DNA of 64,000 nt from Candidatus Poribacteria bacterium (GTDB taxonomy: Bacteria; Poribacteria; WGA-4E; GCA-2687025). A program made the translations under genes and the position numbers. The notes beneath the pieces are model-generated. The model searched no databases and was not told the DNA's origin. It was given only the letters and a program-made list of their open reading frames with translations. Shown here one piece after another: positions 1-64,000 of the stretch. Position 1 is the first letter of the stretch. The number at the start of each line of letters is the position of its first letter. The stretch lies in the NCBI GenBank assembly GCA_028818695.1, contig JAPPNK010000029.1, positions 7,254 through 71,253 of the forward strand. Reading direction: 5' to 3'.

Positions 1-2
1 CG

Positions 3-3000
3 TCGAACGGAATCTTGGCGCTCTCTTTTAAAGGTCCGTTGTCGGCGCCGGCTTCGCTGCGGCTGATGGACAGGTCGGGGAGCGTTCTGACAGAGTCGAC
101 CGGCGGCAACCTGCAGGCAGACCTGGCGCGGGGCGAGTACTGGATCGCCGCCGAGTCGACCGGCGCGGCGTATGAGCCGTATGCGTTGACCCCGTTTTTT
201 CTATACGAGATGCGCGTTGACGCAGACCGCCCTGCGCGGGAGACGCTCCCCGCCGGCGCCGTTCTCCGCCCGTATTTGAAATGGCGTTCTGGAGGGCGCG
301 TTTGGGTTGAAATAGACGGCATCGCCATGCCCGCCGTTCCGATGACAGACGCCGGCGGCGGAGCGTATGAGGCTGCGCTTGCGATACCTGAAGGCGCCGC
401 AGGGAAGAACCTTCGGCTCCAAGCGCGTCTTGAAATGGACGGCGCCGCAGCCTCTGTCGTCTTCCCAGGGCAATTCTCGGCGGACGGCATACCCCCGCGC
501 CTAGACCGCGTCTGGCACAACGCTTCCAAGCCGCTCAAAGCGGGCGCCGTCTTGACGCTGCGCGCCGAAGGCGAACCGAACCTCGCCCTAGAGGCGGACC
601 TGACACGGAAAGACGGCTCCCTCATTCGAGGCGGGTTCCTCTTTAACCAAAACGAAATGGAACCCGGCGTCTACGAAGCTCTCATAACCGTTCAGCCGCA
701 CGATCAAACCGACGAAGGGTATCTTCGCGTCTCCGCCAAAGACGCCGCGGGAAACGCCGCCGTTTACGCCATCGAACAGCCGCTGCGCATCGACACGGTT
801 CCGCCGCGCATCGACTCGGTTCAGGCGTCGGTCGACGGCGAAACAGTGCGCGTCGAAGCGCGGGGCGAATCGGGCGCCTTCGGCCTGTTCTCCATCCTTC
901 TTCCCGATGGGCCGTTTCGGACCGGCTTGCCGCTGTTTGAAGAGCCTGCCGGCAGCGGGGTTTATGTCGGAGAATACGCCGCCGCGCCGGGAGAAGCTGT
1001 TGAAAACGCCGCCGCCCGCGCGGTATTGACCGACGCCGCAGGGAACGCCGCCGAGGCGCAGACGCCCTACGACCTTGCATTCGATGCCGCTTATCCGTTC
1101 ATTGAACGGTTGACTCATAACGCGCCCGCCCATCCGATGCGCGTCGGCGACGAGCTGAGTGTCGCGCTGGAAGGCAGCCCAAACGCCGACGCCGCCTTCT
1201 CGCTCATAGACGCCGACGGAGAGACATACCGCGGCCCCATTCCAATGCTGGAGACGGAGCCGGGCGTTTACACAGGGACATACGCGCCGGCGGACGGCGA
1301 CCTGCTTGAAGACGGGCGCGTCAAGGCGGAGCTGCGCCTCTCCAACGGCAAGACGGCGGAGCGAACCTCGGAGCGGCCTGCGCGTCTCGACGCGGAGCCT
1401 CCGTCCGCCGTTCTGGGCGTTTCGGTTGAAGACGCGCCGGGCGATGAGGGCGGAGCGCTGCTTCTCAACTGGCAGGCTTCCGCCGGCGCGTCTCGATACC
1501 GCATTTATCTGTCGCTGGATCCGATCACAGACATAAGTTTGGCGGAAGAGGCGGAACGGACGGACAGTCCTCCCGCTCTTGTGTTGACCGAGTCGCCTGG
1601 ACCGTTTTATGCGGCGGTCGTTGCGGAGGATGATGCGGGCAACCTTTCCGCGCTGCGTTTTGACGAGGGCGGTTCTGTCGCCGGCCCGGCGTCGCCTTTA
1701 GACAACCTGCCTCCGCCGCCCGTTCGCCTTTCCCGCGCCCTTGACCGACCGGGCGACGACGGCGGCTATCTGACGGCCGCCTGGGAAGCGTCCCCCGCGC
1801 CCGATTTTCTGGAATACCGCGTTTATCTGTCGCGGACGCCGTTCGACCTGTTAAAAACGGCCGCAGAGCAGAGCGCCGCCGCCGCACAGTTGCCCGACCG
1901 GCGCCTCACCGCAGCGAGCGTCCCGACTCCCATCGACGGAGCGGACCTGTACGCCGCCGTCACAGCGGTCGACCGCGCCGGCAACGAGTCGCGCCTCGCG
2001 CTGGAGAGCGTTGTCGGTCCGACGCGCTCCGTCTCCAACCCGCCCCCTGTCGACAGCGGAGGTCTGCGCATCTTGTCGGGACCTTTCGGCGCTGTACATA
2101 CAGGCTCTGCAGCGTTTCGCTGGTCGCGTTTTGCGGACGGGAAACCGATTCGAGGCTTTCGTTTTAAGGTGGATGAAGGAGCCTATCAATACACGGCTTC
2201 CAATGAGGCGCTGCTGGTTGACCTGCCCCCTGGCGAGCGTCTTTTTTCGGTGGAGCCTGCGGACGGGAGCCTTCCGCCGGCTGTGCGCCGTTTCACATTT
2301 GATCCGATACAGACGCGGGAGCGGGAACCGAACAGCTCCCCCGCCGGCGCGCAGCCCGCTCCGTTCGGCGCTGAGATCGCCGGCGATCTGGAAGAAGGCG
2401 GCGCCGACTGGTTCCGCTTTCATCTTTCGGAAGCGGGACCGGCGGGCGTACGGCTCACGCGGCGCGCCGCCGGACAGACGCGCGCGACGCTCTTTTTGCC
2501 TTTTTCGTTGGCTGAAGAGGACGCCGCGGCGCAGATATTCGCCGACGGAGGCGCCGATCCGCATGCCTACGCCTCCGCTGGACTTCCCCCCGGCGAGCTG
2601 CTTGTCCGCGTCGACGGCGACCCTGGGCCGTATGAGCTTGCCCTTTCCCAAAGCCGGCCGACGCCTGGAGCCGTATGGGAGACGGAGCCGAACGGAACGC
2701 CTCTGCGGGCGAACGCCGTTTCAGGCGGCGCCGTAGAAATTTCAGGCGCGGCAAATCTGCCGAACGACGAGGATTGGTTCCGATGGGAAGAAACGGACGG
2801 CGGGGAGCGCGTATGGACGGTCGCCGCCGCCTCAGGACAGGTGGAATTTTACCAAGAAATAGACGGACAGCTTGAGCTGTTTGGCGAGTTGAACGGAACC
2901 GCGCAAACGCCGCCGTCCAGCCTTGCCGCGGGCGCGTACTACATCAAGGCGGTTGGAACAGGCGTATCGCCCTACCAGATTCGCATTGAACAGCGTCCCG

Positions 3001-6000
3001 CGCCCGACGGCCAACGGCGCGAAAAAGAGCCGAACGGCAGTCCCCAAACCGCCCTCTCCCTGCCGCTGAACGCCGAAACTCAGGGCGCCGTATGGGGCAA
3101 ATCCGACGAGGACTGGTTCAGCCTTTCGGTCGATGCGTCGGCGGGCGCAGGAGTTCTCGCGGTATTGGAGGGGGCGCAGACGACGCGGCTTGAGGCGCTG
3201 TCGGAGGAAAACGCGCCGGTCGGCCTCCTGTTGAACGCGCATGCCGTATGGATTTCCGCCGACGCGCGCTCTCTCTACCTGCGCGTCTCCTCCAGTCAGC
3301 CTGAACCGTATCGACTCGCCGCCTACTGGATCGAACGCGCCGACCATGACGGATTCAAGCCGATCGGGCTGGGCGGAACCTTGAGCGCCGCCATGACCGC
3401 CCCGTCCGGATGGAGCGTATCCGCCTTCATAGAAGGAACTGCCGTTCAGTTTCCGCTTCTGGGGGACGGAGCCGGGAATTACGCCGGCTCCTACGAGGTT
3501 CAACAGGGCGATGATGCCGAAAACGCTTCGCTCATCGTGCGCGTTTCGTCCGACTCCCCCGCGCTGCGCTTCGCGGCGGAACGGCCGATGGATCGGCGCG
3601 TTACAATCGACACGAAGCCGCCCGCCATTTTCGGCGCCCGGCACAACGCCGACAAGCCGCTCCGCGCAGGCGAGCGCGTCGACATCTCCGTCCGCTCCGA
3701 GACGGGCGCGGCGGCGTATGCAATTCTCACCGACGGCATTTTTGAAGCGGTCGTTATCCTTACAGAAAACGAAGAGCAGCCAGGGTTATACGAAGGCTCC
3801 TACGAAGCGCGCCCCGGCGACGCCATGACAAACGGAACCGCAACCGCCTATGTGGAGGACGCTGTCGGAAACTTGGCGAGCCGAGAGACGCCCGCCCCGA
3901 TCGACATCGACACGACTCCCCCCGCTGTATACAGCGTTCGGCATGACGCCGACTCGGCTCTTGGGGCAGGGAGCGTTTTGACCGTCGAGGCGGAGGGGGA
4001 ACCAGGCGCCGACGCCCGCTTTCATATCGAAGGCGTCCGAGAAGACGTCCCGATGACGGAGATGGCGGAGGGTTTTTACACAGGCTCCGCGGCGATCTTT
4101 CCAAACGACAACGCGGAGGCCGCCGTCGTCACGGTCGTTCTTGTCGACGCTGCAGGCAATGAAGCGTCGTTGGCGGCTCCGTTCCCCGCAGCCATCGACA
4201 CGGTTCCGCCTCGTATCGACTCTGTATCGCATGACGCCGACCAGCCGCTCGCCAAAGGCGCCCTATTGACGGTTCAACTTCAAGGGGAGCCGGGGGGCAA
4301 GGCGTCCTTCGACATCGGAACGGCAAGGCTCGGCATTCCGATGTTTGACGACGGAGCCGGCGCCGATCTGGAGCCGTTTGACGGGCTGTATGTCGGCGAA
4401 TACGCCGTTCAGGACGCCGATCATCTCATTGATCAAACGGTGACAGGGCGCCTTGAAGACGCGAACGGCAACCGCGCCTCATTGACGGCGGCGCGCCGCG
4501 TTACGCTAGACGCTGTCGCGCCTGCGCCCGTCATGGCTCTGCGCATCGCGGACGCTCCGAACGATCAGGGGAACGTTTTGACCTTGACATGGGAATGGAG
4601 CGGCGACGCGCGCGACATTCACCGATTTTATGTGTACCGCGAAACATATCCGATTCTCAGCGTCCGAGGGCTGATACCTGCGGCGAAGTGGGCGGCGGAA
4701 AGCGGCGGAAGCTCCTACACGCTGGATCTGGACGCGCCCATCAACAACGCGGACTACTACGCCGCGGTCATCGCGGTCGACTCGGCGCGGAACGAGAGCG
4801 CGCTTCTCGCCGGCGAATCGTCCGCCGGACCGGCCGCCGCGGTCGACAATATCCGCCCCGCCGGACCGTCAAACGCCGCCGCCGAGGACGCGCCGAACGA
4901 CCAGGGCGGACGCCTGCTGGCGACATGGACGCCCGGTCCCCCGGAGCCGGACTTTGAGGCGTATGTTCTTTATGTGACGGAGGCTCCGCTTTCCGATCCG
5001 CTTCCGCCTGATCTTCGCCCCGCCGCCGTTGTCGGCGACAGCTCCGCCGCGCAGGCGTTCGTCCCGACGCCCATCAACGCCCCCGGCGAGTCGAATCGGC
5101 AGGGACCGTTCTATGTGACCATTCTGACGCGGGATGTGAACGGGAATCTGTCCCCCGCGCGTCCAGAGCAGGCGGCGGGACCCGTCTATTCAACGGACGA
5201 CATCCCGCCCGAAGCGGTGGCAGGCGTCGCCGCCGAGGACGCGCCGAGCGACAGGGGAGGCATTCTGATTGTCTCGTGGAACGACAACGACGACCCGACG
5301 ATCTACGAATACCGCGTTTATCTGACGAAAAGCCCCGCGCGGAACGGCGCGTCTTTAGAAGGCGTTCAACCTGCGCTCGCGGTTCCGCGCCTGCCGAACG
5401 CGCCGCGTCCATCGGTTGTTGTCGAGACGCCCGCCAACGATGTTCCGTTTTATGTGACGGTCGCCGCCTCGGACGGCTCCGCCGGGCCGCCGGCGGTCGG
5501 CGTCGGCTCCACCGCGGGACCGGTGCGCTCCGTCGTCAACGAGGCGTCAACAGACCGCGCCGTTTTGATACGCGCCGGGTTTGACGCGCGCGCGGCGGCG
5601 CTGATTCCAGCAGGAGCCGCCCCAGAAGGCGCATGGGTCAACATCGTTCAACCTGTCGGCGACTCGCTGCTTCAAGCGATGAAAGAGGCGAACGCGAACC
5701 TCGCCCGCGCCAACATTGACGACGCCTTTGAAGAGGAGTTGCGCGGCACGGCGCGCCTGTTCGTCTCCAACGTCCCGCGCCTATTCCGCCCCGCGACCGT
5801 CACGCTCGGCTTCCCCGCCCTGCCGGTCTCCGGCGACTCTGCGGAGGCGCCGATCATGATCTTCCGTCTGAACGCGGACGCCGTCCCCGCCCGCTGGGAG
5901 CTGCTGTCGGACAAGCAGGAGGCGGACATGTCGGCGGGTACCGTTTCCGCCGAAACGCGCGAGTTTGGGCTTTTCCGCGCCGCGCGTCTAAAGCTGCCCG

Positions 6001-6266
6001 CCTCGTTCGACCGAGTTGTTGTGTATCCGAATCCGTTCCGCTTGGGCGGTTTGCCGCTTCGTTTTGAAAATCTGCCGCGCGGCGCCGAGGTTGCGATCTA
6101 CACGTTGGACGGGCGTCTCGTTCGGCGCCTTGAAAAAAGCCTAGCCGGGGCGGCAGAATGGGACGGCAGAACGCGCGGGGGAGACCTCGCCGCCACGGGC
6201 TTGTATCTATACTCGGCGTCGACAGCGACCGGTCGCCGAGTCGGCCAAATCTTTGTGATACGGTGA
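3..6266 (+). CDS. Giant secreted cell-surface/adhesin-like protein, 5' partial (Ig-like, FN3-like and PPC-type modules, T9SS/FlgD-Ig-like C-terminal tail)
   Basis: One uninterrupted ORF whose frame stays open to the window start. The residues after the TTG at 15 do not look like a signal peptide, so the gene is probably truncated at the 5' end. The translation shows at least 7 Ig-like modules separated by (I/L)D(T/A)xPP linkers. It also shows 5 FN3-like modules (xDAP(N/G/S)D(Q/E/R)GG..L..W...Y(R/E)(V/I)Y...YAAV.A.D.AGN.S) and 3 PPC-type modules (EPN(G/S)(S/T)P....D(E/A)DWF). The final ~85 aa (VVYPNPF...LYLYSAS...IFVIR) resemble a Por secretion tail. Confidence 0.85.
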   Translation, partial: SNGILALSFKGPLSAPASLRLMDRSGSVLTESTGGNLQADLARGEYWIAAESTGAAYEPYALTPFFLYEMRVDADRPARETLPAGAVLRPYLKWRSGGRVWVEIDGIAMPAVPMTDAGGGAYEAALAIPEGAAGKNLRLQARLEMDGAAASVVFPGQFSADGIPPRLDRVWHNASKPLKAGAVLTLRAEGEPNLALEADLTRKDGSLIRGGFLFNQNEMEPGVYEALITVQPHDQTDEGYLRVSAKDAAGNAAVYAIEQPLRIDTVPPRIDSVQASVDGETVRVEARGESGAFGLFSILLPDGPFRTGLPLFEEPAGSGVYVGEYAAAPGEAVENAAARAVLTDAAGNAAEAQTPYDLAFDAAYPFIERLTHNAPAHPMRVGDELSVALEGSPNADAAFSLIDADGETYRGPIPMLETEPGVYTGTYAPADGDLLEDGRVKAELRLSNGKTAERTSERPARLDAEPPSAVLGVSVEDAPGDEGGALLLNWQASAGASRYRIYLSLDPITDISLAEEAERTDSPPALVLTESPGPFYAAVVAEDDAGNLSALRFDEGGSVAGPASPLDNLPPPPVRLSRALDRPGDDGGYLTAAWEASPAPDFLEYRVYLSRTPFDLLKTAAEQSAAAAQLPDRRLTAASVPTPIDGADLYAAVTAVDRAGNESRLALESVVGPTRSVSNPPPVDSGGLRILSGPFGAVHTGSAAFRWSRFADGKPIRGFRFKVDEGAYQYTASNEALLVDLPPGERLFSVEPADGSLPPAVRRFTFDPIQTREREPNSSPAGAQPAPFGAEIAGDLEEGGADWFRFHLSEAGPAGVRLTRRAAGQTRATLFLPFSLAEEDAAAQIFADGGADPHAYASAGLPPGELLVRVDGDPGPYELALSQSRPTPGAVWETEPNGTPLRANAVSGGAVEISGAANLPNDEDWFRWEETDGGERVWTVAAASGQVEFYQEIDGQLELFGELNGTAQTPPSSLAAGAYYIKAVGTGVSPYQIRIEQRPAPDGQRREKEPNGSPQTALSLPLNAETQGAVWGKSDEDWFSLSVDASAGAGVLAVLEGAQTTRLEALSEENAPVGLLLNAHAVWISADARSLYLRVSSSQPEPYRLAAYWIERADHDGFKPIGLGGTLSAAMTAPSGWSVSAFIEGTAVQFPLLGDGAGNYAGSYEVQQGDDAENASLIVRVSSDSPALRFAAERPMDRRVTIDTKPPAIFGARHNADKPLRAGERVDISVRSETGAAAYAILTDGIFEAVVILTENEEQPGLYEGSYEARPGDAMTNGTATAYVEDAVGNLASRETPAPIDIDTTPPAVYSVRHDADSALGAGSVLTVEAEGEPGADARFHIEGVREDVPMTEMAEGFYTGSAAIFPNDNAEAAVVTVVLVDAAGNEASLAAPFPAAIDTVPPRIDSVSHDADQPLAKGALLTVQLQGEPGGKASFDIGTARLGIPMFDDGAGADLEPFDGLYVGEYAVQDADHLIDQTVTGRLEDANGNRASLTAARRVTLDAVAPAPVMALRIADAPNDQGNVLTLTWEWSGDARDIHRFYVYRETYPILSVRGLIPAAKWAAESGGSSYTLDLDAPINNADYYAAVIAVDSARNESALLAGESSAGPAAAVDNIRPAGPSNAAAEDAPNDQGGRLLATWTPGPPEPDFEAYVLYVTEAPLSDPLPPDLRPAAVVGDSSAAQAFVPTPINAPGESNRQGPFYVTILTRDVNGNLSPARPEQAAGPVYSTDDIPPEAVAGVAAEDAPSDRGGILIVSWNDNDDPTIYEYRVYLTKSPARNGASLEGVQPALAVPRLPNAPRPSVVVETPANDVPFYVTVAASDGSAGPPAVGVGSTAGPVRSVVNEASTDRAVLIRAGFDARAAALIPAGAAPEGAWVNIVQPVGDSLLQAMKEANANLARANIDDAFEEELRGTARLFVSNVPRLFRPATVTLGFPALPVSGDSAEAPIMIFRLNADAVPARWELLSDKQEADMSAGTVSAETREFGLFRAARLKLPASFDRVVVYPNPFRLGGLPLRFENLPRGAEVAIYTLDGRLVRRLEKSLAGAAEWDGRTRGGDLAATGLYLYSASTATGRRVGQIFVIR

Positions 6267-6274
6267 GGGAAACG

Positions 6275-7273
6275 ATGCGTTTGTCCGCGCTGGGCGCCTG
6301 CTGCGCAATATGGCTCGCTTTTCCATGCTGGCTCTTGGCGGGCGGCTTGACGGGGCCGGCCGCGCTGAACATGGAGGGAGGGGCGCGCGCCGCCGCGATG
6401 GGCGGAGCGTTCACCGCTGTCGCGGACGACGTCTCGGCGCTGTACTGGAATCCGGCGGGGCTGGGGCAGATTTCGGAGCCGCGTTTTTTGGGAGAGCATC
6501 TGGAGTGGGTCGGCGGGATACGGCGCGAATGGGCGGGGTTCGTCCAGCCTGTTCAAAAAATCGCCAGCGTCGCCGCCGCGGCGTCCATCTTGACCGGCGG
6601 GGATGCGCCGCACACAACGCGCAGCTTAGGCGGTTATGAGGAGATAGGATCGTTTCAGTATTCCTCACGGCATGCGCAGTTTGCCGCGGCGTCGAGGCGG
6701 ATGGGCGATGTGCGCGTCGGCGGTTCGTTAGAGATTTTTCAGCAGGGGCTTGATTTTTCATTGAGCGAGACGGCGGGGTCGTCCGATTTTTCTGAGGCGC
6801 GTTCGGACGGGTATGCGGTTCATCTCGGCGGAATCTGGCATCCGCCGGTTCTTGGGTTGAAGGTCGGGGGAACCGTGCGCGGTTTGGGATCGGACACTCT
6901 TTTTTACGACGATTCGATACCGCTGCCGCGTCAGTTGCGTCTGGGCGCGGCGTATGAACGGCAGATCGAGTCGGCGCCGCCGGAGGAGATACCGATAGAG
7001 CTGGCGGCGGCTCCCGCGCGCGTTTCGAAGGTGGAATTTTTGACGGTTGCGGCGGATGTGTCGTTTGAACGGGGAGCGTCGGCTCGACTGCATGCGGGAG
7101 CGGAATATGTGTTTCAAAACGGCTTTGCGATTCGGGCGGGCTACCGCACCGGCGCGCCGTTGACAGGCGGGTTCGGCTTCGCAGGCAGGTCGTATGAGAT
7201 CGATTACGCCTTCACGCCGGCGGCGGAGCTCGGGAGCGCGCACAGGATTTCGTTCACGCTCCTTTTTCGCTGA
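6275..7273 (+). CDS. PorV/PorQ-like outer-membrane beta-barrel protein
   Basis: ATG at 6275 is 8 nt after the giant gene's stop and follows GGTGAGGGA. Signal peptide MRLSALGACCAIWLAFPCWLLAG. The N-terminal motif GARAAAMGGAFTAVADDVSALYWNPAGLG is typical of PorV/PorQ (also UPF0164/FadL-like) barrels, and the C-terminus has alternating beta-strand character. The ORF-track start at 6158 overlaps the upstream gene, so I trimmed it. Confidence 0.75.
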   Translation: MRLSALGACCAIWLAFPCWLLAGGLTGPAALNMEGGARAAAMGGAFTAVADDVSALYWNPAGLGQISEPRFLGEHLEWVGGIRREWAGFVQPVQKIASVAAAASILTGGDAPHTTRSLGGYEEIGSFQYSSRHAQFAAASRRMGDVRVGGSLEIFQQGLDFSLSETAGSSDFSEARSDGYAVHLGGIWHPPVLGLKVGGTVRGLGSDTLFYDDSIPLPRQLRLGAAYERQIESAPPEEIPIELAAAPARVSKVEFLTVAADVSFERGASARLHAGAEYVFQNGFAIRAGYRTGAPLTGGFGFAGRSYEIDYAFTPAAELGSAHRISFTLLFR

Positions 7274-7397
7274 AGTTTCGTCTGCATAGCCCCATTTAAA
7301 TCCATTCTATTATGATCGCCGCATTGGCGTACTGCCTGGACGCCTTACAGACCTAATGCATAAAGTTGGGACATCTGAACAAATAAACCCTTTATTG

Positions 7398-7604
7398 ATG
7401 GAAAAGCGTCGCCAACCAGACCGCCATTCCCGCGCAGCATGTCCCTGTGAAAACGGGGAGCGGGAATCCAGAGGCGTCGCAGAAGCTGCCCGCGTTCGCA
7501 TTCCGATTTGTCCCAACTAACGCCTTACGGTCAGGGTTTACACCTTGACCAAATTGAAAGCGATGGGTTATAATCTGGAAGAGTTGGGCATCAATCCGGA
7601 ATGA
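7398..7604 (+). pseudogene. Decayed paralog remnant of the 7763-8215 gene (in-frame TAA at 7518-7520)
   Basis: The reading frame ends ...TLTKLKAMGYNLEELGINPE*. This mirrors the C-terminus ...SELEKQGYNLEDLGIDPE* of the gene at 7763-8215. The frame is interrupted by TAA at 7518-7520. Only the C-terminal ~20 aa similarity is visible by eye. Confidence 0.3.
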
Positions 7605-7616
7605 GAAGGGGTTCTG

Positions 7617-7793
7617 ATGAAAAAAGTCGGCGACGATACAGCGGAAACGGCTGGCGAAAATGAGACCGATGTCCAGAACGCAGCGGCGCCCGCCCAAAGC
7701 GGCGATGACGAAAAGCCCGCGCTCACCCCGCTACAGCAGGCGAGGTATGACTATTTCGCGAAATGGGACCGGTATGGGCAGAGAATAGGATAG
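7617..7793 (+). CDS. Small acidic ORF (58 aa), possibly the displaced N-terminus of the following gene
   Basis: ATG at 7617 follows GAGAAGGGG. Translation: MKKVGDDTAETAGENETDVQNAAAPAQSGDDEKPALTPLQQARYDYFAKWDRYGQRIG*. It overlaps the 7763 ORF by 31 nt in a different frame, consistent with a frameshift split. Confidence 0.3.
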   Translation: MKKVGDDTAETAGENETDVQNAAAPAQSGDDEKPALTPLQQARYDYFAKWDRYGQRIG

Positions 7794-8215
7794 AAGCGTC
7801 GCGGTTTCAACATGAGCGGGATTACGCTACAAAAGTTCTCAACGAGCGGTGGGCATATGATTCAGCTCATCCCGACCACCAAAAATTTGAAGCCGAGCAG
7901 GCAAGAGCTTGGGATAAGCTGCGAGAAACAAGGGAGGCCATCGCTCGTTTTTTTGCGCCGGAAGTGATTTTTGATGCCAACGGAAATTTGGAAACTCTTA
8001 AAGTGATGGAATTGGTCGGCGGCGAGTTTCCTCCAGAATATCTAGAGGGTCGTCAACGCGCGCATGACAGAGAGATGGAGATATTAAAGAAGTTCCTTGT
8101 GCCTACCCATCTCCGATACGGCATGCTTAGTCCCCAAGGATGGGAGCCTTTCACTCCAAGCGAATTGGAAAAGCAGGGCTATAATCTGGAAGATCTGGGC
8201 ATCGATCCAGAATGA
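7763..8215 (+). CDS. Hypothetical protein (150 aa), AT-richer islet
   Basis: ORF with non-artefactual amino-acid composition (rich in K/E/F/Y rather than R/A/P). No motif recognised. Its C-terminal peptide is duplicated in the remnant at 7398-7604. Confidence 0.5.
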   Translation: MGPVWAENRIEASRFQHERDYATKVLNERWAYDSAHPDHQKFEAEQARAWDKLRETREAIARFFAPEVIFDANGNLETLKVMELVGGEFPPEYLEGRQRAHDREMEILKKFLVPTHLRYGMLSPQGWEPFTPSELEKQGYNLEDLGIDPE

Positions 8216-8369
8216 GGCGGTGCGACTTCGCCGCGTTTCATTTTAAAGGTACCTTCTCATAGGAGCGGGGGCAGGTATGCCGACCTGGGTGCCGCTTTGA
8301 AAAGAAACTCCATGCGAATCCGCTTATAATACAAGCGCTGCCAGAAGCCAAAACCTGAAGCGGAGAAAC

Positions 8370-9227
8370 ATGAACCCGAAAAACTTGAACTATATCTGTG
8401 AAGAAGGGCGCTGGATCGCCCACGACGGAAACCGCGTCTATGCCGCCTATCTCATGAACGGAGCCGCCTTGAAGCCGTACATCTCCGTCCTGCCGGCGCC
8501 GAGCGGACGCAACCTGCTCGCGGACGCTCCGCACGACCATATCCATCACCACGGCGTCTGGTGGGGGCATGGCGACGTCAACGGAGTCACCTTCTACCTA
8601 GAGCTGCCAAGCCATCGCCCCGGACGCATTCTCCACCGCGAATACGCCAACCTCGACCTGAAAAAAGACGCGGTCGGATTCGCGCAAATACTGGACTGGA
8701 ACGCCCCGACAGGCGAGACGCTCCTTCAAGAAACGCGCCAGATCGCGCTGCTCTTCAACCGAAACGACGGCTACACGCTCAACCTTGAATCGGCCTACGA
8801 GGCGCAGACCGACATCGCGTTCGGAACCACCAAAGAGTCGGCGATGCCGATCATACGCATGGGGGACGCCTTCAACGGAAAAGCGGGCGGGGCGATTCTC
8901 AACAGCGAAGGCGGACGCGGCGAAAAAGAGACCTTTGGACAGCCCGCCCGCTGGGTCGATTACAGCGCGCCCGTCCCCGAACGATACGGGCGGCACAAGC
9001 GCGAAGGGCTAGCCTGCCTAGACCATCCAAGCAACCCGCATCACCCGAACCGATGGTTCACGCGCGAATACGGACCGCTCTCGCCGCGCGAGGGGCATCT
9101 CTTCACAGGCGCCGAAACGCTGCCAAAAGGGGATGTCCTGCGCCTGAAACACCGCGTCGTCGTCCACAAAGGCGGACCCGAAGAGGCGGATATCGAAGCC
9201 GCGTGGCAAGCCTACGCCGACGAATAG
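8370..9227 (+). CDS. PmoA-family (DUF6807-type) protein
   Basis: RBS GGAGAAAC precedes the ATG. The motif HDHIHHHGVWWGHGDVNGVTFY and the overall length fit the PmoA/DUF6807 family. That family commonly sits next to Gfo/Idh/MocA and TIM-barrel isomerase genes, as it does here. Confidence 0.8.
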   Translation: MNPKNLNYICEEGRWIAHDGNRVYAAYLMNGAALKPYISVLPAPSGRNLLADAPHDHIHHHGVWWGHGDVNGVTFYLELPSHRPGRILHREYANLDLKKDAVGFAQILDWNAPTGETLLQETRQIALLFNRNDGYTLNLESAYEAQTDIAFGTTKESAMPIIRMGDAFNGKAGGAILNSEGGRGEKETFGQPARWVDYSAPVPERYGRHKREGLACLDHPSNPHHPNRWFTREYGPLSPREGHLFTGAETLPKGDVLRLKHRVVVHKGGPEEADIEAAWQAYADE

Positions 9228-9240
9228 CGTTCTAAAACGC

Positions 9241-10239
9241 TTACTCCGCAAACTGCGCGTCAAAGGCAATGGCGGACGGTTCAAAGTCGAGCCGCTTCAA
9301 AAAGGCGGCCGCTTCCGCCGCGCCATGTTCGCGGTCCATTCCGCTGTCTTCCCACTCGACCGAGAGGGGGCCGTCATGGCCGATCTCGTTGAGCGCGCGG
9401 ATGATCTCCTCAAAATCGATGCTGCCGCGCCCGATGGATCGGAAGTCCCAAAACCGCCGGCTGTCGCCGAAATCGATATGCCCGCCAAAGACGCCCGCCT
9501 CTTTCGGCGTCGGCGACCACCATACATCTTTCATATGCGCGTGGTAGATGCGGTCGGCGAAACGGCGGATGAACAGCGTATAGTCGACGCCCTGATACCC
9601 CAGATGGCTCGGATCGTAGTTGAAGCCGAACGCCTCGCGCCGTCCGACCGCCTCCAACGCCTTTTCGGCGCTGACGATGTCGAAAGCGATCTCGGTTGGA
9701 TGGACCTCTAGCCCAAACTTGACGCCCGCTTCGTCAAAGACGTCCAAGATCGGGTTCCATCTGTCCGCGAAGTCTTGGTATCCCGCTTCGATCTGGTTGG
9801 GCAGGTTTGGGGGAAAGGAGTAGGCGAGCGGCCAGATGCGGCTGCCGGTGAATCCGCAGACGACGTCGACGCCCAGTTTGGCGGCGGCTCTGGCGGTGTT
9901 TTTCATCTCTTCTGCGGCGCGTTCTTGGACGCCGTCCGGGTCGCCGTCGCCCCAGACGCGGGGGGGCAAAATCTGCTCGTGCCGCGCGTCAATGCGGTCG
10001 CACACCGCCTGCCCCGCTAGATGGTTGCTAATCGCAAAACATTTCAGCCCATGTTTTTCAAGGATGTCCCAGCGCGTTTGGCAGTATCCGTCGTCTTCCA
10101 GCGCCTGCTCCACATCGAAGTGGTCGCCCCAGCAGGCGAGCTCCAGCCCGTCGTATCCGAACTGCTTCGCCTTTTCCGCCATCGTTTCCAGCGGAAGGTC
10201 CGCCCATTGCCCCGTAAACAAGGTGATCGGCCGCGCCAT
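9241..10239 (-). CDS. Sugar phosphate isomerase/epimerase (xylose isomerase-like TIM barrel)
   Basis: The N-terminus [42 protein letters not shown] and later [12 protein letters not shown] and HAHMKD segments are typical of the AP endonuclease 2 / xylose-isomerase-like TIM-barrel family. Confidence 0.85.
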
Positions 10240-10336
10240 GTTGCGCTCCTTTCTTTTTCTAAAAACCGGTCAACTAGACGCTGGGCGCACTATACAGCTG
10301 CGCTCTCGAAATGTCAACGGCTCAAGCTCTGAGGCA

Positions 10337-10461
10337 GTCTCTATAGGCGATGATTGTGATTTTAAAGAGCCGTTTTAGAATGCGGAGGCTGCCTGGGAAA
10401 ATTCTGGATTCCCGCTTTCGCGGGAATGACGACCTGCCCGATTTGAACAGGATTTTCGTAT
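10337..10461 (+). repeat. Hairpin-bearing intergenic repeat, copy A (MITE/REP-like)
   Basis: About 125 bp, near-identical to 12516-12652 in the same orientation. Shared sequence: GTCTCTATAGGCGATGATT.TGATTTTAAAGAGCCGTTTTAGAATGC.GAGGCTG...CTGCCCGATTTGAACAGGATTTTCGTAT. It contains a perfect 8-bp stem, ATTCCCGC-TTTC-GCGGGAAT. Confidence 0.8.
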
Positions 10462-10540
10462 ATCGTCGCCTGCAGAGGCTACCAGCTCTGAGCTTGACGC
10501 TTGAGTCGGGGCATGCCTCAATGCGGACGCGGGAATGAGA

Positions 10541-11506
10541 TCAGTCAGGCCGGCTTGAAAGCGGAGTCCAGCCCCGCCCCGGCATATACGCGCGCTGCGC
10601 AAAAAAGCGTTCCCGAATCTCCAAAAACTGCTCCGCCGTGCGGCATTCGCGCGTTGGATCGGACGGGTCTCGTATCACAAAGTCTGCCTCCGGCGGATGG
10701 CATGCCATCGTCACAGGGTCGCGCTCCGGCGTGTAGCTGGACGGGTCTTCGTCCACATTGTTTGGAACCGCCGCGTTCTGGTAACGCAGGTCCAGACTCC
10801 AGCGCGTCGCGTCGCTGCGGTTCTCGAAAGAGGCGTGCGCCGTCAGGTTTGTCAAAAACAGAACGTCTCCCCGCTTCATCTCCACGCAGACGCTCTCGCC
10901 GCCGGGCAGATCGCCGCCCGCGATCTCAAGATAGCCGCCATGCCCGCCGGTGTAATGTCGGACGACGCCCTCTTTGTGGCTTCTCGGCGCGACCCACAGG
11001 CAGCCGTTCTCTGCGTCGGCGTCCGTCAGCGGAACCCAGCATGTGAGTATGAGCATATCGTCGCAATGCGGCAAAAAGTAGCCCGAATCCTGATGCCATG
11101 GGACTTCGCCCCGCTCCCATCGCGGCAGCTTTGGACGGACGCGGTAAGCGGACGAGCCGACGATCGTTTCGCCCACAAAATCCTTCACGATCGCCAGCAG
11201 CTTCGGATGAACAATCGTTGTAAACATTTCAGGTCCGGAGAACCGCCCGCTGTAGATCGGAGCGAGTATGCGCATGATCTGGTCGGGGAACCGCTCCGCC
11301 AGCAGGGCGGGCAGCCGCTCAAACGACGCGGTCGGAAACGTCTCGTCAATGGCGCCTTCCTCCCGCGCCCGCTCCGCTTCCCCCCTCACCGCCTGATGCA
11401 ACGCGTTTCGGATTGGCTCTAGGTCGCCGGCGCTGTCAAACACGCCCCGCTTGATTAAATACCCTTCCTCTTCGAAATGCCGCCGCTCTTGGTCGGTTAA
11501 TGCCAC
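10541..11506 (-). CDS. Phytanoyl-CoA dioxygenase (PhyH) family Fe(II)/2-oxoglutarate oxygenase
   Basis: The N-terminus MALTDQERRHFEEEGYLIKRGVF and the VPWHQDSGYF iron-binding region are typical of PhyH-family proteins. Confidence 0.85.
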   Translation of the reverse strand: MALTDQERRHFEEEGYLIKRGVFDSAGDLEPIRNALHQAVRGEAERAREEGAIDETFPTASFERLPALLAERFPDQIMRILAPIYSGRFSGPEMFTTIVHPKLLAIVKDFVGETIVGSSAYRVRPKLPRWERGEVPWHQDSGYFLPHCDDMLILTCWVPLTDADAENGCLWVAPRSHKEGVVRHYTGGHGGYLEIAGGDLPGGESVCVEMKRGDVLFLTNLTAHASFENRSDATRWSLDLRYQNAAVPNNVDEDPSSYTPERDPVTMACHPPEADFVIRDPSDPTRECRTAEQFLEIRERFFAQRAYMPGRGWTPLSSRPD

Positions 11507-11612
11507 TTTGCGCTCCTTCCGCCGGCATTGTACGCCGTTTTGCCCTTGTTGTCATATGAAACGGGCAGGCTGCGCGGCTGCATGCCTGATAGACCGCGCT
11601 TCAGATGTAACT

Positions 11613-12281
11613 TCAATACAAGATGTAGCCAATCCTGAACCCAAAAGAATAGACAGTTGATTCACCTTCAATTTTATAATAAGGATCGATTTCATGCGAC
11701 CCAAGGGTGATGAGTGTAAGGATCGCGTCTCCCAAATTAGCGCTAGAGGAGGAATCATAAAAGCTGTAAGTACCAAAACTGAAGTCGCCTTTGATGACCC
11801 AATTTCTTTTGAATTCATACCCAATACCGACACTCCCGCCGTCGCCTGTAGCGAACTTATCTACAACAATATTATCTGGGAACCTATTTGGCAAGCTAAT
11901 TAAATAATACCATGATAATCCATAATTCATATCGAAAATTAGGGATGGAGCTGTTTTTTTCGTAAAAAACATGATTCCGACACCGCCTCTACCGAGTGGA
12001 CCAGATAGGATCGACATTGAACAGAGGAACTGTTCAGTAAAGCCGTAGCCAATTTTAGAGTTGATTGCTGGAAGCGCTCTCATGGCGACAGCGTCATGAC
12101 GCTGCACATCTCCGTCGGTTCCGTCGTCGAATCCATGTTTAGAAACTGTCCATTTCTCATCGGCAGCTGCTGCATCGATACCTGCGTTGAGTTCCATGAA
12201 GAGACCTTGACGACCAGGAGCGGCGCATCCAGCAATCAATGCCGATGCCGCAACAAGGAATGCCAGAGCGGCTTTATTCAT
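11613..12281 (-). CDS. Lipoprotein with beta-barrel-like C-terminal region, AT-rich
   Basis: ATG at 12281 gives MNKAALAFLVAASALIAGC, a signal peptide plus IAGC lipobox. The remainder is rich in G/Y/F/S with alternating strands and ends in an aromatic residue (...FGFRIGYILY), like an OMP beta-signal. The gene is visibly AT-richer than its neighbours. I trimmed the ORF-track start at 12404. Confidence 0.65.
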   Translation of the reverse strand: MNKAALAFLVAASALIAGCAAPGRQGLFMELNAGIDAAAADEKWTVSKHGFDDGTDGDVQRHDAVAMRALPAINSKIGYGFTEQFLCSMSILSGPLGRGGVGIMFFTKKTAPSLIFDMNYGLSWYYLISLPNRFPDNIVVDKFATGDGGSVGIGYEFKRNWVIKGDFSFGTYSFYDSSSSANLGDAILTLITLGSHEIDPYYKIEGESTVYSFGFRIGYILY

Positions 12282-12515
12282 CCGACTCCCGCGGAGGAGG
12301 GTCGCTTTCATGGCGGACAAATCAAAGGGCTTTCGCGGAATCTTCATTGCTTGCTTTCTTTTAGCGTTGTTTTCTGCAGACAGCCGAGACGATCCCGACC
12401 GCATTCAAATCAATAACATCGGCTTCGCCGCAACTTATTTCAACGCAGCGAACTCCGATGAGCCGCTATCATAATCTAGGTCGGTTTTCGAATCAACATC
12501 TTTCTCTGACCGGCG

Positions 12516-12652
12516 GTCTCTATAGGCGATGATTTTGATTTTAAAGAGCCGTTTTAGAATGCAGAGGCTGTCTGGGAGAACTCTGGATTCTCGCACGTTT
12601 TACCGCAAGGGCGGGAATGACAATCTGCCCGATTTGAACAGGATTTTCGTAT
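12516..12652 (+). repeat. Hairpin-bearing intergenic repeat, copy B (MITE/REP-like)
   Basis: Same element as 10337-10461, in the same orientation. The hairpin loop is expanded by a 12-nt insertion (ATTCTCGC-ACGTTTTACCGCAAGG-GCGGGAAT). Confidence 0.8.
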
Positions 12653-12680
12653 CATGCGTGAAGGACAGCAGAGAGGAACT

Positions 12681-13280
12681 CTATTCGGACAGCGCAGGCA
12701 TCTTCAACAAAATCTGCGCAGCCTGCAGGCTGGGATTCAATTTCAAAGCGTCGCTCGCCCGCCGAAAAGCGGCTGCCGAATCTCCCGCGTGATAAAGCCG
12801 CCAAGCGTCCAAAGCGGCAATGTCCGCCTCAGACGAGTAATCATGCCGATACAGCGATCCCCCGCCCGTCCGCAGCGCCGCCGCCAAAGCCTCCCCCGCC
12901 TCGTTCAGATCCTGCGCGTCCGCCCGCCGAACATACAGCGCCATCCCAAGCCCGACCCAGGCGTCGCTCAGCGCCTCGTCGTTCTGGATAGCCCGCCTGA
13001 AAGAATCCACCGCAAGATCGACCGCCGACTCGGACGGCTCTCCCTGCGCCAGCGACAGATGCGCCCAGCCCGCTCCGTTGTGCGCGTCCGCCAGCTCCGC
13101 GTCCAGGTTGACAGCGCGCTCAAACTCAAGCAGCGCGTCCGAAAAGGCGCCCTTCGTATACGCAGCCCATCCGCGTTTTAGGGCGGCATGCGCGTTCGCC
13201 GGCTCCGCAGTATCGTCCCCGCCGCAGCCCGCAGCCGCCAACACAACGCAGCATAGAACCCAAATGCGCGTCCAGTTCAT
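12681..13280 (-). CDS. TPR-like lipoprotein
   Basis: Signal peptide with Cys (MNWTRIWVLCCVVLAAAGCGGDD). TPR-like helical repeats follow (GAFSDALLEFERAVNLDAELADAHNGAGWAHL...). Confidence 0.7.
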   Translation of the reverse strand: MNWTRIWVLCCVVLAAAGCGGDDTAEPANAHAALKRGWAAYTKGAFSDALLEFERAVNLDAELADAHNGAGWAHLSLAQGEPSESAVDLAVDSFRRAIQNDEALSDAWVGLGMALYVRRADAQDLNEAGEALAAALRTGGGSLYRHDYSSEADIAALDAWRLYHAGDSAAAFRRASDALKLNPSLQAAQILLKMPALSE

Positions 13281-13291
13281 CCATCAACCTC

Positions 13292-14335
13292 CTACAGCGG
13301 AAGCGGCACAAAGCTGCGCGTCTCCGCCGACCTGTAGATCGCGTGGATGATCTCAACCGCCTTGCGCGCTTCCGTTCCGTCCAGCCCGCTTGACCTGCCC
13401 GTCTCGATCTGGTCGATGAACGCCTCAAACTGTCGGCGGTGTCCTTCAAAGCTGATTGCGGACGGGTCGCTTGCGCCGCCGCCCGTCTGCGTTTGATCGG
13501 CAAACTCGGCGCGTATCCGTTCGTCCTCGTCCGTCTCGTCGGCGAACTGCCAGAACGCGATGTTCTCCTCCTCCATGACGACGCTGCCCCTGTCGCCGGA
13601 GATCTCTATTTTTTTAAAAAAGCCTGGATGCACCGACGTCGCGCCCTGAATGACGCCCAAAGCCCCGTTCTGAAAGCGGACGCACGCTGCCGCCGTGTCT
13701 TCAACATCGATGCGCTCATGCGCGAGCGTGTCCTTGAACGCGGCAACTTCCGCCGCAGGTCCCATGAGCCACTGCAGAAGGTCGATGGCGTGGATCGACT
13801 GGTTCATGAGCGCGCCGCCGCCGTCCAGCGCCTTCGTGCCTTTCCATCCGCCTTCGTCGTAATACTCCTGCGAGCGCCACCACTTGACGGTCGCTTCCGC
13901 AAGCGTGAGACGCCCAAACCGCCCGCTTTCGACCGCCTTTTTCAGCAGCTGGCTTGTCGGATGAAACCGAGATTGAAAGACGCCGCTCAGCTGAACGCCC
14001 GCCTCCGCGCACGCCTCAATCATGGCGTCAATGCGCTCCAGCGAGATGTCGAGCGGCTTTTCAACGATGACATGCTTGCCGGCTTTAGCGGCGGCGACGG
14101 TCGGATCGGCATGCGCGCCGCTCGCGGAGCAGACGCTCACGATGTCGATGTCGCTTCGGTTGAGCAGACGGTCCAGGTCGGTCGTCCAGTCGGCGTTGAA
14201 CTGCTCGCCGCGCCGTTTTGCATTCGCTTCGCTTCTGGAGTACACGGCGCGCAGCTGGGCGTTTGGAAGCGCCTCAATGGCTCTGGCGTGGAACTCCGAG
14301 ATCATACCGCATCCGACGATACCGAAACCGCGCAT
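13292..14335 (-). CDS. Gfo/Idh/MocA family oxidoreductase
   Basis: N-terminal Rossmann motif MRGFGIVGCGMISEFHARAI and the EKPL motif (GKHVIVEKPL) are classic for this family. Confidence 0.9.
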   Translation of the reverse strand: MRGFGIVGCGMISEFHARAIEALPNAQLRAVYSRSEANAKRRGEQFNADWTTDLDRLLNRSDIDIVSVCSASGAHADPTVAAAKAGKHVIVEKPLDISLERIDAMIEACAEAGVQLSGVFQSRFHPTSQLLKKAVESGRFGRLTLAEATVKWWRSQEYYDEGGWKGTKALDGGGALMNQSIHAIDLLQWLMGPAAEVAAFKDTLAHERIDVEDTAAACVRFQNGALGVIQGATSVHPGFFKKIEISGDRGSVVMEEENIAFWQFADETDEDERIRAEFADQTQTGGGASDPSAISFEGHRRQFEAFIDQIETGRSSGLDGTEARKAVEIIHAIYRSAETRSFVPLPL

Positions 14336-14454
14336 TCGACCGCCTTCCCGTCCGTTTGACTTTCACATACGCCTGTCGCTATTATACCTTTTTTGACGCC
14401 CCGCGCCAAGCGGGATTGCGCGAAGGCGCTCTCTACAGAAGACGGAGAGGCGAC

Positions 14455-15327
14455 ATGCGCCAAAACCGAATGCGCGGCTTCGCGCTGATGGCCGCCTCGT
14501 CGATGCTGATCTCGCTCATGAGCATCTTGGCGCGTTTGACGCGCGGGATGGAAGGTTTGAGCGCTTTTTCAACCTCTTTTTTTAGATTCGCAATCGGCGG
14601 CGCGGCGGTCGCCGCATGGCTCTTTTTGTCGGGGCGTTCGCTGAGTCCGCGGCGTCCGCTGCTGCTGTTGATACGCGGTCTGCTCGGCTCCTCGGCGATG
14701 GTCGTCTATTTTCATGCCATCGTGACGATCGGGCTGGCGAAGGCGTCTATCTTGATCTACACCGCCCCAATCTGGGCGGCTGCATTCGCGCCCTTTGCGA
14801 CAAGGGAAAGCCCATCGATACGGCTATGGGTATGCGTCCTGTCGGCGTTTGGCGGGTTGTATCTGCTGCTGTTTCCGTCGGGCGGGTTCGGCGGCGTATC
14901 GACGATCGACGCAGCGGCGCTCGGCGCGGGCGTCTTGGGCGGGTTGGCGATCCTTGTCGTGAAGCGGTTGAGCGCGGTCGAGTCGGCGCCGATGATCTTC
15001 TTAGGTCTCGCTGCGGTCGGCGCATTGACGACCAGCGTACCGGCGCTGAGCGAGGGCGCCGCGTATTCAACGCCGGCGTGGGGGCTGCTGATTGGAATCG
15101 GCATCTGCGGCGCGGCTGCGAAAATTCTGGACGCCGCAGCGTTCAGACACATCAGCGGAACAGAAGGCGCATTGTGGTCAATGCTGGCGCCGGCGGCGAA
15201 CTGCGCGGCGGGCGCGCTCGCGTTCCAAGAGACGTTCACGGCGCGGATGACGTTCGGCAGCGCGGTTGTGCTGGCAGCATGCGGCGCGGCGGCCGTTTTT
15301 GGGCGCGCAAAACAGGACGCTCAATAA
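14455..15327 (+). CDS. DMT/EamA family transporter
   Basis: Starting at ATG 14455 (MRQNRMRGFALMAASSMLISLMSILARL), the protein has about 10 hydrophobic segments and a duplicated EamA-like layout. The upstream 79 codons of the ORF-track entry are Arg-rich, so I trimmed them. Confidence 0.8.
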   Translation: MRQNRMRGFALMAASSMLISLMSILARLTRGMEGLSAFSTSFFRFAIGGAAVAAWLFLSGRSLSPRRPLLLLIRGLLGSSAMVVYFHAIVTIGLAKASILIYTAPIWAAAFAPFATRESPSIRLWVCVLSAFGGLYLLLFPSGGFGGVSTIDAAALGAGVLGGLAILVVKRLSAVESAPMIFLGLAAVGALTTSVPALSEGAAYSTPAWGLLIGIGICGAAAKILDAAAFRHISGTEGALWSMLAPAANCAAGALAFQETFTARMTFGSAVVLAACGAAAVFGRAKQDAQ

Positions 15328-15514
15328 GCCGTCTTCTCGGCGGTTGTTCTTCGAGGAAGTCTCCTGCGGCGCTTCCGCCTTTTCATCTCTCTCACAGCGT
15401 ATGCTTCCTGACCGCATGGTCGGCAAACGGATCACATACGCGCAAATGAATTGCCGGCATTGGCAGTCTCAGTGTATGCTATTGGAGGCGCCGGAAAGTT
15501 GGGAGAGTACAAAG

Positions 15515-16309
15515 ATGGCGATGGAAGCAAGGACATCGGAAGACGGTTTTTTTCTGAAAGGGCTTTTCTCGTCGAAGCCGTCTCTTGATATTCTGGCGCA
15601 AAAGTTATCAAAAAGCAGAGCCGACGCAAAAATTGTGGCAGAGTCGAAAAGCGCAATAGCCGCCTTTTTTCAGGCAATCGTGCATGGTTTCAGCGACAAT
15701 TTACAGGACTCTAAGACTGATATCCAAAAAACGATTGAGCATTTTAATTCCGCAATTCAACTAGCGGAGCAAGCGAACACTGAATCTAAAGAAGAAACGG
15801 ACGCCCTGTCGTGTCTTTATTACTGCCGCGGCATTGTTGCGTTGGCGCTGAGCAGTATGGAGAGCGGCGCTGTCGCTCTAAATAAAGCGATTGCCGATTT
15901 TAAAAAGTCGGCGGAGCTGTCTCCCCTCGCGGATACCTATTTCCACTTGGGCGAAGCATATGCGCTCGCGGGCTGTCAAGAGAAGGCGATTGAAAATTTT
16001 GAACAAGCGACCGAGCTGAACATCCATTACGCCGAGGCGTACCTCTCAAAAGGACTCATCCATCGAGAAAGAGGCGAAGAGGATGACGCTCACGAAGACA
16101 TTTATTATGCGATCACCATCAACCCAGAACTTTATAGAGAAGAGTTTGAGCCGATCATGCAAGCTGAGAGAGAATCGGAGACGGTCTGGGATGAACTGCT
16201 CAGTCGGCCCGAATCGGAAGCGATGCTAACAGAATGGGATGAGCAAGCTTTAGAAGCGTTGAAGACGGGCAAAACGAAACCCGCCGTTGATGTAGATGAG
16301 GAATCCTAA
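15515..16309 (+). CDS. TPR repeat protein, AT-richer
   Basis: ATG at 15515 follows GGGAGAG. TPR-like repeats are visible (YYCRGIVALAL..., YFHLGEAYALAGCQEKAIENFEQATELNIHYAEAYLSKGLIH). The start is uncertain because other in-frame Met codons lie upstream. Confidence 0.65.
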   Translation: MAMEARTSEDGFFLKGLFSSKPSLDILAQKLSKSRADAKIVAESKSAIAAFFQAIVHGFSDNLQDSKTDIQKTIEHFNSAIQLAEQANTESKEETDALSCLYYCRGIVALALSSMESGAVALNKAIADFKKSAELSPLADTYFHLGEAYALAGCQEKAIENFEQATELNIHYAEAYLSKGLIHRERGEEDDAHEDIYYAITINPELYREEFEPIMQAERESETVWDELLSRPESEAMLTEWDEQALEALKTGKTKPAVDVDEES

Positions 16310-16315
16310 TGCGGT

Positions 16316-16337
16316 CAAAGCGGTGTCCCCGCTTTGA
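16316..16337 (+). terminator. Stable hairpin just after the TPR gene's stop (non-canonical, no U-tract)
   Basis: TCAAAGCGG-TGTCC-CCGCTTTGA forms a 9-bp stem 6 nt after the stop. It is followed by an A-run rather than a T-run, so terminator function is uncertain. Confidence 0.25.
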
Positions 16338-16643
16338 AAAAGAATACAACCGCATGCCCAAACAAATACAAAAAAGATCGATAAAGCCTTGCGTTTGTTT
16401 GACGCAGAACCAAGACTACATAGCAGGCGGGTCTGAATCAAAATCGGCGGTCTATACGCGCAGGCCATAAGTACAGGATTCTTGGGATTTTGCATGGAAG
16501 TCCAGAAAGCGGAACGATAGTATGGTACTGGGTCGGTCGGCATGGAGGTCCGTACGAAAGGGAACTGCAAAAGCGTTAAACGCCGTTGGCGCAGCGGCAT
16601 TCATTTTTGAACAAATCTCCCGACTGCCCATGACGCGAGAATC

Positions 16644-18359
16644 TTAAGAAGCAGAGCGAGAGCGGCTGAACGGAAACTGAAACGGGCTGGAACGGCGCCA
16701 TATCTCGTCCAGCGAAGGCGGATACGGCTCTTCCAGCAGGCTCCCTTCCTCCACAAAATCGTACAACTCCGCATAGGACTTCACCGACGACGGCGTGACG
16801 CTGCGGCATATGTGACTGGGAGCGATCTCATCGGGGCTGGACATCCCGGCGGCGCCGAGCAGCCCAAGGACGCTCTGAACCGTCGCCCGATGGTAATTCG
16901 CCGCCCGATGCGCCTTGTCGGTTGGATCCAGCGCTTTGTACAGCCCAGGATTCTGCGTCGCCACGCCGACAGGGCAATGGTTTGTGTTGCATTTCAACGC
17001 CTGGATGCAGCCGATGGCAAACATCATCCCGCGCGCCGAGTTGCATAGATCCGCCCCCAGCGCGATCTTCGACACGATATGGAAGCCTGTAACGACGCGC
17101 CCGGCGGCAATCAACCGCGCGCTGCCGCGCAAACCGGCGCCTGTCAAGCCGTTCTGCGCAAGCAGCAAGCCCATGTTGAGCGGCATTCCGACGGAGCTGG
17201 AAAACTCATGCGGCGCCGCCCCCGTGCCGCCCTCCGCCCCGTCGACGGCGATGAAGTCGGGCATGATCTCCGTCTCCAGCATCGCCTTTACGACGCTCAA
17301 AAACTCGCTGCGGTGGCCGACGCACAGCTTGAACCCAACAGGTTTTCCGCCTGACAAACGGCGCAGCTGGTCGATAAACTCCAGCAGACCGATCGGGGTG
17401 TCAAAGGCGGTATGCGCCGGCGGCGACAGAATGTTCTGACCCATCGGAATGCCGCGGATCGCCGCGATCTCCTTCGTCACCTTCGCCGCGGGGAGAATTC
17501 CGCCATGCCCCGGCTTCGCTCCCTGCGACAATTTCAGCTCAATCATCTTGACAGCGGGATGCGCCGCCTGATCTCGGAACTGGTCGGGACAGAAACGGCC
17601 GTCCGGCGTTCTGCACCCAAAATAGCCCGTTCCAATCTGCCAGACAAGATCGCCCCCTCCTTCAAGATGGTAGGGGCTGACGCCGCCCTCTCCTGTGTTG
17701 TGAAAAAAACCGCCCATCTTTGCAGCCCTGCTCAACGCGAGAACGGCGGTCTTGCTGAGGGACCCGTAGCTCATTGCGGAGATATTGAACAGGGAGGCGG
17801 AATAGGGCTGACTGCACTGGTCGTTTCCGACGAGAACGCGCGGCTCCTCCTCCGGCGGCTCCACAGCGGCGATGGAATGGGTGATCCATTCATATCCGCC
17901 TTCGTAAACATTCTCCTTTGTGCCGAAAGGGAGCGTGTCCATGTCGCCCTTGGCGCGCTGGTACACGAGCGATCGTTTTTCGCGGCTAAACGGCTTTTCT
18001 TCAGTGTCCGATTCGATGAAATACTGCCGTATCTCTGGGCGAATCATCTCCAGCAGGTAGCGAAAATGTCCCAGAACAGGAAAATTGCGCAGCGCCGCAT
18101 GCTTTTTTTGGAATATGTCCCAGAGGCCGAGCGCAATGACCGGGAGCGCAACCGCGTAGAGCAGCAAAGCCCACCGGCTCCAGAAGCTAAGCGCGCCGAT
18201 GCCGACCATGAGAGCCGCCGACAGCCCAAACACAATCGGGCGCAGGCTAAGATGTACCCGCAGCGGCGCCAGCGCGAGAAGACCGATCAACCCCAAGACA
18301 AGAACCGCCGCGACGCCCGCCAACGCGATCGCAACGTAGTCGCCGACATATTCCCACAT
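16644..18359 (-). CDS. Membrane-anchored FMN-binding glutamate synthase family protein (GltB domain-2-like)
   Basis: Three N-terminal TM helices are followed by ISAMSYGSLS, HNTGEGG and KLSQGAKPGHGGILPAAKV, plus a GAEGGTGAAP-type FMN-binding core. Confidence 0.85.
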   Translation of the reverse strand: MWEYVGDYVAIALAGVAAVLVLGLIGLLALAPLRVHLSLRPIVFGLSAALMVGIGALSFWSRWALLLYAVALPVIALGLWDIFQKKHAALRNFPVLGHFRYLLEMIRPEIRQYFIESDTEEKPFSREKRSLVYQRAKGDMDTLPFGTKENVYEGGYEWITHSIAAVEPPEEEPRVLVGNDQCSQPYSASLFNISAMSYGSLSKTAVLALSRAAKMGGFFHNTGEGGVSPYHLEGGGDLVWQIGTGYFGCRTPDGRFCPDQFRDQAAHPAVKMIELKLSQGAKPGHGGILPAAKVTKEIAAIRGIPMGQNILSPPAHTAFDTPIGLLEFIDQLRRLSGGKPVGFKLCVGHRSEFLSVVKAMLETEIMPDFIAVDGAEGGTGAAPHEFSSSVGMPLNMGLLLAQNGLTGAGLRGSARLIAAGRVVTGFHIVSKIALGADLCNSARGMMFAIGCIQALKCNTNHCPVGVATQNPGLYKALDPTDKAHRAANYHRATVQSVLGLLGAAGMSSPDEIAPSHICRSVTPSSVKSYAELYDFVEEGSLLEEPYPPSLDEIWRRSSPFQFPFSRSRSAS

Positions 18360-18406
18360 GACGCGCCTCCTCCGCCTTTAACCAAAACGAAACGCGCCGG
18401 CCTGCC

Positions 18407-19897
18407 CTACGCAGAACGGCCGACCGTCTCCTCAATGCGCTCAAACAGCCGCTTCACCTCAGGCTTCATGACCTTCCCCATCGCGTTGCGCGGAAGCGCC
18501 TTGACGACGAGCAGACGGGACGGCGCCTTATAGACGGCGAGCCGCTCCTTCGCCAAGTTCCGCAGCGTCTTTAGATTCAGCTCCGCGCCGTTTTTCAAGA
18601 CGGCCGCCGCGCAGATCCGTTCGCCCCACTCCTCGTCCGGCAAGCCGACGACGGCGCACTCTTGGATCTGGGGCAGCTCCATCAGGGCGTTCTCCACCTC
18701 CAACGCCGAGACCTTGTATCCGCCTGTCTTGACAATGTCGACCGAGCGGCGGCCGAGGATGCGGAAGCGTCCGCTTTCGTCTTTGACAGCGATGTCGCCC
18801 GTGCGGAACCAGCCGTCTTGGAACGCTTCTGCCGTCTCCTTCGGTCGATTCCAGTACTCCAAAAAAACGGCTTCGCCGCGCGTTTCGATCTCTCCCGCCG
18901 GCGTCAGGCGCGCCTCCATGTCTGGGAGCGGGAAGCCGACCGTCCCTGGAAGCCGCTCGCCTCGGTACGGGTTTGAAAGCGCCATGCCGAATTCGGTCAT
19001 TCCATACCGTTCCAGCAGCGCCTGTCCGGAAAGGGCGCGCCATTTTTCAAACAACGAGACGGGCAGCGCCGCCGAACCGGAGACCGCCAAACGCAGACGC
19101 CCCGCCGCTTTAGACCAGACGGCGCGCTTCTCCATCGGCGCCGCTTCCCATGCCTGTATCAACCGAGAGTACATCGTCGGGACGCCCATGAAGACGGAGA
19201 CGCCTCCCTCGGCGAGGCGTTCCCAGACGGCGTCGGCGTCAAAGCGCGGCAGGAACTCGCACGCCGCGCCCGAATAGAGCGCGCAGGTCAAGCCGTTCAC
19301 GATGCCATGGATATGGTGAAGGGGCAGTGCGTGGAGCATCCTGTCCGCCGGCGACCATTCCCACGCTTCCACAAGGCAGCGCGTCTGCGCGTCTAGGTTG
19401 CCATGAGTCGAGACGACGCCTTTCGGCCGTCCGGTCGTGCCGCTTGTGTAGAGAATCATGGCGCGTCGTTCGGGCGGAAGGCGGGGCAGGCTCCCAGGCG
19501 GCGCGTCCGGCAGAGGGGCGGTCAACAGCGGGCGGTTGATGTTTTGAGCGGCGCTGTTGAGGCGAGCCGCCTCTTCAACCCCTGCAATCAGCGCCGACGC
19601 CTGCGAATCGCGCGCCGCATACTCCAGCTCCGCCGGCGGATGCGTCAACCCAAGCGGAACGGCGACCCCGCCCCCGCGCCAGATTCCCCACTGAACCGCG
19701 GCATACTGCGCGCCGGGCGGACATAAAAAGGCGACGCGCCGCTCCGCAAGGTCGGAACATTCAAAAAAACGAAGCAGAAAACGCGCGGCAAACGCGGAAC
19801 GTTCCAGCAGCTCGGCATAGGTTGCGCGTCCGTCCGCGTCTTCAACGGCGAGAGCGTCGGACGGAAAAGCGGCGGCGTTTTCAAACAGGCGGCTCAT
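18407..19897 (-). CDS. AMP-dependent acyl-CoA synthetase/ligase
   Basis: AMP-binding signature ILYTSGTTGRPKGV plus YGMTE and TGD motifs. I moved the start to ATG 19897 (MSRLFENAAAF...), 4 nt after the stop of the upstream gene. Confidence 0.85.
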   Translation of the reverse strand: MSRLFENAAAFPSDALAVEDADGRATYAELLERSAFAARFLLRFFECSDLAERRVAFLCPPGAQYAAVQWGIWRGGGVAVPLGLTHPPAELEYAARDSQASALIAGVEEAARLNSAAQNINRPLLTAPLPDAPPGSLPRLPPERRAMILYTSGTTGRPKGVVSTHGNLDAQTRCLVEAWEWSPADRMLHALPLHHIHGIVNGLTCALYSGAACEFLPRFDADAVWERLAEGGVSVFMGVPTMYSRLIQAWEAAPMEKRAVWSKAAGRLRLAVSGSAALPVSLFEKWRALSGQALLERYGMTEFGMALSNPYRGERLPGTVGFPLPDMEARLTPAGEIETRGEAVFLEYWNRPKETAEAFQDGWFRTGDIAVKDESGRFRILGRRSVDIVKTGGYKVSALEVENALMELPQIQECAVVGLPDEEWGERICAAAVLKNGAELNLKTLRNLAKERLAVYKAPSRLLVVKALPRNAMGKVMKPEVKRLFERIEETVGRSA

Positions 19898-19901
19898 CGG
19901 G

Positions 19902-21101
19902 TTAATACCGGTGCATCGTCCCGTCGGAACGGCGGACGATGGGCATATAGGCGCGTTTGTAAGGATATTTGGCGGCTTCGTTTTCGTCGATGTCCATACC
20001 GAGGCCGGGCTTCTCATGCGGATAGGCGTACCCGTCTCTCCAGGCGCATGGCTCTCCGATCAAATCGCGCAGCTTCTCATGTCCAGGGGCGTTGAAGTCG
20101 ATCCACTCCTGGACGCCGAAGTTATGGATAGCGGTCTGGAGATGGAGCGAGGCGGCTTGCCCGACGGGTCCGATGTCCGCGGCGCCATGGAATGCGGAGC
20201 GTATCTGCGCCGGCTCGGCGAGCGTCATGATCTTGCGCGCCTCGGTGATTCCGCCGACATGAATCGGCTTGATGCGTATGTAATCGATCAGCTGCTCTTG
20301 GAAGAGGCGGATGCAGTCCCACTTGGAGGTGAAGATTTCGCCGATGGCAAGCGGCGTCGTTGAAGCGGCGCGGACGACGCGGAAGCTCTCGTAATGCTCA
20401 GGCGGCAGCGCGTCTTCTAGAAAGAAAAGGCGGTACGGTTCCAGCTGTTTCGCCAGCCATGCGGCTTGAATCGGCGTCAGCTGTTCGTGTACGTCGTGGA
20501 GAAGTTCGACCTCGCCGCCCAGCTCCTTGCGCAGATGCTCAAACAGCTTCGGAACCTCGGCGAGATACGGCGCGGGTTCAAAGTAGGAGGCGCCCGGCAC
20601 GCCTGGGCGGGGAGACGGATCGCTGCGAACGTTGCCGCTTCCGCCGTAGGGTCCCATCTGCGCGCGGATGACGCGGTAGCCGCGCTCTTGGAAGGAGCGG
20701 ACGCTGTCGGCGACCTGTTCAGGCGAGCTGCCGCCGGCGTGTCCGTAGGTGAGAACGCCGTCGCGCGATTTTCCGCCGAGGAGCTGGTAAACGGGCATAT
20801 TCGCCGCCTTGCCCTTGAGGTCCCACAGGGCGGTGTCGATGGCGCCGAGAGCTGCCATGAAGACAGGTCCCCCGCGCCAGTAGCTCCAGTTGTAGATCAG
20901 CTGCCACAGGTCTTCGGTCTTGAGCGGATCTTGTCCGATGAGCAGCTCGGCGGCGTGCTGCGCGGCGGTTGCGACGGCGAGCTCGCTGCCGCTCAACGTC
21001 CCTTCGCCGACGCCGTAGAGTCCGTTGTCCGCGACGATTTTGACAAACAGGTAGTTGCGCGTTGGACATGTGAGTATGACGCGGACCTCTGCGATCTTCA
21101 T
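19902..21101 (-). CDS. Enolase-superfamily dehydratase (D-mannonate/D-galactonate dehydratase-like)
   Basis: MKIAEVRVILTCPTRNYLFVKIVADNGLYGVGEGT...AIDTALWDLKGKAANMPVYQLLGG is typical of the ManD/RspA branch of the mandelate racemase/muconate lactonizing family. Confidence 0.85.
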   Translation of the reverse strand: MKIAEVRVILTCPTRNYLFVKIVADNGLYGVGEGTLSGSELAVATAAQHAAELLIGQDPLKTEDLWQLIYNWSYWRGGPVFMAALGAIDTALWDLKGKAANMPVYQLLGGKSRDGVLTYGHAGGSSPEQVADSVRSFQERGYRVIRAQMGPYGGSGNVRSDPSPRPGVPGASYFEPAPYLAEVPKLFEHLRKELGGEVELLHDVHEQLTPIQAAWLAKQLEPYRLFFLEDALPPEHYESFRVVRAASTTPLAIGEIFTSKWDCIRLFQEQLIDYIRIKPIHVGGITEARKIMTLAEPAQIRSAFHGAADIGPVGQAASLHLQTAIHNFGVQEWIDFNAPGHEKLRDLIGEPCAWRDGYAYPHEKPGLGMDIDENEAAKYPYKRAYMPIVRRSDGTMHRY

Positions 21102-21217
21102 CGCCGCTCCCTTGCGCGCGGGCTGCTTGCCGTTCGTTTTTCGTTAAAGGTAACGTAGCGTACGGCTGCCTCCCGCGCAACGGGCGCTTGATGGAGAGAC
21201 GCTGTCGAGCCTTCGGC

Positions 21218-22660
21218 TTACGGCTCTTCGTCTTCTTCCCCGTCCTCCGCATTTGACGGCTGCCGTTCCAGACGCTCCTGTTCGTCAAAGCGGCGGAATG
21301 CCTGCTGAACCTCCTCGCGCGAATGGCGTTTGCGGACGGCGTTGTAAGCGTCCTGGGCATGCTGGGCGTCGCCCGCCTTGGCGAAGGCGCGCGCCATTCC
21401 AAGCAGCGCGTTCATGTAGCCTTCAGGCGTCGCCTCGGAGAGTCCGTACTCCATCTCAAACGCACTCTGGTATGCCTTCGCAAAGTCGGCGTATGCCGCC
21501 GCCATGTCCATCGCCGCGCCGGACGGCGGGGGCGGCGCGCCTTCAGAGCGCGGAGCGTCTGGATGGTCAGGCGGCGGGGGGGCGCCATGCGGCTCGTCCG
21601 GGGCAGCTCCATGGAGATGACCATGAGACGGCGCGCTCGGCGCAGGCGGCGTCTGCTTTGGCGCCGCGTCCGGCCTCCGTTCCTCCCAGATGGACGGATA
21701 GTTCCGCTCTCCCCTGGACATCAAACTCATATACATGAAAACATTCCGTTCACGCGGACCATGCCCATGCGGGTGTCTCAGCTCATTCGGCGGCGCAGAC
21801 ACCATCTCCCCAAAATGGCTCTCGTTATACCCGGCGCCGAGAAGATAATGCATCGCCGCGATATCCGGCATATCCAGCCGTTCGTAGGATATTCCGATCA
21901 GTTCATGCACCCTTGGATTTGAATGGGCGCCCTTATCCGGGATAAAACGCTCCAATGCCGCGATGACCTCCTCAGGATAATTCCGCACGAAGCCGCCCTT
22001 AGTTGCAAGTACCATCGTGTCCACATCGTCCGGGTACAGCTCCATGAGTCTCCGGCGAACCTCAAGACGCGATTCGGTCCTAGCGAAAAGCTTCACAAGG
22101 AGGGCGTCGCGCGAGGTCGGGTCTTTTGCCAGAACGCGGTCGGCGTATTCCGCAGCATACTTCCGCTCTGGAATCCAAGGCCAGTCGGAGGAAAGCGGGA
22201 AGAAATTGCCGTATCTGAGCAGATGCTTCGCGGCGGTCAAGTCGTCCATTCCCTCCACCAGTATCTCGATCACTTCTGCCGGAGTTTCTTTATCAAGCGT
22301 GACGGAAGTGGATCCGGTCAGCTCAAGAAGCTTCTCCATCGCGCGTCTTTCTTTATCTATAAAGTCGCGATTCATGGAGCTTTCCGCGTTGAATCCCGAC
22401 TCATGGACATGCGCCCCGCTGTCGGTCGCAGCGCCTTCCGCCGGAGAGATCCCATGTGGATCGTCCGCGCCGCGTATTTTGGGATCGCCGGCGGAGACCC
22501 CGCCCTCGGAGGAATGTTCGCCCGACTCTGCGATTGGCGCCGACGCTGTCGGCGGCTCCGCCGCGCGGCGGGCGGCAAAAAACGCCAGCGCCGCCAGAAC
22601 CAGAACCGCGCCGCCCAGAAAAACGAATTGCGTTTTCTTGCTTGCATGGAATCGTTTCAT
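21218..22660 (-). CDS. Hypothetical membrane-anchored protein with His/Pro-rich segment and acidic C-terminus
   Basis: N-terminal TM anchor (FVFLGGAVLVLAALAFFAA). His-rich stretches RHPHGHGPRE and PSHGHLHGAAPDEPHGAPPPPDHPD. The ATG overlaps the stop of the metzincin gene (ATGA at 22657-22660). Confidence 0.7.
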   Translation of the reverse strand: MKRFHASKKTQFVFLGGAVLVLAALAFFAARRAAEPPTASAPIAESGEHSSEGGVSAGDPKIRGADDPHGISPAEGAATDSGAHVHESGFNAESSMNRDFIDKERRAMEKLLELTGSTSVTLDKETPAEVIEILVEGMDDLTAAKHLLRYGNFFPLSSDWPWIPERKYAAEYADRVLAKDPTSRDALLVKLFARTESRLEVRRRLMELYPDDVDTMVLATKGGFVRNYPEEVIAALERFIPDKGAHSNPRVHELIGISYERLDMPDIAAMHYLLGAGYNESHFGEMVSAPPNELRHPHGHGPRERNVFMYMSLMSRGERNYPSIWEERRPDAAPKQTPPAPSAPSHGHLHGAAPDEPHGAPPPPDHPDAPRSEGAPPPPSGAAMDMAAAYADFAKAYQSAFEMEYGLSEATPEGYMNALLGMARAFAKAGDAQHAQDAYNAVRKRHSREEVQQAFRRFDEQERLERQPSNAEDGEEDEEP

Positions 22661-24258
22661 GGTGAGTATCCTTCGTGATCTGAGTGGTTGTCATGCAGCC
22701 AGTATTGGGGCCAGTGATCCTCCCATTTCGGGTCTGCTGCGCCCTCCGCTGGGACAAGTCCAGCTGGCACAGGGGAATGGAAATCCCGGTAGACGTATGC
22801 ATACCAAAGCAGGTTAGGCATTGCGTAGCTCATCACACAGGAGTCGTCGAACGGGTCTGCTGGGTAAAACAGCTGTTTATCAGGGTCCGTCGGATCGTTC
22901 ATCTCTACAGAAGTATGATGATCCAGCCCGACCGCATGGCCGATCTCATGGGCGAAGGAGACTTCAAGTCCTAGCTTCGGACGGGCGAAGTCGTCGATTA
23001 AACCAAGGTCTATTACGCATACTTGCCCATGATTGAGCGCTGCGTAATGCCCAGGATCTGTCAATCCCATCATGTCATTCGCAGGACCATCAACGATTGG
23101 GATTCCGTATTGACGGTTCCCGACGACTCCTCCCCGGGTATAGTTCACCCAGTAATGTGAGCCATGAGCTCCTCCAGGCACCTGTTTCCATTCGGTTTTA
23201 AGATCGCCAATCTGGTAGACAGTCATGCCCGAAACTCCATGCCATCCGATATACCCAGCCCCGATTTTCAGGTTGCCGTCGAATGAGGGCAACAAGGAGC
23301 CGATGAAGACCTCCTTGACAAACGGATCAAGGCGCGTATAACCGCCTCCAATGACGAAGCCGCGGTATTCTTCCAGTACGGAGAACCCGTCGCCGTTGTT
23401 TCTGCCATGCGGGTCAGTAGTAATTGTGTGCGAATTTGTCGCATTTCCCCCAAAATCTTGATCGTCCCCGGGATTGAAAATTGGGAAATTTCCGCTTTGG
23501 GGGTCGGAGCTGTATTCTTCCTGGTCCTCCCAGGCATCGGCAATCGTGTTGCCTTCCAGCATCAGAGTAATGCCGCCCCCGGAAGTACGATACACGGGTT
23601 GGTCGTCTTTCGGAATCTTGTGAGTCTTAGACTCGCTTTCCACGCCGTCGACGGTCAGCGTCGCCTTGATTGTGCCGTAGGCGGCAAAGTCGTTGCAGAC
23701 GATCTTCACAGGAATCACAATCTTGTCGTCAGCGTTTGTCGCCGGCCTCTCCGTCCAGCGGGCTGTGATGGAGGTTGAGTCTTCGCCGCCGCCTTTCCAT
23801 GTACCTACTTTTTTTCCGTTGGCGTCTGTGATCTCCACCTGGTCTTTGCACTTCGCAAAATAAAGATCGGTTGAGTAGTCGTCTACCTTTTCGGCGTCGT
23901 TCATGTAGCGGCCTTCGTAGCTCGTCACATAGGGCAGTTCAAATTCAATGGATCCTGTGTCGGAAGCGTCCACCGTTGCGGTGAAGGCAATCGTTACAGG
24001 ATCTTCCTCTCCGAGGGCCGCGGTCGGGATCCAGCTTTCCCAGCCGGGAGGAGGCGTGAGCATGTCGTCGGGCGCTTCTTGATCATTGTTCTCGCCGTTG
24101 TCATTCGGCGCAGGATCCTCGAGGTTGGCATGTCCGCGCATCAGAAATGCGCTTGTGAGGGCGAGGGAAAGAAAGAGGAGAGCGGTCAGCGCAGATTTAG
24201 CGAGGTTGGCGCGAAAATTGCGGGGGGGGGTATCTTGATTCTCTTCAGAAAACATCAT
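22657..24258 (-). CDS. Secreted/anchored metzincin-type zinc metalloprotease
   Basis: HEIGHAVGLDH matches HExxHxxGxxH, and a candidate Met-turn (SCVMSY) lies downstream. The N-terminal hydrophobic anchor is ALTALLFLSLALTSAFL. I set the start at ATG 24258 (MMFSEE...), which follows GAGAAAGG. Confidence 0.75.
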   Translation of the reverse strand: MMFSEENQDTPPRNFRANLAKSALTALLFLSLALTSAFLMRGHANLEDPAPNDNGENNDQEAPDDMLTPPPGWESWIPTAALGEEDPVTIAFTATVDASDTGSIEFELPYVTSYEGRYMNDAEKVDDYSTDLYFAKCKDQVEITDANGKKVGTWKGGGEDSTSITARWTERPATNADDKIVIPVKIVCNDFAAYGTIKATLTVDGVESESKTHKIPKDDQPVYRTSGGGITLMLEGNTIADAWEDQEEYSSDPQSGNFPIFNPGDDQDFGGNATNSHTITTDPHGRNNGDGFSVLEEYRGFVIGGGYTRLDPFVKEVFIGSLLPSFDGNLKIGAGYIGWHGVSGMTVYQIGDLKTEWKQVPGGAHGSHYWVNYTRGGVVGNRQYGIPIVDGPANDMMGLTDPGHYAALNHGQVCVIDLGLIDDFARPKLGLEVSFAHEIGHAVGLDHHTSVEMNDPTDPDKQLFYPADPFDDSCVMSYAMPNLLWYAYVYRDFHSPVPAGLVPAEGAADPKWEDHWPQYWLHDNHSDHEGYSP

Positions 24259-24352
24259 AGTTTGCCTTTCTCGGCAATTGTCGTTTTGACATTCGGCAGT
24301 CGAGACAGGTCCCGACCCGAACGCCTCCATTGATCATAGCGAAGATTCTTTT

Positions 24353-24451
24353 GCGCATCAACAACTTTTTTCGCAGCGCAACAAACTCCGCTGCATTTTT
24401 ATCCTAGCGACAATTCGCCGGCGCGTCAACAACTTTCTGCCGCGCAACGAA
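24353..24451. promoter_or_regulatory. Two ~32-bp direct repeats upstream of the metzincin operon
   Basis: GCGCATCAACAACTTTTTTCGCAGCGCAACAAA (24353-24385) and GCGCGTCAACAACTTTCTGCCGCGCAACGAA (24421-24451), with starts 68 bp apart. On the gene strand each contains a GTTGTTGA(T/C)GCGC element that resembles a -35 box. Confidence 0.3.
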
Positions 24452-24462
24452 TTCGATTAGGT

Positions 24463-25512
24463 TTATGGAGCGATCTTGCTGGCGAAGTATGCCGATAGGA
24501 TCGCCTCCTGGTATTGCCGTTCCCAATGCTCCAGGTCTTCGGCGGCGGAAGGCTCCAGCGAGCGCGCCTCTTTCACCATCTCGCCCGGCGACAGGTCGTA
24601 TAGCCAGCAGTTGCGTATCTTCGGCAAAATCTCAACCGCCGAGCCGCGCACATCCACCGACAAATTCAACGCGCGCGTCCCCGGCAGCCCGAAGGCAGGC
24701 AGCGTCCCGTGAAGGCGGGCGGAGACGACAACTTTCGCCTGCGCGTAGGCGCGCAGAAGCGCGTAACTGTCGCCCTGATACCAGAGGTCGCTCGTAGCGA
24801 CGGCGCCCTGCAGCGCGAGATACTCCTCATACCCATGACACAAAACCTTTGTACGCGGCTCAGCCGACTTGAAGGTGAGATAAATCTCTGCCCATTGCCG
24901 CGCAAACTCGCGCTTGTCCGAAGAAGGACCGTAGCGCGGATTCGGCGGCACAAGAAACAGATACGGCCGTTCCGCGTCCGGCTCAATGCGCCACATTTTA
25001 GCTGCCCAGACAGCGGAGCATGGCAGCTGTACGCTCCGTATATTGAGCGCGCTCAGAAGCGCCTGCGCATACGGATCGCGCGTCGTGAAACAGAGGCTCG
25101 GATCGACGCGCTGCTGAATGATGCGGCGCGTTCGGCGGCTTGCGACGCAGTCGGCGACATACTCTTCGATGGTCGGCAATTCGGATTTGGAGCCGGCGCC
25201 GCCCGCCATGGTGAAGATTTTCAAGTTCCATCCGATGATATACCGGCGCCACATCTTGTCGTCGTACCAGTGAACCCACTTGTCGTAGTTGTTGTATTGC
25301 GGCATGCCTCCATAAACGATGAAGGGCGCCGACTGGAGCAGGCGCCTCTGCCGGCGAAACGCTTTCGAGTCGAACCTGTCGATGAGCGCCCAGCGCATTG
25401 TGGTTCCAAAGGCGCGTTCAAACAGGTGTTGAAGCCCCGCGCCGATGAAGGTGTCGCCAGGGTTCCGCTCGGTGCGCTGCGCGGTGGTGATCATCGGGAC
25501 GACATGGTTCAT
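24463..25512 (-). CDS. Polysaccharide pyruvyl transferase family protein
   Basis: An N-terminal NPGDTFIG segment and a C-terminal VVSARLHG segment resemble the CsaB/WcaK-type pyruvyl transferase fold motifs. The call rests on these motifs only. Confidence 0.6.
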   Translation of the reverse strand: MNHVVPMITTAQRTERNPGDTFIGAGLQHLFERAFGTTMRWALIDRFDSKAFRRQRRLLQSAPFIVYGGMPQYNNYDKWVHWYDDKMWRRYIIGWNLKIFTMAGGAGSKSELPTIEEYVADCVASRRTRRIIQQRVDPSLCFTTRDPYAQALLSALNIRSVQLPCSAVWAAKMWRIEPDAERPYLFLVPPNPRYGPSSDKREFARQWAEIYLTFKSAEPRTKVLCHGYEEYLALQGAVATSDLWYQGDSYALLRAYAQAKVVVSARLHGTLPAFGLPGTRALNLSVDVRGSAVEILPKIRNCWLYDLSPGEMVKEARSLEPSAAEDLEHWERQYQEAILSAYFASKIAP

Positions 25513-26549
25513 TTATGGAGGAGCCTTCGCTGCAGTGTTTCTAACCATGGGCGCAGCCTTTCGATCTGAGCGGAGCCGGCGCCATCGTAGAGCTGTACGG
25601 CGGCGTCTCGGAGCCGCTGCGTTTGAGGCAGGCGCGCGTCAACGAGCGAAATCTGCGCGGCGATTGTCCAGACAGGGAGCGACGCTGTCCGCGCGTCAAT
25701 CTCTTCCTTCTGCGGCAAGATGTCGGGACGCGTACTATGATGAAAGAAACCGCGCCAAAGTTCAACTCGATCGCGCGACAGATACGGCATGCCTTCGGCG
25801 CGTTCTGGGGGGAGGCTTTCCGCGGCGGCAAGCGCATATTCTGCCGCTTCCAGCGCCGCGCTTGGGTTCCATGCCTGCGCTCCGAGCGTTTTGAGCGCCT
25901 TTTCATAAAGCGGCTCGTCCGCCTTCCGCAAATTCGCCAGCAGATGTCGATGCGCGGGCGGACAGCCCAGAAGTAAAGCGGCCGCCTGCGCGCTCCAGAA
26001 CAGGGCGCATCGTATGTTCCAGAGCGGAAAGGCGGCATCGGCGGCTTCTTTCGCCTGTTGAAGCGCGGCGTTCAGAAGCGTCTGCGCCCGCGCATGCAGG
26101 GTTGCTCTCCGCGCTGGGTCTTGCGCCGCCTGTATGAGCGGGCGCAGCTTGCCCTGCGGGTCGTAGAGGGGAACGGCGTCCGCGATTTCTTCCGAAAAAA
26201 AGGGGCGTTGAAAGGCGCGTTCGATCTCCTGAAATTCATCCCACAGCAGAAACTTCCACTCAAGAGGCGCCGCGCCGCGCATTTCAAATCGAGGCGGCGG
26301 CAGGGGTCCTTCAACCAAAAAAATGCGCAGATCGACGTCTGAGAAAGAGTCCGCTTCGCCGCGGGCGACGGAACCTCCAACAAAGGCGGCATCAACGCGC
26401 GAATCTGCGTCCGCATACTCCAGGACAGCGGCGCGCGCCGCCTGAAGCAGAGCGCGTCTGTTCAGTTTTGAGCGCGGTTGGCTTGACGCGATTCGCGCAG
26501 GCGCGTTAAGATTGAAGCGTAACGCCTTGTATATTTGGAGCGTCGGCAT
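25509..26549 (-). CDS. Nucleotidyltransferase-domain protein (Pol-beta superfamily) with helical C-terminal domain
   Basis: GGSVARGEADSFSDVDLRIF matches the minimal NTase pattern GS-x(9-13)-DxD. Its stop overlaps the start of the pyruvyl transferase gene (ATGA at 25509-25512). ATG 26549 is the most downstream usable in-frame start. Confidence 0.6.
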   Translation of the reverse strand: MPTLQIYKALRFNLNAPARIASSQPRSKLNRRALLQAARAAVLEYADADSRVDAAFVGGSVARGEADSFSDVDLRIFLVEGPLPPPRFEMRGAAPLEWKFLLWDEFQEIERAFQRPFFSEEIADAVPLYDPQGKLRPLIQAAQDPARRATLHARAQTLLNAALQQAKEAADAAFPLWNIRCALFWSAQAAALLLGCPPAHRHLLANLRKADEPLYEKALKTLGAQAWNPSAALEAAEYALAAAESLPPERAEGMPYLSRDRVELWRGFFHHSTRPDILPQKEEIDARTASLPVWTIAAQISLVDARLPQTQRLRDAAVQLYDGAGSAQIERLRPWLETLQRRLLHK

Positions 26550-27663
26550 GGCAGTTCCCGTTTCGCTGCGGTCGATCACTAAACGTTTCGGCGACATCGC
26601 AGCAGTCGACCGTTTGGACTTAGAGATACCGGAGGGGGAGCTGTTTTTTCTGCTCGGTCCGTCCGGTTGCGGCAAGACGACTCTTCTGCGCGCTGTCGCC
26701 GGATTTTACCACCCTGACGAGGGGGAAATCTACTTTGGGGAACGGCGCGTCACAGCGGAACCGCCGCATCGGCGCAACGCCGCAATGGTGTTTCAAAATT
26801 ACGCCCTTTGGCCGCATATGAGCGTGTATCAAAACGTGGAGTACGGACTGAATATACGGAAGGTTGCGGCGGACGATAAAAAGCGGCGCGTCGAAGAAGC
26901 GCTCGACATTGTTCAGATGCTTCCATACGCCAAGCGCAGCCCGAATCAGCTCTCCGGCGGTCAACAGCAGCGGATTGCTCTCGCGCGGGCGATCGTCATT
27001 GAGCCTGATGTGCTGCTGCTGGACGAGCCGCTTAGCAATCTGGACGCAAAACTGCGCGACGAGATGCGCCAGGAGATCAAGCGCATTCACAACGAGCTGC
27101 GTGTGACGGCGATCTATGTCACGCATGACCAGAAGGAGGCGCTGTCGCTTGCCGACCGCATCGCGCTCATGAGAGAGGGGCGTCTTGTGCAGGTCGGCTC
27201 ACCGCGCGAGATTTACACAGAGCCGGCGAATGTTTTTGCGGCGCATTTTGTGGGCGAGACGAACTTCATTGAGGGGGTTGTGCAGGACAGATCGGAGCGC
27301 GGTTTGAAGGTAGAGACCGACATCGGGCAGGTGCGGACGGAGCGGACAGGCGATTTTCAGCCTGGGGAGAGGGCGGTTCTGTCGCTTCGCCCTGAGTCGA
27401 TCGTCACGGATGCGGTTGCGGACGGGGAGGCGAATCGTTTTGAGGCGGTTGTGAAGAGTTCGGCGTATTTGGGTCATGTCGCGGAGCTGCTGCTGGCGGG
27501 GCCGGGCGGGGCGGAGTTGCGCGCGGCGGTGTTCAACCCAGGCGCAGGCGTCTTTCGCCCTGGCAAGCAAACCAACGCCTCTTTCAGCCCAAAAGACGCC
27601 ATTCCGCTTCGCCCTGACGAGAAAAAGGCGGCGGAAAATGAAGCGGAGAGCGGCAGTGAGTAG
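26548..27663 (+). CDS. ABC transporter ATP-binding protein (MalK/PotA/FbpC-type with C-terminal regulatory/TOBE-like domain)
   Basis: Walker A GPSGCGKTT, signature LSGGQQQRIALARA, Walker B LLLDEPLSNLD, H-loop YVTHDQ. The start MAVPVSLRSITKRFGD is typical for this family. Confidence 0.9.
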   Translation: MAVPVSLRSITKRFGDIAAVDRLDLEIPEGELFFLLGPSGCGKTTLLRAVAGFYHPDEGEIYFGERRVTAEPPHRRNAAMVFQNYALWPHMSVYQNVEYGLNIRKVAADDKKRRVEEALDIVQMLPYAKRSPNQLSGGQQQRIALARAIVIEPDVLLLDEPLSNLDAKLRDEMRQEIKRIHNELRVTAIYVTHDQKEALSLADRIALMREGRLVQVGSPREIYTEPANVFAAHFVGETNFIEGVVQDRSERGLKVETDIGQVRTERTGDFQPGERAVLSLRPESIVTDAVADGEANRFEAVVKSSAYLGHVAELLLAGPGGAELRAAVFNPGAGVFRPGKQTNASFSPKDAIPLRPDEKKAAENEAESGSE

Positions 27664-27967
27664 CGGACAGAGCGCCTTAACCAAAAAAGAGAACGGAAAA
27701 GAAGCTCTGCTGCTGGAGATATACGGCAAGGAGGAATGCCCGCTGTGCGACAAGGCGGAGCGGGCGGTCAACGAAACGCTGCGGAAGCTGGACGGGATAC
27801 CGATACGGCTGGTGAAGCATGACATTGAACGGGACGCGGCGCTCTTTGAGCGGTATCAGTGGCTCATTCCCGTTGTGCATCTGAACGGGGAGCAGGCGGC
27901 GCTGTACCGCGTCAACAAGCGCGCCCTGACGAAGCGGATACGGCGCGCATGGAAAAGCGTCCGCTGA
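27638..27967 (+). CDS. Glutaredoxin-like (DUF836-type) small thioredoxin-fold protein
   Basis: LLLEIYGKEECPLCDKAE contains a CxxC motif, followed by ...YQWLIPVVHLNGE. It overlaps the 3' end of the ATPase gene. An alternative GTG start lies at 27656. Confidence 0.65.
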   Translation: MKRRAAVSSGQSALTKKENGKEALLLEIYGKEECPLCDKAERAVNETLRKLDGIPIRLVKHDIERDAALFERYQWLIPVVHLNGEQAALYRVNKRALTKRIRRAWKSVR

Positions 27968-27998
27968 AAAGGCGGAACGCGGCACGAAAGGAAATACA

Positions 27999-28667
27999 AT
28001 GGCTCAGTTTGAATACACGCGCATCGTGGATTTGTCCTATCCGGTGGACGCGGACGCTCCGCGCGAGATGCCGATCGGTCCGCCGAAGTTGTACCATACG
28101 GCGACGATGCAAAAGGACGGCTATTTTGAGTCGCGGATCGATCTGTCGGGGCATTGTTCGACGCATATCGACACGCCGTCGTTGATGTACCGGGACGGTT
28201 ACTCGGCTGAAGGGATCGACGTGGAGCGGCTGGCGGGAGAGGCGGCTCTTGTGGATGTGTCGGGCAGGGCGCTGGGGAGCGTCCTCGACACGGAAGCGTT
28301 TCAGGCGTGGGAGGACGCGGGGGGAGATCTCGGCGGGCGGCGCATCGCGTTTGTGAAGACCGGCATGGAGGCGCATTTTGGGGAGAAGGCGTATAACCAT
28401 AACTGGATCGGCTTGAACGGAGACGGGGCGCAGTGGCTGGTGGACAGGGAGATTCAGCTGGTCGGGATCGATTCGTGCGCCATTGAGAGCGTTTGGGGTC
28501 CGCGGGACAACTTTCCCGCGCACCATACGTTTTTGCGCAACGGAATTCCGATTGTGGAGAATTTGCGCGGCTTGGACGCTCTGCCGGATCGCTTTTTTAC
28601 GGTGGTTTCGCCGATGAAGTTGTCGAATTCGTCAGGATCTCCCGCACGCGTTTTTGCGTTTTTGTGA
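27999..28667 (+). CDS. Cyclase family protein (kynurenine formamidase-like)
   Basis: IVDLSYPV and a GHCSTHIDTPSLM segment (an HxGTHxDxPxH-like metal motif) with a typical length of ~220 aa. Confidence 0.8.
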   Translation: MAQFEYTRIVDLSYPVDADAPREMPIGPPKLYHTATMQKDGYFESRIDLSGHCSTHIDTPSLMYRDGYSAEGIDVERLAGEAALVDVSGRALGSVLDTEAFQAWEDAGGDLGGRRIAFVKTGMEAHFGEKAYNHNWIGLNGDGAQWLVDREIQLVGIDSCAIESVWGPRDNFPAHHTFLRNGIPIVENLRGLDALPDRFFTVVSPMKLSNSSGSPARVFAFL

Positions 28668-28691
28668 GGTTGCCGGAGCGGAATGGCGAAT

Positions 28692-31600
28692 CTAACGAAC
28701 GACTGCCAGCTTTCCGAACCGCCGCTTTCCGTTCCATTCAACCGCAAAAATATAGACGCCGGGGGCGACAGGTTCCGAGCGCGCGTTCCGAAGGCTCCAC
28801 TCCCAAAACGAAACGCCCGGCGCGGGAGAGCCGTCTGCCGCGCGTTGTCCGTCTGCGCCGTAGATGGAAACCTGCGCGCCCGGCGGCAGTCTGTCAAAAC
28901 GAACGCGCGCCGGCCCGCGCGAAACCGACGCTGGATTCGGATAAACGCGCGCGCGGCTCAAATCGGAATAGACAAGCGGCTCCGGCGGAGCGTAATGAAA
29001 CGAAACGGAAGAACGGGACGAGTCTAACGGCATCCCCGCCTGACTGCGCGACAGACGCGGCGTTGACGCGCGAACCGTATAATCGCCCGCTTCCAACGGC
29101 CTGTCGAGCGTCAAGATGAGGCGGCGGGAGCCGAACGAGCTCAACGCGGAGCGCGCCTCCCATAAAACTCCCTCCTGCGACGAAACGGCGTAGCGGCCGC
29201 CTCCGCCCATCGGCTCCGTAAACAGCAGGCGCAAGCGGTCGGCGGCGACCGCCTCTGCCGATTCCAGCCCCGGCTGCCGCGACACGACTGCCGCCGCCCT
29301 GTTTGAACGCGAAAAGCCGGACACTGCCTGATACACATAGGTCGACCCGACCGAGACGCCGCCGTCCAGATACTCGCCGCCGGCGACGCCCGACGCGATG
29401 CGCCGCATCGCCCCGCCGTTGTCCGCCCTGAAGATGTCCGCTTTGTCGTTCGGTTCCGGTTGAATCCATGTCAAGCGCGCCGTCTGTTCATCGATCGGCT
29501 CCGCTTTGAGAAAAAACGGCGCGTCGGCGCGCATCGGGTCTGGCTCCGGCAGCGTCATGCGCAGCCCTGCGCTTGTGTCAAAAACAAGCGTCGACTCCGC
29601 GCCGAAATCTTCCAAAAACACGGGAGACGCGCCCAGCCGAATCGGCGACGACCAGACCAGCGCGCCCTCTTTTAAGACATACGCCCATCCGCCCGCCGCA
29701 ACCGCCACCTCTCCCGACGGCGACGCCGTCAAACGGGATTCGGTCCTGTTGCCCGCCGCCCAGAGCGGTTCAAACGACTCATCCTGCGCAAAAGCGCCGT
29801 TCCGCCAGCGGTATAAAACGACCGCGGCGAGCGGTCCCATCCGTTCATCCTCGCCCAGGATGACCGCCCCGTCCTGCCCCGCTGTCGCCGCCGCCCAAAC
29901 GCGCGTGAACGGAAGCCGCTGCGTCTGCGCCTGGCGCAGCTGTCCGCCTTCATACTCAAAACTGACAAGATCGCCGTCCAGATCGGCGACCGTCAAGCGG
30001 GGCGCGCCGTCCGCCTCCAGCGCGATAAGCCCGCGCGCGATCCAGTTCTCCCCCTCCGTCTCAATGCGAAGAATCGATGTGAACGCAAAATCGTTCCCCG
30101 CCGGCGCCGCGACCGCAATCTCCGATGAGCCGCGCCTTGCGGCGATCTCCGGGCGTCCGTCCCCGTCCAGGTCCACATAACGCGCCCCGTAGACGTTGTC
30201 TCCAACCTCGCGCCGGACGGACGGAAACGCCCCCTTCTCCGCCGCTTCATACGCAACGAGCGCGCCTTCCTCCAAACCGACGACCTCCAAAAGCCCGTCC
30301 CCGTCCGCGTCGCCGATGTCCAACGGCGTGAACGCGGTTGGAAATTGATGCGCAGAACGCAAGCCGAGTATCTCGTTCAGCTCATAAATCTGCGTCATCC
30401 GAAGGCCGCCGGGGGCGCCGCCGACAATCTCCGGGACGCCGTTGCCGTTGAAGTCGACGACGCGGCGCGCGATGTCGAGCGACGGAAGCCGTCTTGTGAA
30501 TCGATCCGTTCTGCTGTACGGATTTGGAACATGCGGCGACAGGTTTGCCGCGCCCGACCGTTTCAGCTCCAGACCTGCCAGGTTGCGGGCGCGGAACGTG
30601 TAAGAAACGGTTCCCTCCGCCTCCACCGACGAAAGAAGCTGACGGGTTGGAGCCGCGTTTCGCAGCGCCGGCCCCCCTTCAAATGCATACTCAATGAACG
30701 ACTCGTCGTCCAGAACGCACCAAGCGATGCGCCTCAACAGCCCGCCCGACAGCGCCGACGCAAAGAGCGGCTCTTCCGCCCCGTCCCTGATAAAAGGAGA
30801 ACTTTGCAGGCGCGGCGGCGTCCTATCGACAACAATGAGGCGGTGGTCGCGCGCGGTTCGCCCCTCTGCGTCCATAGCCTCTAGACGCAGCAGATACTCG
30901 CCTTCCGGCAGGTTGGAGGTTGACCAGAGATGCTCAACGCGCCTGTCTCCGCCCCGTTTTTCGATCAGCTGTTCAAAAACTTCAGGCGCTCGTCCGCTTC
31001 CATACAGAAGGCGCCAGCCTGCGTATCTCGGTCCGCCCGTCCATCCTGTCACGCGCAGCGACTCGGCGGCTCCGGGCGGCGTACGCGGGTCGATCTCGGC
31101 GACAAGCGACTCGCTGGCAAGCAGCGCCTGATACACATTCAGCTTTCGGACGCCTAGAAGCGCCCGCTCCTCAACGAGCGCGTCCGCGGACGCTTTCAAA
31201 ATCGACGCGATTTCGGCGGCGCGCAGCGCGGGGCGCTTCGCCTTCATCAACGCCGCCGCGCCGGACACATGCGCCGCCGACATGGAGGTGCCGCTCAAAC
31301 GGCGCAGCCCCTCGTTCAGATGCAGGCTAACAATGTTGGAGCCGGGAGCCGCCAGATCCGCCGCCGCATAGCCGCTTGTGAACGACGCGGCGGAGCCTTC
31401 AATGTCCGAAGCGGCGACCGCAAATGTTTCAGGAAATGCGGCGGGGTAACGTATGCCTAAATCGCCCCTGTTTCCGACAGCGGCGGACATGAAAACATCC
31501 AGCGAATGCGCGTAACGTATCGCGTCCAGCAGCACAAATGAGCTGCCTTCGCTTCCCCAGCTCATATTGATGATGTCCGCGCCGTTCTCGGCGGCATAGA

Positions 31601-32471
31601 CGATCGCCTCAGCCGAATCGTCCGACTGCAGGCCGACGCCGGAAACCGCCCCGGCAAAACCCGACCGCAGCGCCATCAACTTACAGCGCCATGCGACGCC
31701 GGCAATGTGCTTCCCGTTGTCCGGACGCGCGAGAACGATCCCCGACACATGCGTACCATGCCCCGTCTCGTCCTGCGGCTCCGGGTCGGGGTTTTGAAAA
31801 TCGCCCCTTGCCAAGACCGTCGGCGCGTGCGTGAAATCCCACCCGACGATGTCGTCCACATACCCGTTTCTGTCGTCGTCCAGCCCGTTTCCATCGATCT
31901 CATCGGCGTTTGTCCAAAACTGCCCCTGAAGATCGGGATGCTTCAAATCCGAGCCTGAATCGATGACGGCGACGACAACGGAACTCTCCCCCTTCTCAAC
32001 GCTCCACGCCCTTGGCATCTGTATGTCGCGCAGGTTCCACAGGTTTTCCCACTCCGGGTCGTTCGGGATCGTCTCATCCTCGCAGGGCCGCAGTATCCAG
32101 TTCGGTTCCACCCAGACCGTCCATGTCTGCCTTTCATAATACTGCCGCGCTTGGTCAAGATCAACGCTCTTTTTTGTCGGTTTAAATCGGAGCCGCCAGG
32201 TGCGCTCAAGCCGTTTTCGAAGCGAGGCGCTGCGCCGCGGAAGATTTCTGCTTTTATTTGAATTGAAAGGCAACAGCCGCTCCGCCGACTCGATCGTCCA
32301 TCCAGGCGGCGAGTGCGAAGCGGGGTTGCGGTCGTCCGCCGTCTGTATCAGAAGCTCCCAAGGCGCCGACTCTTGGAGCGAAACGGAGGCGGCGTATGCG
32401 GACGCCGTTAAAAAAAACGCCAACAGAGCCGCCGCGCAGCTTTTCACCACCAGCCGATCAGCTTCCACCAT
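28692..32471 (-). CDS. Secreted subtilisin-like S8 serine peptidase with FG-GAP/VCBS repeats and T9SS/FlgD-Ig-like C-terminal tail
   Basis: Catalytic triad motifs VAVIDSGSD, HGTHVSGI and SGTSMSAAHVSGAAAL. FG-GAP-like DFNGNGVPEIV, DADGDGLLEVV and DLDGDGRPEIA. The C-terminus reads RVYPNPAS...VYIFAVEW...LAVVR. The start is either ATG 32471 or GTG 32447, the latter in a GTGA overlap with the stop of the upstream transporter gene. Confidence 0.85.
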   Translation of the reverse strand: MVEADRLVVKSCAAALLAFFLTASAYAASVSLQESAPWELLIQTADDRNPASHSPPGWTIESAERLLPFNSNKSRNLPRRSASLRKRLERTWRLRFKPTKKSVDLDQARQYYERQTWTVWVEPNWILRPCEDETIPNDPEWENLWNLRDIQMPRAWSVEKGESSVVVAVIDSGSDLKHPDLQGQFWTNADEIDGNGLDDDRNGYVDDIVGWDFTHAPTVLARGDFQNPDPEPQDETGHGTHVSGIVLARPDNGKHIAGVAWRCKLMALRSGFAGAVSGVGLQSDDSAEAIVYAAENGADIINMSWGSEGSSFVLLDAIRYAHSLDVFMSAAVGNRGDLGIRYPAAFPETFAVAASDIEGSAASFTSGYAAADLAAPGSNIVSLHLNEGLRRLSGTSMSAAHVSGAAALMKAKRPALRAAEIASILKASADALVEERALLGVRKLNVYQALLASESLVAEIDPRTPPGAAESLRVTGWTGGPRYAGWRLLYGSGRAPEVFEQLIEKRGGDRRVEHLWSTSNLPEGEYLLRLEAMDAEGRTARDHRLIVVDRTPPRLQSSPFIRDGAEEPLFASALSGGLLRRIAWCVLDDESFIEYAFEGGPALRNAAPTRQLLSSVEAEGTVSYTFRARNLAGLELKRSGAANLSPHVPNPYSRTDRFTRRLPSLDIARRVVDFNGNGVPEIVGGAPGGLRMTQIYELNEILGLRSAHQFPTAFTPLDIGDADGDGLLEVVGLEEGALVAYEAAEKGAFPSVRREVGDNVYGARYVDLDGDGRPEIAARRGSSEIAVAAPAGNDFAFTSILRIETEGENWIARGLIALEADGAPRLTVADLDGDLVSFEYEGGQLRQAQTQRLPFTRVWAAATAGQDGAVILGEDERMGPLAAVVLYRWRNGAFAQDESFEPLWAAGNRTESRLTASPSGEVAVAAGGWAYVLKEGALVWSSPIRLGASPVFLEDFGAESTLVFDTSAGLRMTLPEPDPMRADAPFFLKAEPIDEQTARLTWIQPEPNDKADIFRADNGGAMRRIASGVAGGEYLDGGVSVGSTYVYQAVSGFSRSNRAAAVVSRQPGLESAEAVAADRLRLLFTEPMGGGGRYAVSSQEGVLWEARSALSSFGSRRLILTLDRPLEAGDYTVRASTPRLSRSQAGMPLDSSRSSVSFHYAPPEPLVYSDLSRARVYPNPASVSRGPARVRFDRLPPGAQVSIYGADGQRAADGSPAPGVSFWEWSLRNARSEPVAPGVYIFAVEWNGKRRFGKLAVVR

Positions 32472-33874
32472 AAACCTCCAACGCCGAGCCAGACCGCCAT
32501 ATGCATGAGCGAGACGGCGAAGCCTGTTTTGAACCAGCGTGGAGCCGGCACATATCTGAAGCTGAAATAGATCACGAACGGGCCGGTGGAGTAGTTGGTC
32601 AGGCAGCCGCACAGGTTAGAGAAGTAGGCGATGAGCGCGACGGACGCCATCGCAGGGGCGCCGGCGCCTGCCGCCGCCGAAAGGAAAACGCCCGCCAGCG
32701 CCATGATATGCCCCGTCAACATCGAGAAGCCGTACATCGAGTAAAAATAGACGACCGCCAAGACGACAATCGCCGCCGTTGCGCCGAAACCGGACGCCCA
32801 TCCGCCGACCTGATCGCCGAACCAGCTCGCGACGCCTTTTTCGCGCAGCAGGGTCGCCATCGACAGCAGCCCGCCGAGCCATACCACCGCGTCCCATGCC
32901 GAGCTGTTCTTGATGACGGCGCTCCAATCTTCAAAGCCCGTCAACAGAAGCGCCGCGACGCCGAGCCATGCGACCTCCGTTGAACCCAGCCCATGCAGGT
33001 ATTTATGCGTCGCCCATAGAAAAATCATTCCCGCGAAAATGACGCCGATTCCGATCTCCCGCCGCGACCAGGGACCCATCTCTTCCAGCTGGAGGCGGGC
33101 GGCTTTTTGGGCGGGGCGCGTGTCCTCAACCGTCGGCTTTGTGAGCCAGCGTATGAACCATGGCAAAATCCCAAGCCCGAACAGACCTGGCATCAACGCC
33201 CCCCATGCCCATGTCGCCCATGTGAATTCGACGTTCAAAACATCCTTTGCCGCGTCTTGAACGAGAGGGTTCGCCGCCATGCCGGTTAGAAACATCGCGG
33301 CGGCGATCAGGTTTGCGTGGGCGCCGAGCTGGATCAGATACTGCCCCGCCCGCTCCGAATTTTTGTCAGGATGCGAGTCCAGCGCCTCCGCGAGAGAGCG
33401 CACAATCGGCGACAGGACGCCGCCGCCCCGCGCCGTGTTGGAGGGTATCGCCGGACCGAGAATCAGTTCCGCGCCGCAGACCGCATACCCAAGTCCGATC
33501 ATGGAGCCGCCCCACTTGTCGACGAGCGTCAGCGCGATGCGTTTGCCTAAGCCCGATGTGACGACCGCGTTCGCAAACAGAAACGCCGCCGCGACGAGCC
33601 AGACGACCGAGTCGCCGTACCCGGCGAGCGCTTCCTTTTTGTCTACCGTTTGCGTCGTCATCAGCGCGGCGAGGCCGAAAACGACCGCCGCTCCCATCGG
33701 AAACGGGCGCAGTATGAGCGCCGCGATGACGCCCGCGAAGACGCCGAGTATGCGCCACGCCTGCGTTTCAAGCCCCATCGGCGTCGGCATGAACCAGATC
33801 AAAAGCGTCAACAAGACGCAAGCCGCCAGCCCCGCCCATCGTCTCGATTGTTCGTTCACAGCCTCTCCCGCCAT
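32444..33874 (-). CDS. DASS-family anion:sodium symporter / anion permease
   Basis: Multi-TM protein with the hairpin motif PSNTARGGGVLSPI, characteristic of the SLC13/DASS family. I set the start at ATG 33874, which follows AGAGG. Confidence 0.85.
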   Translation of the reverse strand: MAGEAVNEQSRRWAGLAACVLLTLLIWFMPTPMGLETQAWRILGVFAGVIAALILRPFPMGAAVVFGLAALMTTQTVDKKEALAGYGDSVVWLVAAAFLFANAVVTSGLGKRIALTLVDKWGGSMIGLGYAVCGAELILGPAIPSNTARGGGVLSPIVRSLAEALDSHPDKNSERAGQYLIQLGAHANLIAAAMFLTGMAANPLVQDAAKDVLNVEFTWATWAWGALMPGLFGLGILPWFIRWLTKPTVEDTRPAQKAARLQLEEMGPWSRREIGIGVIFAGMIFLWATHKYLHGLGSTEVAWLGVAALLLTGFEDWSAVIKNSSAWDAVVWLGGLLSMATLLREKGVASWFGDQVGGWASGFGATAAIVVLAVVYFYSMYGFSMLTGHIMALAGVFLSAAAGAGAPAMASVALIAYFSNLCGCLTNYSTGPFVIYFSFRYVPAPRWFKTGFAVSLMHMAVWLGVGGLWWKLIGWW

Positions 33875-34034
33875 CGCCTCTGTTGAGGGAGAGTATCGCA
33901 CACTTCCGCGCGCTTGACAAACAACCTGGCGAGCCGCATAATGAACATACCAATCGCGGATCATGGACGCCAAGCAGCAGCGGATGGTTTTTAATTTGCG
34001 GGAGAATTAAGATGCCGATAAGGGCGTCGGGCAA

Positions 34035-35240
34035 ATGAACAACCCTAGACGATTTCCGCCTGTTCCATTCAATCCGGAGGTGTTGCGTTGGGCGCGCGAA
34101 AGCCTAAACCTCTCGTTGGAGGAAGTGGCGCGGCGCATGAAAAAGACTGCCAACGATGTCGAGGCTTGGGAACGCGGGGAGGCGTCCCCTACATATGTTC
34201 AACTTGAGAAGTTGGCGTATAAAATTTACAAGCGTCCGCTCGCGCTCTTTTTCTTTCCTGAGGTACCAGATGAGGAGCCGATTCAGCAGTCGTTCAGAAC
34301 CTTGCCGGAGGCGGAGCTGAAGCGTCTGTCGCCAAGAATGATTGAACTCATGCGGAAGGCGAAAACGCTGCAGATGAATCTTTCGGAGCTCTACAAAGGG
34401 AGGAATCCGTCCGCGCGTCCTATTTGGCGGAGTCTTCGTTTCGGGCGTTCAGACAATCCAGACGACAGGGCAAAAGCGGCGCGAAACGATCTTGGAATTG
34501 ATCTCTCCGAGCAGCAGAGCTGGATGGATAACGACATTGCGCTCAAGCGCTGGAGACGGTCGCTAGAAGAGCGCGGCGTCTTCGTATTCAAAGATTCGTT
34601 CAGATCTCCTGGCAGGAAGTTGGGGGAAGACGCTGAAAGCGGCGAGAGCGTTTTTTCGGGCTTCTGCCTGCACGACGATGAGTTTCCGGTCATCTACGTC
34701 AACAACAACGATGCCAAAACGCGGCAGATATTCACGCTCTTTCATGAGCTGGCGCATCTGTTGATGGGCGTCAACGGGGTACTTCCCGACTACGGCAACA
34801 AGATCGCCTATTCAAACAACGCCGAATGGATTGAGCCGTTGTGCAACCGCTTTGCCGCTGAGTTTCTTGTCCCGGCGCAAGACTTTAAAGCGCGCTCCGA
34901 GGGGCATGCTGTCAATAAAGACAAGGTAGAGAAATGGGCTGCGTTATACAGCGTCAGCCGCGAGACGATCCTGCGCCGCTTACTTGATTGGGGTCGCGTA
35001 AGCCCGCAAGATTACGCTCAACAATCGCGGATATGGATAAATCAAAAGAAAAAAAGCGGGAAAGGCGGCTCATATTATAACAATATCATTGCATATCTAG
35101 GAGAGCGGTATATTGAGACCGTTTTCGATCGGTATGATGACGGGGCTATTTCTATGGAAGAAACCGCAGATTATTTGAATCTGAAGGCGTCCCAAATTGT
35201 TGCATTAGAAGAAAAGATAGCGGACAGAAGCAGAGGCTAG
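34035..35240 (+). CDS. XRE-type HTH fused to ImmA/IrrE (COG2856, DUF955) zinc metallopeptidase
   Basis: The N-terminal HTH is LNLSLEEVARRMKKTANDVEAWERGEASPTYVQLEKLA. An HExxH motif lies within FTLFHELAHLLMG. The gene is AT-richer than its flanks. Confidence 0.85.
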   Translation: MNNPRRFPPVPFNPEVLRWARESLNLSLEEVARRMKKTANDVEAWERGEASPTYVQLEKLAYKIYKRPLALFFFPEVPDEEPIQQSFRTLPEAELKRLSPRMIELMRKAKTLQMNLSELYKGRNPSARPIWRSLRFGRSDNPDDRAKAARNDLGIDLSEQQSWMDNDIALKRWRRSLEERGVFVFKDSFRSPGRKLGEDAESGESVFSGFCLHDDEFPVIYVNNNDAKTRQIFTLFHELAHLLMGVNGVLPDYGNKIAYSNNAEWIEPLCNRFAAEFLVPAQDFKARSEGHAVNKDKVEKWAALYSVSRETILRRLLDWGRVSPQDYAQQSRIWINQKKKSGKGGSYYNNIIAYLGERYIETVFDRYDDGAISMEETADYLNLKASQIVALEEKIADRSRG

Positions 35241-35242
35241 AC

Positions 35243-35731
35243 TTGACCGTTTATGTTTTTGATACCGGCCTGTTCATTACCTTCTTCAGTTACTATTATC
35301 CAAACATATTCCCTTCTCTCTGGGAACGCTTTAATGAAACGTTAGCGAGAGGCCGCATAACCTCGACGCGCGAGGTGTTCAACGAGCTGGGAAGACATGG
35401 CGATTCCGATATGGACTGGTGTCGAGAGCATAAGGAACTATTTCCAACGCCAACCGTTAGCGAGGGCGCATTCGTCAGTGAAATTTTCAAAGTTTCGCGT
35501 TTTAAGGAGATGGTGACCAAAAAGAATGTCATTGACGGCAGACCAATCGCAGATCCATTCGTCATTGCGCGGGCAAAACATCTCTCTGACAGAGGAATAT
35601 CTTCTTGCGTCGTTACAACTGAAAAGAAAAGGACGCCGACCGGGTCTAAAATTCCGAATGTATGCGAACATTTCGGTATAGACTGCGTAAACCCAGAAGG
35701 CTTTATGGAGCGCGAAAACTGGCGTTTCTGA
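35243..35731 (+). CDS. DUF4411-family PIN-like putative nuclease
   Basis: A TTG start lies 2 nt after the ImmA stop and follows GCAGAGG. YVFDTG..., FPSLWERF, STREVFNEL, IADPFVIARA, VVTTEKK and KIPNVCEHFGI match my recollection of the DUF4411 pattern, including conserved acidic residues of a PIN-like fold. Confidence 0.75.
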   Translation: MTVYVFDTGLFITFFSYYYPNIFPSLWERFNETLARGRITSTREVFNELGRHGDSDMDWCREHKELFPTPTVSEGAFVSEIFKVSRFKEMVTKKNVIDGRPIADPFVIARAKHLSDRGISSCVVTTEKKRTPTGSKIPNVCEHFGIDCVNPEGFMERENWRF

Positions 35732-35733
35732 GG

Positions 35734-36252
35734 CTAAGCCTTCTCCAAAAAAACCGAATCCTCATGTATCGTCGCCTTAAAGTTCAGCAGCGGCCGATTT
35801 GCAGGTCCGACGATCACCTGTCCGTCCAATCCAAACTGCGACCCGTGGCAGGGGCATTCTAGCCGTTCTCGGTTCGCGTTGTAGGCGCTGACGCACTGCG
35901 CGTGGGTGCAGAGCGCCGTGTTCGCCGCGACCTCCTCCTCCGAGACGCGCGCGAGAAGGATCGTCTCGTTGCCGCGCCCGTTGTTGTCGGTTCCGAGCTC
36001 CATGAGAACGGCGGCGTCCTTCACCTCCTGCGTCCCTCCGACCTGTTTCAGCTGCGCCGACATCTTCACCTCAACGCCTGGGGGCGTCTCGCCGGTTGTC
36101 GGGGGGTCGGGGTCTATCGGAGGCGGTGTAGGCGTCGGGTCGGGGTCTGTCGGCGAGGCGCCGTCTCCGCATCCAACCCAGCCCAAGATCGCCAAGACCG
36201 CTCCGCTCTGAAGAAACCGCCGCCGCGTCGTCTCGTTTCTGTTTTCGCTCAT
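35734..36252 (-). CDS. Tat-exported Rieske [2Fe-2S] domain protein
   Basis: Twin-arginine signal TRRRFLQSGAVLAILG. Rieske boxes CTHAQC and CPCHGSQF. I set the start at ATG 36252, which follows AGGAG. Confidence 0.8.
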   Translation of the reverse strand: MSENRNETTRRRFLQSGAVLAILGWVGCGDGASPTDPDPTPTPPPIDPDPPTTGETPPGVEVKMSAQLKQVGGTQEVKDAAVLMELGTDNNGRGNETILLARVSEEEVAANTALCTHAQCVSAYNANRERLECPCHGSQFGLDGQVIVGPANRPLLNFKATIHEDSVFLEKA

Positions 36253-36293
36253 GTACTTGTTTCCGCTCCTGTCTTTCTGATCTTTCAAAAGGT

Positions 36294-37379
36294 TTAGAGG
36301 CTCAAATTTTTGATTGGAATCCATATGCCGCCCGTCTGCGCCGCCAGCGAACGCTGAAACGGTTCATCGATCCCGATCACATCGACCGTGATGCGCGACC
36401 GGTACAAAGCCCCCATGACCGCCGAGCTCTTGTAGTCGCCGCCCGCCGCCTCGTCCGTCACAAACACAAAACGGCGCGACGACCCCTTCCGAAACTTCAC
36501 CTCGCCAATCGACTTCATGATCGCGTTCAAACTTTTTTCGCCGCCGCTGCACTGCACCTTGCGCAGCTCCTTGCGCACCTTCTCCACATCTGAGGTCAAT
36601 TTCATAAATTTCATCGATTCCTTCATCAGCGGCTGGCGCGTATGGAAGGTCACGATACCGATCTGAAAGTCGAGGCTGCCCCTCTCCAAAACGGACGCCA
36701 TCTCTTCAAGGCGGCGCGCGACCGCATAGATGTTGTCCTGCATGCTTCGGCTGATGTCCAGCAGAAAGATGACGTCAACCGGCCCGTCTCCATCGCTTTT
36801 TTTGATCATCTCCTCGGCGATCATGCGAAGGGGGCTTTTCGGCGCTTCGATTTCCGTGTTTTCGTCCGACAAGCCGTTGGACTGGATCAGCTGCCCAAGA
36901 CCGCTGCCGGTTCCTTTTCCAGGGCGCCGCCCCGCTCCTTCTCCGCGTCCGCTGGTTGCGGCTCCCCTTGAGGCGCTGCGCGTTCCAGACGGCGCCTTAT
37001 TCACATCGGCAGAAAGAGCCGACAGTTGAAATTCGGTCGACTTCGCGTCCGGCAGCGCCGCGTCGGTGCGCATCTTCATCGGGCGGGACGGGGTCGGCGT
37101 CGGAGGCGCGAGCGTCGGCGCATGCAGGGAGGCTCCTGCTATGTTTTCTTTGCGGAATTTGGGCCGCGCCGTCTCTTTGCGCATCTTCAGTCGGCGCGCC
37201 GCCGGCGTCAGAGAACGTTTTTCGGGCTGAATCAGCTCTGCGGCGATTCCGCCCTCCGTTTTGATATGCTCGTGGACCTGCAGACTCGCCAGACCGATTA
37301 GCAGCAGCGCATGAAAGACAAACGACGCCATTAACGCGACGCGCCCCGCTGACGGATTCTTTTGCGTTTCACTCCGCAT
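36294..37379 (-). CDS. Membrane-anchored von Willebrand factor A (vWA) domain protein
   Basis: An N-terminal TM helix (VALMASFVFHALLLIGLASL) is followed by a Pro/Ala-rich linker. The vWA MIDAS region is DVIFLLDISRSM ... GIVTFH. The start ATG 37379 follows GGAGG. Confidence 0.75.
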   Translation of the reverse strand: MRSETQKNPSAGRVALMASFVFHALLLIGLASLQVHEHIKTEGGIAAELIQPEKRSLTPAARRLKMRKETARPKFRKENIAGASLHAPTLAPPTPTPSRPMKMRTDAALPDAKSTEFQLSALSADVNKAPSGTRSASRGAATSGRGEGAGRRPGKGTGSGLGQLIQSNGLSDENTEIEAPKSPLRMIAEEMIKKSDGDGPVDVIFLLDISRSMQDNIYAVARRLEEMASVLERGSLDFQIGIVTFHTRQPLMKESMKFMKLTSDVEKVRKELRKVQCSGGEKSLNAIMKSIGEVKFRKGSSRRFVFVTDEAAGGDYKSSAVMGALYRSRITVDVIGIDEPFQRSLAAQTGGIWIPIKNLSL

Positions 37380-37604
37380 ACGATATCCTCCGAACATTTA
37401 TGCTGTACCCTATTACAGGATACAGCTCAAAGCGGGCAAACGCAACCAGAGCTTTGAAGGCAAGCGCCTTAGCTGGGACAACGCTGGACGTAAACGCCTC
37501 CCCGCCAAAGCGTCGTCTGCCGCCGCTCAACATGTTGACGTGCGCCTCCATAAACGGTATTCTTTTGGCGCGCATCGGAAATCATCATAGCGGGAAGGGC
37601 GCGC

Positions 37605-38444
37605 GTGGCTAAAAAATACACTCGTCAACAAATGCTTGACCGCCTACATGCCCAACTGAGCGCCGGCAAGGCTCTCATCGGCGCAGGCGCAGGAACAGGC
37701 ATCTCTGCCAAATTCATTGAGCGCGGCGGAGCCGATTTTATCATCATCTACAACTCAGGGCGGTTTCGTATGGCGGGCGTCGCTTCGCCTGCCGGGCTGC
37801 TTGCATACGGCAACGCAAACGACATCATGATGGAGATGGGCGAGCGGGAAGTGCTGCCTGTCGCGCGCGAAATACCGGTCATCGCCGGCGTGAATGGCTC
37901 CGATCCAACGCGCGAAATGGAACCGTTTTTGCGCAAGGTGAACGCTCTCAACTTCACCGGCGTCAACAACTTCCCAACCGTCGGCGCCTTCGACGGCGAA
38001 TTCCGCGTCACCCTAGAGGAAGTCGGCCTCGGATACTACACCGAAGTGGAAATGATACGACTGGCGCATGAGCAGGACATGTTCACCATCCCCTATGTTT
38101 ACGATGAACAGCAGGCGCGCGATATGACAAACGCGGGCGCGGACGCGCTCATCGCCCATGTCGGCACCACGACCGGCGGAAGCATCGGCGCCCGCACGGC
38201 TGTAACGCATGACGAGGCGGCTGACATCACGCGCCGAATCTTGGAAGCTGCGCGCGGGATTCGAGAATCGGTTCTGATCCTGACCCACGGCGGTCCGACC
38301 GAAACCCCCGACGACGTCCAGTATATCGTCGAGAAATCAGGCGCGGACGGGTTTGTCGGCGCCTCCACGATTGAGCGCTTAGCGACCGAACCGGCGATCA
38401 AGGCGCGGACCGAAGAGCTGAAACAGGTTCGCGTTTCCTCTTGA
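37605..38444 (+). CDS. Phosphoenolpyruvate hydrolase-like TIM-barrel protein (PEP_hydrolase / TIM-br_sig_trns family)
   Basis: The GTG start follows GGGAAGGG. GAGAGTGISAKFIERGGADFIIIYNSGRFRMAG and NFPTVG match my recollection of this family. Confidence 0.7.
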   Translation: MAKKYTRQQMLDRLHAQLSAGKALIGAGAGTGISAKFIERGGADFIIIYNSGRFRMAGVASPAGLLAYGNANDIMMEMGEREVLPVAREIPVIAGVNGSDPTREMEPFLRKVNALNFTGVNNFPTVGAFDGEFRVTLEEVGLGYYTEVEMIRLAHEQDMFTIPYVYDEQQARDMTNAGADALIAHVGTTTGGSIGARTAVTHDEAADITRRILEAARGIRESVLILTHGGPTETPDDVQYIVEKSGADGFVGASTIERLATEPAIKARTEELKQVRVSS

Positions 38445-38449
38445 AATTG

Positions 38450-40894
38450 ATGAGGCTTGCGCTCGCTCTCTTCTGTTGCGCGTTCTTGCCCGCGGCGGCT
38501 CTTGCCGAGACGGACGAATCTTTAGAGCCGATTGAGCTGGTCGTTTGGGGGCTTGGAGAAGGCGAATCGCAGATTGGGCGAGTCGCCGCGATGGACGAAT
38601 TTGAACGCCGCTGGAACGCCGACTCGTCGCGCCCGCCGTTGAAGATCGTCAAGTCGGTTCAAGGCGGACGCATGAATCCGCAGCGTCTCATGACCGCCAT
38701 CGCGGGCGGCGCGCCGCCGGATGTTGTCAATCAAGACCGCTTTTCTATCGGCGGATGGGCGTCGCGCGGCGCCTTTCTTCCGCTCAACCCGTTTATGGAA
38801 GCGGACGACAAAACGGACCCGCTTTCTGTTCGCAGAGAGGATTACTTCAAAGCGTGCTGGGAGGAGGCGGTTTATGAAGGAAACGTCTATGCCGTCCCGA
38901 ACAGCTCGGACGCGCGCGTTCTTTTTTACAACATGGACCTCCTTGAGGCGGCGGGTTATGTGGACGAACAGGGAAGGGCGAAGCCGCCGAAAACATGGGC
39001 GGAGTTGAAAGAGTATGCCGTTCGGTTGACCGTAGAAGACGCGGACGGCAGCTATGAGCGGATCGGGTTTATTCCAAACTACGGAAACAGCTGGCTGTAT
39101 CTCTACGGATGGCAGAACGAGGGCAGGTTCATGAGCGCGGACGGGGAGACCTGCACATTGGACGATCCGCGCATCGTGGAGGCGCTGGAGTATATGAAGG
39201 AGGTTTACGAGGCGCTGGGGGGGCGGGCGGCGGTTGAATCGTTCATCTCCGTTTTTCAAGCGGGGGCTTTGGATCCGTTTTTGAACGGCAAGGTGGCTAT
39301 GAAGATCGACACGAACGGGTTTATGGGAACCGTCGCGCGCTGGCGCCCCGATCTGCGTTTTGGCGTCGCGCCGGCTCCGCGCCCCGAAGCGTACGCCGAT
39401 GAGCCTCTCACCTGGTCGGGCGGTTTTTCATGGGCAATTCCGCGCGGAGCGAAGCATCCGGACGCCGCCTGGCAGTTTATACGATGGATGAGCGGCGTTG
39501 AGGCGGCTAAGATCGAAAATCTGGCGCTTCAGCGGTACAACAAGGCGCGCGGCCGCCTCTATGTCCCCGGCATATCCGCCAACGCGCGCGTCAATGAATG
39601 GACGCTCGGCAACATTGTCGAAAACAGCCGCGAGCTAGAGCTGCACGGATTCGCCGAACATTACAAAACATGCGTACGGCTGATGCGCTACAGCCGCTTC
39701 CGCCCTGTGACGCCGGTCGGACAGCTGCTTTGGGATGAACATCGCCGCGCCTTCGACCGCGCCACGCTCTCCCCGCGGCAGTTCACGCCGCAGAAGGCTC
39801 TCGAAATCGGCGCAAATGAAACGCAGCGCGAACTGATACGACTAAAACAGAGCAGAGAACGCAATCCGATGTATTGGACAATCGCCGTGCCGCTCCTGCT
39901 GCTCGCCGTCGGAATCGGCGCGGCGCTCGTCTTCGCAAGAGGGCATGCCGCTCGACAACAGGCGCTGCGCCCAGACGCCAAACGGGAGGCGTTCGCTGGC
40001 TATCTCTTCGCGTCGCCATGGATCTTCGGCTTCCTGCTGTTGACGGTCGGGCCCGTCAGCGCGTCGATACTTCTCAGCTTCACCGAATACGACGCCCTGA
40101 ACCCAGCCAAGTTTGCGGGTTTGGATAACTACGTCTATTTGACAACCAAAGACCCTGTCTTTTGGAAATCGCTCGGAAACACGGCGTATATGGCGCTGGC
40201 GGTTCCGTTGGGAATGGCGGTCGGGCTTGCGCTGGCAATGCTGTTGAGCGCAGAAACGCGCGGCTCCGCGGCGTATCGAACCTTTTTCTACCTGCCCGCT
40301 GTCGTCCCTGTCGTCGCCAGCTCCATTCTCTGGGTGTGGGTCCTGAATCCGAATAGCGGGCTGCTCAACACGGCGCTTCAGTTTGTCGGCCTTGACGGCA
40401 TGGCGGAATCGGCGGCGAGACGGTTCGGCGCGGACGGGCTGTTCTGGCTTCAAGAAGAATCGCTCGCCAAACCGGCGATCGTGCTGATGGGACTATGGAG
40501 CGCCGGTTCCAGCATGGTGATCTGGCTCGCAGGTTTGAAAAGCGTTCCGAAGCAGCTGTACGAGGCGGCGGAGATCGACGGCGCGGGGCGCATCGCCCGA
40601 TTCATTCGAATCACATTGCCGATGCTGACCCCGTATATCTTCTTCAACCTTGTCATGGGAATCATCGGCGCCTTTCAGATTTTCACACAGGCATATGTAA
40701 TGACAGAAGGCGGGCCGGCGGACTCGACGCTCTTCTATGTGTACTATCTCTTCAACAACGCCTTCCGTTACTTTCGAATGGGGTACGCTTCTGCGATGGC
40801 GTGGATCCTGTTCGGCATTATTCTCATTTTGACGCTCATTCAGTTCAAGCTCGCCCCGCGCTGGGTTCACTATGGATCGAGCGACTCTTCATGA
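38450..40894 (+). CDS. Fusion protein: extracellular solute-binding protein (family 1) + MalF-type ABC permease
   Basis: The signal peptide MRLALALFCCAFLPAAALA (alternative TTG start at 38441) is followed by an SBP-like domain of about 470 aa. One linker TM helix (YWTIAVPLLLLAVGIGAALVFA) then joins a canonical CUT1 permease, with FASPWIFGFLLLTVGP and the EAA loop EAAEIDGAGRIARFIRITLP. Confidence 0.8.
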   Translation: MRLALALFCCAFLPAAALAETDESLEPIELVVWGLGEGESQIGRVAAMDEFERRWNADSSRPPLKIVKSVQGGRMNPQRLMTAIAGGAPPDVVNQDRFSIGGWASRGAFLPLNPFMEADDKTDPLSVRREDYFKACWEEAVYEGNVYAVPNSSDARVLFYNMDLLEAAGYVDEQGRAKPPKTWAELKEYAVRLTVEDADGSYERIGFIPNYGNSWLYLYGWQNEGRFMSADGETCTLDDPRIVEALEYMKEVYEALGGRAAVESFISVFQAGALDPFLNGKVAMKIDTNGFMGTVARWRPDLRFGVAPAPRPEAYADEPLTWSGGFSWAIPRGAKHPDAAWQFIRWMSGVEAAKIENLALQRYNKARGRLYVPGISANARVNEWTLGNIVENSRELELHGFAEHYKTCVRLMRYSRFRPVTPVGQLLWDEHRRAFDRATLSPRQFTPQKALEIGANETQRELIRLKQSRERNPMYWTIAVPLLLLAVGIGAALVFARGHAARQQALRPDAKREAFAGYLFASPWIFGFLLLTVGPVSASILLSFTEYDALNPAKFAGLDNYVYLTTKDPVFWKSLGNTAYMALAVPLGMAVGLALAMLLSAETRGSAAYRTFFYLPAVVPVVASSILWVWVLNPNSGLLNTALQFVGLDGMAESAARRFGADGLFWLQEESLAKPAIVLMGLWSAGSSMVIWLAGLKSVPKQLYEAAEIDGAGRIARFIRITLPMLTPYIFFNLVMGIIGAFQIFTQAYVMTEGGPADSTLFYVYYLFNNAFRYFRMGYASAMAWILFGIILILTLIQFKLAPRWVHYGSSDSS

Positions 40895-42558
40895 ACAGGG
40901 CAAGGTTGAAACGCGCGGCGCAGCATGCGGTTCTCATCTTCGGATCGGTTCTTTTTGCGCTTCCGTTTATCTGGCTTGTCTCGACCAGCTTGAAATGGGA
41001 CAGGGAGCTGTTCATGGAGCCGTCCAGCTGGTTCGACAGGCTGCGCCCGCGTCTGCCGTACCGCGTCTTGAGGACGCCTTACATCGCTGAACGCGACACG
41101 CTGCCGTTTCAAAAACCATCGTCGATGGATGAAAGAAAATGGCAGGCGCTGAGAGGAAGCCTTGAGTCGCTGCTGTGGGAAGAGGCGCAGCAGGTTCTGA
41201 CGCGGCGCGACTATCCCGACGCGGCGCGCAACGCTCTTCGAACGCATATCGCCCGCGACCTGTGGAGACAAATTGCCGCCGAAAAGCCGAAAGCGCTCTG
41301 GAACAAATCGGAGGAGCGGATCAAGGCGGAGATTGCGAACAGCGTCTCTTATGAAAAGATTGAAAGCGCATGGAACCGATTGTACCGGTCGATTCGTCTT
41401 GGAACGCCTTCGGTTCAGAGCATCGACCGAAGCGAGTATAAAGCGGAGGACGGAAAATGGAGCGCGTCTCGGGGCGGTTCGCTCATTTCTCCGCGCGAAA
41501 CGCTCAGGTCCGCCCAAGAAATATGGACAGACTATCAACGCGCCCCTGCGCCTCCGTACGCCTCATACTATGCATATGAGATCGACTCGCCTGTTCAGTC
41601 GAGCGATCTGCGGGCGGTCATTGTCCCGATACGCGCGGATGAATCGTACCATCATTTCACCGCCGAGGTTGTGGCGGGCGGCGAGACCTACGTCAGCAAG
41701 AAGCCGTTCATACTCCAAAACTACGGCTGGAACGAGACGCTGTTTCAGCTGCAGGGAGAGCCGTCGGACAGGGAGGCGATACCCCTTGAAAAGGCTGACA
41801 GGGCTTCTTCGGTTGGGAAGTCTGGGCGCGCGAAGATTGTGTTGACGCTGCACCGAGCTCCGTATCTGCTGGCGGCGTACCGCAAATTTTCCCGCAACTA
41901 CTCTGAGGCGTCGTCGTTTGTCAGCTTTTGGCGTTATGTGTTGAACACGGCAATTGTGACGGCGTTGAGCGTCGCAGCGCAACTGCTGTCCTGTTCGTTG
42001 GCAGCGTATGCGTTTGCGCGTCTGCGCTGGCCGGGGCGCGACAAGCTCTTTTTCCTGCTCATCTGTACCATGATGCTTCCGCCGCAGGTGACGATGGTTC
42101 CGCTGTTTATTCTGGCGCGGAATCTGGGGCTGTATGACACGCTGCATCCGCTGTGGGGGACATCGCTGTTTGGGAGCGCGTTTTTTATTTTTCTGATGCG
42201 GCAATTTTTACTGGGCGCGCCGCGCGACCTTGAAGACGCCGCAAAGCTGGACGGATGCGGCTTCTTCGGGCTGTATTGGCGCGTCATACTTCCGCTGGTG
42301 AAACCGGCGCTTGCCGCCGTCGCCGTCCTGCAGTTCATGGGCGCGTGGAACGACTTTTTATCCCCGCTCATCTATATCAGCAGCGAAAGCAAAATGACCT
42401 TGTCGCTGGGTCTTCAACTGTTCGAATCGACGCACGGAGCCGAGTATGGAATGCTCATGGCAGCTTCGACGGTCATGACGCTGCCGGTTGCGGCGCTCTT
42501 CTTCTTTGCGCAGCGGTATTTCATTCAAGGCATCGCGCTAACAGGCATCCGCGGCTAA
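40891..42558 (+). CDS. MalG-type carbohydrate ABC permease with an extracytoplasmic insertion of ~300 aa after TM1
   Basis: The ATG overlaps the previous stop (ATGA at 40891-40894). TM1 is AVLIFGSVLFALPFIWLV. The next TM helix begins ~310 aa later (FWRYVLNTAIVTALSV). The EAA loop is DAAKLDGCGFFGLYWRVILP. I trimmed the ORF-track start at 40495. Confidence 0.8.
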   Translation: MNRARLKRAAQHAVLIFGSVLFALPFIWLVSTSLKWDRELFMEPSSWFDRLRPRLPYRVLRTPYIAERDTLPFQKPSSMDERKWQALRGSLESLLWEEAQQVLTRRDYPDAARNALRTHIARDLWRQIAAEKPKALWNKSEERIKAEIANSVSYEKIESAWNRLYRSIRLGTPSVQSIDRSEYKAEDGKWSASRGGSLISPRETLRSAQEIWTDYQRAPAPPYASYYAYEIDSPVQSSDLRAVIVPIRADESYHHFTAEVVAGGETYVSKKPFILQNYGWNETLFQLQGEPSDREAIPLEKADRASSVGKSGRAKIVLTLHRAPYLLAAYRKFSRNYSEASSFVSFWRYVLNTAIVTALSVAAQLLSCSLAAYAFARLRWPGRDKLFFLLICTMMLPPQVTMVPLFILARNLGLYDTLHPLWGTSLFGSAFFIFLMRQFLLGAPRDLEDAAKLDGCGFFGLYWRVILPLVKPALAAVAVLQFMGAWNDFLSPLIYISSESKMTLSLGLQLFESTHGAEYGMLMAASTVMTLPVAALFFFAQRYFIQGIALTGIRG

Positions 42559-42680
42559 ATTCAAATCCCACCTGCAAGGCAGCGGACGAAGCGAAGGTTT
42601 GAGGAGATTGGCGGGCAGACTATACTAATTACGGCGCGGACAAATGAACGGACGGGGACAGGAAAGGGGCGGGCGAGGAG

Positions 42681-43604
42681 ATGCGGAGCAAAACAGGCGC
42701 CTATCTGGAGCTGATACGGTACCCGCTGCTGGCGATACCGATTGCGGCGTCGCTGCCGGGGATCGTTCTGGCGGCGGCGGAGGTCGGAATCAATTGGCGC
42801 GTCTTTGCGGCGCCGGCGACGGCGCTGTGCGGCTATTTCGCCGGTATGATCAAGAACGACTACTTCCACCGCGAACATGACCGCGCCGCGAACCCCGACC
42901 GACCGCTTCCCTCCGGACGCGCCCGCCCCAAGACGGCGCATCGACTCGCCTCCGGGATGTATATCGCGTGCGTCCTGAGCGGCTTTGCGATGGGCTGGCG
43001 CGCCGGGCTGCTGACGATGTGCCTCGTCGCCGTGTCGCATTCGTATAACGCCTATCTGAAAATGCGCGGCGTCTGGGGCAGCGTTGCGCTTCCGTTCGGC
43101 ATCGCGCTGTTGAGCGTGTACGGGTCGGTGTGCGTGTCGGGGGGCGTCTCGCCGGGCGTCTGGTTCTGCTTTGCGACCATTTTTTTATACGACGCGGGCG
43201 TTCATATTATCAGCGCGTTTAAAGACATGGAGCGGGACAAAGCGCTGGGCGTTGTGACGACGCCGCTGCAGATTGGAGCGCGGCGCGCGATGGCTGTTTC
43301 GTGGATCTTGACGGCGGGGGCGTTTGCGGCCGCATTGACGTTCGCGCTGCGCGTCGGGTCGGCGGCGCAGGGGGCATGCGTCGGTTTGGCGTTTGCGGTC
43401 GCGGTTTGGACGCGGCTGCCGCTCCTGCGCGAGGCGTCGGAGAAGAACGGGTATGCGGCGCTCAAAGGCTCCATGATCGGGGCGGCGCTGCTGTTTCCGT
43501 CGCCGATTGCGGGCGTCCTGCCGTTCTGGTGGGCGGCGGGGACGGTCGCTGCGCTGGCAGGGCTGACAGCGGTTCTGCTGGGGCGCAGCCGTCAGGAGGT
43601 GTGA
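42681..43604 (+). CDS. UbiA-superfamily prenyltransferase
   Basis: Multi-TM protein. The first Asp-rich motif region is NDYFHREHDRAANPDRPLPSG, where His replaces the second canonical Asp of NDxxDxxxD. The second motif is KDMERDKALGVVTTP. Confidence 0.8.
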   Translation: MRSKTGAYLELIRYPLLAIPIAASLPGIVLAAAEVGINWRVFAAPATALCGYFAGMIKNDYFHREHDRAANPDRPLPSGRARPKTAHRLASGMYIACVLSGFAMGWRAGLLTMCLVAVSHSYNAYLKMRGVWGSVALPFGIALLSVYGSVCVSGGVSPGVWFCFATIFLYDAGVHIISAFKDMERDKALGVVTTPLQIGARRAMAVSWILTAGAFAAALTFALRVGSAAQGACVGLAFAVAVWTRLPLLREASEKNGYAALKGSMIGAALLFPSPIAGVLPFWWAAGTVAALAGLTAVLLGRSRQEV

Positions 43605-43620
43605 GGGCGGCGCAAGCGGC

Positions 43621-44172
43621 TCACTTTTCAAAGCGGACGGCAAGCCCGGCAACGGTCGGCGCGGCGCGCATCAAACAGACCGCCACCGCAACATAGGCGA
43701 AAGCCCGCCCCGCAGAGACCATCTCCAGCGCAAGAAAAGAGACCGCCAAAGCCTTGACGAGACCGTACCCGCCGCGGCTCCATACAGGATCGCATAGCGC
43801 GCGGCTCCATTCTGAATGAGAATGTTTGCGAAAGAGACCGGTTCCCAATGTGCGTATTATGACAACGCCAGCGACCCAGAACGGCAGCGCGCCTTTAATG
43901 CCGAAATATATCCAGAATGTCCACTCAACGGCGCGGTCGGTTAACACATCTAGGCGCGCTCCATACGAAGAAGTCTCGCCAGAACAACGAGCGGCTTTCC
44001 CGTCCAGCGCGTCCGATAGAAACATGAGCGCGATCAACACAGCGGCGGCGATGCGCATCTCCAACTCCAGCAGCCAAACAGCGAACGGAATCGCCGCCAT
44101 GCGAAACAATGTCAGCGCATTCGCGGTCGCGCGCCCATGACGCTCCATCCAAGAGGAAAAGCGCGCTTTCAT
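43621..44172 (-). CDS. CDP-alcohol phosphatidyltransferase family protein
   Basis: DALDGKAARCSGETSSYGARLDVLTD matches D-x2-DG-x2-AR...G-x3-D-x3-D. The protein has 4-5 TM segments. Confidence 0.8.
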   Translation of the reverse strand: MKARFSSWMERHGRATANALTLFRMAAIPFAVWLLELEMRIAAAVLIALMFLSDALDGKAARCSGETSSYGARLDVLTDRAVEWTFWIYFGIKGALPFWVAGVVIIRTLGTGLFRKHSHSEWSRALCDPVWSRGGYGLVKALAVSFLALEMVSAGRAFAYVAVAVCLMRAAPTVAGLAVRFEK

Positions 44173-44176
44173 ACGC

Positions 44177-46198
44177 TCATTCCCCTCCCATCCAGACGCG
44201 CCGCAGCTCTGGGTCTGGGAAGTCGGGGGCCGTCCATGCTTCGTAGAGTTCCGGCGGCACGGTCAGATCCGGCGGATAATGGATGCGGAATATCTTCGCT
44301 TCCTCGTTCTCGAAGACCAGCTCAAACGCCTCGGAGCCGCCCTGTTCCCACATGCGCCGGGAAAAACCGATGCTGCGGTCGATCTCCGCCCCCGAACCTA
44401 ACCATTCTATGCGTTGCGCAGGTCCGTCGATCAGGTCGCGGAGCTGGAGAAACCAATAGTCCGCGTTGCGCGTTTTCAGGAACTGCAGCGCTTCCGTCTC
44501 GCTTTCAGCGCAATACAGATGACGCGCCGAAAGATAGATCCAGTAATGCTTCCATAGATCTTGATCTTCAATAGTCCGCGCGTTCGCATGGACATTCAGC
44601 TGGCTGCCGACGCCCCAGCGCGCCGCCACAATAGGACGGTCCTCGTTGCCGCTTGACGCATGTTCGCCTATCCAGCGGTACGCCTCTAAGGTTTTTTGTG
44701 TCGGCCTTGAAAACCGCAAAGCGGCGGCCTCAGCGGCTTGCGGCGCGATTCTTCCCGCCGGACCCCAGTATAATATCGCCATCGGTATGAGCGTCACATA
44801 CAGATACCGCAAAGCCTCTCTCGCGGCGAATCTGTATTTCTTGGGTTCCTTACCGTCCGGCTTCGTTTCATCTTCGCTCTCTATCGAGCGGGAAGGAGTC
44901 TTCTGTTGAATCGCGCGTCCTATCCAAACGAGAAAGACAGCGCTCACTGCCGCAATGGCGGGCGCCAGCATGACAGCGTATCGTACCGAGCCTGTTGTCA
45001 GATACCCCCAGATGCCGACCCACCCCGCCGCGAACAGGGAGGTCTCCATGGACGCGCTGATGTCAAGCCGCCGCGCATAAAGATACAACAGGCGAAGCCA
45101 CGAGCCGACAACGCCCAGCGCCGCGATGATTGGCAGACCGCTAAAATGTACCTTCCATCCCTCTGCGTCCATATCGCGCAGCTCCCCTACAGATTGCATG
45201 AGGCGGCTGTCGCTGAACGGAACGGCGAACGCGGCGGCTGCCTCACCAGATAACAGCGCGCGTTGAATCAGAAAGCCGACCAGAAGCAAGGCGGGCAGAA
45301 ACGACGCCAATTTCAGACCGATATGCTGACGCCCCCGCAACGTCTGTCGGACGAAGACAAGCGACGCAGCAAGCAGCGGGGGAAATGCCGCTATCAAACC
45401 GACAGGATGCGCAGGCTCCGTTGGAACAACCCAAAAGCGGTGCGATGAAGAGAAGACGAAGAGCGGGAGCGTCAAACAAGCGCAGAAAACATAAAACTCT
45501 AAGATACGCTCCTTTTGACGCCATGCGCTCACCGATGCGGGTATCAGAACGCAGAGAGCGAATGTGCCAAACCCCTCCCATGCGAGGCAGCCGACGCATG
45601 CCGTGAAACCGCATGCCGCCGCCAGTGCTATGCGGCTTCGCCGTTTTGACGCATGGATCTGCCAAAGATACAGCGAGCCCGTCAGGACCGCGAGAAAAAG
45701 GCAAAAGGCGTCCCTGTCCGCAAAGCCGAGAGGGGTACGAGACGCAACAGGCGGAGACAATACAAAAAACAGGCTGCCTAAACCTGCAGATTCCCAACCG
45801 TATAGGGATAAGAGGGCCGCTGTGAACAGCGCAGCTGTCATCGCAAAGAGGACAGGAGGCGCGTAGCAACTAAACTTGTGAAGCGTCAGGTCTGGAACAA
45901 AGACTCGCGCTGCGAGGTAGGAGTAAGCGATAACGTAGGAATACAGGTTATGAAGGAGCGTTTGATCGCGGCCCATCGGTTGCCAACGCTCCATATCGCG
46001 CTTCGGCAATCGCCCCTCTTCAAGGATGCGCTCCGATTGGCGGTAATAGAGGTAGGCGTCGTTGCCGGTAAAGCGTCCGTCCAACGCTTCGTAGTTAACG
46101 CGCGTCCGGTGCCACAAGCTGAACGCAAAGGACGCGACCATTGCGACGACAAGCAACGCGACTCTGCGTTGACGCCGGGAGTCTTCTCGTTCATTCAT
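44177..46198 (-). CDS. GT-C fold membrane glycosyltransferase, STT3/PglB/AglB-like (oligosaccharyltransferase-like)
   Basis: At least 11 TM helices followed by a soluble C-terminal domain. The first-loop segment GNDAYLYYRQ resembles the OST acidic loop. ARWGVGSQLNVHANARTIEDQD resembles the WWDYG...DGG region. The assignment rests on motif resemblance only. I set the start at ATG 46198. Confidence 0.6.
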   Translation of the reverse strand: MNEREDSRRQRRVALLVVAMVASFAFSLWHRTRVNYEALDGRFTGNDAYLYYRQSERILEEGRLPKRDMERWQPMGRDQTLLHNLYSYVIAYSYLAARVFVPDLTLHKFSCYAPPVLFAMTAALFTAALLSLYGWESAGLGSLFFVLSPPVASRTPLGFADRDAFCLFLAVLTGSLYLWQIHASKRRSRIALAAACGFTACVGCLAWEGFGTFALCVLIPASVSAWRQKERILEFYVFCACLTLPLFVFSSSHRFWVVPTEPAHPVGLIAAFPPLLAASLVFVRQTLRGRQHIGLKLASFLPALLLVGFLIQRALLSGEAAAAFAVPFSDSRLMQSVGELRDMDAEGWKVHFSGLPIIAALGVVGSWLRLLYLYARRLDISASMETSLFAAGWVGIWGYLTTGSVRYAVMLAPAIAAVSAVFLVWIGRAIQQKTPSRSIESEDETKPDGKEPKKYRFAAREALRYLYVTLIPMAILYWGPAGRIAPQAAEAAALRFSRPTQKTLEAYRWIGEHASSGNEDRPIVAARWGVGSQLNVHANARTIEDQDLWKHYWIYLSARHLYCAESETEALQFLKTRNADYWFLQLRDLIDGPAQRIEWLGSGAEIDRSIGFSRRMWEQGGSEAFELVFENEEAKIFRIHYPPDLTVPPELYEAWTAPDFPDPELRRVWMGGE

Positions 46199-46337
46199 TC
46201 GTTGCCACGGGCGACGCAGGCACCTGCGCCTCGCGTATCTCCAAAAAGATTCGTTGAGAGGCAATCAACGCTGTCAGCATCAGCAGAACCAACGCAACGG
46301 CGCGGAAGAAAACGATAAGTTGACGATCCATCAGATT

Positions 46338-47645
46338 TTACTGGTGCGGCTCCTCTGAGAAAGGAGGCGCGCCTTGGCTGCGACGAAGACGACGCTGTTG
46401 CTCCATTTCTTGCCAACGGAGAAACGCTTCTCGGCGCTCTTTTAGCGCATTCCGCTCAGATTCAGTTAGATTCTTATCGTTCATAGCGCGTTTCATCTCT
46501 TCTAGAAGCTGATTGAGTTCTTCTTCAGAAGGCGGTCTGAAAAGATGCGTTTCTGAAAGCGATGGCTTTTCTAGACTTTCTGGTCCCTCGTCTAGACTTT
46601 CTGGTCCCTCGTACGAATCATCCAGCGAAAAACTACCATCATCTCCCGCTATTTTGGGCAACGGCGTTTGAGGTACCGCTAGCGGAGAGTCGGCAGCGAT
46701 CGAAGCATATTGCTTACGCGAAGCGTCGCTTCGTTCAGCCCAAACTTCATTGATGACGCTAACAGCGTCTTCACATTTCATCCAATCAATGGGACTCATT
46801 TCATAATGAGGTGTCCAGCTCGCTATCGTTTCGACCATATGCGCCAGCTGCTCATCGCTAAATTTTCTAAACGCATCCATTCTCGCGCCATGAAGCGTAG
46901 GGCGTTTGTCGGGCGACAGCCGTTCGCCATCCTCTCCAATGTAAATGACGTTGATGCCCTCTGGGAAAACTCCTCGAAACAGAAGCTCGTATTCTTCTTC
47001 GGGCGTAAGCTCACGCTCACCGTCAACGCTATACAATGCCTCCGATGTGTAGGAGAATCCGCCGCTTGGATGCTTCTTTATTTTTGAAAAGCGTACATGG
47101 ATAGCTGGCTCCAACGTTCTCCATGCATTGAGCTCGCTATCCCAGGTTTTTTTAGGACCGATGCTAAGCTGTGAGATGTCGCCGGACTTTAACATCTCTC
47201 GAAGTTGAGTGAGAACCATGTCTCTGTTTATAATAGAGGCGTTAGGGAGCTCCGCGATTGGGGCACCGCGGTATTTCTCATAGCCTTCCCTAAGCATTTT
47301 TGCAAGGCTTTCGTTGTCTTCCTCACCATGCGCGCGTAGGTAAGTGTCAATGTGATAATCCACATGTTTTTCCCATCTGTCTTGGACAGAGATTCCTCGG
47401 GACTCTTCATGGGGATCATTGGTTTGCGCTTCCGTCAAAGATTCCTCGTTAGGAGAGGGAGAGTCGCCCGACGCAACAACAATTTCTGTCGGGGAATAAT
47501 CAAGTTCAGACTCGCCAGACTCTTTTCTTATACTCTCCTCCATCGAGGTTTCTGATGTTGACAGGACGTTCCAATAAACTGCGACTGCTACAGTCACCGA
47601 TGTCAGAACAATGGCGCAAATCCAGGCGATCGATTTTTTATTCAT
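46338..47645 (-). CDS. Orphan membrane-anchored protein (435 aa), AT-rich, coiled-coil C-terminus
   Basis: The ATG follows AGGGAGAAAG. The N-terminal anchor is IAWICAIVLTSVTVAVAVYW. The composition is protein-like and rich in E/K/S. I recognised no domain. Confidence 0.65.
   Translation of the reverse strand: MNKKSIAWICAIVLTSVTVAVAVYWNVLSTSETSMEESIRKESGESELDYSPTEIVVASGDSPSPNEESLTEAQTNDPHEESRGISVQDRWEKHVDYHIDTYLRAHGEEDNESLAKMLREGYEKYRGAPIAELPNASIINRDMVLTQLREMLKSGDISQLSIGPKKTWDSELNAWRTLEPAIHVRFSKIKKHPSGGFSYTSEALYSVDGERELTPEEEYELLFRGVFPEGINVIYIGEDGERLSPDKRPTLHGARMDAFRKFSDEQLAHMVETIASWTPHYEMSPIDWMKCEDAVSVINEVWAERSDASRKQYASIAADSPLAVPQTPLPKIAGDDGSFSLDDSYEGPESLDEGPESLEKPSLSETHLFRPPSEEELNQLLEEMKRAMNDKNLTESERNALKERREAFLRWQEMEQQRRLRRSQGAPPFSEEPHQ
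46570..46611. repeat. Perfect 21-bp tandem duplication inside the 435-aa gene
   Basis: TCTAGACTTTCTGGTCCCTCG occurs twice back to back. It is in frame and duplicates a 7-aa unit (within ...EGPESLDEGPESLEK...). Confidence 0.9.
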
Positions 47646-47673
47646 TCGTTCTTTCTCCCTTGCGTTGGAATCA

Positions 47674-48498
47674 TCAAGGATTCAATTTCCATATTGCAGT
47701 CACGTCTTCATCCCCACATGTAACATGGAAGTCGCCAGCATCAGTAATATGCGCATGAGCATAACTCATTCCCCTTTCAACTAGTTTCATTATGCAAGGA
47801 CACACTGGTACCTCTGCAACTGCCTTTAGAGATTCCTTGTAGCCTTGGCGCTCCTTCAGGGTTAGAGTAATTTCATAGGCTTTTACCTTCTTCCTTCCTT
47901 TTTTGATATGAGTTTGGTTGATTGATTCCGTCGAAAACATACCTTCAATAGAGTCAAGAAATTCACCTGCGATTTCAACAGCAGTTGCAACACCCACTAC
48001 TAGACCGCTTTCGTCCCATTCCTCTTCAGTAATTGTCAGTTTAATAGGAGTTTCATTATGCTGAAACCCAATAAGAACGCTTCCATTCTTATTATCCGTG
48101 TCACGAGAAGGATGATCAGGTTTATCGACGTTATCATAGAAACCGAACCCTGCATATGCATTTACATGACCAGCCCCATGAAAAGATTCTTCATCACCGT
48201 TACCAAACCCACCTGCCCACGGGCTTCTTCCATTGAGGTAGGGAGTGATCTCAGCTCTGGCATAACCAGGTGAGGCGACAACAGTGGTACTCAAATATGG
48301 CTCCGCATCAATTGCGCAATCATTGTGAATTCCAGGTCCTGCCAACAGCATTGAGCCTTCAATTGCGTCATCAACCATCCAAAGCGAGAGACCGAAGCCC
48401 CCGACAGCGAGCGCCATCATGAGCGCAGTCGGGATGTTCAGGAAGGGCTTGACTCGTCCAGCAAGTTTCGTCGTCAGGGCGTTCAGTGTTCGTCGCAT
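47674..48498 (-). CDS. Orphan membrane-anchored protein (274 aa), AT-rich
   Basis: ATG 48498 follows GGAGAAA and lies downstream of the predicted sigma-54 start site. An alternative GTG start lies at 48528. The N-terminal anchor is IPTALMMALAVGGFGLSLWMV. I recognised no domain. This is the most AT-rich gene in the window by eye. Confidence 0.6.
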   Translation of the reverse strand: MRRTLNALTTKLAGRVKPFLNIPTALMMALAVGGFGLSLWMVDDAIEGSMLLAGPGIHNDCAIDAEPYLSTTVVASPGYARAEITPYLNGRSPWAGGFGNGDEESFHGAGHVNAYAGFGFYDNVDKPDHPSRDTDNKNGSVLIGFQHNETPIKLTITEEEWDESGLVVGVATAVEIAGEFLDSIEGMFSTESINQTHIKKGRKKVKAYEITLTLKERQGYKESLKAVAEVPVCPCIMKLVERGMSYAHAHITDAGDFHVTCGDEDVTAIWKLNP

Positions 48499-48552
48499 CC
48501 GTTTCTCCGTTTCATTTTGTTCCGCCACATCATTGCGACACGCCTCCCTTAA

Positions 48553-48568
48553 AGCAAATACGGCGCCA
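48553..48568 (-). promoter_or_regulatory. Sigma-54 (-24/-12) promoter
   Basis: The minus strand reads TGGCGC-CGTAT-TTGCT, against the consensus TGGCAC-N5-TTGCW, with exact GG-N10-GC spacing. It lies ~55 nt upstream of ATG 48498 and directly downstream of a sigma-54 activator gene. Confidence 0.6.
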
Positions 48569-48622
48569 ACTTTGAAAACCTAGCAACCGTGCGGGTTCTC
48601 CCCAAAACCGCCCAACCAATCC

Positions 48623-48681
48623 TCGACCATATAGTCGAATTATTCGACCAAAACGTCGAAAAAAGTCGACTATATGGTCGA
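48623..48681. promoter_or_regulatory. Three phased TCGAC-N6-GTCGA dyads (putative enhancer/UAS for the adjacent activator)
   Basis: TCGACCATATAGTCGA (48623-48638), TCGACCAAAACGTCGA (48644-48659) and TCGACTATATGGTCGA (48666-48681). Start-to-start spacing is 21 and 22 bp. Sites 1 and 3 are exact reverse complements. The sites lie 55-113 bp upstream of the -24 element. Confidence 0.55.
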
Positions 48682-49716
48682 TTAGGACGTCTCATCGGTT
48701 GAATTGCCATCGAAACCAATCTTGTATTTTTTAAGTTTATACCGCAGCCCTCGTTCAGTGATGCCAAGCTGCTTCGCCGCGCGCGACTGGACGCCCTTTG
48801 CGGCGCGCAGCGCCTGCACAATCATCGTCCGCTCCACCCGTTCCAATGCGTCGGGTAGGCTCACCTGCGCGTCGCCCTCTTCGTTCCGGTCCGCCGATTG
48901 AGAAGGGGGGGTCCCGTCGCTGTAGCCGCTCGGCGTCATCTCTTTCGGCAAATGCTCTGGGTGAACGACGCCGCCCGCCGCATATATCGACGCGTTGCTA
49001 ATCGCATTCTTCAGCTCCCGCACATTTCCAGGGTACTCGTACATGAAAAGGATCGACATCGCCTCCTGCGAAAATTGAACCGGCTTGCCGCCTTCGGCAT
49101 ACTTTTCTGCAAACGCCTCGATCAGCAGCGGGAGATCCTTGCGCCGTTTCCGCAGCGGCGGAATCCTGAACGCAACCGCTTTCAGTCTCTGGTACAGATC
49201 TTCCCGAAAAGCGTCCTTCTTAATTTCCTCGGGAAGGTTCTTATTGGTCGCCGAGATGATTCGCGCGCTGATAGGGATCGGTTTTCCAGCTCCTCCAATC
49301 CGTTCAATCGTCCGTTCTTGCAGCGCGCGCAGCAGCTTCTTTTGAACCTCCGGCGACGCGTCCCCGATCTCATCTAAAAAGAGCGTTCCGTTCTGCGCCC
49401 TCTCAAACAGTCCGATGCGCTTCTGATTCGCCCCGGTGAACGAGCCGCGCTCATGGCCGAACAGCTGGCTCTCAATGAGCGACTCCGGTATCGCGGCGCA
49501 GCTCACGGCGACATACGGACAGTTGCTGCGATGCGACTTCTGATGAATCCACTTCGCCAGCATGCTTTTTCCTGTGCCGGTTTGCCCGTATAGAAAGATG
49601 CTGACATCCCTTTTGGCGGCGCGTTCCAGCCGTCTGAGTACATCCAGCATGGGGCGCGAGACGGCAATGAATTTGTCTTTGTCCTCGGAAGCGTTCTGTG
49701 TTTCTTGTTCTGGCAA
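48682..49716 (-). CDS. Sigma-54-dependent transcriptional activator (bEBP) lacking an N-terminal sensor domain
   Basis: The AAA+ core starts ~20 aa from the N-terminus. Walker A is GQTGTGKS and Walker B is LFLDEIGD. The sigma-54 contact loop is GSFTGA, a variant of GAFTGA. The C-terminal Fis-type HTH is SRAAKQLGITERGLRYKLKKY. Confidence 0.9.
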   Translation of the reverse strand: MPEQETQNASEDKDKFIAVSRPMLDVLRRLERAAKRDVSIFLYGQTGTGKSMLAKWIHQKSHRSNCPYVAVSCAAIPESLIESQLFGHERGSFTGANQKRIGLFERAQNGTLFLDEIGDASPEVQKKLLRALQERTIERIGGAGKPIPISARIISATNKNLPEEIKKDAFREDLYQRLKAVAFRIPPLRKRRKDLPLLIEAFAEKYAEGGKPVQFSQEAMSILFMYEYPGNVRELKNAISNASIYAAGGVVHPEHLPKEMTPSGYSDGTPPSQSADRNEEGDAQVSLPDALERVERTMIVQALRAAKGVQSRAAKQLGITERGLRYKLKKYKIGFDGNSTDETS

Positions 49717-49919
49717 GATCGCCTGCCTTTCTTTTGCGATAGCTCTTTACCATTCTGCCTTCATGATCGGCTGAGCGCTACAAATAATGCCGCATTCTTT
49801 TCAGCGGCGCAACCTTCATTCTCTGACGGACGGCGCGGCGTCTTTTTTATGAATGCGGGCAGGCTATGGGGCTGCAGGAATGACTGCGCTGGGCGGCGGA
49901 AGCCTAGCGCCATGCCTCG

Positions 49920-50006
49920 TCAACGGCGCAGCAGCAATTTCAGCAGGGCGGCAATCAGCAGCGGCGCGGCGGCTCCCGCAATGGCGCCTAGCAGCGCGGT
50001 TTTCAT
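49920..50006 (-). CDS. Candidate 28-aa hydrophobic small membrane peptide
   Basis: The ATG overlaps the dehydrogenase stop (ATGA at 50003-50006). Translation: MKTALLGAIAGAAAPLLIAALLKLLLRR*. Codon third positions are GC-rich like the host genes. The ORF falls below the ORF-track length cutoff. Confidence 0.25.
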   Translation of the reverse strand: MKTALLGAIAGAAAPLLIAALLKLLLRR

Positions 50007-50980
50007 ACGACCGGCGGCTTTGGGCGGGGCGGGCGGTTGGCGGGGAAGCGCGGCTCTTCTCCCCGCAGAACGCGCAGCGCGTCCTTCGTCACGAGCGACA
50101 TGCTGCGCATCGATCTTTCCGTCTGCCCCGCCAGGTGCGGCGACAGCAGAACGTTCGGAAGGCGCAGGAGCGCGGATTCAAGCGGCAGCGGCTCCGTTTC
50201 AAACACATCCAGGCATGCGCCGGCGATTTGCCCCGTTTCGAGCGCGCGGATCAGGTCGTCTTCGTTATGCAAGGCGCCGCGCGCCGCGTTGATGAAGAGC
50301 GCGGACGGCTTCATCATCTCGAACCGCTCCCGGTTGAACATGCCGGCGGTCTGCGCCGTCGCGGGGATATGTACGGTGACGATGTCGGAGCGGGTTAGCA
50401 GGTCGTCCAGCGATGTTTTTTCGGCGCCGAGACGCGCTTCCAGATTGGGGCGGGGGACGATGTCGCAGTACAGCGCCTTCATCGAGAAGCCCTGAACGGC
50501 GATCTCCATGACGCGCGCCCCGATTCGACCCGCCCCGACAACGCCGATGGTCCTGCCGTTGATCTCAAAGCCGTAGGCGCTGTCGCGCATTGACCAGTCG
50601 CCGTTTCGAACGGCTTGATCGGCTGCGGGGATGCGCCGATGAAAGGAGAGCGCCGATCCGATCGCAAACTCGGCGACCGCCTGCGCATTCGCTTCGGGCG
50701 TGAAGGCGACCCAGATGCCGCGCTCCTCCGCCGCTTTCAGGTCGACATTGTCGATGCCGACCCCGTGTCGCCCGACGACGCGCAGCTCAGGCGAGGCGTC
50801 CATCAGCTCCGCGTCCACCCGTCCAAAGGCGCGCAGAATGACCGCGTGCGCGTCCGCCATCCCGCGCCGCAGCGTGTCAGGCTTCGCGTCCGGCAGCGTC
50901 TCGATATGCGCATGCGGAGCGGCGGCGCTCAGCCCCGCTTCATGTATTTTGGAGACGACAACCATTTTCCACTTCTTCAT
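50003..50980 (-). CDS. D-isomer-specific 2-hydroxyacid dehydrogenase (PGDH-like)
   Basis: GVGIDNVDL and the NAD motif GVVGAGRIGARV. I set the start at ATG 50980 (MKKWKMVVV), 2 nt after the rarA stop. Confidence 0.85.
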   Translation of the reverse strand: MKKWKMVVVSKIHEAGLSAAAPHAHIETLPDAKPDTLRRGMADAHAVILRAFGRVDAELMDASPELRVVGRHGVGIDNVDLKAAEERGIWVAFTPEANAQAVAEFAIGSALSFHRRIPAADQAVRNGDWSMRDSAYGFEINGRTIGVVGAGRIGARVMEIAVQGFSMKALYCDIVPRPNLEARLGAEKTSLDDLLTRSDIVTVHIPATAQTAGMFNRERFEMMKPSALFINAARGALHNEDDLIRALETGQIAGACLDVFETEPLPLESALLRLPNVLLSPHLAGQTERSMRSMSLVTKDALRVLRGEEPRFPANRPPRPKPPVV

Positions 50981-50982
50981 GT

Positions 50983-52323
50983 TTATGACGAATCCTCTTC
51001 GGAAGTTTCCGCGCTTTCGGCATGGCGCCGTCGCCGCCATTCTTGGAGACGCTTGCGTACCGCGTTTTCGGCTCCAACCGCCTTGGGTTCATAAAAGACG
51101 GTTCCGCGCATTTCACCGGGGAGATGTTGTTGGGGGAGAAATCCGTCCGGCGAATCATGCCCGTACCGGTATCCGTCCCCGTATCCGAGTTCGCGGTGGA
51201 ACTGCGTTGGGGCGTTGCGCAGATGCGTTGGCACAGGATAGGCGGGCAGGTCGCGCGCGGCTGCCTTTGCGGCGTTCAACCCGGCGTAGGAGGCGTTCGA
51301 CTTCGGCGCCGACGCGAGATAGGAAACGGCCTGCGCGAGACAGATCTGCGCTTCGGGCATGCCGACATACTCCACCGCATGCGCGGCCGAGGTTGCGATC
51401 GTAAGCCCGATGGGGTCCGCGTTTCCGATGTCCTCGCTGGCGGAGATGACAAGGCGCCGGGCGATGAACTTCGGGTCCTCCCCCGCCTGAATCATCCGCG
51501 CGAGCCAGTAGAGCGCTGCGTCGGGATCGCTCCCGCGTATCGATTTGATGAGCGCCGAGGCGAGCTCGTAATGGTTCTTGCCGACGGAGCGCCGTTTCAG
51601 CATATCGTTCAGCTGTTGAAGGCGGACGACGCGCCTGCCGTTCTGGACGGGAGCCGACGAAACAGCCGTTTCCAACATATTGAGCGCGGCGCGGGCGTCC
51701 CCTTCAGACGCCTGGCAAATGCGCTCTAGAACAGACGGCTCTACGTCGGGCGACAAGGGGGCAAGTCCTGTCGGCGCGTCCAGCGCGCGCTGGAGAGCCA
51801 GGCGTATATGGCGCGGCTCCAGCGGTTGAAGCGGAACGACCGGGGCGCGCGACAGCAGCGGCGCGATGATCTCAAACGAGGGGCTTTCCGCCGTCGCGCC
51901 GATGAGAATCACATCCCCCTGTTCAACATGCGGCAGAAGCGCGTCCTGCTGCGCTCTGTTGAACCGATGGATTTCGTCAATGAAAAGGATCGTCTGCCTG
52001 TTATGAAATTTGAGCCGTTCCTGGGCGAGGGCGATTTTTTGGCGCAGCTCGGCGGTTCCTTCGTTGGCGGCATGGAGCGTCTCAAAAGCGGCCTCGGAGC
52101 GGCGGGCGATGATCCTGGCGAGCGTCGTTTTGCCGCACCCTGGCGGACCCCAGAGAATCATGGAGCGGACATTCCCCTGTTCAATGTCGCGGCGGAGCGG
52201 CTTGCCTGGCGCCAGCAGGCTCTCCTGCCCGATGAACCCGTCAAAATCGAGAGGGCGCATGCGGGCGGCAAGCGGAACATTTGAACCGTTTTCATTTTTA
52301 AGGTCGAACAGGTCGAGGCTCAT
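50983..52323 (-). CDS. Replication-associated recombination protein A (AAA+ ATPase RarA/MgsA)
   Basis: LAARMRPLDFDGFIGQ, Walker A GPPGCGKTTLARIIA, Walker B LFIDEIHRFN and the C-terminal MgsA-type domain (HLRNAPT). The start ATG 52323 overlaps the nagA stop. Confidence 0.9.
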   Translation of the reverse strand: MSLDLFDLKNENGSNVPLAARMRPLDFDGFIGQESLLAPGKPLRRDIEQGNVRSMILWGPPGCGKTTLARIIARRSEAAFETLHAANEGTAELRQKIALAQERLKFHNRQTILFIDEIHRFNRAQQDALLPHVEQGDVILIGATAESPSFEIIAPLLSRAPVVPLQPLEPRHIRLALQRALDAPTGLAPLSPDVEPSVLERICQASEGDARAALNMLETAVSSAPVQNGRRVVRLQQLNDMLKRRSVGKNHYELASALIKSIRGSDPDAALYWLARMIQAGEDPKFIARRLVISASEDIGNADPIGLTIATSAAHAVEYVGMPEAQICLAQAVSYLASAPKSNASYAGLNAAKAAARDLPAYPVPTHLRNAPTQFHRELGYGDGYRYGHDSPDGFLPQQHLPGEMRGTVFYEPKAVGAENAVRKRLQEWRRRRHAESAETSEEDSS

Positions 52324-53510
52324 GTCCGCGCGTACGCCTCCCGTCCGGCGACAAAGGTGCGTTCCACTTTCCATTCTTCCGTGCTGAAAAGAACGACATC
52401 TGCCAATTTGCCAGCTTCCAGGCTGCCAATGCGCTTCTCTTCGCCCAGTATCGCCGCCGGCGTTGAAGAGGCCATGGCGACCGCGTCTCCTAAGGAAACC
52501 CCGATCAGCTCTACGGCGACGCGAACGGCATCGATCATCTGTATGACGGAGCCGGCGTAACCGGAGCCGTCTGGAGCCGTAGCGACTCCGTCTTTAACCA
52601 AAAAACGAAACCCTTCCTCTTTCCGTCCGAAGACATATTCGCCGTCGGGCATGCCGGAGGCGCGCGTCGCGTCCGTGATGACCGCCAGACCGCCTGCGCC
52701 CTTGCATTTGTATGCCAGCTGCATGAGTTCGGCGGGAAGATGCAGCCCGTCGGCGATGATTTCCGCAGTGATCTCGTCGAGAAGCAGAGCCGCCTCCACA
52801 ACGCCGCCGTACCGCGCCGGCGGAATTTTGACGACGCTTGACATAGCGTTGTAAAGATGCGTCGAATGGCGAAGACCCCATTTAACAGCCTGTTTCATTT
52901 GCGGGAAGGTCGCCTCGGAATGTCCCGCGCTGACGACGATGCCGCGCTCCGAAAAGGCGCGAATCAGATGCTCAGCGCCGGGCAGCTCCGGGGCAAGGGT
53001 GATCCATCGTATCTCGTCGGCGCAGGTCAGCAGTCGGCGCGTTTCGTCGGGGGACGGGTTGCGTATATGCTGTTTGAGGTGGCATCCGCGCCTGTTTGGG
53101 TGAAAGTATCCGCCTTCAATGTGGACGCCGAGCATTCGGGCGCCGTCCGCCTGTTGCGCGGCTTCTTGAACCGCCTCTATCATGCGCATCCAGTTCTCAA
53201 GCGAATCGGTGCCGAGGGCGGCGACGAGCGATGTCGTTCCCCCCGATGCGTGGAAGAGAGCGGCTTGGACGGCGGCGTTCGGGTCGGCGTCCATGAAATC
53301 GGCGCCGCCTCCGCCATGGACATGGACGTCCACAAAACCGGGAGAAACGATGAGTCCCGCGGCGTCAACCGCCTCCCATGGCCCGTTGTCGGGCGGCTTG
53401 TTTCCGATATGCGCGATGCGTTCGCCCTCTATCCAGAGCGTTCCGTCTTGGACGGTTTTGTTGGGGGCGATGACGGTTCCGCCATGTATTTTGAAGCGCC
53501 GTTGGGGCAT
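52320..53510 (-). CDS. nagA: N-acetylglucosamine-6-phosphate deacetylase
   Basis: GFVDVHVHGGGGADFMD, HIEGGYF and a HLYNAM-type region. The start ATG 53510 follows GGAG. Confidence 0.85.
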   Translation of the reverse strand: MPQRRFKIHGGTVIAPNKTVQDGTLWIEGERIAHIGNKPPDNGPWEAVDAAGLIVSPGFVDVHVHGGGGADFMDADPNAAVQAALFHASGGTTSLVAALGTDSLENWMRMIEAVQEAAQQADGARMLGVHIEGGYFHPNRRGCHLKQHIRNPSPDETRRLLTCADEIRWITLAPELPGAEHLIRAFSERGIVVSAGHSEATFPQMKQAVKWGLRHSTHLYNAMSSVVKIPPARYGGVVEAALLLDEITAEIIADGLHLPAELMQLAYKCKGAGGLAVITDATRASGMPDGEYVFGRKEEGFRFLVKDGVATAPDGSGYAGSVIQMIDAVRVAVELIGVSLGDAVAMASSTPAAILGEEKRIGSLEAGKLADVVLFSTEEWKVERTFVAGREAYART

Positions 53511-53665
53511 ATTTGCTCCGTCTTGGATGCTTGGATTGATGTACATAGTTTAGCGCATTGGGCGCATGCTTGCATCGATTCAGCTTGCGGCAGCCTCCGA
53601 GCAGCTGTACCATCAAGGGAGCCGTATCCGCCGCGCATCGTTTTCATTTAATAAAGGAGATGATC

Positions 53666-55831
53666 ATGAAGCGGTCAACGTTCTTTGTATTTTCGGCTTG
53701 GTTCGCAGTTGCGCAGCTTGCGGTCGACAGCGCCGCGCAAAGGGAGATCGGATGGCATCCTGGGCCGGCGCATGATGTGGAATTCTCGCCGGATGGAAAG
53801 ACGCTCGCCAGCGCCGGCAGAGACCATACCGTCCGCCTATGGGACGTCTCAACAGGCGAACCTATAGCGGCGCTGAGGGGCCATACACACTGGGTTTATG
53901 CGATCGCGTTTTCACCGGACAACAGGACGCTTGCAAGCGGCGGATGGAACAAAGAGGTACGGATCTGGAACGCCGCAACGGGACAAGCGGCGTCGGTCAT
54001 AAATGTCAATATCTATGCGGTTAGTGCGCTTGCCTTTTCGCCGGACGGAAAAACGCTCGCTGTCGCCGGTTCCGGGATCTCCGATGACGTAGAGCTATGG
54101 GATGTTTCGACAGGCAAACTGATTGCAGCATTGGAAGGACATATAGACGAGATAAACGCGCTTGCCTTTTCGCCGGACGGAAAAACGCTCGCTGCCGCCG
54201 GATGGGATGAGATCGTGCGCATATGGGATGTTTCGACAAGCAAACTGATTGCAGCATTGGAAGGGCATACAGACGAGATAAACGCGCTTGCCTTTTCGCC
54301 GGACGGAAAAACGCTCACCAGCGGAAGCCGCGACAACACAATACGGCTCTGGGACGCACCCACATGGACGCACAAAGGGACGATTGAGTCGCCATGGTTG
54401 TGGATCAAAACGCTCGCGTTTTCGCCGGATGGAAAGACGCTTTTAGGCGCCAGCGCGAGCAGAATATATCTCTGGGATATGGAGAACGGCGGACTGAAGC
54501 AGACCATCGAAGGCAGTAGAGGGCTTACGGATGCGGTCGCCTTTTCTCCAGACGGGCTGCATTTTGCCAGCGCGGACGGGAGGGGCGTTCTTCTTTGGTA
54601 CGCTAAGACGGGGCGATTGAAGAAGGAGCTGAACGGACATGCCAGCTTCGTTGACACGATCGCCTTTTCGCGGGACGGCAGGACGCTGGTCAGCGTGGGG
54701 CGGTGGGACCGTTACGCGCGCGCTTGGAATCTCTCGACAGGAAAACAAAAAATTGAAGTGGGAGAAGGCATCTTCTGGATGAACGCCATGGCGCTGTCGC
54801 CGGATAGCGCCGTTATCGCCCTCGCTGTCATCAACACAATCACACTCTGGACCATGGAGACCGGGGCGCTCGAAACAACGATGAGGCTCAACGAGTCGAG
54901 TTTCCCGTATTCGCTGGCGTTTTCGCCGTTCAATCAAACGCTCGCGAGCGGGGACGACGACGGAAATGTGCATCTTTGGAACCCGAGATCGGGGGCGCGC
55001 ATCGGAACGCTGAAAGGGCATTCGTCGACGGTCCGAGCGCTTGCGTATTCTCCAGACGGAAAGACGCTCGCAAGCGGAAGCTCCGACGCAACGGCGCGAC
55101 TCTGGGGAACGTCGACGCGCCAGCTGAAGGCGACTCTGCTGGGGCATTCAGGCGTCATAAATGCGCTCGCCTTTTCGCCTGACAATAAGACGCTGGCGAC
55201 CGGAAGCAACGATGCAACGATACGGCTCTGGGACGGCGAAACGGGCGCGCTCAAAGCGACGTTGGCGGAGCATTCAGCGCCTGTCAACGCGCTCGCCTTT
55301 TCGCCCGACGGCAGAACGCTCGCAAGCGGCAGCTCCGACGGGGCAATACAGCTCTGGGACCCTGCCGCGGGCGCGCTGAAAGGCTCTATCAATGAGTTTG
55401 AATACGGCGTCTATTCGCTGGCGTTTTCAAAAGACGGATGGACGCTGGCGGTCGGCGGAGGGGACGGGTTCATTCGGCTGCGCAGCATGCGCACAGGCGT
55501 CCTATGGGCGAAAACGAAGCAGCCCTCATCCGGTCAGTTTCAGACGGCGCTTTTGGCGAATTACCCGAATCCGTTCAACCCTGAAACATGGATTCCGTTC
55601 GATCTGGCGGAGCCGAGCCGAGTTCGGATATGGATCTACAACGCGCGGGGAGAGACGGTGCGCGTACTGGATATGGGCAAGCTGCCGGCAGGCTCATACC
55701 GCAGCCGAGACTCCGCCGCCCGATGGGACGGAAGGGACGCCTTAGGCGCGCCTGCCGCCAGCGGGGCGTATTTTGTTCGCATAGAGGCGGGTTCGTTCAC
55801 AGCTATTCGGAGAATGGTTTTGTTAAAGTAA
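53666..55831 (+). CDS. Secreted WD40-repeat protein (about 14 blades) with T9SS/FlgD-Ig-like C-terminal tail
   Basis: ATG 53666 follows AAAGGAGA. Signal peptide MKRSTFFVFSAWFAVAQLAV. About 14 units of the form (FSPDGKTLASGS.D.T(I/V)RLWD). The C-terminus reads YPNPFNPETWIPF...YFVRIEAG...MVLLK. Confidence 0.85.
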   Translation: MKRSTFFVFSAWFAVAQLAVDSAAQREIGWHPGPAHDVEFSPDGKTLASAGRDHTVRLWDVSTGEPIAALRGHTHWVYAIAFSPDNRTLASGGWNKEVRIWNAATGQAASVINVNIYAVSALAFSPDGKTLAVAGSGISDDVELWDVSTGKLIAALEGHIDEINALAFSPDGKTLAAAGWDEIVRIWDVSTSKLIAALEGHTDEINALAFSPDGKTLTSGSRDNTIRLWDAPTWTHKGTIESPWLWIKTLAFSPDGKTLLGASASRIYLWDMENGGLKQTIEGSRGLTDAVAFSPDGLHFASADGRGVLLWYAKTGRLKKELNGHASFVDTIAFSRDGRTLVSVGRWDRYARAWNLSTGKQKIEVGEGIFWMNAMALSPDSAVIALAVINTITLWTMETGALETTMRLNESSFPYSLAFSPFNQTLASGDDDGNVHLWNPRSGARIGTLKGHSSTVRALAYSPDGKTLASGSSDATARLWGTSTRQLKATLLGHSGVINALAFSPDNKTLATGSNDATIRLWDGETGALKATLAEHSAPVNALAFSPDGRTLASGSSDGAIQLWDPAAGALKGSINEFEYGVYSLAFSKDGWTLAVGGGDGFIRLRSMRTGVLWAKTKQPSSGQFQTALLANYPNPFNPETWIPFDLAEPSRVRIWIYNARGETVRVLDMGKLPAGSYRSRDSAARWDGRDALGAPAASGAYFVRIEAGSFTAIRRMVLLK
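54026..54316 (+). repeat. Near-identical tandem DNA repeats (132 + 126 bp + partial) within the WD40 gene
   Basis: GCGCTTGCCTTTTCGCCGGACGGAAAAACGCTC occurs three times (54026, 54158, 54284). A stretch of about 65 nt (TGGGATGTTTCGACA.GCAAACTGATTGCAGCATTGGAAGG.CATA.AGACGAGATAAAC) occurs twice with 3 mismatches. Other blades of the same gene use different codons. Confidence 0.8.
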
Positions 55832-55983
55832 GGCGGAAAGGTTGCGCGGTTGAAGAGGAGCGATCAAACAGGTCGGCGCCTCTTGGACGGCGAACGCCGC
55901 CGAGGAATATGTAACGCGGACAACCGCCGGCGGGTATGCATCATGACGCTAACCGTCCCATCAAAACAACGACAGGGAGCCGC

Positions 55984-56298
55984 ATGCGAGAAGGCGAATA
56001 CAAAAACGGCAAGAAACACGGCGTTTGGAAAATCTACCACCGAAACGGCGCGCTCAAAAGCGAGGCGACCTTCCACGAAGGCAAATACGCGGGTTACTAC
56101 TGCGCATACCACGACAACGGGCAAAAGTTCCGAGAAGGGCATTACGCCGAGATACAGGGCAACTCGCGCGACGGGCGCAAGGAAGGCGCGTGGACGCAAT
56201 ACCGCCGAGACGGAACGCCCGAAGTGCGCGTCGTTTACGACCGCGGGAGAGTCGTTGAGCGCGTCTATTTGACGCAGGAGAGCGGCGGCGGGGAGTAA
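55984..56298 (+). CDS. MORN-repeat variant (YwqK-like) protein
   Basis: Repeated G.YKNGKKHG.W..Y..NG-type units (EGEYKNGKKHGVWKIYHRNG, EGKYAGYYCAYHDNG, DGRKEGAWTQYRRDG). The start is uncertain (55936 or 55984). Confidence 0.6.
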   Translation: MREGEYKNGKKHGVWKIYHRNGALKSEATFHEGKYAGYYCAYHDNGQKFREGHYAEIQGNSRDGRKEGAWTQYRRDGTPEVRVVYDRGRVVERVYLTQESGGGE

Positions 56299-56305
56299 GC
56301 CGTCC

Positions 56306-57109
56306 TCAGCGCGCCTGCAGTTTTAATGCCGCCCATCGGGACGCCAGCTTCCCTTTTGGGCTGACGCTCAGCGCGCCCTCTAAGCCTTCGTTCATGATCT
56401 CTCCCACCTCCTCCTGCGAGAGGACGCGGTCGAACACAAAAACGTCGTCGACATAGCCTGTCATCGGCCATCTGCCGGCGCTTTCGCCGGTTCCGACCAG
56501 CAGCGGCGTCGCCAGCTCAGGAAGCGGGTCGCTCGCCGGGACATTCTCATGGATGTTTTCGCCGTCCATGTAGATGAATACCTTGTCGTCGCCGATCGTC
56601 ATCACATAATGGTACCAGCGCTCCTCTTCAACGGTGAACCCATGCACGGCGACATCCTTATGCGTCCCGGCGTCAAAAAACGGCAGGAAGTCTGGGTTCA
56701 CCATGATTCGGTACTGGCAGCAATTGCCGGGCGGAGTACCTTTGCCGCCTTCGCTTCCGCTCAGGATGCCCTCGTAGTCTAAGTGATTTGTCAAGTAGAA
56801 CCATGCGCCCATGCTGATCGCGTTGTTCGGCAGGGACGAGAACACATTGTCCGCCGCCATGTGGGACTGCCCGCCCGTAAACTCAACCGCGAAGCCGCCG
56901 GTGGGGGCGTCCGCGCCTTTATACCAGTCGGCGCCGTTCAGCGTTCCATGGTACCCGTTGTCTGAAATGTCTTTAACCTCGTCGCCATCTCCTTCGTTCA
57001 TCGGATAGGCGGCAATGAGACCCTCGGAGTCGAGCGCGGAAGCGGCGGACGCCATGCTCATCAAAACCGCGAAAACCGAGGCGGCGCAGATCGTTAATCC
57101 GTATCGCAT
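56306..57109 (-). CDS. Secreted LamG/concanavalin-A-like lectin domain protein
   Basis: Signal peptide MRYGLTICAASVFAVLMSMASAASA. LIAAYPMNEGDGDEVKDISDNGYHGTLNGA and ISMGAWFY are typical of Laminin_G_3-type domains. Confidence 0.75.
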   Translation of the reverse strand: MRYGLTICAASVFAVLMSMASAASALDSEGLIAAYPMNEGDGDEVKDISDNGYHGTLNGADWYKGADAPTGGFAVEFTGGQSHMAADNVFSSLPNNAISMGAWFYLTNHLDYEGILSGSEGGKGTPPGNCCQYRIMVNPDFLPFFDAGTHKDVAVHGFTVEEERWYHYVMTIGDDKVFIYMDGENIHENVPASDPLPELATPLLVGTGESAGRWPMTGYVDDVFVFDRVLSQEEVGEIMNEGLEGALSVSPKGKLASRWAALKLQAR

Positions 57110-57196
57110 TCAATTCTCCTATTCACTTATGCTGTTTATCCGTTGGGCGCATGGTAACGGAATCGATTGCTCGGCGCAAGCAGGCCGTTTCGGCGC

Positions 57197-58108
57197 TCAT
57201 TCTCGATAGCCGAATTCGCGGAGCGATTGTTCGTTGTCGCGCCAGCGGCGGCGGACGCCGACATAAAGCTCTAGGAAAACAGGTCCGCCTAGAAACGTCT
57301 CAATGTCTTTTCGGGCGGCTGTCCCGATCTCTTTTAACATGGAGCCGCCTTTTCCGATCATGATGCGCTTCTGCGTCGGGCGCTCAACATAGATCGCAAC
57401 GCGGATGTACGTGCGGCTCGCGCCCGTCTCTTGAACGCACTCTTCAACAACGACCGAGGAGGCGTAAGGAGCTTCCTGCCGCGTCTTCAAAAACACCTTC
57501 TCCCGCACCGTTTCCGCGATGAAAAAACGTTCCGGCAGGTCGCTCAACTGATCAAGCGGAAAGAGAGGCGGACTCGGCGGCAGCAGCTGCTCAACTGCGT
57601 TTGTCAACCTGTCCAGCCCGTCCCGCCGCAGCGCCGAGATCGGCGTCATCTCCACAAACTGCTCCCGCGCTGCGCACATCTCCAAAATCGGCAGCAGCAG
57701 CGGTTTATAGACGCGGTCGACCTTGTTGAGTGCTAGGACCATCGGCGCTTTCAGGGCGCGCAGCCCGTCTAGGATCTCCCAGTCCGGCTCGCGCCGTTTC
57801 GCCGAGGCGTCCATCGCATAGACGGCAACGTCCGCGCCCTTCGCCGCGTCGTAAGCCGCCTTCACCATCTGCTCCTGCAGTCGGTAGCGCGGGGGGAAGA
57901 TGCCGGGGGTGTCCAGATAGATCATCTGCGCCGTTTCGGTTGTCTGAATGGCGGAGATGCGGTGGCGCGTCGTTTGCGGCTTGTCCGTCACAGCCGCCAG
58001 CTTGTGGTCGACAAGCGCATTTAAAAGCGTCGACTTGCCGACATTCGGCCTGCCGATGATGGAGACATAGCCGGCGCGGTAATCTTTGGGATGAGCGTTT
58101 TCGTTCAT
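57197..58108 (-). CDS. era: GTPase Era
   Basis: G1 motif GRPNVGKSTL, G2 TTRH, G3 DTPG, G4 NKVD, and a C-terminal KH domain (IGKGGSMLKEIG). Confidence 0.9.
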   Translation of the reverse strand: MNENAHPKDYRAGYVSIIGRPNVGKSTLLNALVDHKLAAVTDKPQTTRHRISAIQTTETAQMIYLDTPGIFPPRYRLQEQMVKAAYDAAKGADVAVYAMDASAKRREPDWEILDGLRALKAPMVLALNKVDRVYKPLLLPILEMCAAREQFVEMTPISALRRDGLDRLTNAVEQLLPPSPPLFPLDQLSDLPERFFIAETVREKVFLKTRQEAPYASSVVVEECVQETGASRTYIRVAIYVERPTQKRIMIGKGGSMLKEIGTAARKDIETFLGGPVFLELYVGVRRRWRDNEQSLREFGYRE

Positions 58109-58200
58109 AGACTCGCTGCGCTTGTTTATAACATGATACCGGAAACACCGCCGGTTTGCTTGCCTTTTTGAAAGCGGCGGCGCATACTATAAGCAAGCGA

Positions 58201-58278
58201 GGCGGACGTAGCTCAGCTGGTTAGAGCTCCTGACTGTGGATCAGGAGGTCGGGGGTTCGAATCCCCTCGTTCGCCCCA
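58201..58278 (+). tRNA. tRNA-His (anticodon GTG), with encoded G-1 and CCA
   Basis: The cloverleaf can be drawn by hand. The acceptor stem is GCGGACG/CGTTCGC, the D arm is GCTC-AGCTGGTTA-GAGC, and the anticodon arm is CCTGA-CTGTGGA-TCAGG. The T arm is GGGGG-TTCGAAT-CCCCT. An extra 5' G opposite discriminator C73 is the tRNA-His hallmark. Confidence 0.85.
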
Positions 58279-58342
58279 ACTTTCCATACGCCGGTCAAGC
58301 CAGCAGTATGGAGTATGCTGATCAAGGACACGGAACCGCCCG

Positions 58343-59548
58343 ATGACTCATACGAACGCATCTGTTAAAGCGCAGGCATCGCAATATATCATCAACACCT
58401 ACGGAGAAGCGCGTACTCTCGCCCTTGTGCGGGGAGAGGGACCGTATGTTTGGGACGCCGACGGCCGGCGCTATCTTGATTTTCTCGGCGGGCTTGCCGT
58501 CAACGCTCTCGGACATTGTCATCCGAACGTTGTGGACGCGCTTCAAAAGCAAGCCGCCCAGCTGATTCATTGCTCCAACCTGTACTACATTGAGCCGCAG
58601 GCGCGCTTGGGACAGCGTCTTGTTGAAAACTCGTTCGCCGACAAAGGCTTCTTCTGCAACAGCGGAGCCGAAGCGAACGAAGCGGCGATCAAACTCGCCC
58701 GAAAATACGCCAAGGATCAAGGCAATCCCGACAAGACGACCGTCATCACAATGAAGCAGTCGTTCCACGGGCGCACCATCGCCACCGTGACGGCGACTGG
58801 GCAGCCGAAGTACCATGTCGGTTTTGAGCCGCTCGCGCCTGGGTTCACGATCATTCCGTTCGACGATCTGGACGCGGCGCGCGAGACGGTCGACGAAACG
58901 GTCTGCGCCGTTCTTGTGGAGCCGATCCAGTCGGAGGGCGGCGTGAACGAGCCAGCGCATGGGTATCTCGCAGGTTTGCGCGAGATATGCGACGCCCAAG
59001 GCGCGCTGCTGATTCTAGACGAGGTCCAGACCGCGATGGGTCGTCTCGGAACGCTTTGGGGTTATGAGGCATACGGCGTTCAGCCCGACATCGTCTCGTT
59101 GGCGAAGGCGCTGGGCGGGGGCGCGCCGATCGGAGCCATTCTCACAACCGACAAGATCGCCGAAAGCTTTGGACCGGGGACGCACGCTTCCACCTTTGGC
59201 GGAAATCCGCTCTGCGCCGCCGCCGCAGACGCTTCGTTCAAAACCGTCCTGGATGAAAACCTTGCCGCCAACGCCGCTGAAATGGGCGGCTACCTAGAAA
59301 AGCGCATGCTGGCGCTTCAGGATTCGTTCGATTGCGTCAAAGGGATGCGCGGGCGGGGTCTGCTGCGCGGGCTGGAGGTCTCCATCGACGGGAACGCGCT
59401 CGCCTCCGAATGCATCGAAAACGGCCTCATCAGCATCTGCACAAACAACCATATACTGCGCTTTCTGCCGCCGCTCAACATCGAGAAAACGCATGTGGAG
59501 GAGGCGGCCGACATTGTTGAACAGTCGCTTCGGAGCCTTTTAAAATGA
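58343..59548 (+). CDS. argD: Acetylornithine aminotransferase (class-III PLP aminotransferase)
   Basis: NTYGEARTLALVRGEGPYVWDADGRRYLDFLGGLAVNALGHCHP, FFCNSGAEANEAAIKLARKY, DEVQTAMGRLG and a SLAKALGGG Lys region. Confidence 0.8.
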   Translation: MTHTNASVKAQASQYIINTYGEARTLALVRGEGPYVWDADGRRYLDFLGGLAVNALGHCHPNVVDALQKQAAQLIHCSNLYYIEPQARLGQRLVENSFADKGFFCNSGAEANEAAIKLARKYAKDQGNPDKTTVITMKQSFHGRTIATVTATGQPKYHVGFEPLAPGFTIIPFDDLDAARETVDETVCAVLVEPIQSEGGVNEPAHGYLAGLREICDAQGALLILDEVQTAMGRLGTLWGYEAYGVQPDIVSLAKALGGGAPIGAILTTDKIAESFGPGTHASTFGGNPLCAAAADASFKTVLDENLAANAAEMGGYLEKRMLALQDSFDCVKGMRGRGLLRGLEVSIDGNALASECIENGLISICTNNHILRFLPPLNIEKTHVEEAADIVEQSLRSLLK

Positions 59549-60972
59549 ACCGCGTCAGGAATTGGACAGCATTTGCGGCTTGTCTTTTCTGTTTTATGTT
59601 GATGGGCGGATCGGCAGCGCTTGCCGGTCCCGCCGAAGACATCGCCGCGACGCGCAGCAACGCCATTGTCAACGCCATTGAACGGGCGGGACCGACCGTT
59701 GTCAGCATCCGCGCCGTCCGCGAGACGACGGTCGATCCGGCGTTCTACATGTTTTTTGACATGTTCGGTCCGCGCAGCCGTTCGCCGCGCAGGCTTGAAC
59801 GCAACTACAGGTCGGTTTACGGCTCAGGCGTGATCATTAACGGGCGCGAGGGTTACGTTCTCACGAATGAGCATGTCGTTTCGGACGCCGTTGCGATTGA
59901 GGTGACGCTTCAAGACGGGCGCGTTTTCAGCGAGGCGCGTCTGGTCGGCGCAGACTCCGTGAGCGACCTTGCAGTTCTCAAGATCGACGCGCGGGATCTG
60001 CCTGAAGCGATACTGGGCGATTCGGACGCGCTCAAGATCGGCGAATGGGCGATCGCTATCGGCAACCCGTTCGGCAGGCAGGTGCGCGACCTGAAGCCGA
60101 CCGTGACTGTCGGCGTCGTCAGCGCGTCGAACCGCGTCGTCGGCATCGGCGGCAGATCCTATTACAACCTGATTCAAACGGACGCATCGGTGAACCCCGG
60201 CAACAGCGGCGGACCGCTTGTGAACGCCGCGGGCGAGGTGATTGGGGTCAACACCTTTATTTTCACCTCCGGGAGCAACGGCTCGCACGGCGTCAACTTC
60301 GCCATCTCCATTAACACCGCCAAAAAGGTCATCCGATCGCTCATTGAACGCGGGAAGGTGGCGGAGCCTTGGATTGGGGCGACTTACGCCAACATGACGC
60401 CCGCCGCCGCCGAAGAGCTCGGGGCGGCGTCAAGCGAAGGCGCCATTCTCCTGTATGCGCAAAAAGGCGGACCGGCTGAAAAAGCGGGTCTTCAAAGAGG
60501 CGACCTGATTGTTGAGATCAACGGGCAAAAGGTGTATTCTAAGACCGACGCCTTCGTCATTCTGCGCCTCATTGCGCCGTATGAATCGGCGTTGATCGCT
60601 TATGAACGGGGCGGACAAATGCGCGAGACGCAGCTGATTCCAGAGGCGCTTCCCTCCGGCTATGTCTTTTTCGGCGCTTCGGTTCAAGACGCCGCATCTT
60701 CGGCGATTTTCAACAACCGCGCCGTTCAAGGCGTTGTTGTAGAGAAGGTGGAGAAAGGCAGCGTGTTTCAAGATGTCTTGAAAAAGGGCGATATTCTCAC
60801 GCAGGCCGCGCTCTTGGAAAGGGACCAGTACGGAAGAACCGTCGCCAAACGCTTTGATCTGAACTCAGTGGAGGACCTGCGCGGCTTAGAGAATCAGGTT
60901 TCCTACGGCGAACCGATGCGCGTGCGGGTGATCCGCGGAAACGAAGTTGAAACATACGACGTACGCATTTAG
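59545..60972 (+). CDS. HtrA/DegP-family periplasmic serine protease (trypsin-like S1C + PDZ)
   Basis: Signal peptide, TNEHVV (His), DLAVLKI (Asp) and GNSGGPLVN (Ser), with a PDZ-like GLQRGDLIVEINGQKV. The ATG overlaps the argD stop. Confidence 0.9.
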   Translation: MNRVRNWTAFAACLFCFMLMGGSAALAGPAEDIAATRSNAIVNAIERAGPTVVSIRAVRETTVDPAFYMFFDMFGPRSRSPRRLERNYRSVYGSGVIINGREGYVLTNEHVVSDAVAIEVTLQDGRVFSEARLVGADSVSDLAVLKIDARDLPEAILGDSDALKIGEWAIAIGNPFGRQVRDLKPTVTVGVVSASNRVVGIGGRSYYNLIQTDASVNPGNSGGPLVNAAGEVIGVNTFIFTSGSNGSHGVNFAISINTAKKVIRSLIERGKVAEPWIGATYANMTPAAAEELGAASSEGAILLYAQKGGPAEKAGLQRGDLIVEINGQKVYSKTDAFVILRLIAPYESALIAYERGGQMRETQLIPEALPSGYVFFGASVQDAASSAIFNNRAVQGVVVEKVEKGSVFQDVLKKGDILTQAALLERDQYGRTVAKRFDLNSVEDLRGLENQVSYGEPMRVRVIRGNEVETYDVRI

Positions 60973-60999
60973 AATGTCCGTGTAAAGGAGGATGACCGC

Positions 61000-61791
61000 A
61001 TGAAACGCCGAAAACGACGCTTCTCCATCAGTTATGTCCTGATCCCTGTCTGCCTCATCATCACAGGGGCTTATCTGATCATGATCGGCCCTGAGCTCTG
61101 GAAAGACAACCCGACGCATATCGACCATGCGACGCAGCAGTTCAACTTAAAAATGAAAGCGGCGACCACAACCGCCGCCCAAGCCGAAGATACCGGAAAC
61201 TTCGAACTGGCGTTCAGCGCCTACAGGGAAGCGATAGGGATTCGCCCCAAGAACTCCCAAGCGCACAACGACTTCGGCGCAGTCCTGATGAAAGCAGCAG
61301 AAGCGCAATTGGAGCCGATGGAGGCGCCGATAGATCTGGCGGGATACGCCATCGAATTCGATCACAATCCGCTCATCACGTTCGACTTTATCAAAACAAC
61401 CCTGCGGTCGATACCGAGCGCGAAATCGGGCCAGTTCCAATTCGAAGTGCGCAAAGATGTTCGCAACCTGATCCATGACCATATGGAGATTTGGAACAAA
61501 AACGGCAAACGGGCGACCATGTCGAGCCATCCGCTCCGCACAGAGGACGACGGCACGACGATCTACTCCGTTTACCTGATTTACGGAAAGGCCGCAAGTT
61601 ACATCGAATCGGCGGAGAAACGCTTCCGCCGCGCGATTGAACTGACGCCTGAATACGCGGTCGCCTACCGCAACTTGGGCGCGGTGTTCATGCTGCTGCA
61701 GCAGCCTGCCGATTCAAAGAGAGTCCTGCAGCAGGCTTTGCGCTTCAATCCGAAAGACCGGGATTTGCAGCGGTATCTCAACAGGCTATAG
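61000..61791 (+). CDS. Membrane-anchored TPR-like protein
   Basis: An N-terminal TM helix (ISYVLIPVCLIITGAYLIMIG) and TPR-like segments (AFSAYREAIGIRPKNSQAHNDFG; AVAYRNLGAVFMLLQQPADSKRVLQQALRFNP). Confidence 0.65.
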   Translation: MKRRKRRFSISYVLIPVCLIITGAYLIMIGPELWKDNPTHIDHATQQFNLKMKAATTTAAQAEDTGNFELAFSAYREAIGIRPKNSQAHNDFGAVLMKAAEAQLEPMEAPIDLAGYAIEFDHNPLITFDFIKTTLRSIPSAKSGQFQFEVRKDVRNLIHDHMEIWNKNGKRATMSSHPLRTEDDGTTIYSVYLIYGKAASYIESAEKRFRRAIELTPEYAVAYRNLGAVFMLLQQPADSKRVLQQALRFNPKDRDLQRYLNRL

Positions 61792-61795
61792 CCCG

Positions 61796-62758
61796 TTGAA
61801 CATCAACCTGCTGTTCGGCGACCCTTGGCGAAGAAGGGGTTTGCGGGAGCTCTTCATAGACGCCTTCCGCCTTTACGGCGCGACTCTTCGGCAGACGGCT
61901 CCTGCCGCGCTCCTTTTTTTGCTCATTGGAGCTGCCTTAGGAGGCTTGACCGCTTACGCCTTGTGGGTCTGGGTTCCATTGCCGTTCGGAGCGGAACATG
62001 CGGCGGCAGGCTCGGCCGCCGCATTGACATGCGTTCTTTGCCTTAGCCCGTTCGGATCGGCGATGACGGCGCGCATCGCCGCATGCGCATGGACGCAAAC
62101 GCGCCCGCCGATCGGCATACGGCGCCTTCGTCTGACGGGGGCTGCCGCTTTTTTGGCGTTCCCGTCGATGATACTGGTTTACGCCTTCCCTTACGGCGCG
62201 CTCGCCCTTGTCTTCTCCTTTTGGTGGATGTTTTCCCCCCATGCCGCGCTCATTGAGGGAGACGGGGGGCGCGCCGCCCTTCGACGAAGCCGTATGCTGT
62301 CTCTCGGAGAATTCAACTCGGCTGCGCTGCCAGGAGCCGTCTCGCTCTCCGCTGCGCTTGTCGCGCTCATGATGATTCAGGCAATGCGCCCCGCTGCGCC
62401 TCCGCGGGGCTTCAACGAACTGGAGAGCGGCGACTACATTTATAGGCTTCAAGAGGGGGAACGGTACGACCCGAAGGGGAACTACTTGATTCAAGGCGAG
62501 CGTCAGACGCCGTATCCAAGCGAGACGGAGTACGACCCCGATATGAACGCGATTCGTCTGCCGGCGCCTGAACCGACGGGACCGGCGGCTGCGCTGTTAT
62601 GGGCGGGGCTTCCGACGGCGGCGGCGGCGCTTCTTGAGCCTGTTCGTTGGTGGGCGCAGTGTCTGCTTTATTATCAGTTCCGTTTGCGGAATGAAGGAAT
62701 CAGCCCAGAGCAGATCGCAAGAGAAATGGAAGAAGAAGCGGACGAGATCGACCTATGA
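61796..62758 (+). CDS. Hypothetical multi-pass membrane protein
   Basis: TTG start. Several hydrophobic helices and an acidic C-terminus. No motif recognised. The stop overlaps the next gene's ATG. Confidence 0.55.
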   Translation: MNINLLFGDPWRRRGLRELFIDAFRLYGATLRQTAPAALLFLLIGAALGGLTAYALWVWVPLPFGAEHAAAGSAAALTCVLCLSPFGSAMTARIAACAWTQTRPPIGIRRLRLTGAAAFLAFPSMILVYAFPYGALALVFSFWWMFSPHAALIEGDGGRAALRRSRMLSLGEFNSAALPGAVSLSAALVALMMIQAMRPAAPPRGFNELESGDYIYRLQEGERYDPKGNYLIQGERQTPYPSETEYDPDMNAIRLPAPEPTGPAAALLWAGLPTAAAALLEPVRWWAQCLLYYQFRLRNEGISPEQIAREMEEEADEIDL

Positions 62759-63693
62759 CGCGAACAGGCTTCCTATACAGCCCTGAATTCAAGAACCATG
62801 ACACCGGAAACGCGCACCCCGAGCGGCGGCAGCGCATGAGCGCGGCGGAGCGCGCCCTCGCCGACGCTGGACTGCTTCAGCGTCTGATTCAGATTGAGCC
62901 GGCGCTGGCGCATGAGTCGGATCTGCTGCGCATCCATTCAGAAGAGATGGTCAAGCGCGCCAAAGCCGCTTCAGAAGCGGGCGGCGGACATTTGGACATG
63001 GACACGGTTGCGTCCGAAGGCACCTATGCGACGGCGCTTTTGGCAGTCGGGGCGGCGATGCGCGCCGTGGAGGCTGTCGGCGAAGGAGCGGCGGAGAACG
63101 TCTTTGTCTGCGTCCGTCCGCCAGGACATCACGCGACGCCTATCCGAAGCATGGGCTTCTGCATCTTCAACTCGATTGCCGCCGCCGCAAAGCATGCGCA
63201 GATGAATTGCGGATTTGAGCGCGTCCTCGTCGTCGACTGGGATGTCCATCACGGAAACGGGACGCAGGATATTTTTTATGACGACCCGTCCGTTTTCTTT
63301 TTTTCAATCCATCAGCATCCGCTTTATCCTGGAACAGGAATGTCTAGCGAGCGCGGAAGAGGCGCCGGCGACGGAGCCACGCTCAACATTCCCGTTCCCC
63401 CCGGCAGCGGGGACGACGAATATATCCGCGCGTTTGAAGAGCGTTTGCTGCCCGCCGCCGAAGAGTTTAAACCGAATCTCGTTCTGATCTCCGCCGGCTT
63501 TGACGCCCACGAGCTGGACCCGCTCGGAAGCGTCAACATCACAACAGGCGGCTTTGGAAGGCTTACGGACATCGCGCGCGGGATCGCCGAGGAGCATTGC
63601 GGCGGTCGGCTTGTCTCTGCGCTGGAAGGCGGGTATAACCTGAAGGGCCTCGGCGACTCCATCGTCCGCCATCTTGAAAGGCTTTCAGCGTAA
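62755..63693 (+). CDS. Histone deacetylase-family (AcuC/HDAC-like) deacetylase
   Basis: RPPGHHA, the DWDVHHGNGTQ zinc/active-site motifs, and SAGFDAH. Confidence 0.85.
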   Translation: MTRTGFLYSPEFKNHDTGNAHPERRQRMSAAERALADAGLLQRLIQIEPALAHESDLLRIHSEEMVKRAKAASEAGGGHLDMDTVASEGTYATALLAVGAAMRAVEAVGEGAAENVFVCVRPPGHHATPIRSMGFCIFNSIAAAAKHAQMNCGFERVLVVDWDVHHGNGTQDIFYDDPSVFFFSIHQHPLYPGTGMSSERGRGAGDGATLNIPVPPGSGDDEYIRAFEERLLPAAEEFKPNLVLISAGFDAHELDPLGSVNITTGGFGRLTDIARGIAEEHCGGRLVSALEGGYNLKGLGDSIVRHLERLSA

Positions 63694-63697
63694 AGCG

Positions 63698-64000
63698 ATG
63701 AAATCGGACGCGGCAGGAACCATCTTAGAAAAGCGGCGGCCCGCGCCGAACCATGTTTGGATGCGCATCGCGGACGTCTGGGGAAGGGAGGCGGCGGAGC
63801 CAGGGCAGTTTCTTCATCTGCTCTTGCCCGATCAGACAGGGCTGCTTCTTCGCCGCCCTTACACGATCTACAGACGCCGTCCAGGGGAGGTCGAAATTCT
63901 GTTTCAGATTGTCGGCAGCGGAAGCGGCGCGTTAGCCGAGCTTCCCGTCGGCGGAAAGGCGAAGTTGATCGGTCCCCTTGGAAACGGCTTTAGCCTTCCA
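63698..64000 (+). CDS. FAD-binding oxidoreductase, PyrK-like (dihydroorotate dehydrogenase electron-transfer subunit-like), 3' partial
   Basis: Hand-translated, because the ORF runs off the window and is absent from the track. Translation: MKSDAAGTILEKRRPAPNHVWMRIADVWGREAAEPGQFLHLLLPDQTGLLLRRPYTIYRRRPGEVEILFQIVGSGSGALAELPVGGKAKLIGPLGNGFSLP. The RRPYTI (RxYS-like FAD motif) and GPLGNGF segments fit the PyrK / ferredoxin-reductase family. Confidence 0.6.
   Translation, partial: MKSDAAGTILEKRRPAPNHVWMRIADVWGREAAEPGQFLHLLLPDQTGLLLRRPYTIYRRRPGEVEILFQIVGSGSGALAELPVGGKAKLIGPLGNGFSLP

Follow-up and report, generated by a model that had tools for sequence, protein, structure and literature searches.

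Positions 34035 to 35731 of the window, the 64,000-nt stretch of Candidatus Poribacteria DNA that was analysed here, probably hold a functional VapBC52-like toxin-antitoxin (TA) or abortive-infection-type module, an accessory element that occupies a defence hot spot of the genome. The module consists of two genes, A (HTH-peptidase antitoxin) and T (PIN toxin), and can be confidently annotated as VapBC52-type; the host is an uncultivated sponge symbiont. The VapBC52-type family itself is known; the A-T pair is a further member of it and not a new system. The function proposed for the pair is taken over from its homologues.

Gene layout and base composition

Gene A (34035..35240, plus strand; 401 aa) starts with ATG and ends with TAG, and gene T (35243..35731, plus strand; 162 aa) runs from a TTG start to a TGA stop at 35729-35731. 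The spacing between the A stop and the T start, read from the sequence, was 2 nt. A Shine-Dalgarno motif for T, AGAGG (35232-35236, plus strand), is located within the 3' end of A, 6 nt ahead of the TTG, which suggests translational coupling of the two genes. Hundreds to thousands of full-length homologues could be identified for A and T alike, so neither of them is a chance ORF. In all evaluable loci (76/76), A immediately preceded T in the same orientation, which means that this order is invariant across a diverse set.

The pair is flanked upstream by a DASS transporter gene on the minus strand (Pfam Na_sulph_symp, 1e-120), whose true start is most likely the ATG at 33874, the start at 33973 in the ORF list being an upstream extension. 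Downstream lies a convergent Rieske gene (35734..36324, minus strand; Pfam Rieske, 5e-12), and its stop is only 2 nt from that of T. This position had been described in the first-pass annotation and was confirmed, as was the description of a 162-aa protein that begins with TTG 2 nt downstream of A and carries the motifs YVFDTG, NEL, ADPFVIA, VVTTE and KIPNVCEHFGI, all of which were found in the ORF. The claim that the pair is AT-richer than both flanks also held: the GC content of 34035-35731 was 0.503 vs 0.596 for the whole window (lowest 2.9% of equal-sized windows), and GC3 was 0.60 in A and 0.50 in T compared with 0.70-0.77 in six neighbouring genes.

Domains and conserved residues of A and T

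Profile searches with HTH_3, Peptidase_M78 and DUF4411, which had been proposed at the outset, all gave matches. In A, HTH_3 was matched at residues 17-61 (2e-7, 31.4 bits vs a cut-off of 23) and Peptidase_M78 at residues 208-316 (1.4e-21). Together with the ORF and the FHELAHLL motif at residues 236-243, these matches agree with the original reading of A as a 401-aa protein with an XRE-type HTH and an HExxH motif. The zinc-site residues were conserved in nearly all of the 144 family members (H237 in 142, E238 in 143, H241 in 144 and E267 in 143). The linker that joins the N-terminal domain to the middle domain carries an FR motif (F87-R88, in the context SFRTLP), with F in 124/144 and R in 139/144 members. 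An NCBIfam assignment of A to the spr1629-family antitoxins was rejected, as the score was far under the cut-off (33 vs 335 bits).

T matched Pfam DUF4411 (PF14367) over the entire profile (1-159/159; 1.4e-30, 106.6 bits vs a cut-off of 23.5). Its AF2 model (pLDDT 87.7, pTM 0.85) had VapC21, Shigella VapC and VapC11 as top Foldseek matches (probability 1.00, TM 0.51-0.64); the PDB library used for Foldseek is older than the 9vzy entry and thus returned generic VapC matches only, the specific link coming from the PDB sequence search described below. The family, the model and the VapC matches all uphold the early assignment of T to DUF4411 with a PIN-like fold. Among 35 homologues, which have the N-terminus MT[VI]YVFD in common, residues E44, E48, D104 and E127 were invariant and D7 was conserved in at least 90%. 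By its predicted structure, T is a PIN-fold protein with a complete acidic active site.

Relationship to VapBC52 of Mycobacterium tuberculosis

The PDB sequence search linked both proteins to one characterised complex. Residues 15-395 of A aligned to residues 5-387 of 9vzy_A in a single alignment (E 3.6e-38), with 32% identity to VapB52 over 394 columns in BLASTP, and T aligned end to end to 9vzy_D (E 3.8e-11, 29% identity). The entries 9vzy and 9vzz represent VapBC52 (Rv2515c/Rv2514c) of M. tuberculosis (Singh et al., NAR 2026; PMC13273310). Toxicity of Rv2514c and its rescue by Rv2515c have been reported in the TASmania study of 2019 (PMC6504116) and, as cited in PMC13273310, also by Tandon et al. 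2019. VapC52 is a tRNA-cleaving PIN nuclease that is bound by VapB52 in a 1:2 ratio (VapB52:VapC52), and VapB52 undergoes self-cleavage that is induced by ssDNA, with the FR motif F75-R76 as the proposed cut site (PMC13273310). The statement in the first-pass annotation that no experimental characterisation of this pairing was known is therefore outdated, considering the toxicity and rescue data of 2019 (PMC6504116) and the structure, tRNA cleavage, self-cleavage and phage phenotype published in 2026 (PMC13273310). The roles it had assigned, with A as antitoxin or sensor and T as effector, have been shown experimentally for the homologous VapB52 and VapC52 and would by analogy apply here.

Both systems consist of an HTH-M78 protein of ~400 aa followed, in identical order, by a DUF4411 PIN protein of ~155-160 aa. 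A has the three-part layout of VapB52 (N-terminal XRE-HTH, IrrE-type peptidase and C-terminal helical domain), and the HExxH motif, the Glu zinc ligand, the FR motif (aligned to DFRRL of VapB52) and the PIN Asp (D6 of VapC52, D7 of T) are all kept. On the other hand, the host phylum is Poribacteria, and the pair occupies a swappable defence hot spot with a restriction-modification (R-M) relic. Given an identity of only 29-32%, substrate choice and trigger could differ from those of VapBC52.

The clearest difference concerns the control of the peptidase. The zinc site of VapB52 consists of H216, H220 and E245, with C229 as a fourth ligand that occludes the active site as a cysteine switch (PMC13273310). 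This autoinhibitory residue is missing from A, which contains no cysteine between H241 and E267; the C229 column is occupied by Leu250 according to HMMER and MAFFT or by Pro251 according to BLASTP. In the family, the same column was mostly D (61 of 144), T (39) or S (12), with F in 8 and L in 5 members. Judged from these alignments, the switch cysteine is a peculiarity of VapB52 and not a family-wide feature, in contrast to the conserved FR motif and zinc ligands. Thus, the published activation model of VapB52 is not transferable to A unchanged, and a general activation mechanism for the family needs another explanation.

Comparison with other systems

The M78 domain of A is also the domain of ImmA and IrrE, and IrrE structures were the next-best PDB sequence matches (1.4e-5). 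Like A, ImmA/ImmR of ICEBs1 and IrrE/DdrO of Deinococcus combine this domain with an XRE-type HTH, which is the target of DNA-damage-linked proteolysis. A could therefore be part of such a switch, controlling transcription of a mobile element or of a regulon responding to DNA damage, with T as a passenger or a regulated target, and a three-component regulatory cascade was indeed the original proposal of Makarova (2009). Several observations make this very unlikely. ImmA/ImmR and IrrE/DdrO switch the transcription of a mobile element or a regulon and have no toxin partner, and only the peptidase core aligns (residues 213-282 of A in the case of IrrE, with CapP likewise limited to the core), whereas the match to VapB52 includes the toxin-binding N- and C-terminal domains. 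In ImmA/ImmR-type switches the XRE repressor is a separate protein encoded in a prophage or ICE, but HTH and peptidase are fused in A, and no integrase, phage, conjugation or separate repressor genes were found within 10 kb on either side of the pair, the 20-kb neighbourhood holding solely metabolic and transport genes. Moreover, A and T are invariantly paired and appear to be translationally coupled, and the homologous VapB52 physically neutralises its PIN partner.

CapP of the CapP/CapH system is likewise an IrrE-type peptidase, activated by ssDNA via a cysteine-switch loop, and A matched the PADLOC capP model in its peptidase core alone (5e-20, residues 207-319); the match to capH was marginal (E 0.015) and fell inside the fused HTH. 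However, CapP induces CBASS by cutting CapH, a repressor separate from it, whereas A is an HTH-peptidase fusion that lacks the switch cysteine and has a PIN toxin as its partner, with no CBASS genes nearby.

RosmerTA (RmrT/RmrA) systems are anti-phage TA systems (Millman et al. 2022; Ernits et al. 2023). Their antitoxin contains an ImmA-type zinc peptidase, usually combined with an HTH, as in A, which matched 16 RmrA models of PADLOC (best: PDLC03949, 2.2e-21, residues 12-391). In contrast, T and its homologue at locus L003 had no match at E <= 0.1 to any PADLOC model, RmrT included, and the A-T pair would escape detection by PADLOC as applied in this analysis. NCBIfam contained no model for T. 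In NetFlax, an ImmA antitoxin node is associated with PIN-like domains, whereas the described RmrT toxins differ, for example in being membrane-depolarising.

VapC toxins are tRNases, and canonical VapBC systems share with T a PIN-fold toxin with four acidic residues. Their antitoxins, however, are RHH, AbrB or PhD proteins of 8-13 kDa, compared with the 401-aa multidomain peptidase A, and their stoichiometry is 2:2 or 4:4 vs 1:2 in the VapBC52 homologue.

Borders and variability of the islet

The first-pass annotation had proposed that the pair is an inserted accessory islet and that syntenic genomes would define its borders. The right border (35732..35736) comprises a 2-nt spacer and the Rieske stop codon: six Poribacteria loci were homologous through this stop codon and divergent from the next base on. 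The comparison was less successful on the left side. In L006, an A-T-less Poribacteria chromosome with a DASS gene 93% identical to that of the window, homology ended at 33909, and REP-like repeats followed by PBP5, GatB, GatA and sigma-70 genes were found beyond the break, with no Rieske or VWA gene. This locus was rejected as a clean empty site, as it is rearranged at this point, and provides a left limit only.

The left edge of the islet is formed by a 96-nt relic (33912..34007, plus strand) derived from the 3'-terminal part of an N6_N4 methyltransferase/Mrr_cat gene. In L073, a related locus, an intact 487-aa MTase/Mrr gene precedes A. Positions 33951-34007 of the window encode QSRIMDAKQQRMVFNLREN followed by a stop codon, and the last 16 of these residues are identical to the C-terminus of the L073 protein; 33912-33958 can be aligned to the MTase codons of L073 that come before, but with frame-breaking indels, and stop codons are present upstream of the coding end of the relic. 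Directly upstream of A, a conserved leader (33959..34037, plus strand) was ~94% identical to L073 vs 72.5% for the whole locus. Its first 50 nt were 100% identical in L072, where they form the end of an MTase/Mrr gene and are followed, after 5 nt, by another cargo gene, PDC-S39.

The cargo at the site behind the Rieske stop differs among Poribacteria: some carry A-T, others PDC-S39, either alone or together with PemK (match to the PDC-S39 defence candidate, 8e-200). In other sponge runs, contigs with alternative sequence were joined at 35736/35740, and the depth of A-T was about half that of the flanks; these runs, of unknown library type, are informative about presence and relative depth but not about expression. 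The loose-end sequences of these runs had no match among all fetched loci. Homologous A-T pairs were also carried by 15 plasmids, including 8 conjugative ones, and their distribution across phyla was patchy. The divergent GC and GC3, the replacement of cargo at the same site, the MTase relic, the half depth with alternative junctions, the plasmid-borne pairs and the patchy distribution show that A-T is a compositionally foreign, strain-variable accessory cassette, and the claim of an inserted islet was thus supported. The pair marks a strain-variable defence hot spot with borders defined to the nucleotide. Integration linked to a tRNA gene was considered and dismissed: no tRNA gene lies within 22 kb of the islet, the sole one being at 58202.

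A candidate promoter of the sigma-70 type, from which the A-T operon could be transcribed (33914..33942, plus strand; TTGACA, 17-nt spacer, CATAAT), sits within the degenerate MTase relic. It was the top site within 33700-36000 with 11/12 consensus matches, although promoters of Poribacteria are uncharacterised. In L073, with its intact MTase gene, the homologous positions (TTCAAC...GATATGG) fit the consensus poorly. An inverted repeat at the start of A (33986-33999/34031-44) was examined as an operator or leader hairpin and discarded, since it is weakened in L073 without compensatory changes. No credible RNA family was detected by Rfam in 33700-36000 (best 17 bits vs a gathering score of 68).

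Selection and maintenance of the pair

Relative to locus L002, nucleotide identity was lower in A-T (95.3-95.9%) than in the flanks (98.0-99.2%). Such divergence, the decay of the neighbouring MTase gene and a frameshift in T of L073 would be expected if both genes were heading to pseudogenisation as a decaying, non-functional relic. We consider this extremely unlikely. The window, L001 and L002 all retain both frames uninterrupted, every family-invariant residue is kept, and dN/dS was well under 1 (0.28 for A, against L002, and 0.45 for T), although the counts behind these ratios are small (7.5-24 synonymous changes). As judged from codon changes, A and T are under purifying selection, and positive selection as a cause of the faster evolution of the pair was rejected on the same values. 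The frameshift in L073 implies that the toxin can be lost, but may also be a long-read assembly error.

The same frameshift bears on a further explanation, namely that A-T is functional but purely selfish, an addictive remnant that outlived its R-M gene because its loss is costly and that confers no benefit against phage or stress. The reduction of the upstream MTase/Mrr gene to a relic is consistent with this, as is the fact that close relatives lack A-T or carry other cargo in its place, without any sign of compensation. In addition, the phage D29 phenotype of VapBC52 came from over-expression of VapC52, and cells co-expressing VapB52 and VapC52 were unprotected (PMC13273310), so that defence has been seen for the over-expressed toxin and not for the intact pair. 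Nevertheless, this explanation appears unlikely: beyond purifying selection, the catalytic and cleavage motifs are all intact in two genomes, the site otherwise holds defence candidates (PDC-S39 and PemK), relatives occur within type III R-M operons, and the related RosmerTA systems provide defence. A role in addiction would also not preclude one in defence.

Proposed mechanism

On the model of VapBC52, one A protein would bind a T dimer, holding the toxin with its N-terminal domain and covering the active site with its C-terminal one. Exposure of ssDNA, for example by phage replication or DNA damage, might then switch on the peptidase of A, which could be cut at or near F87-R88 with detachment of the N-terminal domain. 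The freed T would cleave tRNAs in the anticodon or variable loop and arrest translation of the cell and of the infecting phage. As the loop of A has no cysteine matching the autoinhibitory one of VapB52, latency of its peptidase must arise in a different way. The pair probably started out as partner to a methyltransferase/restriction gene that survives only as the 96-nt relic, and may now be transcribed from the candidate promoter inside this relic.

Restriction-modification context in relatives

Among the 37 relatives that were evaluable on both sides, 11 had the order Mod-A-T-Res of a type III R-M operon, that is, ~30% of the closest relatives. In the window, Mod upstream and Res downstream are absent; the relic stems from a different MTase/Mrr gene, with no Res. 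To judge from the literature searched, which was not exhaustive, embedding of A-T in type III R-M operons has not been described. The VapBC52-type toxins correspond to the DUF4411.1 group of Matelska (2017), whose actinobacterial genes are often mono-cistronic according to that study.

Since about 30% of the closest relatives lie between mod and res and the Poribacteria A-T follows an MTase/Mrr gene, we tentatively raise the possibility that A-T is a dedicated second-line partner of R-M, although we think it rather doubtful. An ssDNA-sensing peptidase would then free a tRNase upon failure of restriction or upon build-up of DNA ends, whether restriction-generated or from phage. A-T and PDC-S39 would have been swapped exactly between the MTase/Mrr and Rieske stops, with the near-invariant 50-80-nt MTase end and leader serving as a recombination or regulatory anchor.

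The logic would resemble that of PrrC-EcoprrI, built from unrelated parts. PrrC is an anticodon nuclease embedded in the type Ic R-M locus EcoprrI. The likeness lies in a latent nuclease for the tRNA anticodon loop within an R-M operon, as some A-T relatives also sit in such operons. However, PrrC is an unrelated protein that is kept latent by the R-M enzyme and triggered by a phage peptide, and the R-M partner is gone in the window. The location of a sizeable fraction of A-T pairs within type III R-M operons suggests that restriction and this tRNase module are functionally linked.

Identity of the gene pair

The two genes under study are a putative antitoxin gene, A (34035..35240, forward strand, ATG start, 401 aa), and a putative toxin gene, T (35243..35731, forward strand, TTG start, 162 aa). 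They lie between a reverse-strand DASS transporter gene, whose real ATG is most likely at 33874, and a convergent Rieske gene (35734..36324, reverse strand), the stop codon of which is 2 nt from that of T. The TAG stop codon of A (35238-35240) precedes the TTG of T by 2 nt, and a Shine-Dalgarno sequence for T (AGAGG), read from the sequence, lies within the 3' end of A, 6 nt 5' of the TTG, which suggests that the two genes are translationally coupled. All coordinates and motifs in the first-pass annotation were correct, and Pfam searches bore out its domain assignments: A matched HTH_3 (2e-7) and Peptidase_M78 (1.4e-21), and T matched DUF4411 over its full length (1.4e-30). The segment is indeed AT-richer than its surroundings, with a GC content of 0.503 versus 0.596 for the window (lowest 2.9% of equal-sized windows) and GC3 values of 0.60 (A) and 0.50 (T) versus 0.70-0.77 in six neighbouring genes.

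In a sequence search of the PDB, both proteins matched the same entry, 9vzy, the VapB52-VapC52 complex of Mycobacterium tuberculosis (9vzz is the VapC52 D6A toxin). A aligned with chain A in a single alignment over residues 15-395 (E 3.6e-38, 32% identity), and T aligned with chain D over its full length (E 3.8e-11, 29% identity). VapC52 is a PIN-fold tRNase that cleaves anticodon or variable loops, and VapB52 is an unusually large antitoxin that binds the toxin by its N-terminal HTH domain, has an IrrE/CapP-like zinc peptidase as its middle domain and occludes the VapC52 active site with its C-terminal helical domain, at a VapB52:VapC52 stoichiometry of 1:2 (PMC13273310). Its self-cleavage is triggered by ssDNA, depends on HExxH and occurs near a conserved FR motif, removing the N-terminal domain; over-expressed VapC52 protected M. 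smegmatis against phage D29 (PMC13273310). A 2009 prediction (Makarova), which named Rv2515c (VapB52), had already linked COG2856-Xre fusions to PIN toxins, and the pairing of DUF4411.1 with HTH-DUF955 was described in 2017 (Matelska). In 2019, Rv2514c (VapC52) was reported to be toxic and Rv2515c to rescue (PMC6504116), as also found by Tandon et al. (2019, as cited in PMC13273310). Because both this toxicity and rescue and the VapBC52 mechanism have been published, the earlier view that the pairing had no experimental characterisation is out of date. Judged from sequence, the pair belongs to the VapBC52/DUF4411.1 toxin-antitoxin family, with all sequence-testable defining features except the cysteine switch. 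RosmerTA is alike on the antitoxin side, as A matched the RmrA models in PADLOC (2e-21), whereas T had no match to the toxin RmrT. Assignments to CapP/CapH and to ImmA/ImmR were also considered and rejected.

Functional sites and proposed mechanism

We examined the functional residues of A in an alignment of 144 family members, consisting of the window protein, VapB52, 4 locus-derived homologues and 138 representatives drawn from a homologue search that gave 7,148 representative clusters. The zinc ligands H216, H220 and E245 of VapB52 correspond to H237, H241 and E267 of A and were kept in 142, 144 and 143 members, respectively; E238 of HExxH was conserved in 143. The FR motif (F75 and R76 in VapB52; F87 and R88 in A) was kept in 124 and 139. 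Thus, A has an intact zinc site and FR linker and a three-domain layout like that of VapB52. On the other hand, the column of the proposed switch residue, C229 of VapB52, was mostly occupied by D (61), T (39) or S (12), with F in 8 and L in 5 of the 144; it is Leu250 in A (Pro251 in BLASTP), which has no cysteine between HExxH and E267. The cysteine switch is therefore not a family feature, and the autoinhibition model based on it can be neither general for the A family nor applicable to this protein.

The PIN active site of T is also intact. D7, which aligned to the catalytic D6 of VapC52, was at least 90% conserved among 35 aligned homologues, and E44, E48, D104 and E127 were invariant. The AlphaFold2 model was confident (pLDDT 87.7, pTM 0.85), and its best PDB matches in Foldseek, whose library is older than 9vzy, were VapC21, Shigella VapC and VapC11 (probability 1.00). 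By homology, A would bind a T dimer and block it. The A peptidase would be activated by ssDNA or by some other sign of infection or damage and would cleave its own FR linker, releasing T to cut tRNAs and arrest translation.

Pairing and distribution

Relatives of T were retrieved at 83 loci from metagenome and viral contigs, 7 of which were ended by the contig end; in all 76 with enough upstream sequence, the next gene 5' of T, in the same orientation, was an A homologue. The same order was present in loci L002-L005 and L073. A and T are thus a conserved, coupled two-gene unit. A regulator of the ImmA/ImmR or IrrE type accompanied by a passenger gene is a disfavoured explanation, considering this invariant pairing, the fusion of HTH and peptidase in A, its end-to-end match to VapB52 beyond the peptidase core and the absence of mobile-element genes. 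Of 15 plasmids with homologous pairs, 8 were conjugative; such pairs were rare in phage records, and PHROGs families exist for both proteins. The relatives of T were scattered over Nitrosomonas, Kentrum, Competibacteraceae, Hydrogenedentes, Nitrospinae and Verrucomicrobia, and one close relative had 92% identity and all others at most 59%. One pair (L005) has a HicA/HicB toxin-antitoxin pair (1022-1624) about 1.5 kb upstream, so toxin-antitoxin modules cluster there too.

A variable defence site in Poribacteria

The host is a Candidatus Poribacteria genome from a sponge metagenome. Its close relative L002 (98.1% nucleotide identity over 18 kb) carries the pair at the same site, where A and T are more diverged (95.9% and 95.3%) than their flanks (98.0-99.2%). 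The dN/dS values in this comparison (0.28 for A and 0.45 for T) point to purifying selection; being below 1 for both genes, they make a decaying relic a disfavoured reading, as does the invariant pairing. The chromosome of L006, a relative of about 90% identity, has the S8 peptidase and DASS genes in common with the window and lacks A, T, the Rieske gene and VWA; its homology stops at 33909, where L006 is rearranged.

Rieske homologues on other Poribacteria contigs identify the position just 3' of their stop codon as a site for cargo. The cargo of L070 (8517-10797) and L071 (1810-4094) is the defence candidate PDC-S39, a 636-aa DUF7380/EMARD_N gene (PADLOC 8e-200), preceded by a PemK/MazF-type toxin gene that overlaps the Rieske stop and beside which no obvious small antitoxin gene was called; L072 (6655-8565) has PDC-S39 alone. 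L073 carries a 487-aa N6_N4-methyltransferase/Mrr_cat gene (MTase/Mrr), an intact A of 421 aa (66% identical) and a T gene (6903-7395, reverse strand) in which a frameshift separates an N-terminal ORF of 89 aa from a C-terminal one of 111 aa; the toxin gene is either a true pseudogene there or was misassembled from long reads.

Comparison of these loci placed the borders of the islet. On the right, the similarity of all six loci runs to the end of the Rieske stop codon and is lost at the very next base. On the left, translation of 33951-34007 gives 16 residues identical to the C-terminal end of the L073 MTase/Mrr protein, with stop codons before them, and a further, degenerate part of that gene with many indels occupies 33912-33958. 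The islet is therefore best read as the remnant of an MTase/Mrr-A-T cassette, in which all but the final 96 nt of the methyltransferase gene were apparently lost by deletion, the remainder being joined at a point 35 nt 5' of the DASS start. The orphaned pair may still protect against phages or, less probably, persist only as an addictive remnant of a lost restriction-modification (R-M) system. A promoter-like site (TTGACA-17-CATAAT, 11/12 matches) lies inside the relic and its L073 counterpart is a poor match, which fits, and does not prove, the gain of a candidate promoter after loss of the upstream gene.

The leader at 33959-34037 is about 94% identical to its L073 counterpart (about 8655-8734), versus a locus average of 72.5%. 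Its first 50 nt (33959-34008) are 100% identical in L072 (8571-8620), where this stretch is the end of an MTase/Mrr gene, stopping 5 nt before the PDC-S39 ATG; the genes around it have an identity of only 70-88% in these comparisons with L072 and L073. Since the same MTase/Mrr end precedes different cargo, A-T or PDC-S39 appears to have been swapped precisely between the MTase/Mrr and Rieske stop codons, and the 50-nt end could serve as an anchor for regulation or recombination.

In three other sponge-associated runs, assembler depth over the A-T segment (33903-35739) was about half that of either flank (T segment 11.5, 15.7 and 39.7; DASS flank 26.3, 29.6 and 58.7). Contigs broke at 33930, and alternative unrelated sequences, matching none of the retrieved loci, were attached at 35736/35740. 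This indicates that hot-spot alleles co-exist and that the islet is polymorphic in natural populations. With other cargo at the site in L070-L072, the cassette is accessory and strain-variable within a defence hot spot, as the proposal of an inserted islet had anticipated.

Association with type III restriction-modification

Many of the nearest relatives of T lie within type III R-M operons. Of the loci that could be evaluated, 17 of 58 had a type III helicase-nuclease gene (Res; PADLOC REase_III) starting right after T, and 18 of 45 had a type III methyltransferase (Mod) or other methyltransferase gene in front of A. The full Mod-A-T-Res layout was present in 11 of the 37 loci evaluable on both sides, its genes co-directional and tightly packed (L074, L075, L081, L087, L112, L133, L143, L149, L153, L003 and others); L074, with four such genes, is the best non-Poribacteria relative. 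With a putative tRNase between Mod and Res, this arrangement recalls PrrC-EcoprrI, in which a latent anticodon-loop nuclease is encoded inside an R-M operon. Our literature search found no description of type III embedding of the pair, and Matelska (2017) reported type I Hsd links only. Beyond routine annotation, the locus thus offers an apparent swapping of cassettes with nucleotide precision at a Poribacteria hot spot, a proposed cysteine switch that is not conserved and a recurrent Mod-A-T-Res embedding.

Other features of the window

A second AT-rich islet (46250-48500; GC 0.43-0.50 versus about 0.60, even lower than A-T) is flanked by an STT3-like gene and a sigma-54 activator gene. Its two reverse-strand ORFs, of 435 aa (46338-47645) and 284 aa (47674-48528), had no Pfam or PADLOC matches. 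Short dispersed REP/MITE-like repeats with the motif ...GTCATTCCCGC...GGGAATC... are common to the window (7347-7535 and 12571-12621) and L006 (7301-7468, 9684-9734 and 9811-9924), in which two copies coincide precisely with the point where synteny is lost upstream of the DASS gene. The homology with L002 ends at 43609 (L002 18364), beyond which the window has CDP-alcohol phosphatidyltransferase and STT3 genes and L002 a 526-aa ORF without Pfam match; this position is another strain-variable boundary.

Follow-up and report, generated by a model that had tools for sequence, protein, structure and literature searches.

A sensor-less sigma-54 activator at a putative strain-variable envelope operon of Candidatus Poribacteria

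The locus described here lies in the genome of a sponge symbiont, Candidatus Poribacteria, within a 64-kb stretch of DNA that is referred to below as the window, and its features are collected in Table 1. The regulatory gene encodes a sigma-54 enhancer-binding protein (bEBP) in which Pfam recognizes Sigma54_activat at residues 18–182 (E 5.6e-63), AAA_lid_14 at residues 189–264 and HTH_8 at residues 291–331, with no Pfam domain N-terminal of Sigma54_activat. Since the listed open reading frame already begins right after a stop codon, it cannot be extended at the N-terminus, and the orthologues, which are 58–94% identical, are just as short. An initial annotation of this DNA had described an activator that lacks an input domain and carries intact core motifs and a Fis-type HTH. 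This description holds: only about 17 residues precede the AAA+ core, and the Walker A sequence GQTGTGKS, the loop GSFTGA and HTH_8 are all present. The protein falls below the cut-off of all NCBIfam equivalogs.

Table 1. Positions of the features of the locus in the window.
Feature	Position	Strand	Remarks
Sensor-less sigma-54 enhancer-binding protein, 344 aa	48682..49716	-	AAA+ core preceded by about 17 aa; lid; Fis-type HTH
Upstream activating sequence, three TCGAC-N6-GTCGA dyads	48623-48638, 48644-48659, 48666-48681		Only three matches in the window
39-nt block, GTTTTGGGGAGAACCCGCACGGTTGCTAGGTTTTCAAAG	48570..48608	-	Between dyads and promoter
Sigma-54 promoter TGGCGC-N5-TTGCT, TGGCGCCGTATTTGCT	48553..48568	-	Sole exact match in the window
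Gene A, conserved anchor, MRRTLNALTTKLAGRVKPFLNIPTALMMALAVGGFGLSLWMVDD	48367..48498	-	22-aa basic cytoplasmic tail and membrane helix
Gene A, hypervariable outer domain, 230 aa	47674..48366	-	Without DNA homology to L014 or L013
Gene B, 435 aa	46338..47645	-	Fast-evolving partner of A
Single-helix protein, 46 aa, missed earlier, MDRQLIVFFRAVALVLLMLTALIASQRIFLEIREAQVPASPVATNE	46191..46331	-	Begins 6 nt past the B stop
STT3-like GT-C glycosyltransferase, 673 aa	44177..46198	-	Degenerate WWDYG motif (RWGVG)
CDP-alcohol phosphatidyltransferase, 183 aa	43621..44172	-	Last gene of the putative operon

The first dyad begins 1 nt past the stop codon of the activator gene. The three dyads, which had been reported at 48623, 48644 and 48666, are present far above chance, with 0.14 occurrences expected in 64 kb against exactly three and with none of 100 shuffles reaching three; the dyads at 48623 and 48666 are exact reverse complements. 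They recur at related loci, being retained in L014, L015, L003 and L022, with two of the three in L002, and the half-sites are fixed while the spacers vary. In L001 the promoter and an 86%-identical activator are present, but the TCGAC dyads are absent and a different GC-rich palindrome stands in their place. The GG-N10-GC promoter is likewise present as first described. The motif by itself is not above chance, as the loose pattern is expected 1.26 times and one mismatch gives seven matches against 6.0 expected; it is judged to be real because of its conservation across loci, the GG and GC being invariant in six of six aligned loci and a -24/-12 element being present at every sigma-54-type locus fetched. 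From the usual spacing to the -12 element the start site is predicted near 48541–48543, which places the dyad centres about 88, 109 and 131 bp upstream of it. The 39-nt block is nearly invariant in the six aligned loci, even where the activator DNA is only 73–79% identical, and may perhaps serve DNA bending or a second factor. No rpoN gene lies within the 64-kb window.

Related Poribacteria loci show the same neighbourhood: the bEBP, its upstream TCGAC-N6-GTCGA sites and the -24/-12 promoter TGGCGC-N5-TTGCT are conserved as a unit in seven such loci, with the other palindrome in L001. It is very probable that the activator acts through the dyads on the sigma-54 promoter. It would bind the three dyads, probably as three dimers, directly past its own stop codon, and would form an ATPase ring that opens the sigma-54 holoenzyme complex at the promoter about 55 bp downstream, ring assembly and opening being taken from the established bEBP mechanism. 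The ENA record that contains the window also includes locus L002, which has the promoter, a further A–B pair, two dyads and the last 90 nt or so of an activator gene; as the activator gene itself is absent there, L002 would be a second target in trans.

A GGAG sequence lies 7 nt ahead of ATG 48498, and both leader types support this ATG as the start of gene A, as had been proposed. Protein A has a single N-terminal hydrophobic helix (about residues 22–43), and hydropathy and the positive-inside rule predict an N-in/C-out topology. Protein B consists of an N-terminal membrane helix (about residues 4–30), an acidic Ser/Glu-rich linker, a helical domain and charged C-terminal helices, so that one N-terminal membrane anchor in each protein is borne out. 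Activator, dyads, promoter, ribosome-binding site and start codon, composition and membrane anchors were thus all found where they had first been placed. The orphan status of both proteins also stands: A, B and their relatives have no match in Pfam, NCBIfam, PHROGs, PADLOC or PDB sequences. Structure models of A and B reached pLDDT values of 41 and 43, too poor for use. The 44-residue anchor of A is 90–96% identical across loci with unrelated outer domains, of which at least 12 types occur behind it among about 20 family members, and the family comprises only 18 members among 1.84 billion (1.84e9) representatives. A word-seeded search found no homologue of B; partners taken from the related loci are 25–36% identical (E 3e-16 to 1e-6). 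In most loci a B-like gene comes after the A-like gene, the downstream partner in L009 and L023 being without homology to the B family.

The description of A and B as a two-gene unit could not be maintained. The stop codon of B is followed after 6 nt by the missed 46-aa gene, which overlaps the start of the STT3-like gene, and the CDP-alcohol phosphatidyltransferase gene starts 4 nt past the STT3-like stop. The order regulator–A–B–(46 aa)–STT3-like–CDP transferase is kept in nine loci. Copies of the 46-aa gene are called as genes in L013 and L014 (80% identical to each other), and the called gap between B and the STT3-like gene in L001, L003 and L015 is 175–293 nt, most of which a 141-nt mini-gene, if there, would fill. 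From the intergenic gaps of 28, 6, -8 and 4 nt, the promoter most likely drives all five closely packed genes as one transcript; of the module first proposed, the sensor-less bEBP with its own sites and promoter therefore remains, and the unit extends beyond two genes. The STT3-like protein matches Pfam STT3 (E 2e-12) and, below the cut-off, TIGR04154 (E 1e-15), and a profile of six orthologues matches the C-terminal domain of yeast Stt3 over the WWDYG region (E 2.3e-4). The orthologues all retain D47 and D161-x-D163 and read RW[G/D/S/L][V/A/S]G at the motif position. Ordinary N-glycosylation of A or B by this non-canonical enzyme appears unlikely from its sequence, since it is without the WWD residues that read N-X-S/T sequons. 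The last gene product matches CDP-OH_P_transf in Pfam (E 1.3e-19) and is 75–98% identical across loci.

Comparison with closely related strains places sharp boundaries around the outer domain of A and the whole of B. Window and L014 share 97.1% identity as far down as 48367, do not align again until 46313 and are 91.6% identical from there on, so that homology breaks at codon 44 of A against a strain that is 97% identical in the flanks. Against L013, identity is 98.4% down to 49825, after which only 48485–48371 aligns (96.5%) before homology resumes at 46337. The points of resumption (46337 for L013; 46313 for L014 and L003) lie at or just inside the start of the 46-aa gene, and the A outer domain of the window has no DNA homology to L014 or L013 even though the flanks are 97–98% identical; the anchor of A thus forms an island of homology between two replaceable modules. 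L013, L014, L017 and L022 are four variants that coexist in one assembly, ERZ25069412. The composition follows the same boundaries. The AT-richness reported for A and B is confirmed, kilobase 47001–48000 having the lowest GC in the window (0.461, against 0.596 overall), and GC3 runs 0.68/0.33/0.47/0.60–0.65 along the operon, dropping within gene A from 0.68 in the anchor to 0.33 in the outer domain, with B at 0.47. The activator, the first 44 codons of A and the downstream genes are in the native range (0.60–0.68). Of the horizontally acquired module in the initial annotation, only the A outer domain and all of B look foreign, and not the module as a whole. An exchange of cargo cassettes between strains is accordingly a strong proposal, in which the boundaries are observed and recombination is the presumed mechanism: the cargo module 48366–46338 (A outer domain and B) would be swapped by homologous recombination, with the coding DNA of the 44-residue anchor as one homology arm and the 46-aa and STT3-like genes as the other, and the regulator module (about 49825–48486) would be one of three independently recombining parts.

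The regulator is also exchanged. In L013 and L018 an ECF sigma factor (Sigma70_r2 and r4_2) occupies the slot of the activator, with a promoter-like AAC-N16-CGT motif upstream of both the sigma gene and A, so that in front of the same A anchor an autoregulated ECF sigma factor, with a promoter of its own, has taken the place of both the activator and the sigma-54 promoter. L022, which has the activator, and L018, which has the ECF factor, even share a cargo type (A 56% and B 76% identical).

On balance, the locus seems to be a lineage-restricted Poribacteria envelope operon made of three independently recombining parts, with A and B as strain-variable envelope proteins. Genes that build the cell exterior are enriched in sigma-54 regulons (PMC3162934). 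More tentatively, each strain may have its own pair of A and B, N-in/C-out envelope proteins that would be produced only when needed. The invariant tail and helix of A could act as a docking handle for a conserved membrane machinery of mini-protein and STT3-like enzyme, which would modify or deploy the variable outer domains of A and B, with the CDP-alcohol transferase supplying a lipid-linked donor or lipid. Handling of A and B by the STT3-like enzyme is thus possible, its physical contact with the A anchor being only a proposal, and anchoring in the inner membrane would put both proteins in the diderm periplasm, not necessarily on the cell surface.

It is unlikely that the cassette encodes a polymorphic toxin and its immunity protein, in which the N-terminus of A would serve trafficking, the variable C-terminal domain would be an antibacterial toxin and B would be a periplasmic membrane-anchored immunity protein, while recombination would displace cassettes, as it does at CdiA-CT/CdiI or Rhs loci. 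As in CdiA-CT/CdiI and Rhs-CT/RhsI, an abrupt conserved-to-variable junction lies inside one gene, the distal part of this gene is replaced jointly with the gene that follows, the cassette is of lower GC and strains are polymorphic; moreover, many unrelated C-terminal domains share one N-terminus, a membrane-anchored partner gene follows the A-like gene at every locus examined and several variants occur in one sample. However, no A or B member hits a toxin or immunity family in Pfam, NCBIfam, PADLOC or PHROGs, and neither secretion-system genes or domains nor orphan CT/immunity arrays occur at any locus. Known polymorphic toxins are giant secreted proteins with a long delivery region, whereas A is bitopic, has 230–330 residues and lacks such a region. 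The B proteins are mutually homologous and of common architecture despite the unrelated A domains, which is unexpected for specific immunity, and B subfamily 2 pairs with three unrelated A types; B is also larger than A, and mostly acidic linker and helices.

A regulatory role, in which A or B would be a membrane sensor or anti-activator that restrains the activator in the manner of PspA/PspF or HrpV/HrpS, with the outer domain as signal input, is still less probable. Control in trans is expected of an activator without an input domain, no protein segment of the locus is better conserved than the cytoplasmic tail of A, and A resembles an anti-sigma factor in topology, one helix joining its short cytoplasmic N-terminus to a variable part outside; in L013 and L018 it directly follows the ECF gene, with no other anti-sigma gene nearby. 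These two loci recall autoregulated ECF operons, in that an AAC-N16-CGT-type motif precedes both the gene for a 202-aa ECF sigma factor and the gene after it, which encodes a single-pass N-in protein. Unlike in such operons, this protein has about 22 cytoplasmic residues and no recognizable anti-sigma domain, and the same A family is sigma-54-driven in sister strains. Known anti-sigma domains and PspA are far longer than 22 residues. A tail that is retained both behind an AAA+ activator and behind an unrelated ECF sigma factor is unlikely to make a specific inhibitory contact with each of them. Among strains with 94%-identical activators, the A outer domains are unrelated and the B proteins share only 27% identity, which fits a payload better than a sensor; satellite copies without a regulator gene exist, and neither A nor B matches a Pfam or NCBIfam family, PspA/IM30 included. 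These variable partners argue against the PspA-like feedback suggested initially, and so does an A anchor just as conserved, with even the same cargo type, where the ECF factor stands in. The activator itself shares with PspF/HrpR/S-type proteins the AAA+ core and C-terminal Fis-type HTH without an N-terminal input domain, a gene adjoining the target promoter, dyads 80–130 bp upstream and an envelope-related target operon, whereas the locus has no PspA/IM30 or HrpV-like partner, its targets are hypervariable and in conspecific strains an ECF sigma factor can take the place of its activator. A PspF orthologue is ruled out (254 bits against a model cut-off of 443).

Equally improbable is that A and B are fast-decaying or selfish passengers in a recombination hotspot, the promoter serving the mini-protein, the STT3-like enzyme and the CDP transferase. 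Conservation limited to the downstream genes and the regulator, the lack of recognizable domains in A and B and their atypical composition would suit passengers. Against this, all A and B copies examined are intact open reading frames (200–630 aa), although AT-richer DNA should make stop codons frequent, and the anchor of A is under clear purifying selection against the remote L002 copy (7–9 synonymous and 2–4 non-synonymous differences), other pairs being roughly balanced. In addition, A–B pairs occur at satellite loci with their own promoter copies, away from the STT3-like gene, and one cargo type is kept behind both kinds of regulator (B 76% identical).

The putative strain-variable envelope proteins behind one anchor have parallels elsewhere. 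In PEP-CTERM/exosortase systems, many otherwise unrelated envelope proteins bear a short tag in which a motif is combined with a membrane helix and basic residues; one membrane enzyme dedicated to them is encoded close by, and expression depends on a dedicated sigma-54 activator (PrsK/PrsR regulon). Here, too, unrelated outer domains share one anchor, with a candidate dedicated membrane enzyme and a sigma-54 activator encoded nearby; however, the tag of A is N-terminal and of different sequence, the candidate partner is an STT3-like GT-C protein and no exosortase, the activator lacks a receiver domain (293 bits against a cut-off of 503 for TIGR02915) and the A family is tiny, with 18 representatives. 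With STT3/AglB/PglB the STT3-like protein shares a multi-pass N-terminal domain, the acidic motif D-A/P-Y-L-Y-Y-R in the first loop and an invariant G-F-x-D-x-D, and its C-terminal domain is alignable with yeast Stt3 around WWDYG and the following T-x-x-D-x-x-x-W. The translationally coupled single-helix mini-protein recalls, by analogy only, the 36-aa Ost4 of eukaryotes. In contrast to these enzymes, the STT3-like orthologues do not conserve the Asp for recognition of the +2 Ser/Thr in the sequon, the score is 57 bits against a family cut-off of 450, and the gene is paired with a CDP-alcohol phosphatidyltransferase, with no pgl/agl-type glycan assembly genes in the locus. In Mycoplasma Vsa/Vlp a conserved 5' end fronts variable surface proteins, and Myxococcus TraA/TraB is a polymorphic recognition pair; similarly, one conserved promoter, leader and N-terminal anchor here fronts many outer domains in a polymorphic two-protein unit. 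Unlike Vsa/Vlp, this locus has no visible site-specific recombinase, invertible element or silent-cassette array, the variation seen is between strains, and the proteins are held by a transmembrane helix instead of a lipoprotein signal. In scans of a complete Poribacteria chromosome, OY762492.1, three A-family loci and one STT3-like locus were found.

The initial annotation had described a sigma-54 activator devoid of a sensor domain, and Pfam bore this out on a non-extendable 344-aa ORF, in which a sigma-54 interaction domain (PF00158, residues 18–182, E = 5.6e-63) is followed by an AAA lid and a Fis-type HTH (HTH_8, E = 2.8e-15), with nothing more. The Walker A motif GQTGTGKS and the Walker B motif LFLDEIGD of the AAA+ core are both present, and the sigma-54-contacting GAFTGA loop reads GSFTGA in the window and in the related locus L014, SSFTGA in locus L001 and GAFTGA in loci L003 and L015; GSFTGA and SSFTGA are tolerated variants of this loop. 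The short length is common to five of five aligned orthologues, the loop of which takes one of these three forms. With its AAA+ core, GAFTGA-type loop and C-terminal HTH with candidate cognate dyads, the protein is predicted to be a bacterial enhancer-binding protein (bEBP). In the comparison with PspF it scores 254 bits against TIGR02974 (cut-off 443.55), which argues against orthology, and 227 against PRK11608 (cut-off 529); in contrast to the Psp system, PspA/IM30 is missing, and neither the 274-aa protein encoded next (A), nor its 435-aa partner (B), nor their relatives have a Pfam or NCBIfam match. No RpoN-box motif was detected in the six-frame translation of the 64-kb window, and no additional GAFTGA-loop protein is encoded within it.

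Features of the locus and of other genes discussed (window coordinates)
Feature	Position	Strand	Description
Activator gene	48682-49716	minus	344-aa ORF, no upstream extension possible
Three TCGAC-N6-GTCGA dyads	starts 48666, 48644, 48623		first one base past the activator stop codon
39-nt block	48608-48570		interval between dyads and promoter
Predicted sigma-54 promoter, TGGCGCCGTATTTGCT	48568-48553	minus	55 bases beyond the dyads
Gene A	ATG 48498	minus	274-aa ORF, preceded by GGAG-N7
Gene B		minus	435-aa ORF, starts 28 nt after A
Perfect 21-nt tandem duplication	46570-46611		within B
Mini-ORF	46331-46191	minus	46 aa, one helix, uncalled in the window, 6 nt past the B stop
STT3-like gene	44177-46198	minus	673-aa protein
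CDP-alcohol transferase gene	43621-44172	minus	
UbiA-family prenyltransferase gene	42681-43604	plus	
Two adjacent genes	34035-35731	plus	401-aa and 162-aa proteins

The three dyads that had been reported are the only occurrences of TCGAC-N6-GTCGA in 64 kb, against 0.14 expected by chance, and no shuffle gave three; the outer two are exact reverse complements. They are kept in five other loci, where the TCGAC half-sites are constant and the six-base spacers are variable yet symmetrical (for example, CATATG and GGTACC in L015). The GG-N10-GC promoter and the GGAG before the start codon were likewise found as annotated. The predicted promoter is the sole exact consensus match within the window, although such a motif by itself is not improbable, with 1.26 matches expected for the loose pattern, and its TGGCGC-N5-TTGCT core lies 55 bp upstream of the ATG of A. 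Across six loci whose activator-to-A spacers were aligned, the GG and GC are invariant and the 39-nt block is nearly so, even where the activator genes share only 73–79% DNA identity; L022 has the same arrangement of dyads, block and promoter. In L001 the promoter and block are the same and the activator is 86% identical, and a GC-rich 17-4-17 palindrome replaces the dyads (CGGCGGAATCGGCGGCA-TAAT-TGCCGCCGATTCCGCCG, L001 7975-8017); this palindrome may be bound in place of the dyads or may form a terminator hairpin. The first HTH helix of the L001 activator reads VLFRAAIR, compared with VQSRAAKQ.

A further locus, L002, has no activator of its own but retains ~90 nt from the 3' end of the activator gene, along with two dyads, the block, the promoter, the leader and an A–B pair unlike that of the window. 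L002 sits on another scaffold of the ENA record of the window (ERZ23495468), and its assignment to the same genome rests on this single shared record. From this make-up, the activator appears to have at least two targets, the second promoter having arisen by segmental copying. The regulatory reading, in which the activator acts through the dyads on the sigma-54 promoter, is well supported. By the established bEBP mechanism, three activator dimers would occupy the three dyads, two helical turns apart, and would nucleate a hexamer that remodels the sigma-54 closed complex ~90–130 bp downstream, in which the invariant block may aid looping. The possibility that the leader and first codons form an RNA element was also considered and was rejected: Rfam contained no match for this region, and for ten copies RNAalifold predicted a fold of −9.6 kcal/mol, virtually devoid of covariation. 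A limited literature search returned nothing on this locus, on sigma-54/rpoN of Poribacteria or on a Poribacteria STT3.

The gene neighbourhood is conserved. Nine loci from different assemblies (the window, L001, L003 on the 3.95-Mb Poribacteria chromosome OY762492.1, L013, L014, L015, L017, L018 and L022) share one order: regulator, A, B, STT3-like protein and a 183-aa CDP-alcohol phosphatidyltransferase. Between B and the STT3-like gene lies the mini-ORF, which is annotated as a gene in L013 and L014, where the copies are 80% identical; its stop codon overlaps the STT3-like ATG, and the transferase gene begins 4 nt beyond the STT3-like gene. From this spacing, the sigma-54 promoter most probably drives an operon of five genes; A and B would thus be under it as originally proposed, but the unit probably does not end with them.

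As had been noted, A and B are orphans with a single N-terminal hydrophobic helix each: sequence and profile searches of Pfam, NCBIfam, PHROGs, PADLOC and PDB gave no family match for either, and Pfam gave none for 12 A-family and eight B-family relatives. AlphaFold2 models had a mean pLDDT of 41.4 for A and 42.7 for B and were confident in the membrane helices only, too poor for fold matches to carry meaning. Relatives of A are rare, with 11 among 5.8 billion clustered proteins, and 1.84 billion representatives, searched exhaustively with a profile, yielded only 18 family members; among GTDB representative genomes the family is found in OY762492.1 only, the JGI metagenome scans yielded no further copies, and the window holds no second A anchor or cargo paralogue. 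With so few and such divergent members, the family does not lend itself to analyses of covariation or selection. Its members share the first ~45 residues alone, MRRTLNALTTKLAGRVKPFLNIPTALMMALAVGGFGLSLWMVEDSM, with 75–96% identity, beyond which divergence is complete, and among the outer parts of ~20 proteins phmmer distinguished at least 12 types with no relation to one another. The invariant core consists of a basic 22-residue cytoplasmic tail and a sequence-specific membrane helix, the charge distribution of which points to an N-in/C-out orientation. Despite the unrelated outer domains, an A-H-N tripeptide recurs 10–15 residues past the helix in the A-family alignment (A1; P0017–P0024), together with alternating x-A-x-A-x stretches ending in D-x-x-G and C-termini rich in His and aromatics; these weak motifs may mark a beta-rich scaffold common to the family or a site of processing. 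The B proteins are highly divergent yet related, falling into two subfamilies (pairwise E = 1e-6 to 1e-19) with a common architecture of a helix, an acidic low-complexity linker, a helical domain and charged C-terminal helices. A word-seeded search with B alone found no homologue, and an eight-sequence profile found at least three extra proteins. The tandem duplication in B encodes EGPESLD twice in a low-complexity region.

The boundaries of the variable region are sharp. The window and L014 are 97.1% identical from 54000 down to 48367, which is codon 44 of A, and the alignment resumes only at 46313, within the mini-ORF, with 91.6% identity onward; the activators are 94% and the transferases 98% identical, whereas the B proteins are 27% identical and the outer domains of A are unrelated. 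Composition follows the same boundaries: GC3 is 0.68 in the activator and in the A anchor, 0.33 in the A outer domain, 0.47 in B, 0.60 in the mini-ORF and 0.65 in both the STT3-like and transferase genes, and the drop inside gene A makes this gene a compositional chimera. Of all kilobases of the window, the one with A and B has the lowest GC, and in other loci the cassette has a GC content of 0.46–0.54 compared with 0.57–0.62 for the flanks. Horizontal acquisition, which had been suggested for the module as a whole, therefore suits the outer domain of A and B but not the activator, the anchor or the downstream genes. Only short, chance-level repeats flank the cassette, and the locus tables list no integrase, recombinase or transposase; the simplest mechanism would be exchange by homologous recombination, with the anchor-coding DNA and the mini-ORF/STT3-like genes as arms. 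Four versions of the locus (L013, L014, L017 and L022) occur in a single assembly, ERZ25069412.

The regulator forms a second sharp-edged replacement module beside the cargo. The window and L013 share 98.4% identity as far as 49825, where in L013 an ECF sigma factor gene takes the slot of the activator, dyads and sigma-54 promoter, and homology returns at window 48485-48371, in the A anchor, with 96.5% identity. L018 is arranged in the same way, with an intact 202-aa ECF sigma factor (Sigma70_r2 and r4_2), and the assignment is supported by a TIGR02937 score of 66.5 bits (cut-off 42.9). Besides the length of the operon and the extent of the foreign part, the first functional reading is thus amended on a third point: the regulator can be swapped. 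The sigma gene and A are both preceded by a motif, GCAACGTTTATGCGGCTCAATCGTATAACGTT, that has the AAC-N16-CGT layout general to ECF promoters. The same motif, with a 5' stub of the sigma gene after it, precedes two satellite A-family genes (L008 and L009) on OY762492.1; satellite genes have thus received copies of both promoter types. A search of this chromosome by an exact-pattern method did not find the L018-type sigma factor. Regulator and cargo assort independently: one cargo type, with A 56% and B 76% identical between the two loci, occurs in L022 behind activator, dyads and sigma-54 promoter and in L018 behind the ECF sigma factor. In L003 and L015 the sigma-54 promoter is followed by a truncated first anchor, an ECF-type leader and a full A, which looks like recombination scars between the two leader types. 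There, the truncated anchor is in frame with the ECF-type leader and the whole is called as one protein in which the motif occurs twice (P0002, L003 8001-8300; P0011, L015 6001-6300).

Directly downstream of the satellite A-B-C cluster in L008 are genes for two paralogous 450-aa proteins (3748-5100 and 5531-6880), each comprising ECF sigma factor regions 2 and 4, a membrane helix and an outer part of ~270 aa, and 32% identical to the L018 sigma factor; their own upstream motif differs, and they are probably unrelated regulators. In L013 (2514-3908), L017 (1654-2466) and L022 (105-1068), several genes, among them those for RarA, the ECF sigma factor and the activator, are called in two to three ORFs. 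These loci are on low-coverage long-read contigs of ERZ25069412, and indel errors are a likelier cause of the splits than pseudogenes: intact versions exist in L018, which has the whole ECF gene, and in L014, and the neighbouring RarA gene is fragmented too in L013.

In the 673-aa protein, Pfam detects an STT3 N-terminal domain (E = 2e-12), but the score against the curated family TIGR04154 is 57 bits, for a cut-off of 450. The best NCBIfam match of this protein is the archaeosortase-associated STT3 model, far below cut-off. Six orthologues share the first-loop motif D-A/P-Y-L-Y-Y-R and G-F-x-D-x-D, and the invariant D47 and D161-x-D163 correspond by inspection to the predicted acidic catalytic motifs of a GT-C domain. 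A profile of the six aligns with the C-terminal domain of the solved yeast Stt3 across WWDYG and T-x-x-D-x-x-x-W (E = 2.3e-4), but the WWDYG position reads RW[G/D/S/L][V/A/S]G (RWGVG in the window; RWDAG, RWSVG and GWLSG in orthologues). Holding the sequon's +2 Ser/Thr is the task of the WWD residues in PglB and AglB; with this motif altered, the STT3 relative probably does not read N-X-S/T. Scans of OY762492.1 found one STT3-like locus and three A-family loci, a ratio that fits, circumstantially, one enzyme with several clients. The best NCBIfam match of the CDP-alcohol transferase is archaetidylinositol-phosphate synthase, again far below cut-off. The UbiA-family gene, present in L013 and L014 and absent from L001, L003 and L015, has a generic prenyltransferase model as its top NCBIfam match and geranylgeranylglycerol-phosphate geranylgeranyltransferase, far below cut-off, as its second.

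On topology, synteny and variability, the favoured though tentative reading is that A and B constitute an on-demand, strain-specific envelope protein pair, in which the invariant tail and helix of A would be a handle for conserved membrane machinery; such a proposal agrees with the broader observation that the exterior of the cell is the focus of sigma-54 regulons (PMC3162934). The alternative put forward initially, that one of the two proteins controls the activator in trans in the manner of PspA or HrpV, draws on the position and topology of A in the ECF variants, which are those of an anti-sigma factor. It is nevertheless unlikely. An inhibitor of this kind should keep its interface with the activator, yet everything in A and B except the A anchor changes between strains with near-identical activators, and the anchor is no less conserved where a regulator of unrelated kind precedes it. 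Moreover, A has only ~22 cytoplasmic residues and no Pfam match to an anti-sigma domain; known anti-sigma and anti-activator domains are far longer. A polymorphic toxin–immunity cassette is a further, less likely rival to an envelope pair; a conserved N-terminal region, an abrupt junction, a variable C-terminal domain and a co-replaced next gene are all found here, but the 12 A-family and eight B-family proteins contain no recognizable toxin or immunity domain, and there are no secretion genes at any locus examined. A and B might also be functionless passengers; were the locus just a hypervariable accessory islet, it would still provide a clean, fully specified sigma-54 promoter/activator pair from an uncultivated phylum.

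A wider reading, with a modest chance of being right, would be an undescribed sorting or modification system. In it, the 44-residue tag would mark strain-specific envelope pairs as clients of the STT3-like enzyme, working with an Ost4-like mini-subunit and the CDP-alcohol transferase; the variable pairs would be identity, host-interaction or phage-evasion determinants in a dense sponge symbiont community; and strains would have rewired the operon between the two main 'on-demand' transcription systems of bacteria, one that relies on sigma-54 plus an activator and one that relies on an ECF sigma factor. The anchor is in any case a candidate recognition tag, being short, conserved, borne N-terminally by at least 12 unrelated domains and always linked to one unusual STT3-like enzyme. 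Action of this enzyme on A-type proteins, if it occurs, would mean that a bacterial relative of STT3 has a non-sequon specificity. Poribacteria are a sponge-symbiont lineage, and in these uncultivated symbionts the cassette is a candidate source of the strain-to-strain diversity, at the surface or in the periplasm, that phage, host or kin interactions would be expected to produce. The regulatory rewiring amounts to a natural experiment, in which conspecific strains with 97–98% identical flanks, some from the same sample, run one operon from two promoter systems, and the satellite genes carrying either promoter type with a regulator-gene stub give a direct view of target recruitment to a regulon.

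Elsewhere in the window, the second-lowest-GC kilobase (0.494) contains two adjacent genes, for a 401-aa HTH_3 and Peptidase_M78 (ImmA/IrrE-like) protein and a 162-aa DUF4411 protein, which look like an accessory two-gene module.
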